A DNA stretch of 32,000 nucleotides, taken from contig CP001848.1 in NCBI GenBank assembly GCA_000025185.1, positions 5,820,001 to 5,852,000 of the forward strand. Direction: 5' to 3'. Within the stretch, counting starts at the first letter, position 1; the number at the start of each line of letters is the position of its first letter. Shown here piece after piece: positions 1 through 32,000 of this stretch. The notes under the pieces were generated by a model, which was not told the origin of the DNA, ran no database searches, and was given only the letters and a program-made list of their open reading frames with translations. The translations under genes were made by a program, and so were the position numbers. Source of the DNA: Pirellula staleyi DSM 6068 (GTDB lineage Bacteria > Planctomycetota > Planctomycetia > Pirellulales > Pirellulaceae).

Positions 1-2042
1 ATTTCACCGGGGTAGCGGAGGAGAAAGTAGAGCGTTGCTCGGGCAACCGTTCCTTTTCCAGCGTTCGGTTCGAACTTGTTGGTCTCGCTCTTGCCGCAGT
101 CAGAGCGGATGGCCTCGCCAAAGTTGGTGAAGTCGAAATAGGGGGTGTTGCTACGAAAACTGTTGCACTTGGATTCGCAAGCAAACAAATGATGCAAGTC
201 TCCTCGCATCGGTTGTCGCTTGTTGAACCATGACTGCGGCACCACGTGTTCACAGTTGTAAGGAAGATCGGCTTCCAACGATTCCAAGAATGCTGCTTCC
301 AAAACTGGGTTTGCGGCTGCTTCCGATCTTCGGAAGCGATTCATACGCTCACGACGGAGTCGAGCAACTTCGAGGTCACGAGCAATGAACTCAGTCGGCT
401 CAAACATCTGGGTCGAGTAGATGCTGCGAATTTTATGATTCGGCTGCAGGTCCACCCACGGGTACAGATGAATCGCTGGTTTGTATCCCAGTACCTTTAT
501 GTGCGTGTTACGCACGAGTTTGCTCAATGCATCAAATAGCTGCGAAGGGTTGAGAGTTGAAGAGATGCCGGAATAGTACGCTTTTCGTTCAGCGGCATCG
601 GTGTTTTCGTCGTAATAGGGGCGACTGCGGGACTCTTCGAAGATCTTCCTCGCTGCTTCGAAGTCCGCATCTTCCGGTTCCTCGGATGAGCGACTGGCTG
701 CAAGAGACGGCGTAGCTGGAGGAGGGCTGGATGTGACAACTGGCGTTGCGACGCTCGGCGCTCCCCCAGTAGGAGTTCCCAATGTGACTGACACGGTTAG
801 CGGGATCGTCCAGGTAGCCGTTGATCCGGCGGCGGCGACCGGCGAAGTTGCAGGAACTACCGTGCTAGGAACACTGACCTGAACCGGGCGCTGTCCAGGG
901 ACGGGCTCCGACTCTGGGTGAATCGGCTGTGGGTTCAACGCCACGTCTCGCAATGTCCCTTGCGTGGACGTCAGGCCTCCCAGTCCTGAAAGGTGCTCCC
1001 GGATTGCCACAACGCGAATCCCTTCGTTGGCGATCCAGTGAATTCGCTCGTCCCCCATCTCTTCTCGCCAAAGCAGGCCGTCAGTCGTCAGGAGGCGTCC
1101 AAGGTTGTCCCTCTCAGGAAAACCCGAGTGATGTAGAGCCACCACCTCCCATTGATCGTTGAAGACTGGAGCACCGGATGAGCCCGGAGTTGTGTCGGTC
1201 TCGTAGTACAAAAACCTGTCTTCGGTGTTGGGGAATCGCAATACGCGATTTTCTCGCAACGCAATCTGCTTCAGGTCTCCGCCTGGGTGTTGAATCACCG
1301 TGACGCTTTCACCAGCCAGGATTTCCCCTTCGCTAGCGGAAAGTGGATTGAACCCAAAAGTCGACAATTGAGTACTTGAGTCCCCTTCGGCGGCTTCAGA
1401 CACCGTGACAACCGTCAGGTCGAGTTCTTCTTCTGGACTCGTCGTAAAGAAAAGGTCGGGACGCAAACGAAATCGCGCGACGGGCAGTTCGCGGCCATCT
1501 AGCCCAAGTTGAAAATTGAACTCCACGACCGCGTTTCCGGCCCGGGCAGCGGAATCCAAGACATGACTGTTCGTCATGAAGAGGGACGGAGAGATCATCG
1601 AGCCTGTCCCGTAGCCCAACACGGATCCCGAGCTCGACCGAATGACCACTCGGGCTACAGCACGACCGGCCATTCTGCCCGCGTCGAGATACCGAACCGA
1701 CAGTAGTTCGTTTCTGCCGATGATGCGTTCAAGGCCAATTCGACGCGAGTCGAATTTCCCCTCCAGTGCTGGACCCGAGCCCGTCGCACTGCGGATGATG
1801 TCGGTAGAAAATCCCAGCCTTCGAAGTCGCCGTTCTATAGCGTCTGACGGATTACCTCTCAAAAGCTCGAACTGAGTTCGCGACTCAAGTCGTGCTCGGA
1901 ACGATTCATGGCGAATAGCAGGAGCGGCCTCTAGTGGCACCGTCGACTCTGTCCGAGTTGCCGACTCACCAAAAACTCGGCGAAAACGGTCAGCCGTGGC
2001 CTTAAGCAATTTCGAATGAGCGACAATAGACGTCTGGTCCAT
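1..2042 (-). CDS. Trypsin-like serine peptidase fused to an endonuclease I (EndA/NucM-type) domain; 3' end runs off the window
   Basis: Hand translation of the minus strand from the ATG at 2042-2040 gives an open frame to position 1. It is absent from the ORF track because there is no stop in the window. Protease motifs: GTGSMISPSLFMTNSHVL (His), DLTVV (Asp), TDTTPGSSGAPVFNDQWEVVALHHSG (Ser). A Pro/Ser/Thr/Ala-rich linker follows. Endonuclease I-like motifs: YNCEHVVPQSWF, GDLHHLFACESKCNSFRSN, FEPNAGKGTVARATLYFLLRYPGE. The N-terminus (MDQTSIVAHSKLLKATADRF) has no obvious signal peptide. Confidence 0.8.
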   Translation of the reverse strand, partial: MDQTSIVAHSKLLKATADRFRRVFGESATRTESTVPLEAAPAIRHESFRARLESRTQFELLRGNPSDAIERRLRRLGFSTDIIRSATGSGPALEGKFDSRRIGLERIIGRNELLSVRYLDAGRMAGRAVARVVIRSSSGSVLGYGTGSMISPSLFMTNSHVLDSAARAGNAVVEFNFQLGLDGRELPVARFRLRPDLFFTTSPEEELDLTVVTVSEAAEGDSSTQLSTFGFNPLSASEGEILAGESVTVIQHPGGDLKQIALRENRVLRFPNTEDRFLYYETDTTPGSSGAPVFNDQWEVVALHHSGFPERDNLGRLLTTDGLLWREEMGDERIHWIANEGIRVVAIREHLSGLGGLTSTQGTLRDVALNPQPIHPESEPVPGQRPVQVSVPSTVVPATSPVAAAGSTATWTIPLTVSVTLGTPTGGAPSVATPVVTSSPPPATPSLAASRSSEEPEDADFEAARKIFEESRSRPYYDENTDAAERKAYYSGISSTLNPSQLFDALSKLVRNTHIKVLGYKPAIHLYPWVDLQPNHKIRSIYSTQMFEPTEFIARDLEVARLRRERMNRFRRSEAAANPVLEAAFLESLEADLPYNCEHVVPQSWFNKRQPMRGDLHHLFACESKCNSFRSNTPYFDFTNFGEAIRSDCGKSETNKFEPNAGKGTVARATLYFLLRYPGE

Positions 2043-2332
2043 AAATATCTCGCTTTGACCCCAAATGAAACACGCTTGACGGGTGTATTCGCAGACGCAC
2101 CGCCGCGGCACTATATGGGTTCCGCATTTACTTTGGAAGCAAGTACATTCAGACTTTTTCCAAATAAATGCTATTCTCTCGATTGATTTAACAGGCCCTT
2201 AATAAGGACAGAAGCCCCCCCTTGCAATTAAAACCAAGTGTTGATCGCCTCAAAGCCCTACCTGCTCAGGAGTTAGGCGTCGGACGCATATGGCCCGAGT
2301 GCCGACGATGAGGAGCAAGCATTCGTACTGAA

Positions 2333-2635
2333 TCATGCAATTCCCCGAGAGCCAACGACAGCTTGTGGTTCGTGTTGCGACCAGACCTTGATCAAGCTCA
2401 CCGATATGGATTCGAACTGAAATCGTGACTTCTTATTCCCAAGTACGCATCTGCAGCCTAGATCGACATAGCGGATCGCTTCATCATGTGTATGTAGATA
2501 GGGCTTAGAGCGATAGATTCCCATTCGTAAGAAGGTCAATTTGAGACCAACGGTAGCGAATAAGACGGCAAAATTGGCTAGCGCCCACGCAGGAAAGCCG
2601 AACGAGGCTGGCGAACAATCAGTACAAAACCGCAT
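2333..2635 (-). CDS. Hypothetical small protein, possibly membrane-associated (weak call)
   Basis: A 100-aa ORF starting 40 nt downstream of the 323-aa gene on the same strand. It has a hydrophobic stretch, FGFPAWALANFAVLFATVGL. I recognise no family motif. Confidence 0.25.
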   Translation of the reverse strand: MRFCTDCSPASFGFPAWALANFAVLFATVGLKLTFLRMGIYRSKPYLHTHDEAIRYVDLGCRCVLGNKKSRFQFESISVSLIKVWSQHEPQAVVGSRGIA

Positions 2636-2675
2636 GGTCGATCACGATAGCGAGACGATTGAGGTGCGATGCCCC

Positions 2676-3647
2676 TTAGCGCCACAAAATCGACGGAGAG
2701 TCCTGCGACGAGCGTAGAAATCCGACGGGAAGTCGTGGGATTCCGAGGATTTCATTGGCGAGATCAAACCGCTTCCAGACTTCGGCGTCGTCCGGTGGGT
2801 CAATGATTACCAGGTTCGTTTCTACGCTCTCGAAGTTCTTGGCAGGGAGCCACGACTTGCAAGTAGGTGGTAGTAGGCCAAGCTCAACGTACTGCTCAAC
2901 AAGCGTCTTGATGCCTTGCGATAGGTACTCCTTCGCCATGGAGAACATGTCACGGTTGAACGCAGCCTCTTGGCAGCCCCAGTACAGACTTGGAAGATTC
3001 GACCCCAGCATGAGTTCGAAGCAGACGAGTTGTTGCTCCGGCCCAATTGCCAAAATATCAACCGCTCGATTGAGAAACCCGTTTTCGCCCCAGTTAGCTC
3101 TATCTTGCTGCTGCAATTTTGCTCGTTTGGCAAGCTGCTCCTGATGGAGCGGGCGATAAAACGCATCCTCTTCCGCGTCGGTTTCAAACCGGATCGACGA
3201 CCAGCGATCAAACATTAACCAGGGTGAATCGGATTGCCAGCAAACTCCATAGGATTTCAGAAGCTGGTTGGTCCAGTAACCTTCCTTGCGATCGCGGAAG
3301 AAACGTTCATCAGCCAGCAGACTGGCTGCTCGAAGGTATTGATCGATACCGGTAGCAAGTTGATCGGAGTCAAGCGTGAGCCCCATCACGTAGAGAGCTT
3401 CGTGTTCGGGTAGCTGGCGATAGCGGCGTGGGGCATTTAGCTCGATCCTCTCGTCACCTGTCGACTGCACAGTGAGCAGGCGTTCGAGCCCATGGTAAAT
3501 CTCTAGCGAATCGCCTCCTCGTATTCGGAGGTCGAATCGACACTCTTCTGTCGGATCAGAATTCCCAGTGAGCGCGATCAGCTTCCGCAAACTCGACTGC
3601 TGAAACTCACGCAAGAAACGATGACTCCAGGTATTAGGAAACTGCAT
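2676..3647 (-). CDS. Hypothetical protein with a possible degenerate PD-(D/E)xK-like core
   Basis: A 323-aa ORF with GAGGAG 5 nt upstream of the ATG (plus-strand ctcctc at about 3653-3658). The core AVDILAIGPEQQLVCFELMLGS has the D...E-x-K spacing of restriction-endonuclease-fold proteins, but Met replaces Lys. No family assignment is possible by eye. Confidence 0.7.
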   Translation of the reverse strand: MQFPNTWSHRFLREFQQSSLRKLIALTGNSDPTEECRFDLRIRGGDSLEIYHGLERLLTVQSTGDERIELNAPRRYRQLPEHEALYVMGLTLDSDQLATGIDQYLRAASLLADERFFRDRKEGYWTNQLLKSYGVCWQSDSPWLMFDRWSSIRFETDAEEDAFYRPLHQEQLAKRAKLQQQDRANWGENGFLNRAVDILAIGPEQQLVCFELMLGSNLPSLYWGCQEAAFNRDMFSMAKEYLSQGIKTLVEQYVELGLLPPTCKSWLPAKNFESVETNLVIIDPPDDAEVWKRFDLANEILGIPRLPVGFLRSSQDSPSILWR

Positions 3648-3928
3648 GGCTACTCCTCAGCCCAATGACAACGTAAAGCCTAAGCGGGTGAGTTGCAATT
3701 CTTAGCCCGCGTCATCGGCAGCAGTGGGTCAGCCTCGGTCGTTTCTGATGGCAAGGGGTTCTTTATGCCCCATCAAGCCGTCTGCCGAAATTCGTGCAAC
3801 CGCCACGTCACTACTGCCCCACTGCGGTCATTGAGTCTGGCGAGAATCTCCATCGCCATGAATCAGCCGCAAGGGCTAGCCTCGCGGGGTAATACGCTCA
3901 ACTTCGACTCAGCGCAAGGAACTAGCAC

Positions 3929-4093
3929 ATGTTTGATGACGATCCAGTGGACCCGATCAAAGAGGCCATGCGGCAGCACTACCGCAACAACCCCGGAAAA
4001 GCTTTTGCCGAGCATGGGCAAGCCGTCATCATCTTTGTTGTCATTCTGATTGTCGGTGCGATCGTAGGATCGATTGCCAATTTATTCCGCTAA
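3929..4093 (+). CDS. Small single-pass membrane protein candidate (54 aa)
   Basis: Hand-translated as MFDDDPVDPIKEAMRQHYRNNPGKAFAEHGQAVIIFVVILIVGAIVGSIANLFR*. It has one clear TM helix and AAGGA 8 nt upstream, and it ends 87 nt before the MBL gene. It is below the ORF-track size cut-off. Confidence 0.3.
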   Translation: MFDDDPVDPIKEAMRQHYRNNPGKAFAEHGQAVIIFVVILIVGAIVGSIANLFR

Positions 4094-4179
4094 GTCGTGG
4101 TCGCCTGATCCCAGCTGGCGACTCGTCAGTGATTCGAATTCACAATGGACGTTAGTTCTGCCGAGGAAAGATTGGCTGG

Positions 4180-5475
4180 ATGAGAATTACGATTCATCGA
4201 GGAACAAAAGAAATTGGTGGCTCCTGTGTCGAGATTGCAACGACATCGACCCGAATTGTGCTCGACCTGGGACTGCCGATTGTGGATGCCAATCGAGAAC
4301 CATTCGACTCGCGACTGGCACTCACCAAATCCAACGAAGAGCTTCGGGATGAAAAAGTTATTCCCGCTATTGCGGGACTCTTCGACGAATCTCACGCACC
4401 TCCCGATGCCATTCTGTTGAGTCATGCGCATCTCGACCACGCAGGGTTGCTGCACAGGTCTCGCACCGAAGTGCCCATCTACACCACAGCTGGCACGAGC
4501 AAGATGATGCTTGCTGCTGGAGTATTTGCTGGTCAAAAATCACTTGATCGAAACCGGTTTCGTCCGGTGACCAGCCAACAAACCTATCGCATTGGCGATT
4601 TCAGCATCACTCCGCTTTCCGTCGATCACTCGATCTTTGGAAGCGTTGCCTACCTCATCGAAGGTGATGGCAAGGCCATTCTTTACACGGGAGATTTTCG
4701 AAATCATGGCCGCAAACCAGGCATGATGCGCGACCTACTTGCCTTCGTTCGAGGCAAATCGATCGATGTGCTGATTGTCGAAGGAACACATTTTGGTGGC
4801 GAGCGAGAGCAAGGACGATCGGAGTTTGAGCTAGAAGTCGAGATCAGGAGTCTGATCGAATCAGCACCGGCTCTCGTGCTGGCCTGTTTTTCTGCACTCG
4901 ACATTGATCGGCTGGTAACGATCTATAAGGCGAGTCAAGCCGCAGGACGAACCTTAGTGATCGACGCCTATGCCGCATTTGTGCTTCATTTGCTTGGCAG
5001 TTCCGTCAGTACGCCCAAGCCGACGAAGGAATATGGAATTCGAGTGTTTTTCAACGCGCATTTCGAGAAGAGAAATCTCGTTGAAATTCGCAAGAGGTTT
5101 GAAGAAGTTCAGATTGAACTTTCCGAAGTGCTTCGAGATGAGAATCGCTATGTAATGATGTTTCGTCCATCGATGCTCGCGTCTGACTTTGGTGGATCAC
5201 TGCCTAAGCCTTGCCGATGCCTCTACGGATACTGGAAGGGTTACCTCGCAAAACCCGACTGGCAGGAACTTCAAAACGTGATTGAAGGTGCCCACGGCGA
5301 CTTCATTCCCGCACACGTCAGCGGTCATGCTTACATTCGCGACATCATTGCACTTGTCGCTGCCATCCAGCCGCGCCACATCCTGCCGATTCACACCTTC
5401 TCGCCCGAGAGCTTTAACGAGCACTTTGCGAATGTAGTAGCTATCGAGGATGGTTTGCCGTATCAAGTGAACTGA
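4180..5475 (+). CDS. MBL-fold metallo-hydrolase of the beta-CASP / RNase J-like type (putative nuclease)
   Basis: N-terminus MRITIHRGTKEIGGSCVEI. HxHxDH zinc motif LLSHAHLDHAGLL. YTGDF motif. The late HVSGHA motif is typical of beta-CASP members. GAGGAAAG lies 9 nt upstream of the ATG. Confidence 0.85.
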   Translation: MRITIHRGTKEIGGSCVEIATTSTRIVLDLGLPIVDANREPFDSRLALTKSNEELRDEKVIPAIAGLFDESHAPPDAILLSHAHLDHAGLLHRSRTEVPIYTTAGTSKMMLAAGVFAGQKSLDRNRFRPVTSQQTYRIGDFSITPLSVDHSIFGSVAYLIEGDGKAILYTGDFRNHGRKPGMMRDLLAFVRGKSIDVLIVEGTHFGGEREQGRSEFELEVEIRSLIESAPALVLACFSALDIDRLVTIYKASQAAGRTLVIDAYAAFVLHLLGSSVSTPKPTKEYGIRVFFNAHFEKRNLVEIRKRFEEVQIELSEVLRDENRYVMMFRPSMLASDFGGSLPKPCRCLYGYWKGYLAKPDWQELQNVIEGAHGDFIPAHVSGHAYIRDIIALVAAIQPRHILPIHTFSPESFNEHFANVVAIEDGLPYQVN

Positions 5476-5627
5476 CATGCGGTTCTTCTCCCCACAAAAA
5501 ACGCCTATCGTTGATAAAGGTAACTTCCTTTATCGAATGCAACATCCACTTATTCTTTCGCCTAAAAAATACACTGCAGAGTGTAGTTGACGCATGCAAG
5601 TTGAAGAAGGGCGAAGTGATTGTCAAC

Positions 5628-6334
5628 TTACTTCTCCCATCGCAGCAGCACTCCGCTAAAGCGGTTAAGCCAGCTGTGAGTACCCTTGACGACCCAACGC
5701 CTAGGGCGAACCCGCCTCTTTCTCACAACTCTTGATAGCGTGCGTGGATGTGAGCATGAAACAATAACTGACCTTGCACACACATGCGACCCCCTTTTGA
5801 GTCATAAGATTTATCGAGCAGCAGGCGTTCATAAGGAGAGTAAGTATCTCGCGGTAATATTAAAAGGCAGTTCTCGAGTGTTGCTTAAAGAAGACGTGAC
5901 TTGTTGGTATAGGTTCCGGAGATGGCGAATCCAACGGGGATGCCACGAGCATCGGCCATGTGAGCACTTGGTTCCCGGCTTGGTCAGATCCGCAAGGTTT
6001 TTGCCGGTTGTTTCGCAACCGAGGGGAGATTTGGTCACCGCACCATCGATACCTTGCCAGCGCCAGTCGAGTCCCACGAGGTCGTCAAGAGGCTCAATCG
6101 CTATTTACCATAAACCGTTGAATATGCCTTACTTTACACATTGCTGACAGTAGCTGTGGGCAGTGCTGTCAGCGGCAAGGCACCATAGTACGTTTTCAAT
6201 TGACAGCCTGCGCACTTTCGGTAGAAGATGCCTTCCACTCTGTCGCTTAGCACGGTTCTTGGCCGTCCGCCCAACGGCGAAGGAACGTATAGCGACAACA
6301 GGAGCTGAATCTGCTCCCGTGATTTGTAGAGCAT
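5628..6334 (-). pseudogene. IS5-family (DDE, DUF4096 N-terminus) transposase remnant broken by stops and frameshifts
   Basis: Three fragments lie in different frames. N-terminal: GGRPRTVLSDRVEGIFYRKCAGCQLKTYYGALP, matching the GRPR...ILNGIFYVLRTGCQWR pattern. Middle: LDWRWQGIDGAVTKSPLGCETTGKN..GTK, followed by a frameshift, after which DARGIPVGFAISG reads in another frame. C-terminal: RRWVVKGTHSWLNRFSGVLLRWEK*, with its stop at 5628-5630. I could not find terminal inverted repeats. Confidence 0.75.
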
Positions 6335-6576
6335 TCGTTAGGCATCAAAAAGCTAAAGCACAATCCAAGGCGGGTCTTCTTGTAAGGGTGCGAGTACGAT
6401 AACTCTCCTTTACCAAAAGGACTCACCTCTTTTCAAATACCAGTTTCGGGTTGCCGGATAGGCTCTACCTCAAATCACACCTTTTTGTGATATGCATCGC
6501 CTCACCCCATGACAGCAACGACTCCTCTTATATATATACTCCAGAGAAATCCGTTTATGCCACAAACACAAAACGC

Positions 6577-9396
6577 TCACGCATCAATCCGAACCGTAGA
6601 ACGCTCTTCAGCTTCGTAGCACATCAAAGTCGCAATAACATCTGACACAAAATCGAGGCAAAACCTCTGAAACGTGAACTCCTCTACACTAACCTGATCC
6701 GACCACGTTTCACCACCAAAGTCAACCATTTCCCCTTTTTGTTTGTCCCATTTAAAATTATCGCCCGCCAAGTATCCAACGGTATGCATACCGAGACGGG
6801 TACCCCTGTCGGGATGATACTTCTGTGGCCCAACAGGCGCGACGATCCACGGACTACCTGGAACCTTATGGAAGGCTGCGACACTTGGATCAGGTGCACC
6901 ACCAAGAGTAACATGATCTTGAATACGAGCATATGGATCATACTTTGATCGACTCACTGTATATTCCACATATGCATCGGAATCACAAATAACACTTCCA
7001 CAGTAGCCATTATCACTGACATGGCCTGGCGGGGACGCATCCTGCCTATCTTGAGAGCCAACGCAGATCGCACCTTGACGACGCCCACCTCCACACCTAT
7101 TCAAAACAAATAATCGAGCCCTTTGCAACCCACACTCTGGCGACACAAGCGCCGACAGCAAGCCATCAATAACGCTACGACGAAAAGTCGCCACCTTAAC
7201 CCTTTCGCCCCAAGACTTCCCTTCATCAACTGGACTAAGCTTGTCAGCAACTCTTTGTAAAAACTGAAGCGAACGTCCGTTTGTAGTCGCAGCGTAATTC
7301 GAGGATTCAGGCTCATTTGCGAGAAGGTGAAGTATACGCCTTGCCCGCTCGAGACCACGCCAAAACCTTTTTCTCCAGACTGGCTCGGACTTATTAGGCA
7401 AAGTGGTCCGTTCATAAGATACCTGACCAGCAAGCCCCGACCACCCAACAAATACCCCCGCCGTATATCCTCGCACATGAACAGGGAAGGCATAAATCGG
7501 ACCTTCAATTTGAAAGAATTCTTTTCCCCTCTTGGCCATAACTGCTGGGCAAGAATTCAAGCACATCTCAGCATCAGCCAGCTTAATAGTTCTCCGCTCT
7601 CTAAATGCTTCACACGCAAGAGACTGCTCTTCAAAACTGTAATCCCAGAGATCTCGCCCCGCCCTCTCCTTCTCTGAGTCAGTCCTTAGTGGAGCTTCAA
7701 GCTTTCCGCGAAATGGATCGATCTGATACAACAGGCATTGCAAATCAAGATCATCTAGATCACGACTACGCCGCAGAATCTCCTGCAATTTTATCGGACT
7801 ATCGCTGTATTTCTTAAGGCACTTGGCAGAGTCGGAAAGTCGATTTGCTTCATATCTCGCCGCACCAATCCTTCCAGCAAAGTCTCTAGCTACTTCAAAA
7901 TGATACTTGGAGAACATATATCCAGCGCCAGCCTCTAATGTGAGAACTCCCGATCGTCGTCCATCGACATATATTGGCACCAAAAGCGCGGTTTTCGTAC
8001 TAGGGTTCTGTGGTTTGAAATGAATATCGACAAACCCCTGGCGATCCAACTCAATAGCACTATGATCGACACTCTCAATTAAGGCGAAGTCGTCATCTAT
8101 TTTGCGCTGCAAGAAGAGTCGGCTTTGGATCACATTATTTGGAACCTGAACTGCGGAATATGATTCCTGACGCAATCCAGTTGGCTGTTTCAAATCGACT
8201 AAGTACGTTACAGTCTGATCAGTTTCTCGATGCGAGAACATCCGATAAATTACACGATGCTCCGCTAAATTCGGCATAGTCATGCAAACATCTCCGTAGG
8301 GAACACCTAGACGAAGCATTAGGGTTTGCAAGAGCCAAGAGGTCTGTAGTCGTTCGCTCGGAGCCTTAAGGTGGGTCGAAGGATCTGGTAAATACTGCGC
8401 CCGGCCGAAACGAAACGGTTGTGAACGTCCGGAAAACGCAGCCAATCCCCCTAAATGCGCAATGGTCGCGGCGACTCCACCGGTAATTGGATCGTTGGGT
8501 AATGAAGGTGCATTTATCTCATTAGCAACTATTGTCCGAATATTGTATGATCGCTCCAGAACTTCAGAATAACCTGGGTCATAAAACCTTCGAGGAAATA
8601 TTGCGTAATGCGGTCCGAACACATCTCCGTATAGCGACTTAGCTTCATCCATCAGGGACAGAAGATCGGGATCGGAAAAGCTTACCCCTGTGAACAGGAA
8701 GGTTCGGGTAGCCAAGAGCATTCGAAGACAATGTAGTAACGATTCGTTTACCTGCATCAAATCACGGTAGTGTGAGCGAGCAAGAACAACGGATTGTCGT
8801 ATTGCATAGTCTCCATGCAACTTTAGAACGCAGAAGATTCCAGACCTCAAGTTCTGGAGTACATCATGTGGATTTTGCCAAGTAAGGCGAGGAACCGATG
8901 AGTGATAGGCAGACTCTAGGAGGCAGTCATAGTTCGTAGTGATAGCCAAAGAAAATGGAATGGCCGCAATTGTTCGATGAATAGCGGTTGGAACTGATGC
9001 GTTCCCAAATACTCTGTGAGTTAAGTTTTGCAGACGATTGCCTAGTACGTTTTGCAACATCTCTGCGGCAACTAAAAAATCTCCCGATGCAATTCGCCTA
9101 GATATGCTTGCTGCAGTCGCCCTCGAGTAGAGCCTCGCCTCTTGCTCTAGTGTTTCGAGAAATCCTACCCAACCAGGTAAACCTGCCGCCAAAGAGGCGC
9201 CAGCACCTAAGTAGACGACGCTATTCCCACGAGCAATCGCCTCAATTAACTCTGTTGAACGGGCAGTCAATTGTCCAGACGCCTCAACGGTTTCCGGATT
9301 CTCCATCCGATCCAATATACTATGACTGCGGCGTTCTTCTAAAGGTGTATTCCAATCTCTATCGAAGAACATGGTAGTTGAAGTCATTTTGAGCAC
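6577..9396 (-). CDS. SIR2-like (SIR2_2 type) putative NADase with three tandem GAF-like modules
   Basis: SIR2_2 motifs: VVYLGAGASLAAGLPGW (aa 60-76), ITTNYDCLLE (Asn155), LKLHGDY (His194), FLFTGVSFSDPDLL. GAF-like signatures: TALLVPIYVDGRRSGVLTLEA...FEVARDFAGRIGAARYEANRL (about aa 350-520), GPIYAFPVHVRGYTAGVFVGWS (about aa 540-695), SPWIVAPVGP...GMHTVGYLAGDN (about aa 710-925). The track start at 9396 is GTG. The ATG at 9387 has GAGGTG 6 nt upstream and is the more likely start. Confidence 0.85.
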   Translation of the reverse strand: MLKMTSTTMFFDRDWNTPLEERRSHSILDRMENPETVEASGQLTARSTELIEAIARGNSVVYLGAGASLAAGLPGWVGFLETLEQEARLYSRATAASISRRIASGDFLVAAEMLQNVLGNRLQNLTHRVFGNASVPTAIHRTIAAIPFSLAITTNYDCLLESAYHSSVPRLTWQNPHDVLQNLRSGIFCVLKLHGDYAIRQSVVLARSHYRDLMQVNESLLHCLRMLLATRTFLFTGVSFSDPDLLSLMDEAKSLYGDVFGPHYAIFPRRFYDPGYSEVLERSYNIRTIVANEINAPSLPNDPITGGVAATIAHLGGLAAFSGRSQPFRFGRAQYLPDPSTHLKAPSERLQTSWLLQTLMLRLGVPYGDVCMTMPNLAEHRVIYRMFSHRETDQTVTYLVDLKQPTGLRQESYSAVQVPNNVIQSRLFLQRKIDDDFALIESVDHSAIELDRQGFVDIHFKPQNPSTKTALLVPIYVDGRRSGVLTLEAGAGYMFSKYHFEVARDFAGRIGAARYEANRLSDSAKCLKKYSDSPIKLQEILRRSRDLDDLDLQCLLYQIDPFRGKLEAPLRTDSEKERAGRDLWDYSFEEQSLACEAFRERRTIKLADAEMCLNSCPAVMAKRGKEFFQIEGPIYAFPVHVRGYTAGVFVGWSGLAGQVSYERTTLPNKSEPVWRKRFWRGLERARRILHLLANEPESSNYAATTNGRSLQFLQRVADKLSPVDEGKSWGERVKVATFRRSVIDGLLSALVSPECGLQRARLFVLNRCGGGRRQGAICVGSQDRQDASPPGHVSDNGYCGSVICDSDAYVEYTVSRSKYDPYARIQDHVTLGGAPDPSVAAFHKVPGSPWIVAPVGPQKYHPDRGTRLGMHTVGYLAGDNFKWDKQKGEMVDFGGETWSDQVSVEEFTFQRFCLDFVSDVIATLMCYEAEERSTVRIDA

Positions 9397-9460
9397 CTCG
9401 TCGAACTGATTCTGCAGAATAGCCTTTCTAAGTTTCGCTCATTCCGACGAGGTTCTACCG

Positions 9461-9495
9461 CAAAAAGGCAGCTGTTGCAAATAGAAAACAGCTAC
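9461..9495 (-). terminator. Rho-independent terminator-like hairpin between the STAND gene and the SIR2 gene
   Basis: The minus strand reads GTAGCTGTT-ttctatttgc-AACAGCTGC followed by CTTTTTG. That is a 9-bp stem with one G-U pair and a 10-nt loop, followed by five T residues. It starts about 60 nt after the STAND stop codon at 9556. Confidence 0.5.
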
Positions 9496-9555
9496 ATTTC
9501 GAACGGCTAAATAATTGTGGGAAAGACTGTTCGATATTCCAGATCGCGGTAGGTA

Positions 9556-12500
9556 TTAATCCTCGAATCTCTGCCCTTGACGGATGCGTTCCCTTGCCTC
9601 CCCATGCCGCTCATCTGAAATTTTGCCTATGAGCTTCTGGTACCGATTTTTAGCCCAATCCGCTACTTCGCTTCTTTCATCACTCTGCAGCGGAATCATC
9701 AAAGCAGACCTAGCCTCAAGTATCGAAGCCCTTGAACCGCTCCATGCTAAAAAGTCAAACAATGACTGCGAAATGCTTTCCAGAGTCAAAACCGGGTTCG
9801 GACTCTGATTGACGATCACCATCGCTATGGGCCTCCAGCACATCGGTTGCCCTGCCTCTCCTTTCACGAATGACGTGATGCATGCAGCGATCTTCGCGTA
9901 GCGTACGTGTGGCTCACGACGGCACCAATTCAGCAACTGTTCATCTGGTATTTGGTCGAAGGGATTCCCGTAGGGCCCCCACAGCATTTTGTACATGCTC
10001 CAATCTCGTCGCCTCTCTGCGTCGCCATCGATGAAGCTGTCCAAGAATAATGCCGGTCGAGCATTCGCGAGTTTGTTCATTGTTCTCGGATAGTCATATC
10101 GTGAAATGCTGTGACGAGTAATCCCGGCTGACAAGCCTTCGCACAGATTTCGAGCGGCAACGCCCCCGGCTTTGGATGTGATACAATTCTTTATAAGCCC
10201 CCCAAGGTGATAGTCCCGATCTTGACTCCGTGAGGTCTTTTCTGGGAATTTAAATTGCGAGAGAAAATGCCTTGCGAACCGTAGAATCTGATTTCTCGTC
10301 CGTGGACTGTGATCATTGCTCAGTCGCGAATCCAGAGCTTCGATCACAAAGTCGGCTCCACCTTCCAGTTCCATCACTACTCGCAGGAACTTGACTAGCT
10401 CCTTGTCTCCAAGACTCACCTGAACCCCAGCGTAGCAGAGCCTTCGCAAAGAATTGACATCCTGAAGTCTGCCTTGCAAAGCCTTTCTCAGCCGACTGAG
10501 CGATTCCGCATTCAACGGGAAGGCCAGTTGCAAATCTGGAAAAACCTGTGAAAACGTGTTGTCGGTAACCAAGATGTCCATTGCAGTACCAAACAGACTG
10601 CGATCTGAATCATGAATGCCTGCCAAGTAGCCGTATATGACTCCAAACCGGCGCTCTTTCGGACTCGCGCTAACATACTCATACCTCAATTGTGTTAGCA
10701 GTTTGAGATAATCCGAAGCTCCCTTCGCCAATCCTCTTCCGAATGCAAACACTCGCTGGCTATCGCAACGGACAACCTCCGGCAGTAGCGACTCTAAATC
10801 ATCGGCAAAACCGGAGGCCAATTGACGACCGCAGTCCTCTGCAATCTCTGCCGCCCTCAGATACGCCCCTTCAAAATCCATACCGTCGCTATCCTCAAGA
10901 ACAAGCTCAGTAGAATGTCGACTGCTGGACAGGGCGAAAGCCCGAGTCCTAGCAACAAGATCCTGCGGTTTCAAGATTTGCTCAAGCTCCTTAGCAGCAT
11001 CTACACTCTCGGTCGGCAAATGCTTGCGACGACTCAGTATTTCCCGCACAGTGACCCAGCCTTCGTACCACCCTCGATACTCATGTAATTGTCGCGCTAC
11101 CGCGATGATCTGATCAAACTGCCGCGTGTGAATCCAAAGTCCAAATAGGACTTTTGCGAAACACTCACGTACCGCATTCGAATCGCCATCCTCCCTGTTA
11201 GAAAACTTCTCCACAACGAGCAAGAAGGCACGCAGCCACTCTCTTAGATCAGCAGTTGACGTAGGTGAGTACCCAGAGTCTCGAATGCGGGCACCGAAAT
11301 CGTACTCGTAAGACGAATCATCCCTTTCTGTCTTCAGCGCCGACTCAAGCATTAACACTCCTAACCGTCGTTCCTTAGCTTCTGTAGATTCAAGTAGCTG
11401 CGCTACGAAAGTCGCTCTCGCATTGGGTGACGCATGAGTGCCAGAATGCCGAATTTGCAACAAAACTGAGAGGAAGTGTCGCGATGTTGAACCACTCTGC
11501 TCGTCTTCATGCATTGCGAAAGCTACGAGAATGGTTGCAGCTCGATGAAAGAGTGAGGCGTCAAACGCCAAGTGCCAAATCAACTTCGTTAACTTCGGTC
11601 TGTGCGAACTGAGCGTAGTCCTAGCCAGGGTATCGTCCTTCGCGATCCCAACCTCAATAGCGGAGAGCGTAGCGCTTGGAGCAATGGGTGCTATGTTCTC
11701 GAAAACCGCGAAGCCGAGATCGTTCAATTTATCAACAGCACTCCCGATCAACCCTCCAGGCTGCAACCAGTCAGTTGCAATACGTGTCGCAACCGAAGAA
11801 TGGTGAAGAAACCCTAGTCTTCGGGCAAACGATTTTAGCAGCCTCTCGTCTGACGTTTGAAAGTGCCTTACCAGGGTCTCGGTCGGAATCGAAGCCAACG
11901 CCCTGTTGGCCAGATAATTCGCGATAGCGTGAGGGAGAATCGCGCGCCATGGACCTCGAATCTGCACAAGGTCTCGGCGTTGCAGCTCCGCAACTTGTCG
12001 ATAAAGCTCGGAACTCGAAGTTTCGATTAGGATGGCCAGTCTGTTCAGCTCTGAAGTTGACTCCACGCCTTCTCCGTTGAAGGAATAAACCAGAGAGCAC
12101 GCCTCAGCGGCCCGAAGCAATGCTTCGTTGGGTTGATGGCGTTGCCAAAACAGTCGGACGAATAGATCGTCGTTCCGGAGTGATATGATTGATTCGCCGA
12201 GCGATACGGTGGATGCCAACGCAATGGCGATTCGATAGTTGCCGCCAGAAAACTTAGCAATCTTCTGAGCGTTCGCATCGCCGATATGAGGAAAACGCTT
12301 TGATAAGAAAGTGTCGATTACATCTTCACTTGCTGGCCGTAGTTTAACGGCATTCGTATTCTCCGGAACGTCATCTCGAACATCATACTCGACAGTAAGC
12401 AGACTCAATAGGCTTGGTTCGCAGGTGCAAATGTCTGCCAGATGCTTGTGAAGCTCTGGCGGACAGTTGTCGACAATCAGAATTGCACGACGCTTTTCTT

Positions 12501-13377
12501 GGACCAAAGACTCGGCAAAGGTAATCGGATCTGGCATGAGCCGACTGGAGTTGTCCGCGTATAGTGCTAAATCGCGATTCAAAGAGAACTGGGAAAGGCG
12601 TTCATCAAAGAGCGCCTGTACAAAACGTGTCTTACCTGTACCCGAGAGGCCAGTCAGGCGAATTGCGGTACGGGGATTCGATAGTTGCGTGGATAATGAG
12701 TGCAGAGCATCGACGACCGAAAAATCGGTATCGAGTGATCGAGCGAAATCCTGCACAACAAGAGAATCATCGATTATGTATTCGTCCTCAATTCCACCAA
12801 ACGCATGTGCCCAGTTTTCATAGCCCTTCCAGCCCGTGATCGGTCTTCCACACTTGGTCCGAACCCAGGCAGCAAGAGATGGATGGCACTTCACCCACTG
12901 CGCAACGCGATCTGCCCCGAGGAAGTCAATGTGGAAAGACTTTGGTCGCTTGGCCCAACCAATTGCATGCTTCATGGCGTCCCTTCGACCACGTAGGCCT
13001 TTGTCAGTTGGCGACTCCTTCGAAGTTACGATCAAGTATGAACCGCCGTTTGTAGCGAGATCGCGAATTGAAGTCCTCAGGCTTCCATCTGGCCGCATCT
13101 CGCTCATGATCGCGGATGGGGGCATCCTGGATGTCTTGACTTGAATCCCGGTATACGAACGAGGAATGAAGCTCTTCGTTGGAAGCGGGCCGGCTGCCTT
13201 AACTACTACGTCGAGTCCGCCATCAGCGGCATCCTGGTGGCCCCCTGCAGTAATCGAGGAAAGTGAAATGCCTGCATTGCGAATTTCAGCTTCGCATAAT
13301 AAGACGACCAGGGTGCGAAAGTCTGCATCTCCTAGTTTTTCAATGTCTTTGCGATCAATTTCGAGAGGATTACTCAT
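9556..13377 (-). CDS. STAND-type P-loop NTPase (Avs-like architecture): Mrr-like PD-(D/E)xK N-terminal domain, NTPase, long alpha-helical C-terminal region
   Basis: N-terminal domain: DADFRTLVVLLCEAE...GGHQDAADGGLDVVV...YTGIQVKTS...GGSYLIVTS, which follows the Mrr-cat pattern (F..LV..L, DGGxD, QxK, xxTTS). Walker A: LTGLSGTGKTRF (aa 241-252). Walker B: RAILIVDNC (aa 297-305). About 950 further residues are Leu/Ala/Arg-rich and have helical-repeat character. Confidence 0.85.
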   Translation of the reverse strand: MSNPLEIDRKDIEKLGDADFRTLVVLLCEAEIRNAGISLSSITAGGHQDAADGGLDVVVKAAGPLPTKSFIPRSYTGIQVKTSRMPPSAIMSEMRPDGSLRTSIRDLATNGGSYLIVTSKESPTDKGLRGRRDAMKHAIGWAKRPKSFHIDFLGADRVAQWVKCHPSLAAWVRTKCGRPITGWKGYENWAHAFGGIEDEYIIDDSLVVQDFARSLDTDFSVVDALHSLSTQLSNPRTAIRLTGLSGTGKTRFVQALFDERLSQFSLNRDLALYADNSSRLMPDPITFAESLVQEKRRAILIVDNCPPELHKHLADICTCEPSLLSLLTVEYDVRDDVPENTNAVKLRPASEDVIDTFLSKRFPHIGDANAQKIAKFSGGNYRIAIALASTVSLGESIISLRNDDLFVRLFWQRHQPNEALLRAAEACSLVYSFNGEGVESTSELNRLAILIETSSSELYRQVAELQRRDLVQIRGPWRAILPHAIANYLANRALASIPTETLVRHFQTSDERLLKSFARRLGFLHHSSVATRIATDWLQPGGLIGSAVDKLNDLGFAVFENIAPIAPSATLSAIEVGIAKDDTLARTTLSSHRPKLTKLIWHLAFDASLFHRAATILVAFAMHEDEQSGSTSRHFLSVLLQIRHSGTHASPNARATFVAQLLESTEAKERRLGVLMLESALKTERDDSSYEYDFGARIRDSGYSPTSTADLREWLRAFLLVVEKFSNREDGDSNAVRECFAKVLFGLWIHTRQFDQIIAVARQLHEYRGWYEGWVTVREILSRRKHLPTESVDAAKELEQILKPQDLVARTRAFALSSSRHSTELVLEDSDGMDFEGAYLRAAEIAEDCGRQLASGFADDLESLLPEVVRCDSQRVFAFGRGLAKGASDYLKLLTQLRYEYVSASPKERRFGVIYGYLAGIHDSDRSLFGTAMDILVTDNTFSQVFPDLQLAFPLNAESLSRLRKALQGRLQDVNSLRRLCYAGVQVSLGDKELVKFLRVVMELEGGADFVIEALDSRLSNDHSPRTRNQILRFARHFLSQFKFPEKTSRSQDRDYHLGGLIKNCITSKAGGVAARNLCEGLSAGITRHSISRYDYPRTMNKLANARPALFLDSFIDGDAERRRDWSMYKMLWGPYGNPFDQIPDEQLLNWCRREPHVRYAKIAACITSFVKGEAGQPMCWRPIAMVIVNQSPNPVLTLESISQSLFDFLAWSGSRASILEARSALMIPLQSDERSEVADWAKNRYQKLIGKISDERHGEARERIRQGQRFED

Positions 13378-13717
13378 TGCTTTTCAAACGCCCGCCGATG
13401 CTTCCAATGATTTCGATTTCCTCCGTTGCAGTAAGTCGATGCAATGTAACTTGCGCAACAGATGGGCAACAATCCGACCGAGCCAAATTTTCAGACGCCG
13501 AAAACCTTACTTGGTCTATTTTAGCAAACAAGTGGTTACCGCTCAGGCCATTTTGAGGAAGCGGCATAACGCCTCCCCCTACCAACTGCGCAAGTTCTTC
13601 CGTCAGGAGGAACACACTAATTGCACCGAAGTTAATTCTCCACATTCGCAGCAACATCGCCACTCGGTGAGTCCACACAATGACGCCCCCTGGGAGTCCC
13701 GCTGGCACGTCCATCAA
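13370..13717 (-). CDS. Small ORF translationally coupled to the STAND gene (real start may be the ATG at 13567, giving 65 aa)
   Basis: Its stop overlaps the STAND start as ATGAGTAA (8-nt overlap at 13370-13377). The internal ATG at 13567 is preceded by GGGGGAGG with a 4-nt spacer. The C-terminus is LTATEEIEIIGSIGGRLKSNE. The region is otherwise of uncertain coding status. Confidence 0.35.
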   Translation of the reverse strand: MMDVPAGLPGGVIVWTHRVAMLLRMWRINFGAISVFLLTEELAQLVGGGVMPLPQNGLSGNHLFAKIDQVRFSASENLARSDCCPSVAQVTLHRLTATEEIEIIGSIGGRLKSNE

Positions 13718-14325
13718 ATGCCCTGCCCAGGTTTATCGCCGATATTGGACAAACGCGTTAAACAAATCCACTATGATCATAATACCTATCAGAGAGCAAG
13801 TCGTGTACCGGACCCTAAAATCGGGAGTCCCTCATTGGCATCCCCATCAACTTCGACATTGCTTGTTGCTGTACGTAGAACCCATTGCAAGACTGTCCAA
13901 TTTTTAAATTTTCGTTCTTCCTAACGCGGTATATAAATAGTCGTTGAAGGAAGTCTCACGATAGCTGGAGAGAACACTTTGATCATGTTGATCCAGCAGA
14001 GGGAGTTGTTTCGTCCTCTGTCCCCAAAGCATGAATCATCGGCACGTGGCGGCATGTAGCGAATAGCTAAATCTTCCATGTCTCGATGGAATCTTGTGGG
14101 GGGCGCGTAGTGGAGCCTGCTAGAAGGACCAGCCCAGCACTTTCCTTCACCAAGCATCTGTTAGCGGCTACTTGCCGAGTGAGAAGATGCTGGTGCATCT
14201 TTTTGAACGCGACTTTAAATGAACGCTTCTGGGAACTTAAAGGCTTAGGCAGTTCGTCCTCTTCGTCTTTCCACTCTTCACCTCAGATCGGGGCTCGCCA
14301 GCAGCTTGGTGCATCTGAAGTATGG

Positions 14326-15204
14326 CTACATCTGAGTGATGGTTGTCGACTGAAAATCACTTGCGCCAAATACAACTCGAACAGATGGAATGAGTGTGTC
14401 GCCAATCGATGCAATGAACGGCCATTCTTTGCCCCGGATACTCCGAGCGTTGCGGCCCAAGTAGTAGCTTTCGGGAGCGAGCACAATGAGCAATGGCCGA
14501 GCATCACGGCTGGGAAGAGTTTGCTCAAATCCAGCAGGGATTTTGCGTGCTGGTTTCATCTTCCAGCGTGCGAAACCACGCAAGATTTTGTCGAAGTTGG
14601 GTTGGCGATGCAAACAGGCAAGATAATCGAGGCCTTCCAAAATTGCAGTGAGCGGAGCGTTGCCGTTGACCAATTTGGCTTCCAGCACAACGAGTCCGCC
14701 GCCCGCAGTAATACCGATCAAGTCGGCTCGTCGTCCCTTCTCGGCTGATCCACCTTGTGTTGGCCACTGATAGCCAAGTAGCCAGATCTTTTCGCTGCCT
14801 AGTGTGAGGCAGCCATCTCCGGCGTGTGCAGCACGAAACAGCCTGGCGACCTGTCGCTCTTCACACTCACCATCTTCGAGCGGATGGGAATCACGATCGA
14901 TAAAGACTTCGCCGCTATAGCCAACTTTTAATTCGCGTTGTCGCTGAAACTCGGCGTCGAGCATCGCGCCGAGCAATACCGGCCAGAGCGGACGATTTCC
15001 ACGCACCTGCTGAAGTTCCAACAGCCAAGTTCGAAAGCCAGTTGGCTCGACACTTTTGGGGACCATTTTGACGACCACTTCGCGAAGGGACTGTGACATC
15101 CCCTGGCGAAACTCCGCATCTCGTCGGCTGCGATGTCGTGCAATAAGCAACGCAACATCGCATTCCACGATGCCACCAGTAGGTCGATGGCATAACTGCC
15201 CCAC
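14326..15204 (-). CDS. PD-(D/E)xK (restriction-endonuclease-fold) family protein
   Basis: The core GRRADLIGITAGGGLVVLEAKLVNG is a textbook D-x(n)-E-x-K arrangement. The track start is GTG. Internal ATGs at aa 36 and aa 47 are alternative starts. The gene is divergent from the HTH gene at 15269. Confidence 0.65.
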   Translation of the reverse strand: MGQLCHRPTGGIVECDVALLIARHRSRRDAEFRQGMSQSLREVVVKMVPKSVEPTGFRTWLLELQQVRGNRPLWPVLLGAMLDAEFQRQRELKVGYSGEVFIDRDSHPLEDGECEERQVARLFRAAHAGDGCLTLGSEKIWLLGYQWPTQGGSAEKGRRADLIGITAGGGLVVLEAKLVNGNAPLTAILEGLDYLACLHRQPNFDKILRGFARWKMKPARKIPAGFEQTLPSRDARPLLIVLAPESYYLGRNARSIRGKEWPFIASIGDTLIPSVRVVFGASDFQSTTITQM

Positions 15205-15268
15205 TGTCGTCAGAGCGTGGCACTATGTTCGTCGTTTTGCTCCAAACCAGCGAACAAACGATTCGAGC

Positions 15269-15700
15269 ATGGCTAAAAGACGAACGGAACGCCCCGATCC
15301 AGATAGGCGGCTGCGCCAAGCGGAAAAGATCGCCAGACATTTGCGGCTACTCAAGATGATTCTTGGACCAGGTAGGTGGGATGCTGATTCTCTGGCTCGC
15401 GAACTAGATTGCAGTGCTCGTACGGTGCACCGAACATTGCAGGCACTGACTCTGGCTGGAATCCCGTGGTTCTTTTGTCGCGAGACAGAATCCTACAGAG
15501 TGCGAGATGGATTTCGATTTCCAGGTCTCAAAGAGTCTTCAACGGATGAATCGTCGACAACGCAATCGACGGTTTTGACTCCTGCTGTAGTTGGGAGACT
15601 CAAGCGACTTTCTGCCAACGGGAAAAAGCTAACCTCCATATTGCAAGTAGTCTGCGATGAAGCCGAGGAGCTAAGCAGAATAATAAGTGCCTCGATTTAG
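15269..15700 (+). CDS. Short HTH transcriptional regulator (DeoR/YafY-type HTH_11-like N-terminus, no WYL domain)
   Basis: From the ATG at 15269: MAKRRTERPDPDRRLRQAEKIARHLRLLKMILGPGRWDADSLARELDCSARTVHRTLQALTLAGIPWFF..SYRVRDGFRFP. The upstream part of the 214-aa track ORF overlaps the divergent gene and looks non-coding. Confidence 0.7.
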   Translation: MAKRRTERPDPDRRLRQAEKIARHLRLLKMILGPGRWDADSLARELDCSARTVHRTLQALTLAGIPWFFCRETESYRVRDGFRFPGLKESSTDESSTTQSTVLTPAVVGRLKRLSANGKKLTSILQVVCDEAEELSRIISASI

Positions 15701-16290
15701 CTTTTTTTTCAAATACCTCAACCGCATCCCCATCGCGATCTAAGAAACACTAGATGGATATTAACACCCAACGATTTGTCTTTGATTCAATCGCTTTAAA
15801 TACAACTCCCAATTTCATTGCAATCCCTGTGTAAGGCGTCTTACGGATTTCGTTTATTCCACAGCGAAAAATGCGACTTTCAAATCGCCATTTTGCTCGC
15901 CGACAAAAACGACGCTGTAAGCCCCTAGCCTGCTCCCCCGAGCTTGCTCGATGTACCACGAAGGTCTTAACCGCTCCTCAGGGATAAGGGAAAAACTTTT
16001 TGGCGGGTGAAAAACCGCACAGGCAGCCACTTTTCGCCCACCCTGCGAAGAAATCTTTTCTAACGAGACTTTTCGTGAATTCTAGCTCCGATAGAATGAA
16101 TTTAAAGTTGCTATAAAGCGCACCACCGGTCTTCAGAGTATGTCGATCGTGATCCTAAACGGCGGGGATGACAACGGTGCGTTTTCTAAAGAGTTGTTGG
16201 GCTTGAACATGACAACGCGGGTGTTCCCTGCTCGCACCATGGAATTGCCAACATTTACCGCGATTATTCGCGGCATGTTGGGAGTTTCGT

Positions 16291-16493
16291 ATGCGTTACG
16301 TAAGTCTTCAAGAAATTGCGCAGGTTTTTGGCATCTCTGTTAGGACCCTCTACCGCCTGAGGGCCGCAGGTAGACTTCCTCGCCCGATCCAAATCGGCCG
16401 ACGCATGTCCTACTGTGTTGAGGAAATGCATCGCCATTTCCAAGCAGGAAAATGCGCACCCTCGCGAACTATCAGCAAGGGAGGGAAGTCCTA

Positions 16494-16494
<1 letters not shown>
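16291..16494 (+). CDS. AlpA/excisionase-family HTH DNA-binding protein
   Basis: MRYVSLQEIAQVFGISVRTLYRLRAAGRLPRPIQIGRR fits the HTH_17/MerR-like Xis pattern. GGGAG lies 6 nt upstream. Its stop overlaps the integrase start as TAATG. Confidence 0.8.
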
Positions 16495-18181
<1,687 letters not shown>

Positions 18182-18197
18182 TCGCGTTGTGTCACCA

Positions 18198-18225
18198 ATT
18201 TTAACGCACGGTTTGTGGCTCGCAA
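18198..18225 (-). promoter_or_regulatory. Candidate sigma70-like promoter for tRNA-Asp
   Basis: The minus strand reads TTGCGA, a 16-nt spacer, then TAAAAT. The -10 element ends 16 nt before the mature tRNA 5' end. Promoter rules for this lineage are uncertain. Confidence 0.35.
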
Positions 18226-18820
18226 GGGTATGAGCCACGAACCAGCAGGTACTCCGGGCGGTTTTCGGTAAGTTGTTGCCGGATATGCCACTTATAGCGA
18301 CAACTTTGATCCCCCAAGGGGCCCGAGGTCGTGGCTTGTGGCCAGATCACAGCAACAAAATGGATGGCCGCTGGGGAGTACCTTGGCAGACAACCTTAGT
18401 AGACCCCTCCCCTGCCTGAAGGTTCGCGGAAAACAGCCGACAGTTGCCCGAAAATGATCAGCAGTCAGAAGTTACCAGCAATTACTCGCGACAGAACTCC
18501 CACGACAGAAGTGCGAGCTACGTTTTCAAAACGGCACCGTGCTGCGCGGGGGAAATTTCCAGCCGCAGACTCGCCGGAAGTGCCGCTGCTATGCAAGCAA
18601 GGGTTCTGTCATGCTCTATCAACTGTCGTACTACCTTCACAAAGTGACTTCCATGGCCAGCCACCTCGAGCGGCAGCACTGGATTTTGCTGTCGGTCGGC
18701 ATTTTGCTGCTGGGGATCGTTTGCATGCGTGGGTTTGGATCGCGCACGCAGTACTAACAGCCCCGTCCAGCTGGCGGCTGCAGAGCGAGTGACAAATACC
18801 AGCTGCTGAGGCAGCTTCTC

Positions 18821-19792
18821 TTAAAACAGCGTTTCGTCGGGCTCGCGACCGGCAAGTTCTTTGGCCTTCTCGAAGTCGGATTTGCGGGCCGCCTCGTCCT
18901 CGAGTGCGCCGTGGATGAGCGAGCGGTGGTAGTAGATCACCGCCATCCCTTGGTCTTCGATTTTCTCGAGGGCCTTCTCTTCGCGCGGATCAACGATCCG
19001 AGAAGCGTTTTCAGAGCGCAAGATGCTCATTTTCTCGCGCAGCGTTTCCTGAAGCGCAATGGCTCGATCGAGATCAGCCTTGGCCTCTTTCTGTCGGCCG
19101 AGGCGGTAGTAGATGAACCCGCGAGTGTCGAGCATCGCGGCACTTTGGGGATCGATTTCGAGAGCCGCATTCACGTCGGTCAGTGCTTTCTCGAGGTCAA
19201 TATTCCCCACCGCACGCGCGTAGGCCAAGCCATTGAGCGCTTCGACACGTTCGGGAAAACCAGTCGCCACACTGCGACGCTCGAGCTCTACCCAGTCGGC
19301 AATAGCCGCTTCATGCTGCCCCAAAAACTGGCGAATCTTCGATCGTTCGACGAGCAAGAAGGGGGTCTCGCCCAGTTTGTTCACTGCGGTATTGATGTCG
19401 GCGAGTGCGGCGTCGAATTGTCGCATTTCGGTTCGCCAGCGAGCACGTTCCACCAGGAATCGGGGCTCTTCGGCGTCCCACTCCATTGCTTCTTCAAGTT
19501 TCGCGAGAGCAGCCTCTTGCTTACCGTCGGCCCACGCTTCGACAGCAGCTGCATACTTCCACCGCGCCACCTCCGAAGGAATCTCGATGATCGACACCAC
19601 ACCCAGCACGATCATGGTGGTGATGAGCCACATCCGCCACCACGTTGCGAAACCAGAACTGGGAGTGGCAGGTTCGCGCGATGCTGGATTGCCAAGAGCG
19701 CGGGGCTTACTCCCGGGCGATGCTGGGCCTTTGGGTGACGATGAAGGATCGCTCGACAACGTTCTAGTCCTCTCGAAAAATCTCGCTATCAA
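18821..19792 (-). CDS. TPR-repeat protein with an N-terminal membrane anchor
   Basis: TM segment WWRMWLITTMIVLGVVSII. TPR-like repeats, for example ALEIDPQSAAMLDTRGFIYYRLGRQKEAKADLDRAIAL. The track start is TTG, and the internal ATG at MWLITT is an alternative start. Confidence 0.8.
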   Translation of the reverse strand: MIARFFERTRTLSSDPSSSPKGPASPGSKPRALGNPASREPATPSSGFATWWRMWLITTMIVLGVVSIIEIPSEVARWKYAAAVEAWADGKQEAALAKLEEAMEWDAEEPRFLVERARWRTEMRQFDAALADINTAVNKLGETPFLLVERSKIRQFLGQHEAAIADWVELERRSVATGFPERVEALNGLAYARAVGNIDLEKALTDVNAALEIDPQSAAMLDTRGFIYYRLGRQKEAKADLDRAIALQETLREKMSILRSENASRIVDPREEKALEKIEDQGMAVIYYHRSLIHGALEDEAARKSDFEKAKELAGREPDETLF

Positions 19793-20085
19793 TCGACTCG
19801 GCAGCCGATTGCGACTTTGCCTTTACCCTATTTAGTGTAGGCGAGATGGGGAGCGATGACTTCAGGTCGTGCGCAAGAATCTCGCCGGTTGGAAGTGAGA
19901 TTGCGCAAGCTCTTCGGCCAACGATCTTTACGCGAGAGCCCGCCTTTGCCTCGCGACACTCCCTACGCTCGGAGGGAGCTAGCGGCCCCATCGCGCATTC
20001 TTCATCCCCAGATAGTCGTGCAAGATTCGAGCGGCACTGGTAACATAAGTCAGGGCATCGACTCGAACGTATTAGCGGAGATTCT

Positions 20086-21297
20086 GTGATGAAACGACTC
20101 AACCTGGCTCGGGCGACTTGGAAGCTGGCAATCGCAGCCTCTCTCGCGCTGCCTGTCGCGAGCAATTTGGCGGCTGATGAGCCCGTTTCTCCAACCGCTG
20201 AGATCGCGCTTCCCACCCCCGTTTCTGCCGAGCAAATCGAGCAGTGGGGGGCGGAGATGGATTCGAGTAGTTTCTCGGAGCGCCAGGCCGCTGCCAACAA
20301 ACTGGGCGAACTTGGCAAAACGGCGTTTCCTACGCTCGAAAAAATTGCGGCAGGCGAGAGCCGCGAAGCATCGGCGCGGGCCATGGAAATCCTGAAGCGT
20401 CACCTCGACGACGGGGACGAAACCACACGATCGGCTGCCAAGGAATGCCTCGAGCGACTCGCGAAGTGCGATAACGAAGCTTTAGCTCGCCGCGCCACGC
20501 AAGCGCTGACACCTCCCGAAGAGGAACAAAACGCCCAGATTTTCGCCCCGCAGATTGTTCCCGCGATTCGGATTGCTCAAGCGCGGGCACAGATTCAAAT
20601 CCGTGCTGGTGGCAACAATGTCAAACGAGTGACCATCAAAAACAACAACGGCATTCGCGACATCGAAGCGGAAGAGAATGGTCGCAAGGTGAAGATCACC
20701 GACGATCCCAACAACGGGATCAAGATGGAAGTGACCGAAAAAGAAGGGGCGAAGGAAGTCAAGAAAGAGTACAGCGCCAAAAATGCGGCTGAACTCAAAG
20801 AGAAGCATCCCGAAGCTCATAAGATTTATGAGCAGTATGGCAATCAGGGTGGCATCCAAATCAACGGTGGCGGTGGTATTCAAATCCAGCAAGGGGGTTT
20901 GATTCCTGTGATGCCAGCGCCGGGTGGTGCTGTCGACAAAGATGCCTTGAAGCGTCAGCTCGAGAACATCAATCGCATGATCGAGCAAGTGAAGAAGACC
21001 CAGCAAGATATGCAGCAGCGCGGGCTTCCCAACGGCAACTTCGACCCCATCATTCAGCGGCTCGAAGAAACGAAAGCGCGGCTCGAACAGCAGCAAGGTG
21101 CCGCCCCTGCTCCGGCGGCTGAGAATGCCGAGAAACCGGCTACGGAAGAAGCTCCGAAGAGCAGCACGCCTGCTCCGAATACCCCTGCTTCTCAGGACCA
21201 ACCAGAGGGGGCACAAGCAGCGGCTAGTGCTTCCGCTTCAGCTTCGGCCAGCAGTGATGGCCGAGAAGTGAAAGCGGAAGTGAAGATCGACAAATAG
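20086..21297 (+). CDS. Secreted hypothetical protein with HEAT-like repeats and a low-complexity C-terminus
   Basis: Signal-peptide-like N-terminus MKRLNLARATWKLAIAASLALPVASNLAADEP (ATG at 20089). HEAT-like segment SERQAAANKLGELGKTAFPTLEKIAAGESREASARAMEIL. A GGIQINGGGGIQIQQGG stretch and an Ala/Pro/Ser-rich tail. Confidence 0.75.
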   Translation: MMKRLNLARATWKLAIAASLALPVASNLAADEPVSPTAEIALPTPVSAEQIEQWGAEMDSSSFSERQAAANKLGELGKTAFPTLEKIAAGESREASARAMEILKRHLDDGDETTRSAAKECLERLAKCDNEALARRATQALTPPEEEQNAQIFAPQIVPAIRIAQARAQIQIRAGGNNVKRVTIKNNNGIRDIEAEENGRKVKITDDPNNGIKMEVTEKEGAKEVKKEYSAKNAAELKEKHPEAHKIYEQYGNQGGIQINGGGGIQIQQGGLIPVMPAPGGAVDKDALKRQLENINRMIEQVKKTQQDMQQRGLPNGNFDPIIQRLEETKARLEQQQGAAPAPAAENAEKPATEEAPKSSTPAPNTPASQDQPEGAQAAASASASASASSDGREVKAEVKIDK

Positions 21298-21367
21298 AGG
21301 TCGCTGCTTTTGGGATGTCGCATGATCGGACTATCGCTTCGTAGCCGATCAGCAGGCTCGGCGAATC

Positions 21368-22351
21368 TTAGTACGACCCCACCACTTCGCCCGAGCCACG
21401 TGTGACGAGTGCTCGCCACACCGAAAGCTGGATCGAGTTGTTGATCAGCTTGACCGATCCATCGACCAGGTTCACCTGTGCTCCGGCTGGGTGATAGCTG
21501 CGCGAGGTCACCGCTGCGTAGGTGAGATTCGTAGCCGTTTCCCCTTCGCGATACGAGTTGTAGTCGATGTCGTAAAGCTTCCCCGCATCGGTGTGAGGCA
21601 CTTTCGTGTTCGGAGCAAACAGGCCCGTGAAACCGGTTTGATGAACCCGCGCGTCGACCCATTCGGTATGTCCCGAATCGGCTTTGAACGAGCCCCCCAT
21701 GCCGCTGATATCGGCCGGACCGGCTGGGAAAGCCGCACCGGCAGTGCTTGGGCTTCCGCTATTTCGGAAGTAAGGCTGATAGGCCTTTACTTCAGCAAAC
21801 GCGATGGTATTGCTCGTTCCGTCGGTTACCGAGCTAAAGCCAAGCTGGCTGTTGGGATATGCTATCCCGTCGCCACCCGACTGATTCGTGGGGTTAAACA
21901 CAAACCAGACACCGCTGTTCACGCCGTAGCAAAGCGGAAAGTGCGTGATGGCTCCATCGGGACGTTCGCGCATCGCGTTGGGATCGCTCGGGCATTGATA
22001 GACCGGCACACGTGTCTTGGCCACTTGCACCTGCGAGGAGTAGGGCAAGTTGAAGTTGATCAAATTGTTGAGATTCGATTGCTCGAGAAACGGGAGCAAC
22101 CGTGCCTGCACCGACCAACTGGTGACTCCCGAAACTCCCACGGGATATTGACCCGACGGTGGAAACATTCCCATCGTGTCGTGGAAATTGTGGAGCGAAA
22201 GCCCAATCTGCTTCAGATTGTTGCTGCAGGAACTACGACGTGCAGCCTCACGAGCCGCCTGAACGGCTGGCAAAAGAAGCGCCACCAAAACCCCAATGAT
22301 GGCAATAACAACCAACAGCTCGACGAGCGTGAAACCAGTTTTGCGAGACAT
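21368..22351 (-). CDS. DUF1559-family protein with a prepilin-type N-terminal cleavage/methylation domain
   Basis: From the ATG at 22351: MSRKTGFTLVELLVVIAIIGVLVALLLPAVQAAREAARRSSCSNNLKQIGLSLHNFHD. This is the characteristic N-terminus of this Planctomycetota-expanded family. The longer track ORF starting at 22465 is probably an over-extension. Confidence 0.9.
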   Translation of the reverse strand: MSRKTGFTLVELLVVIAIIGVLVALLLPAVQAAREAARRSSCSNNLKQIGLSLHNFHDTMGMFPPSGQYPVGVSGVTSWSVQARLLPFLEQSNLNNLINFNLPYSSQVQVAKTRVPVYQCPSDPNAMRERPDGAITHFPLCYGVNSGVWFVFNPTNQSGGDGIAYPNSQLGFSSVTDGTSNTIAFAEVKAYQPYFRNSGSPSTAGAAFPAGPADISGMGGSFKADSGHTEWVDARVHQTGFTGLFAPNTKVPHTDAGKLYDIDYNSYREGETATNLTYAAVTSRSYHPAGAQVNLVDGSVKLINNSIQLSVWRALVTRGSGEVVGSY

Positions 22352-22674
22352 AGGGTGAGTGATTTTCCGTGCTGGCCACTGAATTGGTCGCAGGCGACCA
22401 GATGTCAGTGGCGTGCTAGGTGGGTGATGGCCGGCAATTGCAACTGCCGCACAACGCGAGACCAAGCGTCACAAGTTGATAGCGAGTCTCAGTAGCAAAA
22501 AGAATAGCGAGCCCACGCCCAATTGCAAGGGTCGACCGGGGAGATTTGCGAAGCAAATTTCGTGATCAGCGCCTTACGAAAAATTGTTGACACATTCCCC
22601 TGAACGGGTAAATTCCGGACTGCGTCGAGCCTCCCCTCCCCATCGCGCAATCAACTTCGACCACGAGGCTGCTT

Positions 22675-23232
22675 ATGAGCGCCGAATCTCGTGTCCTGGC
22701 CCGGATTTTTGCCGATCACGCTGCCAAACGGCCCTGGATCGCCATCGTTCCACTCCCCCTCACACTGATGTTTCTGGTGCTCGAATATGGCAATGCCCAG
22801 ACCGGCCAGCTGGCGAAATCAGCGCCGGTGAAATCGGGCGAAGTGACGCAGGTCTACAACGCCTCGAGCCTCCCCTTTCGGCACGATTGGTGGGCCCAAG
22901 TTGCCGGTGGCGAGCAACCGGTGGAAGTGAAACTGCTCTATAGCGAATCGCGCATGCTCGAACCTGGGTCCACGCTCAATTACATCGAAGTGAGGCCGTC
23001 GCAATTCCTCTCGGAGACAGAGGCTAATCGACTCGCCAGTTCCGTTCGCTTCGCGACCAGCGGCATCGGAGTGAACGACTCGATGATCATCTTCGCGATC
23101 ATCATTTCGATGCAGTTTGGCTGGCTCTTCTTTGGCAAGCAGTTAGTGGCATGGTCCGACAGCGTCGAGGCCGAGCGATTGGCCAAAATCGAAGCCGACC
23201 AGCAGAAATCGGAAACCGCATCGCCGTCGTAA
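22675..23232 (+). CDS. Hypothetical membrane protein
   Basis: A 185-aa ORF with an ATG start and GAGG upstream. Hydrophobic segments WIAIVPLPLTLMFLVL and MIIFAIIISMQFGWLFF. No recognisable family. Confidence 0.55.
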   Translation: MSAESRVLARIFADHAAKRPWIAIVPLPLTLMFLVLEYGNAQTGQLAKSAPVKSGEVTQVYNASSLPFRHDWWAQVAGGEQPVEVKLLYSESRMLEPGSTLNYIEVRPSQFLSETEANRLASSVRFATSGIGVNDSMIIFAIIISMQFGWLFFGKQLVAWSDSVEAERLAKIEADQQKSETASPS

Positions 23233-23353
23233 CAGCAGCCCGCGAAGGGACTCATGCCATCTTGCCACGACTCACCGAGAAGTCGATGCTGTAGCATGCC
23301 CGTCTGCTTGACGGGTCGACAGCTATAGTCCTTTCACTTTCGGCGAGCCACCG

Positions 23354-24448
23354 ATGCCCGATTTTGCCCTTCGTCGCGATAAACTCCGTAGCTTGGTGAA
23401 GAAATCCGGCCTCCACGCTTTGCTGGTGACCAACTTCACCAACGTTAGCTACCTGACCGGCTTTACGGGGGACGATAGCTATTTGCTCTTGTCGCAACAT
23501 GGCGAGGTGATCATCAGCGATCCACGCTACACCGAGCAACTCGACGACGAGTGCCCGGGACTCGTGCAGGTGATTCGCCGCCCACCGACCAAAATGTCGG
23601 ACGCCGTGAGTGCGGTGCTGAAATCGACCGGTGTGCAGCAGGTGGCGATCGAGGCTGCGAGCATGACGGTGGCGTTTCGCGACACGCTTGCAGCAGGTCT
23701 CGGGGATGTGCAACTGCACAGCAGCAATGGACTTGTGGAACAGCTGCGAGAAATCAAGGATAAAGAAGAGATCGACGCCATTCGGGCCGCAATCAAGTGT
23801 GCTCAGCAAGCCTTTGGCGTGATCCGCGCGAGCCTTCGCCCCGAGCAGTCGGAAAAGCAGGTCGCCGACGAGCTTGAGTATCAGATTCGCTTGTTTGGCG
23901 GTAAGAAAACGAGCTTCGAGCCGATCATCGGCGTCGGCCCCCGTGGGGCCCTTCCGCACGGCCGTCCGAGCGACAAAAAAGTGGGTGAAGACGACTTCAT
24001 TTTGATCGACTGGGGAGCCCGAATGGGGGGCTATATCAGCGACTTGACGCGAGTTTTGGTGACCGGTAAAATCTCGCCCAAACTAGAACGCATTTATGGA
24101 GTTGTGCTCGCTGCCCAGCTCGCTGCCATTGCAGAAATTAAGCCTGGCGCGGTGATGAAGGATGTGGATGCAGCAGCCCGCGGCGTGATCGAAAAAGCAG
24201 GGTTCGGCCCGAAGTTTGGGCACTCGCTTGGACATGGCATCGGCATGGAAGTGCACGAAGCCCCGAGGCTCGCTGCTGATCAAGATCGCCCGCTTCGGCC
24301 GGGCATGGTGGTGACGGTGGAGCCAGGCATCTATTTGCCCGGCTGGGGTGGAGTTCGCATCGAAGACGATGTGCTCGTCACCAAAAGCGGTCACGAAGTG
24401 CTCTCTTCCACGCCCAAGCAGCTTCAGGACTGCATCGTTACGGCGTGA
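23354..24448 (+). CDS. M24B-family Xaa-Pro aminopeptidase/dipeptidase
   Basis: Creatinase-like N-terminal domain followed by pita-bread fold motifs: ILIDWGARMGGYISDLTR, HSLGHGIGMEVHEAP, VEPGIYLPGWGGVRIEDDVLVT. Confidence 0.9.
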   Translation: MPDFALRRDKLRSLVKKSGLHALLVTNFTNVSYLTGFTGDDSYLLLSQHGEVIISDPRYTEQLDDECPGLVQVIRRPPTKMSDAVSAVLKSTGVQQVAIEAASMTVAFRDTLAAGLGDVQLHSSNGLVEQLREIKDKEEIDAIRAAIKCAQQAFGVIRASLRPEQSEKQVADELEYQIRLFGGKKTSFEPIIGVGPRGALPHGRPSDKKVGEDDFILIDWGARMGGYISDLTRVLVTGKISPKLERIYGVVLAAQLAAIAEIKPGAVMKDVDAAARGVIEKAGFGPKFGHSLGHGIGMEVHEAPRLAADQDRPLRPGMVVTVEPGIYLPGWGGVRIEDDVLVTKSGHEVLSSTPKQLQDCIVTA

Positions 24449-24633
24449 AACCCGTGATGCGGCAGGTGCCGGGCGCGATCGATTCGCCACGATCTCGTCA
24501 GCTGGTGGAGCCGCCGGAAACAAGCACTCCCTGGCACTGGCCGAATGGCCCGACTTGTGACGTAACTACAAACGCTTGAACACTTAAGACCTAGGAGCTT
24601 GCGAACCAGCAAGCTCGCTTCCGGAAAACACTT

Positions 24634-25143
24634 ATGACAGATGCTTCCAGCGGAACAGACGGCCAAGAGAGCGTGTTTGAGGTGCAGCGAATTCGCCGCC
24701 TCGTCGAGCTCATGAAAGAACACGACCTCAGCGAAATCGACCTGCGCGAGCAGCGTCACCGTATTCGCATTTGCCGCGGCCCCAAATTGGTCGCCGCCCC
24801 TGCTGTCGCTGCCGCACCAGCAGCTGCTCCAGCCCCGGCAGCTCCCGCTGCTGCCCCATCGGCTCCTGTCGCCGCTGCTCCTGCAGGCGATGGACCGGGC
24901 GTCATCGTCATCAAGAGCCCGATGGTTGGCACGTTCTACTCCAAGCCCAACCCTAAGGCCGAAACCTACGTCAAAGTGGGAGACCGCGTTGATAGTGGCA
25001 CGATCATTTGCCTCATCGAAGCGATGAAGGTCTACAACGAAATCCCCGCCGAAGTGAAGGGGAAGATCGTTGCCGTGATGGTCAATGACGGCGAAGCAGT
25101 GGAATTTGATAAGCCACTCTTCAAAGTCGATACCAACGGTTAA
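24634..25143 (+). CDS. accB: Acetyl-CoA carboxylase biotin carboxyl carrier protein
   Basis: Ala/Pro-rich linker, then the biotinyl domain with CLIEAMKVYNEIPAEVKGKIVAV (the EAMK biotinylation motif). It lies directly upstream of accC. Confidence 0.95.
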   Translation: MTDASSGTDGQESVFEVQRIRRLVELMKEHDLSEIDLREQRHRIRICRGPKLVAAPAVAAAPAAAPAPAAPAAAPSAPVAAAPAGDGPGVIVIKSPMVGTFYSKPNPKAETYVKVGDRVDSGTIICLIEAMKVYNEIPAEVKGKIVAVMVNDGEAVEFDKPLFKVDTNG

Positions 25144-25293
25144 TTGAGACATCACGAGGAGATAACCGCAAGGTTATTTCTAGCGAGGGGCTCTGCTAAT
25201 TAATACTTAGTACAGACCGAAGCCTCTTCTAACCACCGCGATCTGAAATTCTCTCCATCTTGCGCACGTATTTGAGATTGGCGTCTGCCACCT

Positions 25294-26649
25294 ATGTATA
25301 AACGAATTCTCATTGCCAACCGAGGCGAAATTGCTCTGCGAATCATTCGCGCTTGTAAAGAGCTTGGTATTGAGACCGTTTGCGTCTACAGCACCGCTGA
25401 TCGTGGCGCGCAGTATCTCGATCTCGCCGACGAGGCATATTGCATCGGCCCTCCGAAGGGGATGCAAAGCTATTTGAAGATCGATCAGATCATTTCCGCC
25501 GCCGAGGTGGGGAACGTCGAAGCGATCCATCCTGGCTATGGTTTTTTGGCTGAGAATTCGCACTTCAACGAAGTTTGCCGCAGCTGCAAAATCGACTTCA
25601 TTGGCCCTACGCCGGAAGCGATGGATTCCCTCGGGGATAAGAATCGCGCCCGCGATATGGCCCGCGCTGCCAAGGTGCCTGTCGTTCCCGGTAGCGCCGG
25701 TCTGATCGAAGACGAAGAGGAAGCGGTCCGTACCGCTCGCGAAATCGGCTTTCCTGTCCTCATCAAGGCGACTGCCGGTGGTGGTGGCAAAGGGATGCGC
25801 GTTGCGGGGAACGAACTGGCCCTGAAAACTGCCCTGCAGCAGGCGAAGGCCGAGGCTCAAGCCGCGTTTGGCAACGGTGGTGTCTACCTCGAGAAGTTCA
25901 TCGAACGTCCTCGCCACGTAGAAGTGCAGATGATCGCTGATCACCACGGCAACGTGGTGCACTTGTATGAACGTGAGTGCAGCACGCAGCGTCGCCATCA
26001 AAAGCTGATTGAAGAGAGCCCAGCACCACGCTTGCCTGCTGAACGTCGCGAGGCGATGTGCCAGGCCGCAGTGCGACTCTTAAAGCAAGCTGGATATACC
26101 AACGCTGGCACTGTTGAGTTCATTGTCGATCAAGAGAATAACTTCTACTTCATTGAAGTGAATGCTCGTATTCAAGTCGAACATCCTGTGACCGAAATGG
26201 TCACTGGCGTCGATTTGATTAAGACCCAAATCATGGTCGCTGCTGGCGAAAAATTGCCCTTTACCCAAGAGGATATCAAACCTCGCGGTGCGGCGATTGA
26301 ATGCCGTATTAATGCCGAAAACCCTGACAAAGGTTTTCAGCCCTGCCCGGGTCTGATTAAGCAGATGTATATTCCTGGTGGACTCGGTGTGCGGTTCGAT
26401 TCGCATGCTCACGCGGGGTATAGCGTTCCACCTTATTACGATTCAATGATCGGGAAGTTGATCGTCCACAAGCCGACGCGCGAAGAAGCGATCGCTTGCA
26501 TGATCCGCGCGCTCGACGAACTGCGTGTCGAAGGTATCAAGACCACCGCGCCGTTCCATAAAAAGGTCCTTAGCCACGCAGTGTTCGTCGACGGCATGGT
26601 CGATACCGGCTTCGTCGAACGGGTGCTCCTGGCTGGCGATCACTCCTAG
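25294..26649 (+). CDS. accC: Acetyl-CoA carboxylase biotin carboxylase subunit
   Basis: [85 protein letters not shown]. Confidence 0.95.
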
Positions 26650-26951
26650 TCGCAACGCCCTTCTCAGTTCGCCCTGGTTGCCATCGAAGCAGCAACTCAG
26701 GGCTATGACTCTCGACAATCTTTCAAGCGCTGCGCGACAGTGCGGACAGCCGCACCAAACGTGCGGTTATTTGCTTGCATCTTGCTACCCGTTCAGGCTA
26801 AACTCACGCCTGGATGAAGATTGGCTGCGCGCACTTTGGGTGCGTTTGGCTCGAGTGCTGCCGCGAAATCAGCGACGTGCGGCTGAGTGCTCCTCGAATC
26901 GAGTCCACCCACCTCTCGCGTTGCCCGCCCGTTTGTTCAGGAGTTCGCCCT

Positions 26952-28265
26952 GTGTCCGACGCTTCTTCAAGCACACCTTCCGTTCCAGCCACCAAACCTT
27001 CGCGCCGCAGTTTCCTGGGAACCAGTGCTGCCGCTGTTGCCGGTGGTTCGATCGCCCTTTCGATGGTCACACCACCAGCTGTTCATGCCGCCGGTGACGA
27101 CATCCTTAAGGTAGCCCTCATCGGTTGCGGTGGTCGTGGTCGCCAAGCCGCCATCAACGCGATGCGCGCCGACAAAAACAATCGCCTCACGGTTCTCTGC
27201 GATGCGTTCCCCGATCAAGTTGCCGATGCTCAGCAGCAACTCGGCCGCGCTCTCGGTGAACAGTTCCTCGTCACCAACGACACCTGCTTCCACGGCCTCG
27301 ATGCCTATAAGCAAGTGATGGCCAGCGATGTCGATGTAGTGCTCCTCTGCACCCCAACGCATTTCCGCCCTGTCCACCTGCGTGCCGCTGTCGAAGCTGG
27401 CAAGCATATCTTCTGCGAGAAGCCAGTCGCCGTGGATGCCCCCGGCATTCGCAGCTGCCTTGAGTCCACGAAGATGGCCGCCGAAAAGGGACTGAACCTC
27501 GTTTCGGGTCTCTGCTGGCGCTACGACCTCGGTGTTCGGGCCACGATCGACCAGATCAAGAGTGGCGCGATCGGCGACATTGTCGCTATTCAAGAAAACT
27601 ACCTCACCGGCACCCTCTGGCACCGCGATCGCAAGCCAGAATGGTCGGACATGGAATATCAGCTCCGCAACTGGCTCTACTACACCTGGCTGTCGGGCGA
27701 TCACAACGTCGAACAGCACATCCATAGCCTCGACAAGGCAATGTGGCTGATGGACGACGTTCCACCGGTCAGTTGCTACGGCATGGGTGGTCGTCAGGTA
27801 CGCACCGACAAGATGTGGGGCAACATCTACGATCATCACGCTGTGGTGTACGAGTGGGCCAACGGCGTGAAGTGCTATGCCTTCACCCGCCAGATGGCCA
27901 ACTGCGGTTTCAACCAAACCGAAGACTTTGTGATGGGAACCAAGGGCTCGGCCCAGGTTCTGAAGCACGAAGTGATCTCGGAAGGAAAGCCTTGGCGTTA
28001 TCGTGGCGAGAAGCCCAGCATGTACGACGTCGAACATGTCGAACTGTTCAAGGCAATCCGCAGCGGCACGCCGATCAACAATGGCAACTACATGTGCTCC
28101 AGCACGATGCTCGCCATCATGGGTCGCATGGCCACCTACACGGGCGAACAAGTGACCTGGGAAAAGGCGATGGCTTCGACCGAAGACCTCACCCCACCTT
28201 CGTACGCTTGGGGCCCGATGGAAGTTCCACCAGTGGCTATGCCTGGCCAAACCAAGTTCGTCTAA
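26952..28265 (+). CDS. Gfo/Idh/MocA-family oxidoreductase with a twin-arginine (Tat) signal
   Basis: Tat motif SRRSFLGTSAAAVAGGSIALS. Rossmann motif LKVALIGCGGRGRQAA. The likely start is GTG at 26952 with AGGAG 9 nt upstream. The track ORF starts further upstream, at 26814. Confidence 0.85.
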   Translation: MSDASSSTPSVPATKPSRRSFLGTSAAAVAGGSIALSMVTPPAVHAAGDDILKVALIGCGGRGRQAAINAMRADKNNRLTVLCDAFPDQVADAQQQLGRALGEQFLVTNDTCFHGLDAYKQVMASDVDVVLLCTPTHFRPVHLRAAVEAGKHIFCEKPVAVDAPGIRSCLESTKMAAEKGLNLVSGLCWRYDLGVRATIDQIKSGAIGDIVAIQENYLTGTLWHRDRKPEWSDMEYQLRNWLYYTWLSGDHNVEQHIHSLDKAMWLMDDVPPVSCYGMGGRQVRTDKMWGNIYDHHAVVYEWANGVKCYAFTRQMANCGFNQTEDFVMGTKGSAQVLKHEVISEGKPWRYRGEKPSMYDVEHVELFKAIRSGTPINNGNYMCSSTMLAIMGRMATYTGEQVTWEKAMASTEDLTPPSYAWGPMEVPPVAMPGQTKFV

Positions 28266-28326
28266 GCGCGATCAGGAGTAGAGCCGGCTCCACCGGCCGA
28301 CTCGAAGCTGACATCAAAAACTTGAA

Positions 28327-28362
28327 GCGACCACGAGCCTTGCAACTCGTGGTCGCTTTTTT
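28327..28362 (+). terminator. Rho-independent terminator downstream of the oxidoreductase gene
   Basis: GCGACCACGAG-ccttgcaa-CTCGTGGTCGC followed by TTTTTT. This is a perfect 11-bp stem. Confidence 0.75.
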
Positions 28363-28448
28363 CGTACCTACAAATCTTTGATGGAACGGGGCCTATGGAG
28401 ATGCGGCTAAGCTGATCCGCGAGATGAAGCAACGGATCGCCTGAAAGT

Positions 28449-29717
28449 CTAAAACTTCACCTGACCGTTGACGATCACATGCTTGGCCCGGCCCTGGAGC
28501 TGCATCCCAGCTAGAGGTGTATTGGCGCTCTTCGAGTGGAATGTCTTGGGCTCTACCGTCCAGCTAACGCTGGGGTCGATGATGGTGATATCGGCATCGG
28601 CACCGATGGCGAGCGTCCCTTTTTTGATGCCGAGCACTCGCGCGGGATTAGTCGAGAGCTTCGCGATGGCATCGCTCCAGGACAAGTGTCCCGGCTCAAT
28701 CAGCTTGGTGATGACCAGCGCCAGCGTGGTCTCGAGACCCACGGCACCAAACGGCGCGAGGTCGAGCTCTTGCATCTTCTTTTCGCTGGCACGGGGCTGA
28801 TGACTCGAGGCGATCACATCGATCGTTCCATCCTTAAGCCCAGCGATGCAGGCCTCGACATGTTTCACCGAGCGAAGTGGCGGGCTCAGTTTGTACGATG
28901 AATCAAACGAGCGCAGGCACTCGTCGGTGAGTGTGAAATGCAGCGGCGCGATTTCAGCGGTGACAGGAATCTGACGCTGCTTCGCGCGGCGGATCAAATC
29001 GATCGCGCCACTGCTACTGATGTTCATCAGATGCAGCGTCCCTCCAGTGGCATCGGCGAGCCGCAAATCGCGACTGGTCATCACATCTTCTGCGGCGGGA
29101 GCAATCCCGGCGAGCCCCAGCACCATCGAGATCGTCCCTTCGTGCATCACGCCGCCGCGCGACAGTTCATACACTTCGGGATGATGCAAAATCGGTCGCT
29201 TGAACATGATGCAGTATTCGAGCGCGCGGCGCATCAGGTCGGCGTTTTGAATACTTTTGCTGCCGTCGGAAAAGGCAATCGCCCCCGCTTCTACCAGCGA
29301 ACCGATTTCGGCGAGCTCTTTGCCATCGCAATTTTTACTCGCAGCAGCCACGACATAGACATTGCAATTTCCCGCACGAGAAGCCTTTTGCCGAATAAAC
29401 TCCACAGCGGCCGGGGTATCGATCGGCGGATCGGTGTCGGGCATACAAGCGATCGACGTATAGCCCCCTGCAATGGCTGCGGCGGTGCCGCTCATGATGG
29501 TTTCGTCTTCTTCGAAACCTGGCTCGCGCAGTTCGACATGCATGTCGACCAGACCTGGCGAGACAATCAGCCCCTCGGCATCGAGCACGTGATCGGTCGG
29601 CCCGGGCTCGACATCGTAAGCGGCAATCTTCCCGTTCTCGACGAGCAGATTTGCCCTACGATCGAGCCCCTGGCTCGGATCAATAACGCGGCCCCCTCGG
29701 ATGACCAATCGACTCAC
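28449..29717 (-). CDS. pyrC: Dihydroorotase-like amidohydrolase-fold protein, probably a non-catalytic PyrC'-type partner of ATCase
   Basis: Overall DHOase-like sequence: LVIRGGRVIDP, KLSPPLRS, DGTIDVIAS. The ligand motifs are altered: DMHVELREPG instead of HxH, LHLMNISS instead of H-x-S-T, ASSHQPR instead of D-H-A-P-H. The likely start is GTG at 29717 with AGGAG 8 nt upstream, 56 nt after the pyrB stop. Confidence 0.85.
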   Translation of the reverse strand: MSRLVIRGGRVIDPSQGLDRRANLLVENGKIAAYDVEPGPTDHVLDAEGLIVSPGLVDMHVELREPGFEEDETIMSGTAAAIAGGYTSIACMPDTDPPIDTPAAVEFIRQKASRAGNCNVYVVAAASKNCDGKELAEIGSLVEAGAIAFSDGSKSIQNADLMRRALEYCIMFKRPILHHPEVYELSRGGVMHEGTISMVLGLAGIAPAAEDVMTSRDLRLADATGGTLHLMNISSSGAIDLIRRAKQRQIPVTAEIAPLHFTLTDECLRSFDSSYKLSPPLRSVKHVEACIAGLKDGTIDVIASSHQPRASEKKMQELDLAPFGAVGLETTLALVITKLIEPGHLSWSDAIAKLSTNPARVLGIKKGTLAIGADADITIIDPSVSWTVEPKTFHSKSANTPLAGMQLQGRAKHVIVNGQVKF

Positions 29718-29773
29718 AACAGCTACTCCTGCTTGGCTGGACTTCGCATAAATCGGCTCAGCACACTCGCTGC

Positions 29774-30754
29774 TTACTTGGCACCGCTGGTGGCAACTTG
29801 CCCCGCCATGATTGTGAGCCACAGCACCGCCATCCGCACGGCAATGCCGTTGGTCACTTGCTCGAGAATCACGCTGTGAGGACCATCGGCCACATCGGGC
29901 GTGATCTCGACACCACGATTGATCGGCCCCGGGGCCATGATCAGGATGTCGTCTTTCGCCTTTTCCATCCGTTCGCGATTCATCGCATACAGCAGGGCAT
30001 ATTCGCGCACGCTCGGAAAGGGGCGCGTGTATTGCCGCTCGAACTGAATGCGGAGCAAATTGAGGACGTCGCAGCGAGGCAGAATTTCATCGAGGCTGTA
30101 GGCCACTTCGACCCCAAACTGCTCCCATCGCTTCGAGACCAGCGTCGAGGGGCCACACACAATCACGTGCGCACCCAGCTTCTTGAGGCCCCAGATGTTC
30201 GACCGCGCGGTGCGGCTGTGAGCAATGTCTCCCACAAGCGCCACAGTCAGCCCTTGCAAATTCGGGCGCCGCTGACGAATCGTCAGGATGTCGAGCAAAC
30301 CTTGCGTTGGATGTTCGTGGGGACCGTCGCCTGCGTTGATCACGCTGCAATCGAGGTTGCTGGCCAACAGCTGCGGCGTGCCAGGAGTTCGATGCCGAAT
30401 CACCACCGCCGAGACGTTCATCGCCTCGATATTTTTGGCGGTATCGATGACCGTCTCCCCTTTAGCCGTACTGCTGCCTGACGACGAAAACTCCACCGTA
30501 TCGGCCCCGAGGCGACGCGCGGCCAGCGAGAAGCTGTTCCGTGTGCGAGTGCTGTTTTCGAAGAACAGGTTGGCGAGCGTGTGGCCCGTCAGGACCTGAA
30601 TCTTTTTTCGGCAGCCGTCGGTGGCAGTTCGAAAATGCTCGGCGTAGTCAAGAATGCAGGTGAGTTCTTCGGCCGACAGCGACTCAAGATCGAGCAAATG
30701 CGACCGCTTCCAAACGGGTGGGAGCGACGCAAACGCGTGGAGGATGTCTGTCAT
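29774..30754 (-). CDS. pyrB: Aspartate carbamoyltransferase catalytic chain
   Basis: [42 protein letters not shown]. Confidence 0.95.
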
Positions 30755-30898
30755 CGAGCGTGGTGGAGAGCCAGAGTTCAGAAGCCGATCGTTCGCGCGT
30801 AGGTGGCTAGGACGACCAGGGCAGATGACGCGTCGAGAATTCTAGGACCCGCCTCCCCTTCTCGCAAGGACCGAGAGGTCGGAGGGCTCATTCGGCGG

Positions 30899-31261
30899 CT
30901 AATCCGGAACATGCCCCAGTTTGGTGAGATCGACCTGAGCCGAGGTGAGGCGGTTGTTCTCGAGTGCGACGGTAACGAAAAAGTCTTTCTGGCAGAGGTG
31001 GCATTCGCAGTAACCTTCGACGAGCAGCAGCGCTGCGCCGAGCTGATCGGCAGACGAAACGGGCTCGCGAAGCATGCGGGGATAGTCGTCGCCAAGCTTC
31101 AAATGCAACTGATTCGCAGTGTTGCCGTGGCGCAGCTCGATCTCCATTTCCCCCTGCTTTCCGCAGCGCGGACAGGTGAGCAAAGCCGCCAGCGTATTGA
31201 AGGTTCCCATCGGGTCGCCCCATGATTTCTGCGTCTCGGAACGACTCCGGTAGTCACTCAC
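30899..31261 (-). CDS. Hypothetical zinc-ribbon protein
   Basis: Two Cys pairs, CPRCGK and CECHLC, about 60 residues apart. The gene lies upstream of pyrB on the same strand. The start may be the internal MGTFNT. It competes with three overlapping ORFs in other frames. Confidence 0.45.
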   Translation of the reverse strand: MSDYRSRSETQKSWGDPMGTFNTLAALLTCPRCGKQGEMEIELRHGNTANQLHLKLGDDYPRMLREPVSSADQLGAALLLVEGYCECHLCQKDFFVTVALENNRLTSAQVDLTKLGHVPD

Positions 31262-31376
31262 GAGGCCAGGATAGCCTACGACGAAGTGGCGCGACTATCT
31301 AGAAGTTCAGGCGACGGGCGGGTATGTTCGCGGGACTCGGATTGGTAGTTTTTCTCACCTTAGTGGAGATTCTAGG

Positions 31377-32000
31377 ATGCGTAAGTTGGCAATGTTGGTG
31401 AGCACACTGGTGCTCGGCGGAGCGATGCTGATGACGAGCATGGTGACAGCAGAAGAGTCGGCCAAGCTGGAAGCGGGGGACCGAATTGTGTTCCTCGGCG
31501 ACTCGATCACGCAGCAAGGAGCTGGCAAAGAGGGTTACGTGACGATGGTCGCCGAGGCCCTCGCGAAAGATCATGCCGATCTGAAGATCGAAGTGATTGG
31601 GGCGGGGATCAGTGGTCACAAAGTGCCGAACCTCGAAGCGCGTCTCGATAAGGACGTCCTCGACAAGAATCCGACGAAAGTGATCATCTACATCGGCATC
31701 AACGATGTATGGCACTCGCAAAGTGGCCGCGGCACGTCGAAGGAAGATTTCGAGGCGGGACTGGGCCGCTTGATCACCCGTATCCGCGAAAAGGGAGCGA
31801 CTCCCCTTCTCTGCACCGCCAGCGTGATCGGTGAAAAGACCGACGGCTCGAACGACCTCGACACGATGCTGGCCGAATACTGCGAAATCTCGCGCAAAGT
31901 GGCTGCTGCTAACAAAGTGCAGCTGATCGACCTGAACAAGGCTTTTTGGGAACACATCAAGGCCAACAACCCCGAGAACAAGGATCGCGGCATTCTGACT
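31377..32000 (+). CDS. SGNH/GDSL-family hydrolase with a signal peptide; 3' end runs off the window
   Basis: Hand-translated as MRKLAMLVSTLVLGGAMLMTSMVTAEE...GDRIVFLGDSITQQG...VIIYIGINDVW... (GDS block I, GxND block III). It is absent from the ORF track because there is no stop in the window. The 218-aa minus-strand ORF at 31299-31955 is its shadow. Confidence 0.8.
   Translation, partial: MRKLAMLVSTLVLGGAMLMTSMVTAEESAKLEAGDRIVFLGDSITQQGAGKEGYVTMVAEALAKDHADLKIEVIGAGISGHKVPNLEARLDKDVLDKNPTKVIIYIGINDVWHSQSGRGTSKEDFEAGLGRLITRIREKGATPLLCTASVIGEKTDGSNDLDTMLAEYCEISRKVAAANKVQLIDLNKAFWEHIKANNPENKDRGILT

Follow-up and report, generated by a model that had tools for sequence, protein, structure and literature searches.

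The three minus-strand genes that lie together on an island of Pirellula staleyi DSM 6068 raise the question of whether they form one antiphage system with two effectors or two systems placed side by side. Analysis of the window, which is the whole stretch of 32,000 nucleotides under study, favors the latter; two independent single-gene immune systems, a capsid-sensing Avs8A and a sensor-effector in which a SIR2 domain is fused to three GAF-like modules (SIR2-GAFx3), are probably carried on an island at tRNA-Asp. The features of the locus are collected in Table 1. The island was probably acquired horizontally; its GC content is 0.46-0.52 versus 0.55-0.60 in the flanks, and the tRNA-Asp gene is abutted by a tyrosine integrase, as expected for the integrase-linked island of the original prediction. 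A second copy of the tRNA-Asp 3′ end was absent from the window, and one island edge only is placed.

Table 1. Features of the P. staleyi locus, numbered from the first nucleotide of the window
Feature	Position	Strand	Description or basis
SIR2-GAFx3 ORF	6577..9396	(-)	939 aa; Psta_4469
GAF-like module 3, divergent, aa 705-932	6601..7284	(-)	fold; weak Pfam GAF; secondary structure
GAF-like module 2, aa 532-697	7306..7803	(-)	hhalign to module 1; tandem-GAF fold matches
GAF-like module 1, aa 345-531	7804..8364	(-)	Pfam GAF_2/GAF; family-profile GAF chains
SIR2 NADase-type domain, aa 45-330	8407..9264	(-)	Pfam SIR2_2, PADLOC ThsA, PDB profile, Foldseek
Stable hairpin and trailing U run between the two large genes (159-nt gap); likely Avs8A terminator	9455..9515	(-)	RNA fold
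Avs8A / PD-lambda-4_A orthologue ORF	9556..13377	(-)	1273 aa
Avs8A helical sensor, C-terminal, ~aa 421-1272	9559..12117	(-)	E. coli Avs8A alignment; PDLC03990 and PDLC03989
Avs8A STAND NTPase core, ~aa 225-420 (approximate limits)	12118..12705	(-)	Walker A/B; AAA_16
Avs8A Mrr-like PD-(D/E)xK nuclease, N-terminal, ~aa 1-200 (approximate limits)	12778..13377	(-)	D52/D56/Q79/K81; Nagy et al.
Small ORF, 115 aa (TTG start) or 114 aa (ATG start at 13714)	13370..13717	(-)	orphan
Tyrosine integrase with HTH_17 domain, island edge	16452..18170	(+)	Pfam Phage_integrase 2.4e-8 and HTH_17
tRNA-Asp (GTC), likely integration site	18107..18181	(-)	ARAGORN

Judged by its sequence, the 1273-aa gene is a named and already characterized system, Avs8A (PD-lambda-4_A), for which Vassallo et al. 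2022 is reportedly the reference. The PADLOC model PD-Lambda-4_A (PDLC03991) aligns with aa 6-1272 over model positions 5-1283 of 1283 (E 1.5e-275, 915 bits), and with this model a reference E. coli protein reaches 2107 bits. BLASTP against E. coli PD-lambda-4A revealed 30% identity end to end (E 6e-160), the alignment reaching residue 1272 of 1273, and more than 1910 homologues of ~1278 aa are found. The proposed Avs layout of a nuclease joined to a STAND NTPase holds for this protein. All 21 homologues compared share the nuclease motif D52/D56...Q79-x-K81, which also lines up with its counterpart in E. coli Avs8A; G243, G246, G248, K249, and T250 of the Walker A motif GLSGTGKT (aa 243-250) are invariant, as are D303 and N304 of the Walker B motif ILIVDN (21 homologues), and the PADLOC C-terminal models PDLC03990 and PDLC03989 match the C-terminus. 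The Pfam domains anticipated for the locus were recovered in part: SIR2_2 and a sub-threshold GAF_2 in the 939-aa protein and a weak AAA_16 at aa 223-260 of Avs8A, with no match to Mrr_cat in the latter, so that its Mrr fold is assigned from the literature (10.1101/2025.07.02.662641).

Avs8 / PD-lambda-4 has been named and biochemically characterized (Nagy et al. 2025, bioRxiv 10.1101/2025.07.02.662641; a survey of Avs proteins, 10.64898/2026.01.04.697583). Avs8A is a Mrr-nuclease STAND protein that degrades DNA once it has bound the HK97-fold major capsid protein; the ATP-dependent DNase activity of the capsid-bound form is that of the E. coli protein only (10.1101/2025.07.02.662641). PD-lambda-4 was first defined in E. 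coli as a two-gene operon, in which Avs8A alone is enough for defence and Avs8B is dispensable (10.1101/2025.07.02.662641). Neither the 13 island ORFs nor the neighbours of Avs8A in E. coli STEC434 matched PD-Lambda-4_B, the B model being unconfirmed in the library used. By homology to the E. coli protein, the C-terminal helical sensor of the P. staleyi protein would bind the monomeric HK97-fold major capsid protein, the ATP-dependent STAND core would oligomerize after capsid binding, and the N-terminal Mrr-type nuclease would degrade DNA to abort infection. As the identity with the E. coli protein is only 30%, the ligand could differ. This orthologue widens the range of a capsid-sensing receptor to Planctomycetota, and Avs8A appears to move as a lone gene whose neighbours differ from one locus to the next, which is of value for annotation rather than a surprise.

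Regarding the small ORF upstream of Avs8A, comparison with other sequences places it outside the conserved Avs8 unit as an orphan. Its TAA stop lies in ATGAGTAA and it overlaps the ATG of Avs8A by 8 nt. Profile searches returned no family or domain match, no homologue besides itself was found among 5.8 billion proteins, and it is a singleton UniParc entry. The regions upstream of six other Avs8A genes contain no counterpart even when hits up to E 10 are admitted, those of the three at L175-L177 contain none at E 0.01, and Avs8A homologues share the start residue with no such ORF ahead of them. The small ORF could be a real lineage-specific regulator or leader that is translationally coupled to Avs8A, as the overlap and the call by the annotation pipeline would suggest; its GC by codon position (0.569/0.431/0.517) almost coincides with the Avs8A values, and the log-likelihood of its codons lies slightly above zero. 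Set against the absence of homologues, domains, and counterparts upstream of the nine other Avs8A genes, this role is improbable. Because the codon-position GC looks coding, the small ORF as a system gene is unsupported rather than refuted. Thus, of the three coupled genes described originally, both large ORFs and the overlap stand, whereas the coupled three-gene picture lacks support because the small ORF is an orphan.

The 939-aa protein is listed in databases as a 936-aa copy starting at the ATG at 9387. Its SIR2 domain is, according to profile and motif evidence, intact and of the defence type, with ThsA, KomC, and DSR2 as its nearest relatives. Pfam SIR2_2 (PF13289) matches aa 150-289 (E 2.8e-31), the protein contains a GAGAS loop, TTNYD, and KLHGD, and all 28 homologues retain N155, D157, and H194 (28-sequence alignment A1), which confirms the predicted intact core with Asn155 and His194. 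A CxxC zinc motif is absent in the sequence motif check. The SIR2 part of the PADLOC ThsA model matches at E 1.6e-28, the match stopping at model position 225 of 478, and a family profile searched against PDB sequences finds ThsA (9e-30), KomC (7e-21), and DSR2 (5e-18). The AlphaFold model of the whole protein (pLDDT 84.6, pTM 0.83) leads to the same relatives; Foldseek with the SIR2 domain retrieves KomC, ThsA, and DSR2 at E 1e-12 to 1e-10, KomC being the top structural match (E 2.9e-12).

Three GAF-like modules in the remainder of SIR2-GAFx3 are supported by sequence and model, although unevenly. In module 1, aa 456-513 match Pfam GAF_2 (E 2.2e-5, partial and below the gathering score) and GAF (E 0.0059); precomputed Pfam data place GAF_2/GAF in most homologues, and the family profile matches the GAF chains Ta0848 and 3o5y. 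Module 2 is related to module 1 by hhalign (probability 78.5%, E 1.7e-5). Module 3 has the weakest support of the three, being GAF-like mainly by its predicted fold; Pfam GAF matches weakly in two of seven homologues (E 0.0025 and 0.032), and in the AlphaFold models its secondary-structure elements follow the same pattern as modules 1 and 2. The majority of conserved polar residues in the array fall in this module (R759, R761, D807, R816, Q826, D836, K844, and D879). The model of aa 330-939 (pLDDT 86.7), in which long helices join the modules, is matched by Foldseek with a probability of 1.00 to tandem-GAF structures (1ykd, PDE2A, PDE5, and PDE6) and to phytochrome PAS-GAF-PHY structures, the latter aligning over ~600 columns. 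The structural comparison advised for this protein thereby matched both defence SIR2 and tandem-GAF folds.

As far as sequence comparison goes, SIR2-GAFx3 is an unnamed and rare family, patchy across phyla and fixed in architecture; in full-length proteins, the whole three-GAF module is accompanied by SIR2 in every case. No full-length PADLOC or NCBIfam model matched, no published description was found, and a metagenome scan returned no further full-length SIR2-GAF locus. The proposal of an undescribed defence locus therefore fails for the 1273-aa gene, with its full-length PD-Lambda-4_A match in PADLOC; the new part of the locus is SIR2-GAFx3 only. Recognized defence genes adjoin SIR2-GAFx3 at four of 14 loci, this window included: Avs8A here, McrBC and a methylase/ResIII pair beside a homologue of 71% identity, a TIR-SIR2-SMC ATPase beside another, and type I-G CRISPR-Cas beside a further one. 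At several other loci, mobile-element genes (transposases, recombinases, or an integrase) are adjacent. As the other ten loci have no recognizable defence neighbour and some lie among metabolic genes, the defence association is only suggestive.

These ten loci also bear on a non-immune reading, in which SIR2-GAFx3 would serve housekeeping or regulation as an NAD-dependent deacylase or ADP-ribosyltransferase under metabolite control. Its database name, "SIR2 family NAD-dependent protein deacylase", would agree with this, GAF domains occur widely in ordinary signalling, and the tail shows weak sequence homology to canonical multi-GAF histidine kinases. However, the protein belongs to SIR2_2, its close relatives in sequence and fold are all defence NADases, and a zinc-ribbon CxxC is absent from it; in addition, the family is rare and patchy, often stands beside transposases, recombinases, or an integrase, and is found in defence islands at four loci. 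We consider a non-immune function unlikely; if it applied, SIR2-GAFx3 would represent an unusual kind of SIR2 enzyme, gated by a metabolite.

The two large genes are co-directional with a gap of 159 nt, and the original prediction offered both a single system with two effectors (DNA cleavage and NAD+ depletion) and two stacked single-gene systems. Avs8A was found at none of the 13 other SIR2-GAFx3 loci (L001, L002, L004, L005, L006, L007, L081, L083, L085, L178, L179, L180, and the P0002 contig), with flanks of up to 10 kb where the contig allows, and SIR2-GAF at none of the nine other Avs8A loci (L087, L088, L090, and L172-L177). In these small samples, the homologues of the two genes are thus never neighbours, and the genes beside each of them change from locus to locus. 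The gap contains a hairpin with a U run, which is likely the Avs8A terminator (-20 kcal/mol, z-score -4.1; none of 200 shuffles folds equally well); its loop of 10 nt exceeds the 3-8 nt criterion of a simple terminator scan, which omits it. An integrated operon of Avs8A and SIR2-GAFx3, perhaps including the small ORF, in which capsid sensing triggers both DNA cleavage and NAD+ depletion, would account for the adjacency of two defence-type proteins, and it recalls the two-gene definition of PD-lambda-4. Yet the genes part company at every other locus sampled, the hairpin separates them, E. coli Avs8A works without its partner, and SIR2-GAFx3 matched no PD-Lambda-4 model, making such an operon very improbable. 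The evidence supports two unlinked, stacked single-gene systems, one of them known. As the genes are co-directional and the gap is only 159 nt, read-through may still co-transcribe them in P. staleyi; scans for promoters and terminators were not informative on this point.

On the reading of two independent systems, SIR2-GAFx3 would be a self-contained sensor-effector. The GAF array would keep SIR2 inactive until a signal of infection (a small molecule or a phage protein) binds; activation would then follow, probably by a change of oligomeric state as in ThsA and in KomC filaments, and lead to NAD+ depletion. We infer such an NADase sensor-effector because N155, D157, and H194 are invariant and the nearest relatives are defence NADases, because the AlphaFold model is confident and matches tandem GAFs, and because SIR2 is present in every full-length protein with the whole three-GAF module and defence genes adjoin it at four of 14 loci. 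A new variant of SIR2 sensor-effector is thus plausible. The SIR2 NADase is a recurrent immune effector, and systems differ in how it is switched on; a fixed fusion of SIR2 with three GAF modules, for which no conserved partner gene was found across the 14 loci, points to a sensing mode undescribed for SIR2 effectors.

What the GAF modules bind may be considered in two ways. In the first, SIR2-GAFx3 is the effector of a Thoeris/CBASS/Pycsar-type pathway encoded elsewhere, and the GAF modules bind a nucleotide messenger made in trans. GAF domains are classic cyclic-nucleotide binders, the fold matches include CyaB2, PDE2, PDE5, and PDE6, and ThsA and KomC, which have the nearest SIR2 domains, are both switched on by small nucleotide ligands. 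Against such a pathway, none of the genes that could make a signal, such as a TIR or cyclase gene, recurs beside SIR2-GAFx3 at the 14 loci, and the canonical NKFDE cyclic-nucleotide motif was not seen in a by-eye reading of the sequence. In the signalling effectors known so far, moreover, the synthase gene is nearly always adjacent, and a trans-encoded pathway is distinctly unlikely. In the second, which we put forward only tentatively, SIR2-GAFx3 is a stand-alone antiphage family whose three-GAF array binds a small molecule born of the infection, with no dedicated synthase; it may be a phage-made or damage-derived nucleotide or metabolite. If this is true, GAF would be added to SLOG, Macro, CARF, and SAVED as bacterial immune ligand sensors.

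Comparison with known systems places the two proteins in different company. Avs8A resembles Avs8 / PD-lambda-4 in its length (~1278 aa), in its order of Mrr-type nuclease, P-loop STAND, and helical sensor, and in its D..QxK and Walker A/B motifs; it differs from Avs8A of E. coli ECOR07 in its planctomycete origin at 30% identity and in that an Avs8B-like partner, dispensable in E. coli, was undetected here. Avs5 unites SIR2 and STAND in one polypeptide, whereas here they are encoded by separate genes that never co-occur at the other loci sampled. The C-terminal 600 aa of SIR2-GAFx3 resemble the tandem GAF modules of CyaB2, PDE2/5/6, and phytochrome PAS-GAF-PHY in their predicted fold and helix-linked arrangement; those modules regulate cyclases, phosphodiesterases, or kinases instead of SIR2, and module 3 is highly divergent from them.

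Thoeris ThsA is the closest SIR2 by sequence and among the closest by fold, and likewise has an N-terminal SIR2, with the catalytic Asn and His, ahead of a C-terminal ligand-binding sensor. That sensor is SLOG or Macro in ThsA and three GAF-like modules in SIR2-GAFx3, and no ThsB/TIR partner was found among the island ORFs scanned or recurred at the other loci. Kongming KomC, in which the small nucleotide dITP turns SIR2 on through KomB and via filament formation, consists of SIR2 only (264-278 aa) and depends on partner proteins, whereas the sensor of SIR2-GAFx3 is fused. In DSR2, the phage tail tube is bound by a helical sensor domain, and no sequence match extends beyond SIR2; NCBIfam Dsr2 reaches 15.7 bits where the cut-off is 1400, and the PADLOC match to Dsr2 covers aa 129-246 only, that to Dsr1 being likewise confined to the SIR2 core. 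Nevertheless, DSR2 and DSR1 are stand-alone genes for one large polypeptide that runs from a SIR2 NADase at the N-terminus to a sensor at the C-terminus, and they provide the best functional analogy for SIR2-GAFx3.

The original prediction was that three minus-strand genes may constitute an undescribed combined defence locus or, alternatively, two stacked single-gene systems. The observation as such was largely correct, in that both long co-directional ORFs exist, but the notion of an undescribed combination fails, as one half of it is Avs8. The 1273-aa protein, Avs8A (PD-lambda-4A), fits PADLOC model PD-Lambda-4_A along its full length (E 1.5e-275, 915 bits; residues 6-1272 covering model positions 5-1283 of 1283). 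An E. coli chromosomal protein scores 2107 bits on that model, and this E. coli protein aligns with the window protein over residues 5-1272 at 30% identity with 3% gaps (E 6e-160). The family comprises more than 1910 proteins at E <= 1e-10, nearly all of about 1278 aa and about 40% identical to the window protein. The predicted anatomy of nuclease, NTPase and helical sensor proved right: the Mrr-type motif (D52/D56...Q79-x-K81), Walker A (G243..G246-x-G248-K249-T250) and Walker B (D303-N304) are invariant in an alignment of 21 members. Searches against PDB sequences, with the single sequence and with a profile, gave no match. With its place in the family established and its motifs intact, the 1273-aa protein is a member of the named, characterised system Avs8 (PD-lambda-4). 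Nagy et al., who renamed PD-lambda-4 as Avs8, reported that Avs8A alone provides full defence while Avs8B is dispensable, that Avs8A binds lambda gpE and the Bas21 major capsid protein with nanomolar affinity and then degrades dsDNA in the presence of Mg2+ and ATP, both of which are required, and that nuclease active-site mutants lose defence (bioRxiv 10.1101/2025.07.02.662641). An Avs-family survey independently described Avs8 (PD-lambda-4) as a capsid-sensing STAND (bioRxiv 10.64898/2026.01.04.697583). By homology, the C-terminal sensor of the Pirellula staleyi DSM 6068 protein would bind a capsid monomer, after which Avs8A would assemble in an ATP-dependent manner and its Mrr domain would degrade DNA, leading to abortion of the infection.

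Regarding the small ORF, which had been regarded as coupled to this gene, the 8-nt overlap is real: ATGAGTAA contains its end together with the Avs8A start. A place for the small ORF in the system found no support, however: it has no family match, a search of 5.8 billion proteins gave no homologue, nothing resembling it lies upstream of the other Avs8A genes examined, and Avs8A homologues share the N-terminal start residues without it. Its G+C content by codon position (0.569/0.431/0.517) is nearly equal to that of Avs8A, and a 114-aa version is a singleton UniParc entry. Membership in the system is unsupported, and the small ORF would be an orphan outside it. Besides the window, nine Avs8A loci were examined; they come from metagenomes, from one E. 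coli chromosome and from plasmids representing six genera. Their neighbours vary by locus and include toxin-antitoxin pairs, an XhoI-type restriction-modification pair, an AAA ATPase with a helicase, an Abi/PD-T4-5-like gene, an AbiP2 reverse transcriptase and insertion sequences. The Avs8A gene of E. coli STEC434 lies between the gene for a 351-aa protein (L177:4677-5732(+)), which has no PADLOC match, and that for an AbiP2-type defence reverse transcriptase (L177:10075-11613(+)). No PD-Lambda-4_B match was found around this gene, in a searched library whose inclusion of the B model is unconfirmed, and so some Avs8A genes may do without an Avs8B partner, even within E. coli. The 929-aa gene after the Anatilimnocola Avs8A was considered as a SIR2-GAF relative and rejected, being an unrelated protein with an N-terminus resembling a signal peptide.

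A true two-gene system formed by Avs8A and the adjacent 939-aa protein Psta_4469 (SIR2-GAFx3) is highly improbable, because the two families were never neighbours elsewhere in the sample: an Avs8A relative was found near SIR2-GAFx3 at none of 13 other loci (tblastn and gene lists, on flanking DNA or gene calls), and a SIR2-GAF relative near Avs8A at none of nine. The 159-nt gap between the genes also argues against it, as a stable hairpin (-20 kcal/mol, z -4.1) with a U run behind it lies there, consistent with termination of transcription downstream of Avs8A; a scan for promoter and terminator consensus sites gave a count no higher than in shuffles. Within this sample, the outcome observed is the one that the original prediction had named as refuting, homologues of the two large genes that are never neighbours. 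The one-system idea gives way to its alternative, and the two genes are supported as two stacked single-gene systems.

The proposed integrase-linked island was borne out, because the stretch of low G+C content (0.46-0.52 at the locus, 0.55-0.60 in the flanks) ends on its right side at the integrase abutting tRNA-Asp. The integrase ORF as listed extends about 64 nt (18107-18170) into tRNA-Asp, which is encoded on the other strand. Within the window, no second att copy in the form of a direct repeat matching the 3' end of tRNA-Asp was found, and the right edge alone was placed. Since megablast of window 6400-14000 against E. coli genomes gave no match, the locus is not enterobacterial. When several frames are read together, the degraded transposase yields ...GKNLADLTKPGTKCSHMADARGIPVGFAISG... 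and ...RWVVKGTHSWLNRFSGVLLRWEK*, and a weak Pfam DDE_Tnp_1_2 match of its last 30 aa (E 0.0085) is the sole family support. HTH_11/WYL-type regulators are frequent controllers of defence islands, and one is encoded here, divergently from an unannotatable ORF that precedes the small ORF and Avs8A. Another divergent pair within the low-GC island, neither product of which matches PADLOC, could be a further cargo module.

Features of the locus and its island (window positions)
Feature	Position	Strand	Remarks
323-aa protein	2676-3647	-	no family match
431-aa metallo-beta-lactamase-fold protein	4180-5475	+	RMMBL domain
IS5/IS4-type DDE transposase	5600-6340	-	degraded; directly downstream of SIR2-GAF gene
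SIR2-GAFx3 (Psta_4469)	6577..9396	-	939-aa ORF
Avs8A	9556..13377	-	1273-aa ORF; database annotation 'conserved hypothetical protein'
Small ORF	13370..13717	-	115 aa; terminates within ATGAGTAA
292-aa ORF	14326-15204	-	unannotatable
HTH_11/WYL-type regulator	15056-15700	+	PADLOC 'WYL' E 3e-8
Tyrosine integrase	16452..18170	+	right edge of low-GC stretch; abuts tRNA-Asp
tRNA-Asp	18107-18181	opposite to integrase	

In SIR2-GAFx3, Pfam SIR2_2 covers residues 150-289 (E 2.8e-31) and residues 49-269 match PADLOC ThsA, within the SIR2 half of that model only (E 1.6e-28); PADLOC matches to LmuA, Dsr2, pAgo-SIR2 and PDC-S25/PDC-S65 are likewise confined to the SIR2 region, and NCBIfam Dsr2, whose cut-off is 1400 bits, gives 15.7. 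Alignment of 28 full-length homologues revealed that N155, D157, H194 and the GAGxS loop residues are invariant and that a CxxC zinc motif is absent. Among solved structures, the family profile matches ThsA (9e-30), KomC (7e-21), DSR2 (5e-18), FAM118B and, additionally, two small GAF proteins. The predicted SIR2 domain with three GAF-like modules holds, with uneven support per module, and agrees with the structural comparison that had been proposed: in a confident alignment-based AlphaFold model (pLDDT 84.6, pTM 0.83), the SIR2 part resembles KomC, ThsA and DSR2 (E 1e-12 to 1e-10) and the remainder matches the CyaB2 tandem GAF domains. A separate model of residues 330-939 (pLDDT 86.7) matches the tandem GAFs of CyaB2, PDE2A, PDE5 and PDE6, as well as phytochrome PAS-GAF-PHY modules, with probability 1.00. 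A threefold repeat of secondary structure, each repeat closed by a long helix, is seen in the GAF part of the models. Module 1 has a partial Pfam GAF_2 match, module 2 is akin to module 1 by profile comparison (probability 78.5%), and module 3, with weak Pfam GAF matches in only two of seven homologues, appears GAF-like mainly by its modelled fold. Module 3 holds the majority of the polar residues conserved in GAFx3 (R759, R761, D807, R816, Q826, D836, K844 and D879), which makes it a candidate ligand or partner site.

By word-indexed search, full-length relatives number about 31 and come from Planctomycetota, Bacteroidota and Verrucomicrobiota as well as from various MAGs. A genome scan with SIR2-GAF returned 80 loci, only the first seven (L001-L007) at full length, and a metagenome scan with the alignment returned generic SIR2_2 proteins only and no new full-length locus. 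Exhaustive HMMER searching with the GAFx3 part alone gave 117 cluster representatives at E <= 0.001, of which 72 reach E <= 1e-10, and every full-length carrier of the whole GAFx3 module also has the SIR2 domain. Ordinary histidine kinases with several GAF domains and one GAF-GAF-GAF-TIR protein make up the weak tail of this search, which confirms that GAFx3 is homologous to true GAF domains. P0263 (866 aa), retrieved by the same search, has three canonical GAFs and ends in a TIR_2 domain, a second case of a GAF array joined to a NADase-type effector.

SIR2-GAFx3 is only loosely tied to defence islands, and its surroundings vary from locus to locus. A 71%-identical homologue has McrBC/SNF2 on one side and a DUF4391-methylase-ResIII set on the other, and in a Pirellulaceae MAG a distance of 2 kb separates the homologue from a complete type I-G (I-U) CRISPR-Cas effector operon (Cas3g, Cas8g, Cas7g and Cas5-6g; L004:14463-21624(+)). 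Transposases or a serine recombinase adjoin other loci, and the remaining ones have metabolic-gene surroundings. In a third case of defence-gene neighbours, a 57%-identical homologue adjoins an 880-aa TIR_2, SIR2_2 and SMC/AAA_15/AAA_21 ATPase fusion (L083:6589-9231(-)), unusual in holding two NADase-type domains and an ATPase in one chain, after which comes a 299-aa protein without a match (L083:5703-6602(-)). Peptidase_C14 (caspase-like) genes (L006:12564-14075(-) and L179:5554-7146(-)) adjoin, or sit within 3 kb of, two distant homologues from different phyla, which may be coincidence. No conserved small gene is common to these neighbourhoods across loci.

SIR2-GAFx3 combines an intact defence-type NADase core with a fixed tandem-GAF fusion and has no conserved partner. 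Although the protein could instead be a non-immune, metabolite-gated sirtuin, we consider this unlikely, and an effector that responds to a signal produced in trans is a rather improbable reading. As a self-contained sensor-effector, SIR2-GAFx3 would be kept off by its GAF array until an infection cue, either a small molecule or a phage protein, binds; the activated protein would deplete NAD+, probably by switching its oligomeric state, as ThsA and KomC do in forming filaments, and may plausibly be a single-gene defence system. No full-length PADLOC or NCBIfam model covers it, and the searchable literature contained no relevant paper on SIR2 and GAF combined with phage defence. The Avs8A half is already named and characterised, and the new part of the locus is SIR2-GAFx3, a rare family that is a variation on the well-known theme of a SIR2 effector plus sensor.

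Follow-up and report, generated by a model that had tools for sequence, protein, structure and literature searches.

A SIR2_2 protein with three GAF modules in Pirellula staleyi: a candidate self-contained GAF-gated NADase

SIR2 NADases form a major effector class in bacterial immunity. Known triggers are either phage proteins, as in DSR2, Avs5 and SPARSA-type systems, or signals produced by a partner enzyme, as in Thoeris. In the latter system the SLOG (STALD) domain of ThsA binds the signal made by ThsB, and ThsA needs ThsB; as a rule, synthase and effector of a signal-based defence system are found side by side. The trigger of DSR2 is a phage tail tube protein, which it recognises with a domain of helical repeats. 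The GAF family is best known from cyclic-nucleotide and metabolite signalling. For a role of GAF domains in bacterial immunity there is a precedent in CapP and IrrE, regulators of immune or DNA-damage operons whose GAF domain contributes to an ssDNA-binding groove and so takes part in perceiving an infection or damage cue (PMC13228613).

Here we describe Psta_4469 of Pirellula staleyi, which consists of a SIR2_2 core followed by three GAF modules. The gene was analyzed within a window of 32,000 nucleotides (contig CP001848.1, positions 5,820,001 to 5,852,000), and the coordinates of all features are collected in Table 1. The database protein (936 aa) is 100% identical to the open reading frame in the window. 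The mechanically derived frame covers 6577..9396 on the minus strand (939 codons) and opens at the first in-frame GTG at 9396, three codons before an ATG. This ATG is the likely start and is preceded by GAGG 8 nt upstream. Residue numbers used below follow the 939-aa frame. The protein and its 28 homologs align from end to end. The architecture proposed by the first-pass annotation, in which three GAF-like modules follow a SIR2_2 domain with catalytic Asn and His, is borne out by Pfam, profile comparison, AlphaFold2 and Foldseek, and the motifs quoted there were all recovered in place in the translation.

Table 1. Features at the Psta_4469 locus (window positions; aa numbering of the 939-aa frame)
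Feature	Position	Strand	Basis or remark
SIR2-GAF-GAF-GAF CDS, Psta_4469	6577..9387	(-)	936 aa from ATG at 9387
SIR2_2 NADase-type domain, aa 45-335	8392..9264	(-)	Pfam E 2.8e-31
Asn155 codon, predicted catalytic Asn	8932..8934	(-)	ThsA alignment and invariance
His194 codon, predicted catalytic His	8815..8817	(-)	ThsA/DSR2 alignment and invariance
GAF module 1 (M1), aa 340-527	7816..8379	(-)	Pfam GAF_2 / GAF
GAF module 2 (M2), aa 528-702	7291..7815	(-)	hhalign, AlphaFold2, Foldseek
GAF-like module 3 (M3), aa 703-939	6580..7290	(-)	AlphaFold2, Foldseek, transitive profile link
Avs8A / PD-lambda-4_A STAND NTPase, neighbour, probably outside the system	9556..13377	(-)	PADLOC PDLC03991

The N-terminal domain scores 108.9 bits with Pfam SIR2_2 (PF13289), for which the cut-off is 24.5 (E 2.8e-31, aa 150-289). 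The profile also matches 28 of the 28 family members, and NCBI names one member of the family SIR2 family NAD-dependent protein deacylase. The SIR2 motifs are GAGAS at aa 64, TTNYD at 153, LHGD at 193 and GVSFSD at 237. In the alignment, N155 falls on the mutated Asn position of ThsA chain 8bto (TTAYD) and on the Asn of the TTNYD motif of 6lhx, and H194 on the histidine of the HGD motif in ThsA (KMHGD) and DSR2 (KVHGD); both residues are invariant (28/28 homologs). The catalytic residues are N112 and H152 in ThsA and H171 in DSR2. A motif search of the SIR2 domain revealed no CxxC sirtuin zinc module. Sequence matches in the PDB are ThsA (7uxt, 6lhx and 8wc0, E 1e-13 to 1e-12), DSR2 (8k98, E 2e-10) and KomC (8zsf). 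All solved relatives found by sequence are either defence proteins or deposited merely as Sir2-family deacetylase, and the named defence NADases among them are ThsA, DSR2 and KomC. The sequence therefore points to a SIR2 domain of the ThsA/DSR2 type, which we predict to be a NADase.

Profile and fold searches of the region that follows return GAF-like modules in all three cases, at a level well above chance: M1 by profile, M2 by profile and fold, and M3 by fold and a transitive sequence link. M1 matches Pfam GAF_2 or GAF (PF01590 / PF13185) in 27/28 family members with a best E of 7.8e-17, and in Psta_4469 itself it falls just under the gathering score (GAF_2 with 25.1 bits vs 28.6; E 2.2e-5, aa 463-513). 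M2 has homology to M1 and a clear GAF fold in its predicted structure, so that it can be assigned as a GAF domain: profile-profile comparison with hhalign relates both modules at a probability of 82% (E 1e-5), and Foldseek finds 41 PDB matches with E<1e-3 for the AlphaFold2 model (pLDDT 85.7). Forty of these carry a description as GAF domain or as PDE chain with GAF (probability 0.99-1.00), the sole other one being the IclR regulator 1mkm. The best fold matches are CyaB2 (1ykd), PDE10A (2zmf), PDE6, Lcd1 and PDE2A, at a TM of about 0.5; by sequence M2 has a single PDB match, the GAF-B domain of PDE10A (E 0.86).

Motifs in the GAF part comprise LLVPIYVDG at aa 471, PIKLQEIL at 534, IYAFPVHV at 634, SLQFLQ at 709, PWIVAPVG at 849 and HTVGYLAGDN at 871. 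A consistently basic charge, which would hint at nucleic-acid binding, is not seen on any of the GAF modules. The first-pass annotation had also considered binding of cyclic nucleotides. This idea finds no support, as a regular expression for the PDE/CyaB-type NKFDE motif (NK...F...DE) matches 0/28 family members.

The AlphaFold2 model of M3 has a pLDDT of 89.6 and a pTM of 0.88, and the eight best Foldseek matches in the PDB are all GAF domains (E 7.5e-5 to 2.6e-2), led by PDE5A 3lfv with E 7.5e-5. The TMq amounts to just 0.36-0.40 for these eight and reaches up to 0.47 lower in the list, so that M3 is divergent and carries insertions. No sequence similarity to M1 or M2 is detectable with hhalign, and the M3 profile has no match among PDB sequences; the assignment consequently builds on the fold together with a transitive sequence link. 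This link is provided by the multi-GAF histidine kinase P0158, in which the M3 profile matches residues 568-671, inside a Pfam GAF stretch (PF01590, 75.9 bits, 557-695). The BFVD matches of M3 include proteins named GAF domain-containing. By fold models and profiles, M3 is thus a divergent GAF subtype linked by sequence to the Pfam-recognised GAF domains of multi-GAF histidine kinases.

The module carries a signature of its own: RxR(L)(F/W), DPYAR, K..PW.V.P and G(Y)L(S/A)(A/G)D(N). This signature is retained without SIR2 in the M3-like modules of histidine kinases, MerR regulators and one DUF4062 fusion, so that the site belongs to the sensor itself. The M3-like proteins (P0117, P0144, P0147, P0153, P0158, P0136, P0156 and P0137/P0161) are multi-GAF histidine kinases, MerR-GAF and DUF4062-GAF proteins; they show the M3 signature as DRVR, PYAR, DP.A..L.K..PW.V.P and G.I.ADN, and most of them also share the order M2 then M3. 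They differ in their outputs, which are kinase, DNA-binding or DUF4062 domains. The DUF4062 fusion is found in P0137/P0161, where it is joined to the M3-like sensor; DUF4062 is another NADase family (bioRxiv 10.64898/2026.05.01.722283).

How does Psta_4469 compare with the described systems? Membership of ThsA, DSR1 or DSR2 can be ruled out, and the protein stands outside all three: their PADLOC models match the SIR2 region only, and the C-terminal 600 aa are matched by no PADLOC model. ThsA is the closest SIR2 by sequence (PADLOC ThsA E 1.6e-28) and has the same catalytic Asn and His. Both proteins may also share their logic, in which a C-terminal ligand-type sensor would gate an N-terminal NADase. 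However, the match to the PADLOC ThsA models is limited to aa 49-269 (positions 12-225 of the 478 in the model), and instead of SLOG/STALD (Pfam gives no SLOG or LOG match) Psta_4469 has three GAF domains. In addition, a TIR-only (ThsB) gene is present neither in the window nor beside the 13 homologs for which loci were examined. In layout the protein resembles DSR1 and DSR2, being large, free of a partner gene, and built from a SIR2 domain of NADase type at the N-terminus and a long, presumably sensory region at the C-terminus. Its SIR2 domain aligns with DSR2 at E 2e-10, whereas PADLOC Dsr2 (E 2e-4) is confined to aa 129-246 (model positions 99-215 of 1222) and Dsr1 (E 0.036) to aa 49-87. 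The earlier suggestion of a ThsA-like concept with a different sensor thus stands with respect to the sensor, three GAF modules, but not with respect to the logic: because there is no partner gene, the latter is closer to that of the single-protein systems DSR1 and DSR2.

Tandem-GAF enzymes (PDE2/5/6/10 and CyaB2) provide the best structural matches of M2 and M3 (1ykd, 2zmf, 3lfv, PDE6 and 1mc0) and Psta_4469 would resemble them in principle, in that a GAF array allosterically controls a catalytic domain of the same polypeptide. It differs in several respects: the SIR2 output of Psta_4469 is N-terminal to the GAFs, there are three GAFs and no NKFDE motif, and the TM-scores are only 0.37-0.53. 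CapP and IrrE, in turn, are metallopeptidases with a single GAF that forms its groove with the peptidase domain, and their output is repressor cleavage, not NAD+ depletion.

The order SIR2-M1-M2-M3 is kept in at least 74 full-length proteins that we recovered. The family is rare, and its distribution is sparse and patchy over Planctomycetota, Verrucomicrobiota and Bacteroidota. Homologs include P0003 from Gimesia fumaroli and the gene at locus L014 of Larkinella humicola. When genomes were scanned with the full-length alignment, using the SIR2 motif as seed, most matches were unrelated SIR2 proteins, with at least seven full-length relatives among the matches listed. No copy of the GAF region or of the protein was found in plasmid, phage and IMG/VR sequences, and the family is absent as a defined system from PADLOC 2.0 and NCBIfam. 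A literature search combining SIR2, GAF and defence found no description of the architecture. The pairing of SIR2 with three GAF modules is therefore rare and undescribed, while the SIR2 NADase part itself is of a known kind.

The gene upstream of Psta_4469, at a distance of 159 nt and on the same strand, encodes a full-length Avs8A (PADLOC PDLC03991, E 1.5e-275, aa 6-1272, model of 1283 positions). This neighbour was missed by the first-pass annotation and places Psta_4469 in a defence island. The window also holds a tyrosine recombinase, a tRNA gene and a low-GC island, and no att direct repeat of the tRNA-Asp 3' end was found that could delimit the island. Across 14 loci (the window and 13 others) there is no conserved partner gene. 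A small upstream ORF was considered for this role and rejected: the four candidates were aligned and are unrelated. As had been noted earlier for the window, no cyclase or other signal-generating enzyme is visible. This holds for its full length and likewise for the 13 further loci, none of which has a cyclase, CD-NTase or TIR signal synthase.

Defence neighbours occur in 4/14 loci, as a raw count: Avs8A in the window, a CRISPR-Cas locus that also carries an integrase, a Septu locus with PtuA/PtuB beside the homolog (PtuB E 7e-80), and a locus with McrBC, SNF2 helicase, methyltransferase and restriction enzyme. The single TIR match is an N-terminal fusion on PtuA of the Septu locus (L006). In three further loci transposases lie beside the homolog. 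About half of the examined loci have housekeeping or signalling neighbours only, and two adjoin a two-component cluster with response regulators containing HDOD and HD_5, an Hpt protein and a PAS kinase.

On balance we favour, with a probability of roughly 0.55, the reading that Psta_4469 is a self-contained, single-protein anti-phage NADase of the abortive-infection type, gated by its GAF modules. This reading is supported by the SIR2_2 type, the catalytic residues and the three GAFs in a fixed architecture; by the lack of a conserved neighbour, the defence and mobile contexts and the patchy distribution; and by the occurrence of the M3 signature outside SIR2 proteins together with the precedent of CapP and IrrE. 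The C-terminal three-GAF array would serve both as sensor and as autoinhibitory scaffold, which at rest keeps SIR2 off. The array would perceive an infection cue directly; the likeliest place for this is the conserved polar site in M3, the GAF particular to the family. A change of conformation or oligomeric state would then release the NADase, in the manner of tandem-GAF enzymes and of SIR2 effectors from other defence systems. The active SIR2 effector would hydrolyse NAD+ and thereby starve infected cell and phage. No dedicated signal synthase would be involved; the cue would come from the phage or from the infected state of the host. Several observations count against an anti-phage function, namely that about half of the examined loci have housekeeping or signalling neighbours only, that no plasmid or phage copies were found, and that PADLOC 2.0 and NCBIfam do not contain the family. 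Moreover, M3-like sensors reside mostly in ordinary signal-transduction proteins, which fits a physiological signal equally well as an immune one.

The last point leads to a less probable reading, in which the protein is a non-immune physiological regulator: an NAD+-consuming enzyme (NADase, ADP-ribosyltransferase or deacylase) that is tuned through its GAFs by a metabolite or stress signal and belongs to normal signalling in PVC bacteria and Bacteroidota. In its favour, the main carriers of M3-like and M2-M3-like arrays are histidine kinases, MerR regulators and PAS proteins, and it agrees with the purely housekeeping surroundings of several loci, the two-component cluster beside two of them and the deacylase name given to one member. 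Yet the SIR2 domain falls in the SIR2_2/ThsA/DSR2 branch, where the functionally named solved relatives are all defence NADases, and the zinc module is missing. A sparse and patchy spread over three phyla is also unlike that of a housekeeping regulator, and the gene repeatedly adjoins defence systems and mobile elements. Somewhat more doubtful still is that Psta_4469 acts as receptor and effector for a signal whose synthase is encoded at some other place in the genome, in a ThsA-like or Pycsar/CBASS-like manner with GAF replacing the SLOG, SAVED or cNMP-binding domain. Cyclic nucleotides are classical ligands of GAF domains, M2 finds its best fold matches among GAFs that bind cNMPs, and by sequence ThsA is the nearest relative of the SIR2 domain. 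This would, however, depart from the usual pairing of synthase and effector, for neither the window nor the 13 homolog loci offer a cyclase, TIR or CD-NTase gene, and the NKFDE motif is missing in every member.

The position of the gene raises one further alternative, that Psta_4469 belongs to the adjacent Avs8 (PD-lambda-4) system as its second component, replacing Avs8B as an extra effector triggered when Avs8A detects the phage major capsid protein. Strand and spacing would suit this role, the gap contains no terminator-like site, and Avs8B of E. coli occupies the position downstream of Avs8A (bioRxiv 10.1101/2025.07.02.662641). On the other hand, 0/13 other loci have Avs8A beside the homolog, and E. 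coli Avs8A is equipped with an Mrr nuclease as effector and does not need Avs8B to work (bioRxiv 10.1101/2025.07.02.662641). We consider this role highly improbable. Psta_4469 as Avs8B proper is ruled out, since PADLOC returns no PD-Lambda-4_B model match at E<=1 and the pairing with Avs8A is not conserved.

Returning to the single-protein anti-phage NADase, its sensor allows a more specific and rather tentative proposal. M3 might represent an unrecognised ligand-binding GAF subfamily with a polar site that stays fixed (first-strand RxR, PYAR, DP...K..PW and ADN), common to histidine kinases, MerR regulators, and two NADase effectors that are unrelated to each other, SIR2 and DUF4062. The proteins with SIR2 and three GAFs might then be synthase-free immune receptors that eavesdrop on a small molecule arising solely in the course of phage infection. 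This could be a nucleotide derivative produced by the phage or an alarm metabolite of the host, and the receptor would respond to it with NAD+ collapse. In the M3 signature this proposal has a concrete, mutable candidate site (R759, R761, K844, W850 and D879), which also offers a route to the ligand.

Next to activation by phage proteins and by partner-enzyme signals, the combination of SIR2 with three GAFs and no partner gene suggests a third route, in which a small molecule or other cue is sensed directly. If the family is not immune, it would provide the first case of a SIR2_2 enzyme gated by a metabolite in ordinary signalling, which would be new too, if less striking. If the eavesdropping proposal is true, GAF would be a new sensor class in bacterial immunity, and the family would point to a ligand that has not yet been tied to infection.

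Psta_4469 of Pirellula staleyi DSM 6068 is a real feature and, judged from its sequence, a predicted SIR2 defence NADase with a new class of sensor. The database protein (936 residues) is 100% identical to the open reading frame and starts from the ATG at 9387, with GAGG 8 nt upstream; residue numbers used here follow the 939-residue count of the first-pass annotation. Pfam places SIR2_2 at aa 150-289 (E 2.8e-31), where the score of 108.9 bits compares with a cut-off of 24.5. Each solved relative retrieved by sequence search is either a defence protein or an entry labelled only Sir2-family deacetylase; those with a name are ThsA (7uxt, 6lhx, 8wc0; E 1e-13 to 1e-12), DSR2 (8k98; E 2e-10) and KomC. 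The TTNYD of the target aligns with TTNYD in ThsA, and chain 8bto of ThsA reads TTAYD there, so that N155 corresponds to the position altered in 8bto. KLHGD aligns with KMHGD (ThsA) and KVHGD (DSR2), which makes H194 the predicted catalytic histidine. N155, D157 and H194 are invariant in the 28 homologs aligned. The domain contains three cysteines and no CxxC motif, and hence does not have the zinc module of protein-deacetylating sirtuins.

Boundaries of the three modules behind SIR2 were drawn from a 28-sequence alignment (M1 aa 340-527, M2 528-702, M3 703-939). M1 of the target matches Pfam GAF_2 with E 2.2e-5, slightly under the gathering score; family-wide, 27 of the 28 members show a GAF_2 or GAF match (best E 7.8e-17). 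Profile-profile comparison relates M2 to M1 (probability 82%, E 1e-5, 74 columns). The AlphaFold2 model of M2 (pLDDT 85.7, pTM 0.83) has 41 PDB matches with E<1e-3: 40 belong to GAF domains or to PDE chains that contain GAF, and one is the IclR regulator 1mkm; CyaB2 (1ykd), PDE10A GAF-B (2zmf), PDE6, Lcd1 and PDE2A are among the matches, with TM of about 0.5.

Profile comparisons detect no sequence similarity of M3 to either of the other modules or to a PDB chain. Its confident model (pLDDT 89.6, pTM 0.88) shows an order of secondary structure consistent with a GAF fold plus insertions, and the top eight PDB matches are GAF domains: PDE5A (3lfv) is best with E 7.5e-5, followed among others by 3oov, PDE6C, PDE10A, a phytochrome GAF-PHY and an HD-GYP GAF. 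These eight have a modest TMq of 0.36-0.40, and the highest value lower in the list is 0.47. When compared with 1.84 billion representatives, the M3 profile reaches multi-GAF histidine kinases; in one of these (P0158) the match at 568-671 lies within a Pfam GAF domain at 557-695 (75.9 bits). By profile and model M3 is a divergent GAF subtype. Together, the profile, fold and bridge evidence bears out the first-pass annotation, which had recognised a SIR2 core with three GAF-like modules and whose quoted motifs all occur in the translation where it placed them. The NKFDE motif of cNMP-binding GAF domains in PDE and CyaB proteins is absent from all 28 members, and none of the GAF modules is consistently basic. 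In BFVD, some of the best viral matches to the M3 model are phage proteins that bear the name GAF domain-containing. Free-standing proteins of 210-260 aa whose GAF fold resembles M3 (E 3e-4 to 2e-3) are encoded by several phages, for example Ackermannviridae sp., Klebsiella phage RaK2 and Cronobacter phage GAP32, and two of these proteins have that name; to propose that any of them serves as a ligand sponge or decoy would be pure speculation.

Outside the SIR2 family, proteins with other output domains also match the M3 profile: histidine kinases with three or four GAF domains (P0117, P0141, P0144, P0147, P0153 and P0158), MerR-GAF proteins (P0136, P0156), a GAF-PAS protein (P0142) and proteins with an N-terminal DUF4062 (P0137, P0161). 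In most of these non-SIR2 proteins an M2-like module immediately precedes the M3-like one. Alignment to the M3 model reveals a signature that they share with the SIR2 family, consisting of G[FL][DE]R[VA]R.[FW] (target residues R759 and R761), PYA[RK], DP.AR, G.DP.A..L.K....PW.V.P (K844, W850, P854) and L.G[YQ]I[SA]ADN (G874, D879). Since these residues are conserved irrespective of the output domain, they do not represent a SIR2 contact surface; the signature marks a predicted ligand-binding, allosteric or dimerisation site intrinsic to this GAF subtype.

The metagenomic proteins P0137 (695 aa) and P0161 (746 aa) carry DUF4062 at aa 3-83, a Pfam GAF domain at 377-508 and an M3-like GAF at 541-660, with the stretch at aa 84-376 unassigned. 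Recent work reports that DUF4062 is a family of TIR-like NADases with activity in phage defence (bioRxiv 10.64898/2026.05.01.722283; 10.64898/2026.09.04.749371). Given this reported activity, both proteins seem to couple a sensor of this type to a second NADase that is unrelated to the first. Such swaps are typical of conflict systems.

The SIR2-GAF family is rare. A word-indexed search retrieved 43 proteins, of which about 30 are full length (identity 28-71%, at least 83% of the query covered), and an exhaustive search with the M3 profile gave 125 representatives (66 with E<=1e-30). Local HMMs for SIR2, M1, M2 and M3 found the complete architecture in 74 of 158 proteins scanned, the others being mostly metagenomic fragments. 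Members with a named source come from the Planctomycetota (Pirellula, Gimesia, several MAGs), the Verrucomicrobiota (Prosthecobacter) and the Bacteroidota (Larkinella humicola; Cytophagales and Bacteroidia MAGs). A scan of species-representative genomes seeded with the SIR2 motif yielded at least 7 full-length relatives, and searches of PLSDB plasmids, INPHARED phages and IMG/VR gave none. Mean pairwise identity is highest in SIR2 (0.49), against 0.28 to 0.35 in the GAF modules. Two homologs, P0002 (1098 aa, 71% identity) and P0007 (1083 aa, 56%), have about 150-170 additional C-terminal residues that are absent from the target.

The gene resides in an island whose GC content is 0.47-0.54 from 2 to 16 kb, compared with 0.55-0.60 in the flanks. 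No direct repeat of the tRNA-Asp 3' end that would mark the far island boundary was found within the window. The upstream Avs8A gene (PD-lambda-4_A) had been missed by the first-pass annotation; Pfam and NCBIfam give weak AAA matches only. PD-lambda-4_A now goes by the name Avs8A; it is a STAND NTPase that also has an Mrr nuclease domain and binds HK97-fold major capsid proteins, and in E. coli it functions without its operon partner Avs8B (bioRxiv 10.1101/2025.07.02.662641; 10.64898/2026.01.04.697583). The window holds no Avs8B homolog, and none of the PD-Lambda-4_B models hits the target. The HTH_11 protein is a candidate transcriptional regulator for the island. One study reports that pairs of a protease and an MBL protein act as effectors in Avs2 systems (bioRxiv 10.64898/2026.08.25.746987); the protease ORF and the MBL nuclease of the window may form a defence module.

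Features of the window and of other loci (L) with a SIR2-GAF homolog (P)
Feature	Position	Strand	Remarks
Protease ORF	3..2198	-	runs off left edge; trypsin-like peptidase and Endonuclease I domains
Low-GC island	about 2000-18200		from GC relative to flanks
Beta-CASP/RNase J-like MBL nuclease	4180..5475	+	431 aa; near protease ORF
Target ORF	6577..9396	-	939 residues from first in-frame GTG
Avs8A (PD-lambda-4_A)	9556..13377	-	159 nt upstream of target, same strand; PADLOC E 1.5e-275 over whole 1283-position model
ORFs surrounding HTH_11 protein	13166-15204		no family match
HTH_11 protein	15056..15700	+	214 aa; PADLOC WYL-regulator match, E 3e-8
Tyrosine recombinase	16452..18170	+	572 aa; N-terminal excisionase-like HTH; just past high-coordinate island edge
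tRNA-Asp	18107..18181	-	overlaps recombinase 3' end on opposite strand; likewise just past high-coordinate island edge
Septu	L006 3703..7231	-	PtuA (880 aa), then PtuB; directly beside SIR2-GAF gene
Two-component cluster	L006 11837-18766		adjoins P0005
Two-component cluster	L090 1471-7179		adjoins P0017
Peptidase_C14 (caspase-like) and CarboxypepD_reg-domain genes	L014 6514-14954		Larkinella humicola, Bacteroidota
Peptidase_C14 and CarboxypepD_reg-domain genes	L089 2210-5146		Prosthecobacter MAG, Verrucomicrobiota

Across 13 further loci neither Avs8A nor any other conserved neighbour recurs, and the small ORFs immediately upstream in four loci are mutually unrelated. As a raw count over 14 loci, a defence system is adjacent or nearby in the window (Avs8A), at L003 (CRISPR-Cas genes about 2 kb downstream and an integrase upstream), at L006 (Septu PtuA/PtuB, PtuB E 7e-80) and on the P0002 contig, where the gene is flanked by an SNF2 helicase on one side and a DUF4391-methyltransferase-restriction enzyme set on the other, and McrBC is also close by. 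A transposase is nearby at L001, L008 and L090; the remaining loci contain housekeeping or signalling genes exclusively. No cyclase, CD-NTase or stand-alone TIR gene is present in the window or any other locus examined. PtuA of L006 has N-terminal TIR_2 and SIR2_2 domains followed by an AAA ATPase. The same kind of two-component cluster (response regulator-HDOD, response regulator-HD_5, Hpt protein, PAS hybrid kinase) lies on opposite sides of the SIR2-GAF gene in L006 and L090, whose proteins P0005 and P0017 are distantly related; the recurrence could be fortuitous or could point to a functional connection with nucleotide second-messenger signalling. Peptidase_C14 and CarboxypepD_reg genes occur near the SIR2-GAF gene in two phyla.

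By SIR2 sequence ThsA is nearest to the target, and the predicted working mode, a single protein with SIR2 and sensor, is most like that of DSR1 and DSR2. Membership in ThsA, DSR1 or DSR2 was rejected because their defining C-terminal regions and a partner gene are absent. No model of NCBIfam release 20 matched, and PADLOC 2.0 matches are confined to the SIR2 region. The full-text literature, searched with incomplete coverage, yielded no description of a SIR2-GAF architecture, and one may exist elsewhere.

We consider Psta_4469 to be a stand-alone NAD+-depleting defence effector in which the GAF array gates SIR2, with a probability of roughly 0.55. This reading is based on the domain identities, the intact catalytic residues, the fixed four-domain unit, the absence of a partner gene, the frequent defence or mobile neighbours and the SIR2-independent sensor signature. 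The GAF array would keep the SIR2 domain inactive and perceive an infection cue, upon which SIR2 would be released, probably by a conformational or oligomeric change, and deplete NAD+. The tandem-GAF enzymes PDE2/5/6 and CyaB2 provide an analogy for such gating, and in ThsA and DSR2 trigger binding switches NADase activity on. In CapP and IrrE the GAF domain contributes to a groove that binds ssDNA, an instance of GAF in immune sensing (PMC13228613).

The signalling proteins among the relatives of M3, together with the housekeeping loci, would also suit a non-immune, metabolite-regulated enzyme that consumes NAD+, but the SIR2 subtype, the sparse and patchy distribution and the defence neighbours make this unlikely. 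That the protein is a receptor for a signal from an unlinked synthase seems quite improbable: the M2 fold matches are of cNMP type, yet a linked synthase is found in 0 of 14 loci. Finally, as the pairing is not conserved, there is very little to be said for an accessory role to Avs8A.

A new SIR2 fusion is by itself unsurprising. The conserved M3-type site, common to kinases and to what looks like a second NADase, offers a specific, testable lead to the trigger.

What the first reader, a model, noticed from the sequence alone, without database searches (positions are those of the whole stretch)
9556..13377. Avs-like STAND NTPase with an Mrr-type N-terminal domain
Residues 17-120 follow the type IV restriction enzyme (Mrr-cat) pattern: DFRTLVVLL, AADGGLDVVV, GIQVKTS, GGSYLIVTS. 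Walker A (GLSGTGKT, aa 243-250) and Walker B (ILIVD, aa 299-303) follow. About 950 aa of helical repeats could act as a ligand or phage-protein sensor.

Effector-NTPase-sensor is the architecture of antiviral STAND (Avs) proteins. Whether this protein belongs to a described Avs clade cannot be judged by eye.
Basis: partly seen in the sequence, partly recalled or inferred. Interest (0 to 1): 0.7.

Follow-up and report, generated by a model that had tools for sequence, protein, structure and literature searches.

The report
Planctomycete Avs8 capsid-sensing defence nuclease

Summary
It matches the PADLOC profile PD-Lambda-4_A end to end (E 1.5e-275). It is also collinear over its whole length with the characterised E. 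coli Avs8A, WP_000963924.1 (31% identity, E 3e-169). PD-λ-4 was renamed Avs8 in 2025-26. In E. coli, Avs8A binds HK97-fold major capsid protein and then degrades dsDNA in a reaction needing Mg2+ and ATP.

The window protein keeps D52, D56, Q79, K81, the Walker A lysine K249 and the Walker B aspartate D303. An AlphaFold model shows three parts: an N-terminal domain with PD-(D/E)xK-like topology, a P-loop NTPase with helical and winged-helix-like modules, and an α-solenoid of about 770 aa.

The window is from Pirellula staleyi DSM 6068. The gene lies in a low-GC stretch next to an integrase at tRNA-Asp. The E. coli partner Avs8B is absent here and in about 80 other loci, where Avs8A has no conserved neighbour.

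The adjacent SIR2-GAF gene is never linked to Avs8A elsewhere and looks independent.

My own profile tests did not confirm Pfam Mrr_cat membership or STAND membership. Those assignments rest on topology, conserved motifs and the literature.

Verdict: a new member of a known kind, of low to moderate interest.

The parts
9556..13377 (-). Avs8A (PD-λ-4A)-type gene, 1273 aa plus stop; identical to a 'conserved hypothetical protein' of Pirellula staleyi DSM 6068
   Evidence: ORF. PADLOC PD-Lambda-4_A E 1.5e-275, full length. 100% identical database protein P0001. 31% identity, E 3e-169, collinear with EcAvs8A WP_000963924.1.
12838..13377 (-). N-terminal effector domain, aa 1-180: predicted PD-(D/E)xK-type ('Mrr-like') nuclease
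   Evidence: AlphaFold2 model has pTM 0.76. Element order is H17-34, E42-44, E57-60, E75-81, H87-109, E113-118, which is the alpha-beta-beta-beta-alpha-beta core order. About 30% identical to the EcAvs8A N-domain. Not detected by Pfam Mrr_cat or an EcoKMrr profile.
13210..13224 (-). D52-G-G-L-D56, the first catalytic acidic motif, just before strand β2
   Evidence: D52, G54 and D56 are invariant in 61 homologues. Corresponds to D51-GGI-D55 in EcAvs8A.
13135..13143 (-). Q79-V-K81, the (D/E/Q)xK motif on strand β3
   Evidence: Q79 and K81 are invariant. Corresponds to Q78-A-K80 in EcAvs8A. Lies inside strand E75-81 of the model.
12328..12759 (-). P-loop NTPase core, aa ~207-350, with parallel strands E238-242, E271-275, E298-303, E324-329 and E342-346
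   Evidence: Secondary structure of the 1200-residue model. 44% identical to EcAvs8A in this region. Weak Pfam hits to AAA_16 and AAA_22 in 22-24 of 26 members, and NPHP3_N, nSTAND3 and NACHT in a few.
12628..12651 (-). Walker A motif GLSGTGKT, aa 243-250
   Evidence: Located. G243, L244, S245, G246, G248, K249 and T250 are invariant.
12469..12483 (-). Walker B motif ILIVD, aa 299-303, followed by conserved N304-C305-P306
   Evidence: Located. D303 and C305 are invariant. Lies on strand E298-303.
11878..12327 (-). Helical and winged-helix-like modules after the NTPase core, aa ~351-500; includes the conserved SGGN-R-AIALA (aa 377-388) and LPHAIAN (aa 481-487) motifs
   Evidence: Helices 351-427, then short strands and helices 443-467. 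G379, N380, R382, L481, P482, A484, A486 and N487 are invariant. This is the best-conserved region against EcAvs8A, at 47% identity. Equating these motifs with the STAND GxP and MHD-type motifs is my inference.
9559..11877 (-). C-terminal α-solenoid sensor, aa ~501-1273
   Evidence: Almost entirely helical in the model up to residue 1200. Foldseek matches to CAND1, karyopherins, SF3B1 and PP2A-A at E 1e-6 to 1e-4. 29% identical and collinear with the EcAvs8A sensor.
9461..9495 (-). Hairpin (9-bp stem, 10-nt loop) followed by CUUUUUG, in the 159-bp spacer after the Avs8A stop codon; a possible intrinsic terminator separating Avs8A from the SIR2-GAF gene
   Evidence: MFE -21 kcal/mol for the 81-nt stretch, z -2.69, 3 of 200 shuffles fold as well. 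Not flagged by the consensus scan, whose loop limit is 8 nt.
16452..18181 (.). Context: tyrosine integrase ORF (16452-18170, +) abutting tRNA-Asp (18107-18181, -). The Avs8A gene lies in the low-GC stretch beside them, which may be an integrated island.
   Evidence: Phage_integrase PF00589. phrog_1 integrase 1e-27. tRNA-Asp. GC 0.47-0.54 over ~2-16 kb against 0.55-0.60 outside. Housekeeping genes to the right.

Best explanation
The gene encodes a stand-alone Avs8A-type (PD-λ-4A) antiviral STAND protein of Pirellula staleyi. It lies in a low-GC stretch next to an integrase at tRNA-Asp. By homology to E. coli Avs8A, the likely mechanism has four steps. First, the C-terminal α-solenoid wraps around a monomeric HK97-fold major capsid protein made during infection by a tailed phage. 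Second, binding relieves autoinhibition, and the ATP-bound NTPase module drives oligomerisation, probably into a tetramer. Third, oligomerisation brings the N-terminal PD-(D/E)xK nuclease domains together, using D52/D56 and Q79-x-K81. Fourth, these domains degrade double-stranded DNA of phage and host indiscriminately, which aborts the infection.

Shown here: family membership, an intact domain architecture, and conservation of all catalytic motifs. Shown in the literature for the E. coli orthologue: capsid binding, ATP- and Mg-dependent DNase activity, and loss of defence in nuclease mutants. Inferred for this protein: the trigger, the oligomeric state and the DNase activity. No partner gene is needed. 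Avs8B is absent here, and it is dispensable in E. coli.
For: - **Family profile.** The protein matches PADLOC PD-Lambda-4_A end to end (915 bits, E 1.5e-275, aa 6-1272 on profile 5-1283 of 1283).
- **Reference protein.** BLASTP against the reference Avs8A WP_000963924.1, fetched from an E. coli ssrA island, gives 31% identity and 50% positives. It covers aa 5-1249 against 4-1260 with E 3e-169.
- **Identity by region.** Nuclease 30%, NTPase core 44%, helical/WH modules 47%, sensor 29%.
- **Conserved residues.** D52, D56, Q79, K81, G243-T250 and D303 are invariant in 61 homologues. They map onto D51/D55, Q78/K80, GLSGVGKT and DNC of EcAvs8A.
- **Structure models.** The N-domain model (pTM 0.76) has PD-(D/E)xK strand order, with D56 before β2 and Q79/K81 on β3. 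The 1200-residue model (mean pLDDT 82) shows an NTPase core, helical/WH modules and a solenoid. Foldseek matches the solenoid to HEAT/ARM proteins, and the NTPase part to ORC1 and RFC AAA+ modules.
- **Literature.** PD-λ-4A is Avs8A, described as a STAND NTPase with an Mrr nuclease domain. It binds λ gpE with a KD of 127 nM and degrades dsDNA with Mg2+ and ATP. Nuclease active-site mutants lose defence, and Avs8B is dispensable (10.1101/2025.07.02.662641). [quoted passage not shown]
- **Stand-alone status.** No conserved neighbour appears on either side in 80 loci from many phyla. Avs8B is absent from the window and from all other loci.
- **Mobile and defence context.** Integrase and tRNA-Asp flank a low-GC segment. 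Homologues elsewhere sit next to integrases, type I R-M, toxin-antitoxin and Abi genes.
Against: - Only 29% identity in the sensor to the one biochemically studied orthologue, so the trigger is extrapolated. No phage of Pirellula is available to test it.
- My own profile tests did not detect Mrr_cat. Pfam gave no hit in 26 members. hhalign against EcoKMrr, as a single sequence and as a 31-sequence profile, was negative. An unfiltered hmmsearch aligned only the DGGxD stretch, with negative scores.
- Foldseek of the N-domain against the PDB gave no hit at E<=0.001.
- No Avs structure appeared among the top 50 Foldseek hits of the large model.
- Profiles of the family, and of the NTPase module alone, found nothing significant among PDB sequences.
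- Expression and activity in Pirellula are unknown.
Confidence: 0.85

Rival explanations
1. The protein belongs to the Avs8A family and uses the same nuclease output, but its diverged sensor recognises a different phage protein, or a non-HK97 capsid, rather than the HK97-fold major capsid protein.
For: The sensor is only 29% identical to EcAvs8A. The closest database relatives are only ~42% identical overall. [quoted passage not shown]
Against: The sensor is collinear with EcAvs8A over its full length, with small gaps only. Many sensor positions are invariant across the family. EcAvs8A itself recognises capsid proteins that share less than 15% sequence identity, so recognition is fold-based and tolerant of divergence. 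Lee et al. report that most defence clades are dominated by one sensor type.
Confidence: 0.1
2. Avs8A and the downstream SIR2-GAF protein (6577-9396) form one two-gene system, in which the SIR2 NADase acts as a second effector in place of Avs8B.
For: The two genes are on the same strand, 159 bp apart, within the same low-GC stretch. SIR2 domains are common defence effectors, and the SIR2 part matches ThsA-type models at 1.6e-28. The canonical system was defined as a two-gene operon.
Against: None of 80 Avs8A loci has a SIR2-GAF homologue within 8 kb. SIR2-GAF homologues occur without Avs8A in all four contexts examined. A stable hairpin plus U-run lies in the spacer. Avs8A alone suffices for defence in E. 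coli. The protein has no similarity to Avs8B.
Confidence: 0.04
3. The protein is not a defence protein. It is a housekeeping or regulatory P-loop NTPase, for example KAP-type, ABC-like or a STAND transcription regulator, and the 'nuclease' motifs are fortuitous.
For: Pfam gives only sub-threshold P-loop hits and no nuclease family. The gene is annotated as a hypothetical protein.
Against: The protein shows full-length homology to an experimentally validated defence protein. The D...QxK residues are invariant across phyla. It has no hydrophobic segment of transmembrane strength, with a maximum KD-19 of 1.41, unlike KAP NTPases. It has no HTH or other DNA-binding output domain. The gene lies in a patchy, mobile context next to an integrase and other defence-type genes, and homologues occur on 42 plasmids and in 174 of 5426 E. 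coli genomes.
Confidence: 0.01

Closest known systems
Avs8A / PD-λ-4A of E. coli ECOR07 (WP_000963924.1; Vassallo et al. 2022; Nagy et al. 2025 bioRxiv 10.1101/2025.07.02.662641; Lee et al. 2026 bioRxiv 10.64898/2026.01.04.697583)
   Same: The length is similar (1273 against 1283 aa) and the domain order is the same. The alignment is collinear at 31% identity with E 3e-169. The same D-GG-x-D, QxK, Walker A and Walker B/DNC motifs are present. The protein matches the PADLOC family profile over its full length. Both genes lie next to an integrase and an RNA gene (tRNA-Asp here, ssrA in E. coli).
   Different: The phylum differs (Planctomycetota rather than Enterobacteriaceae). Identity is low, especially in the nuclease and sensor regions (~29-30%). 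There is no Avs8B gene. The downstream neighbour is an unrelated SIR2-GAF gene. The trigger and activity are untested.
   Same: The logic is the same: an N-terminal effector, a STAND NTPase and a helical-repeat sensor that binds a conserved phage structural protein. [quoted passage not shown] That Avs4's effector is an Mrr-like nuclease acting after tetramerisation is my own knowledge.
   Different: There is no detectable sequence match. The PADLOC scan returned only PD-Lambda-4_A models at E<=1. No Avs chain appeared among the top 50 Foldseek PDB hits. Per Lee et al., the sensor architectures differ between these families.
EcoKMrr, a type IV restriction enzyme (Pfam Mrr_cat PF04471)
   Same: By eye, the motif blocks line up in the same order: GDGGIDGVI with ADGGLDVVV, VYVQAKRW with TGIQVKTS, and GVFITTSGF with GSYLIVTSK (sequences). 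Both have a D...QxK arrangement.
   Different: No statistical support was obtained. Pfam Mrr_cat was not hit in any of 26 family members. hhalign gave a probability below 1%. An unfiltered HMM search gave negative scores. The β2-β3 connection is about twice as long in Avs8A. Here the domain is an N-terminal effector of a 1273-aa protein, not the C-terminal domain of a 304-aa restriction enzyme.

Membership tests
Avs8A / PD-Lambda-4_A | Full-length match to the family profile | tested here: met
   PADLOC PDLC03991: E 1.5e-275, 915 bits, aa 6-1272 on profile positions 5-1283 of 1283.
Avs8A / PD-Lambda-4_A | Collinear homology to the experimentally characterised protein (WP_000963924.1) | tested here: met
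   BLASTP gives 31% identity, 50% positives, aa 5-1249 against 4-1260, E 3e-169. The reference was fetched from E. coli NCCP15648. The accession is given in the Nagy et al. methods.
Avs8A / PD-Lambda-4_A | N-terminal nuclease domain with intact catalytic residues | tested here: met
   D52, D56, Q79 and K81 are invariant in 61 homologues and aligned with D51, D55, Q78 and K80 of EcAvs8A. The model has PD-(D/E)xK strand order. Which residues Nagy et al. mutated is not stated in their text.
Avs8A / PD-Lambda-4_A | P-loop NTPase with Walker A lysine and Walker B aspartate | tested here: met
   GLSGTGKT 243-250 and ILIVD 299-303, invariant across the family.
Avs8A / PD-Lambda-4_A | Large C-terminal helical-repeat sensor | tested here: met
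   Residues ~501-1200 are all helical in the model. Foldseek matches HEAT/ARM solenoids at E 1e-6 to 1e-4.
Avs8A / PD-Lambda-4_A | Activation by HK97-fold major capsid protein; ATP- and Mg-dependent dsDNA degradation | not testable with these tools
   Shown only for E. coli and related homologues. Complex modelling and biochemistry are not available here.
PD-Lambda-4 two-gene system as originally defined | An Avs8B (PD-Lambda-4_B) gene downstream of Avs8A | tested here: not met
   No PD-Lambda-4_B hit for the downstream 939-aa ORF or ten other island ORFs. tblastn of Avs8B (WP_000443183.1) against the window gives nothing below E 3. Avs8B is also absent from 80 other loci, and it is dispensable for defence, so it does not define the Avs8A family.
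STAND NTPase superfamily | Tripartite NBD, helical domain and winged-helix module, with sequence or profile affinity to STAND families | tested here: inconclusive
   The model shows a five-stranded P-loop core followed by helical and winged-helix-like segments. Pfam hits are all below gathering thresholds: AAA_16 in 22 of 26 members, AAA_22 in 24 of 26, NPHP3_N in 5, and nSTAND3 and NACHT in 1 each. The NTPase profile against PDB sequences gives nothing significant; the plant NLR Roq1 ties for the top score at E 0.76. Foldseek finds ORC1 and RFC AAA+ modules, not Avs structures. The STAND assignment is stated in the literature.
Pfam Mrr_cat (PF04471) | Match to the Mrr_cat profile or to EcoKMrr-type sequences | tested here: not met
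   No hit at E<=1 for the window protein, nor at E<=0.1 for any of 26 members. hhalign against EcoKMrr and against a 31-sequence Mrr profile gave probabilities below 1%. An unfiltered hmmsearch gave negative scores, aligning only DGGxD. Both profiles were shallow (Neff ~2.1), so this is a weak negative.
PD-(D/E)xK nuclease fold | An αβββαβ core with an acidic residue at the start of β2 and (D/E/Q)xK on β3 | tested here: inconclusive
Avs1-5 (AVAST types I-V) | Match to the family profiles | tested here: not met
   The PADLOC scan at E<=1 returned only the three PD-Lambda-4_A models. That PADLOC holds Avs1-5 models is from my own knowledge.
KAP NTPase | Transmembrane helices inserted in or after the P-loop domain | tested here: not met
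   The highest Kyte-Doolittle 19-residue window scores 1.41, and no segment reaches transmembrane strength. There is no KAP hit in Pfam.

The most novel reading that the evidence does not exclude
The most novel reading that remains open concerns the neighbour rather than Avs8A. In Pirellula, the Avs8A gene may have been captured next to an uncharacterised SIR2-GAF-unknown-domain NADase, and the two may cooperate: capsid sensing would trigger both DNA degradation and NAD+ depletion. Alternatively, the diverged planctomycete sensor may recognise a non-HK97 target. Either would make this a functionally new Avs8 variant.
Probability: 0.06. Interest if true: 0.55.

Novelty: new member of a known kind. 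Interest (0 to 1): 0.22.

Why it matters
The result extends the recently characterised Avs8 capsid-sensing family to Planctomycetota at about 31% identity. It also shows that across some 80 loci from many phyla the gene travels alone, without Avs8B or any other conserved neighbour. That supports the experimental finding that Avs8B is dispensable. If annotation rules for PD-λ-4 require both genes, which I did not check, they would miss most of the family. The set of invariant residues across this divergence, in the nuclease, the P-loop, the SGGN-R-AIALA and LPHAIAN motifs, and scattered sensor positions, could guide mutagenesis. None of this changes the understanding of how the family works.

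Tried and rejected
- **Locating the gene in public collections.** A DNA search of the gene against E. coli genomes found no match. An exact-protein contig look-up found nothing on record.
- **SIR2-GAF as the Avs8B equivalent.** Rejected. It has no PD-Lambda-4_B hit. It does not co-occur with Avs8A in 80 loci. Its homologues sit in other contexts.
- **The 929-aa gene downstream of the Anatilimnocola homologue as a relative of SIR2-GAF or Avs8B.** Rejected.
- **A conserved neighbour of Avs8A.** Clustering the flanking ORFs of 80 loci found none.
- **Confirming Mrr_cat by sequence.** All negative: Pfam on 26 members, hhalign against EcoKMrr, profile-profile comparison against 31 Mrr homologues, BLASTP, an unfiltered HMM search, and an attempt to bridge through other Mrr_cat ORFs in the loci, of which only one existed.
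- **Family, N-domain and NTPase profiles against PDB sequences.** Nothing significant.
- **An att repeat of the tRNA-Asp 3' end within the window.** None found, either as an exact repeat of >=13 nt or as 24 nt with <=3 mismatches. The left edge of the low-GC stretch therefore remains undefined.
- **The consensus promoter and terminator scan.** It gave no more sites than shuffled sequence.

Full report
**Observation**

The window contains an ATG-initiated ORF of 1273 codons at 9556-13377 on the minus strand. It also confirmed D56, K81 and K249. These are not chance matches. I aligned 61 full-length homologues that share only 38-43% identity with the window protein. In that alignment D52, D56, Q79, K81, G243-L-S-G-x-G-K-T250 and D303 are invariant. 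Homologues align from residue 1, so the start codon is right.

**Identity**

Pfam gives only sub-threshold P-loop hits for this protein (AAA_16, E 0.003). The PADLOC library, by contrast, matches the model PD-Lambda-4_A from end to end: PDLC03991, 915 bits, E 1.5e-275, aa 6-1272 on profile positions 5-1283 of 1283. No other PADLOC model was listed at E<=1.

The literature search showed that PD-λ-4 has been renamed Avs8. Nagy et al. (bioRxiv 10.1101/2025.07.02.662641) report the following for E. coli ECOR07:
- PD-λ-4A/Avs8A is a STAND NTPase with an N-terminal Mrr-family nuclease domain.
- It binds λ gpE (KD 127 nM) and the Bas21 capsid protein (KD 14 nM).
- It then degrades linear dsDNA, in a reaction that requires Mg2+ and ATP.
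- Nuclease active-site mutants lose defence.
- The second gene, Avs8B, is dispensable.

Lee et al. (bioRxiv 10.64898/2026.01.04.697583) independently find that Avs8 senses the major capsid protein. [quoted passage not shown]

**Direct comparison with the reference protein**

The window gene has no DNA-level match in E. coli. I therefore reached the reference indirectly. A protein search of the plasmid collection found 42 plasmids with homologues. The DNA of an Enterobacter plasmid copy then found related genes in 174 of 5426 E. coli genomes. One of those loci carries exactly the accessions given by Nagy et al.: Avs8A WP_000963924.1 (1283 aa) and Avs8B WP_000443183.1 (248 aa). They lie next to an integrase, just downstream of ssrA.

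BLASTP of the window protein against this Avs8A gives 31% identity and 50% positives. The alignment covers aa 5-1249 against 4-1260 with E 3e-169 and is fully collinear. Identity by region is 30% in the nuclease domain, 44% in the NTPase core, 47% in the following helical/winged-helix modules and 29% in the sensor. The E. coli motifs D51-GGI-D55, Q78-A-K80, GLSGVGKT (from residue 241) and DNC (from residue 301) correspond one to one with those of the window protein.

**Structure**

An AlphaFold2 model of residues 1-215 has a pTM of 0.76 and is confident for residues 1-180. Its element order is H17-34, E42-44, E57-60, E75-81, H87-94/H102-109, E113-118. This is the αβββαβ order of PD-(D/E)xK nucleases. 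D56 lies immediately before β2, and Q79 and K81 lie on β3.

A model of residues 1-1200 has a mean pLDDT of 82. It adds a five-stranded P-loop core (strands at 238-242, 271-275, 298-303, 324-329 and 342-346), helical and winged-helix-like modules up to about residue 500, and an almost purely helical remainder. Foldseek of this model against the PDB returns HEAT/ARM-type solenoids such as CAND1, Kap121, SF3B1 and PP2A-A (E 1e-6 to 1e-4). For the NTPase part it returns Ctf18-RFC and ORC1 AAA+ modules.

**What I could not confirm independently**

The 'Mrr_cat' label:
- Pfam Mrr_cat does not hit any of 26 family members.
- hhalign of the N-domain profile against EcoKMrr, and against a profile of 31 Mrr homologues, gives probabilities below 1%.
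- An unfiltered HMM search aligns only the DGGxD stretch, with negative scores.
- Foldseek of the N-domain has no hit at E<=0.001. About 13 of the top 50 weak hits are PD-(D/E)xK nucleases, including XPF/Hef/Mus81, EcoO109I, Card1 and Cap4.

The 'STAND' label:
- Support from my own searches is limited to sub-threshold Pfam hits (AAA_16, AAA_22, NPHP3_N, nSTAND3, NACHT) and to the domain order in the model.
- Profiles against PDB sequences were uninformative.

A KAP-type NTPase is unlikely, because there is no hydrophobic segment of transmembrane strength (maximum KD-19 of 1.41).

**Source and context**

The protein is 100% identical to a 'conserved hypothetical protein' of Pirellula staleyi DSM 6068. 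Its neighbour is Psta_4469. GC content is 0.47-0.54 from about 2 to 16 kb, against 0.55-0.60 outside. A tyrosine integrase ORF (16452-18170) abuts tRNA-Asp (18107-18181). To the right lie housekeeping genes: biotin carboxylase, an M24 peptidase, aspartate carbamoyltransferase and an amidohydrolase. This looks like an integrated island. I found no att repeat in the window, so its left edge is undefined.

**Partner genes**

The canonical partner Avs8B is absent. There is no PD-Lambda-4_B hit among the neighbouring ORFs, and tblastn of Avs8B against the window gives nothing below E 3.

I examined 80 loci from Chloroflexota, Proteobacteria, Bacillota, Bacteroidota, Planctomycetota, Acidobacteriota and other phyla. 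None carries Avs8B. Clustering of the ORFs immediately upstream and downstream shows no conserved neighbour at all. A second E. coli locus has a reverse-transcriptase gene downstream instead. Avs8A therefore behaves as a single-gene module, which agrees with the reported dispensability of Avs8B.

**The SIR2-GAF neighbour**

The 939-aa ORF 159 bp downstream (6577-9396, same strand) has a SIR2_2 domain (E 2.8e-31) and weak GAF hits. Its SIR2 part resembles ThsA (1.6e-28). It belongs to a small family of 41 hits. Members of that family were found in four contexts:
- alone next to IS elements;
- between an SNF2 helicase gene and DUF4391, methyltransferase and restriction-endonuclease genes, with McrBC nearby;
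- next to a TIR-SIR2-ATPase gene;
- among housekeeping genes.

No member lies within 8 kb of any of the 80 Avs8A genes. The spacer between the two window genes contains a 9-bp hairpin followed by CUUUUUG (z -2.7). The consensus scan did not flag it, because its loop is longer than the scan allows. I conclude that the two genes are neighbours in the same stretch rather than one system.

**Verdict**

The protein is a diverged, intact, stand-alone Avs8A. Its most likely mechanism is capsid-protein sensing by the solenoid, NTP-dependent oligomerisation, and DNA degradation by the N-terminal PD-(D/E)xK nuclease. For this particular protein that mechanism is inferred by homology, and I put its probability at about 0.85. 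The family and its mechanism were published in 2022-2026, so this is a new member of a known kind and of low to moderate interest.

Noticed in passing
window 6577-9396 (-): This 939-aa protein (Psta_4469) has a SIR2_2 domain, with the TTNYD and KLHG motifs present, a weak GAF-like region (aa ~456-513), and about 400 C-terminal residues with no family hit. Its family is small (41 hits), and the named closest hits are planctomycetes. Members sometimes sit beside McrBC and R-M genes or a TIR-SIR2-ATPase gene, and never beside Avs8A. It looks like an uncharacterised stand-alone, ligand-gated NADase defence candidate. It may be more novel than the finding itself.
   Followed up: partly
window ~2000-18181: A low-GC stretch (0.47-0.54 against 0.55-0.60) sits beside a tyrosine integrase ORF (16452-18170, +) whose end overlaps tRNA-Asp (18107-18181, -). 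Housekeeping genes lie to the right. No att direct repeat of the tRNA 3' end was found in the window, so the left boundary is undefined.
   Followed up: partly
window 15056-15700 (+): This 214-aa protein has an HTH_11 domain and a PADLOC 'WYL' match (3e-8). WYL regulators (BrxR/CapW type) are known to me as controllers of defence systems. It lies 1.7 kb from the Avs8A start and is transcribed divergently.
   Followed up: no
window 4180-5475 (+): A 431-aa metallo-β-lactamase-fold hydrolase with an RMMBL (RNA-specificity) module, matching PHROG 392 'metal-dependent hydrolase'. It lies in the same low-GC stretch. Lee et al. list MBL among defence-associated effector proteins. No PADLOC hit.
   Followed up: no
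window 13370-13717 (-): A 115-aa TTG-initiated ORF whose stop overlaps the Avs8A ATG by 8 nt. It has no hit in Pfam, PADLOC or PHROGs, and no conserved upstream gene exists in other loci. It is probably not a gene.
   Followed up: partly
L088 (E. coli NCCP15648, 3259801-3264444) and L087 (E. coli STEC434): The reference Avs8A/Avs8B pair lies next to an integrase just downstream of ssrA. A second E. coli Avs8A-type gene (WP_095374550.1) has an RNA-directed DNA polymerase gene downstream instead of Avs8B. Among all loci examined, Avs8B was found only in the reference-type locus.
   Followed up: partly
L089 6589-9231 (-) and L090 1038-3821 (-): An 880-927-aa protein combining TIR_2, SIR2_2 and ABC/SMC-type ATPase (AAA_15/AAA_21) domains, plus a 299-aa partner, lies next to a SIR2-GAF homologue in two metagenomic contigs. 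This is an unusual fusion of two NADase-type domains.
   Followed up: no
L003 10001-13612 and 14099-16888 (Anatilimnocola floriformis): The other cultured-planctomycete Avs8A homologue is only 1203 aa and reaches profile position 1214 of 1283, so its C-terminus is shortened. It is followed by a 929-aa gene with no hit in the PADLOC scan, no Pfam hit on record, and no similarity to SIR2-GAF.
   Followed up: partly
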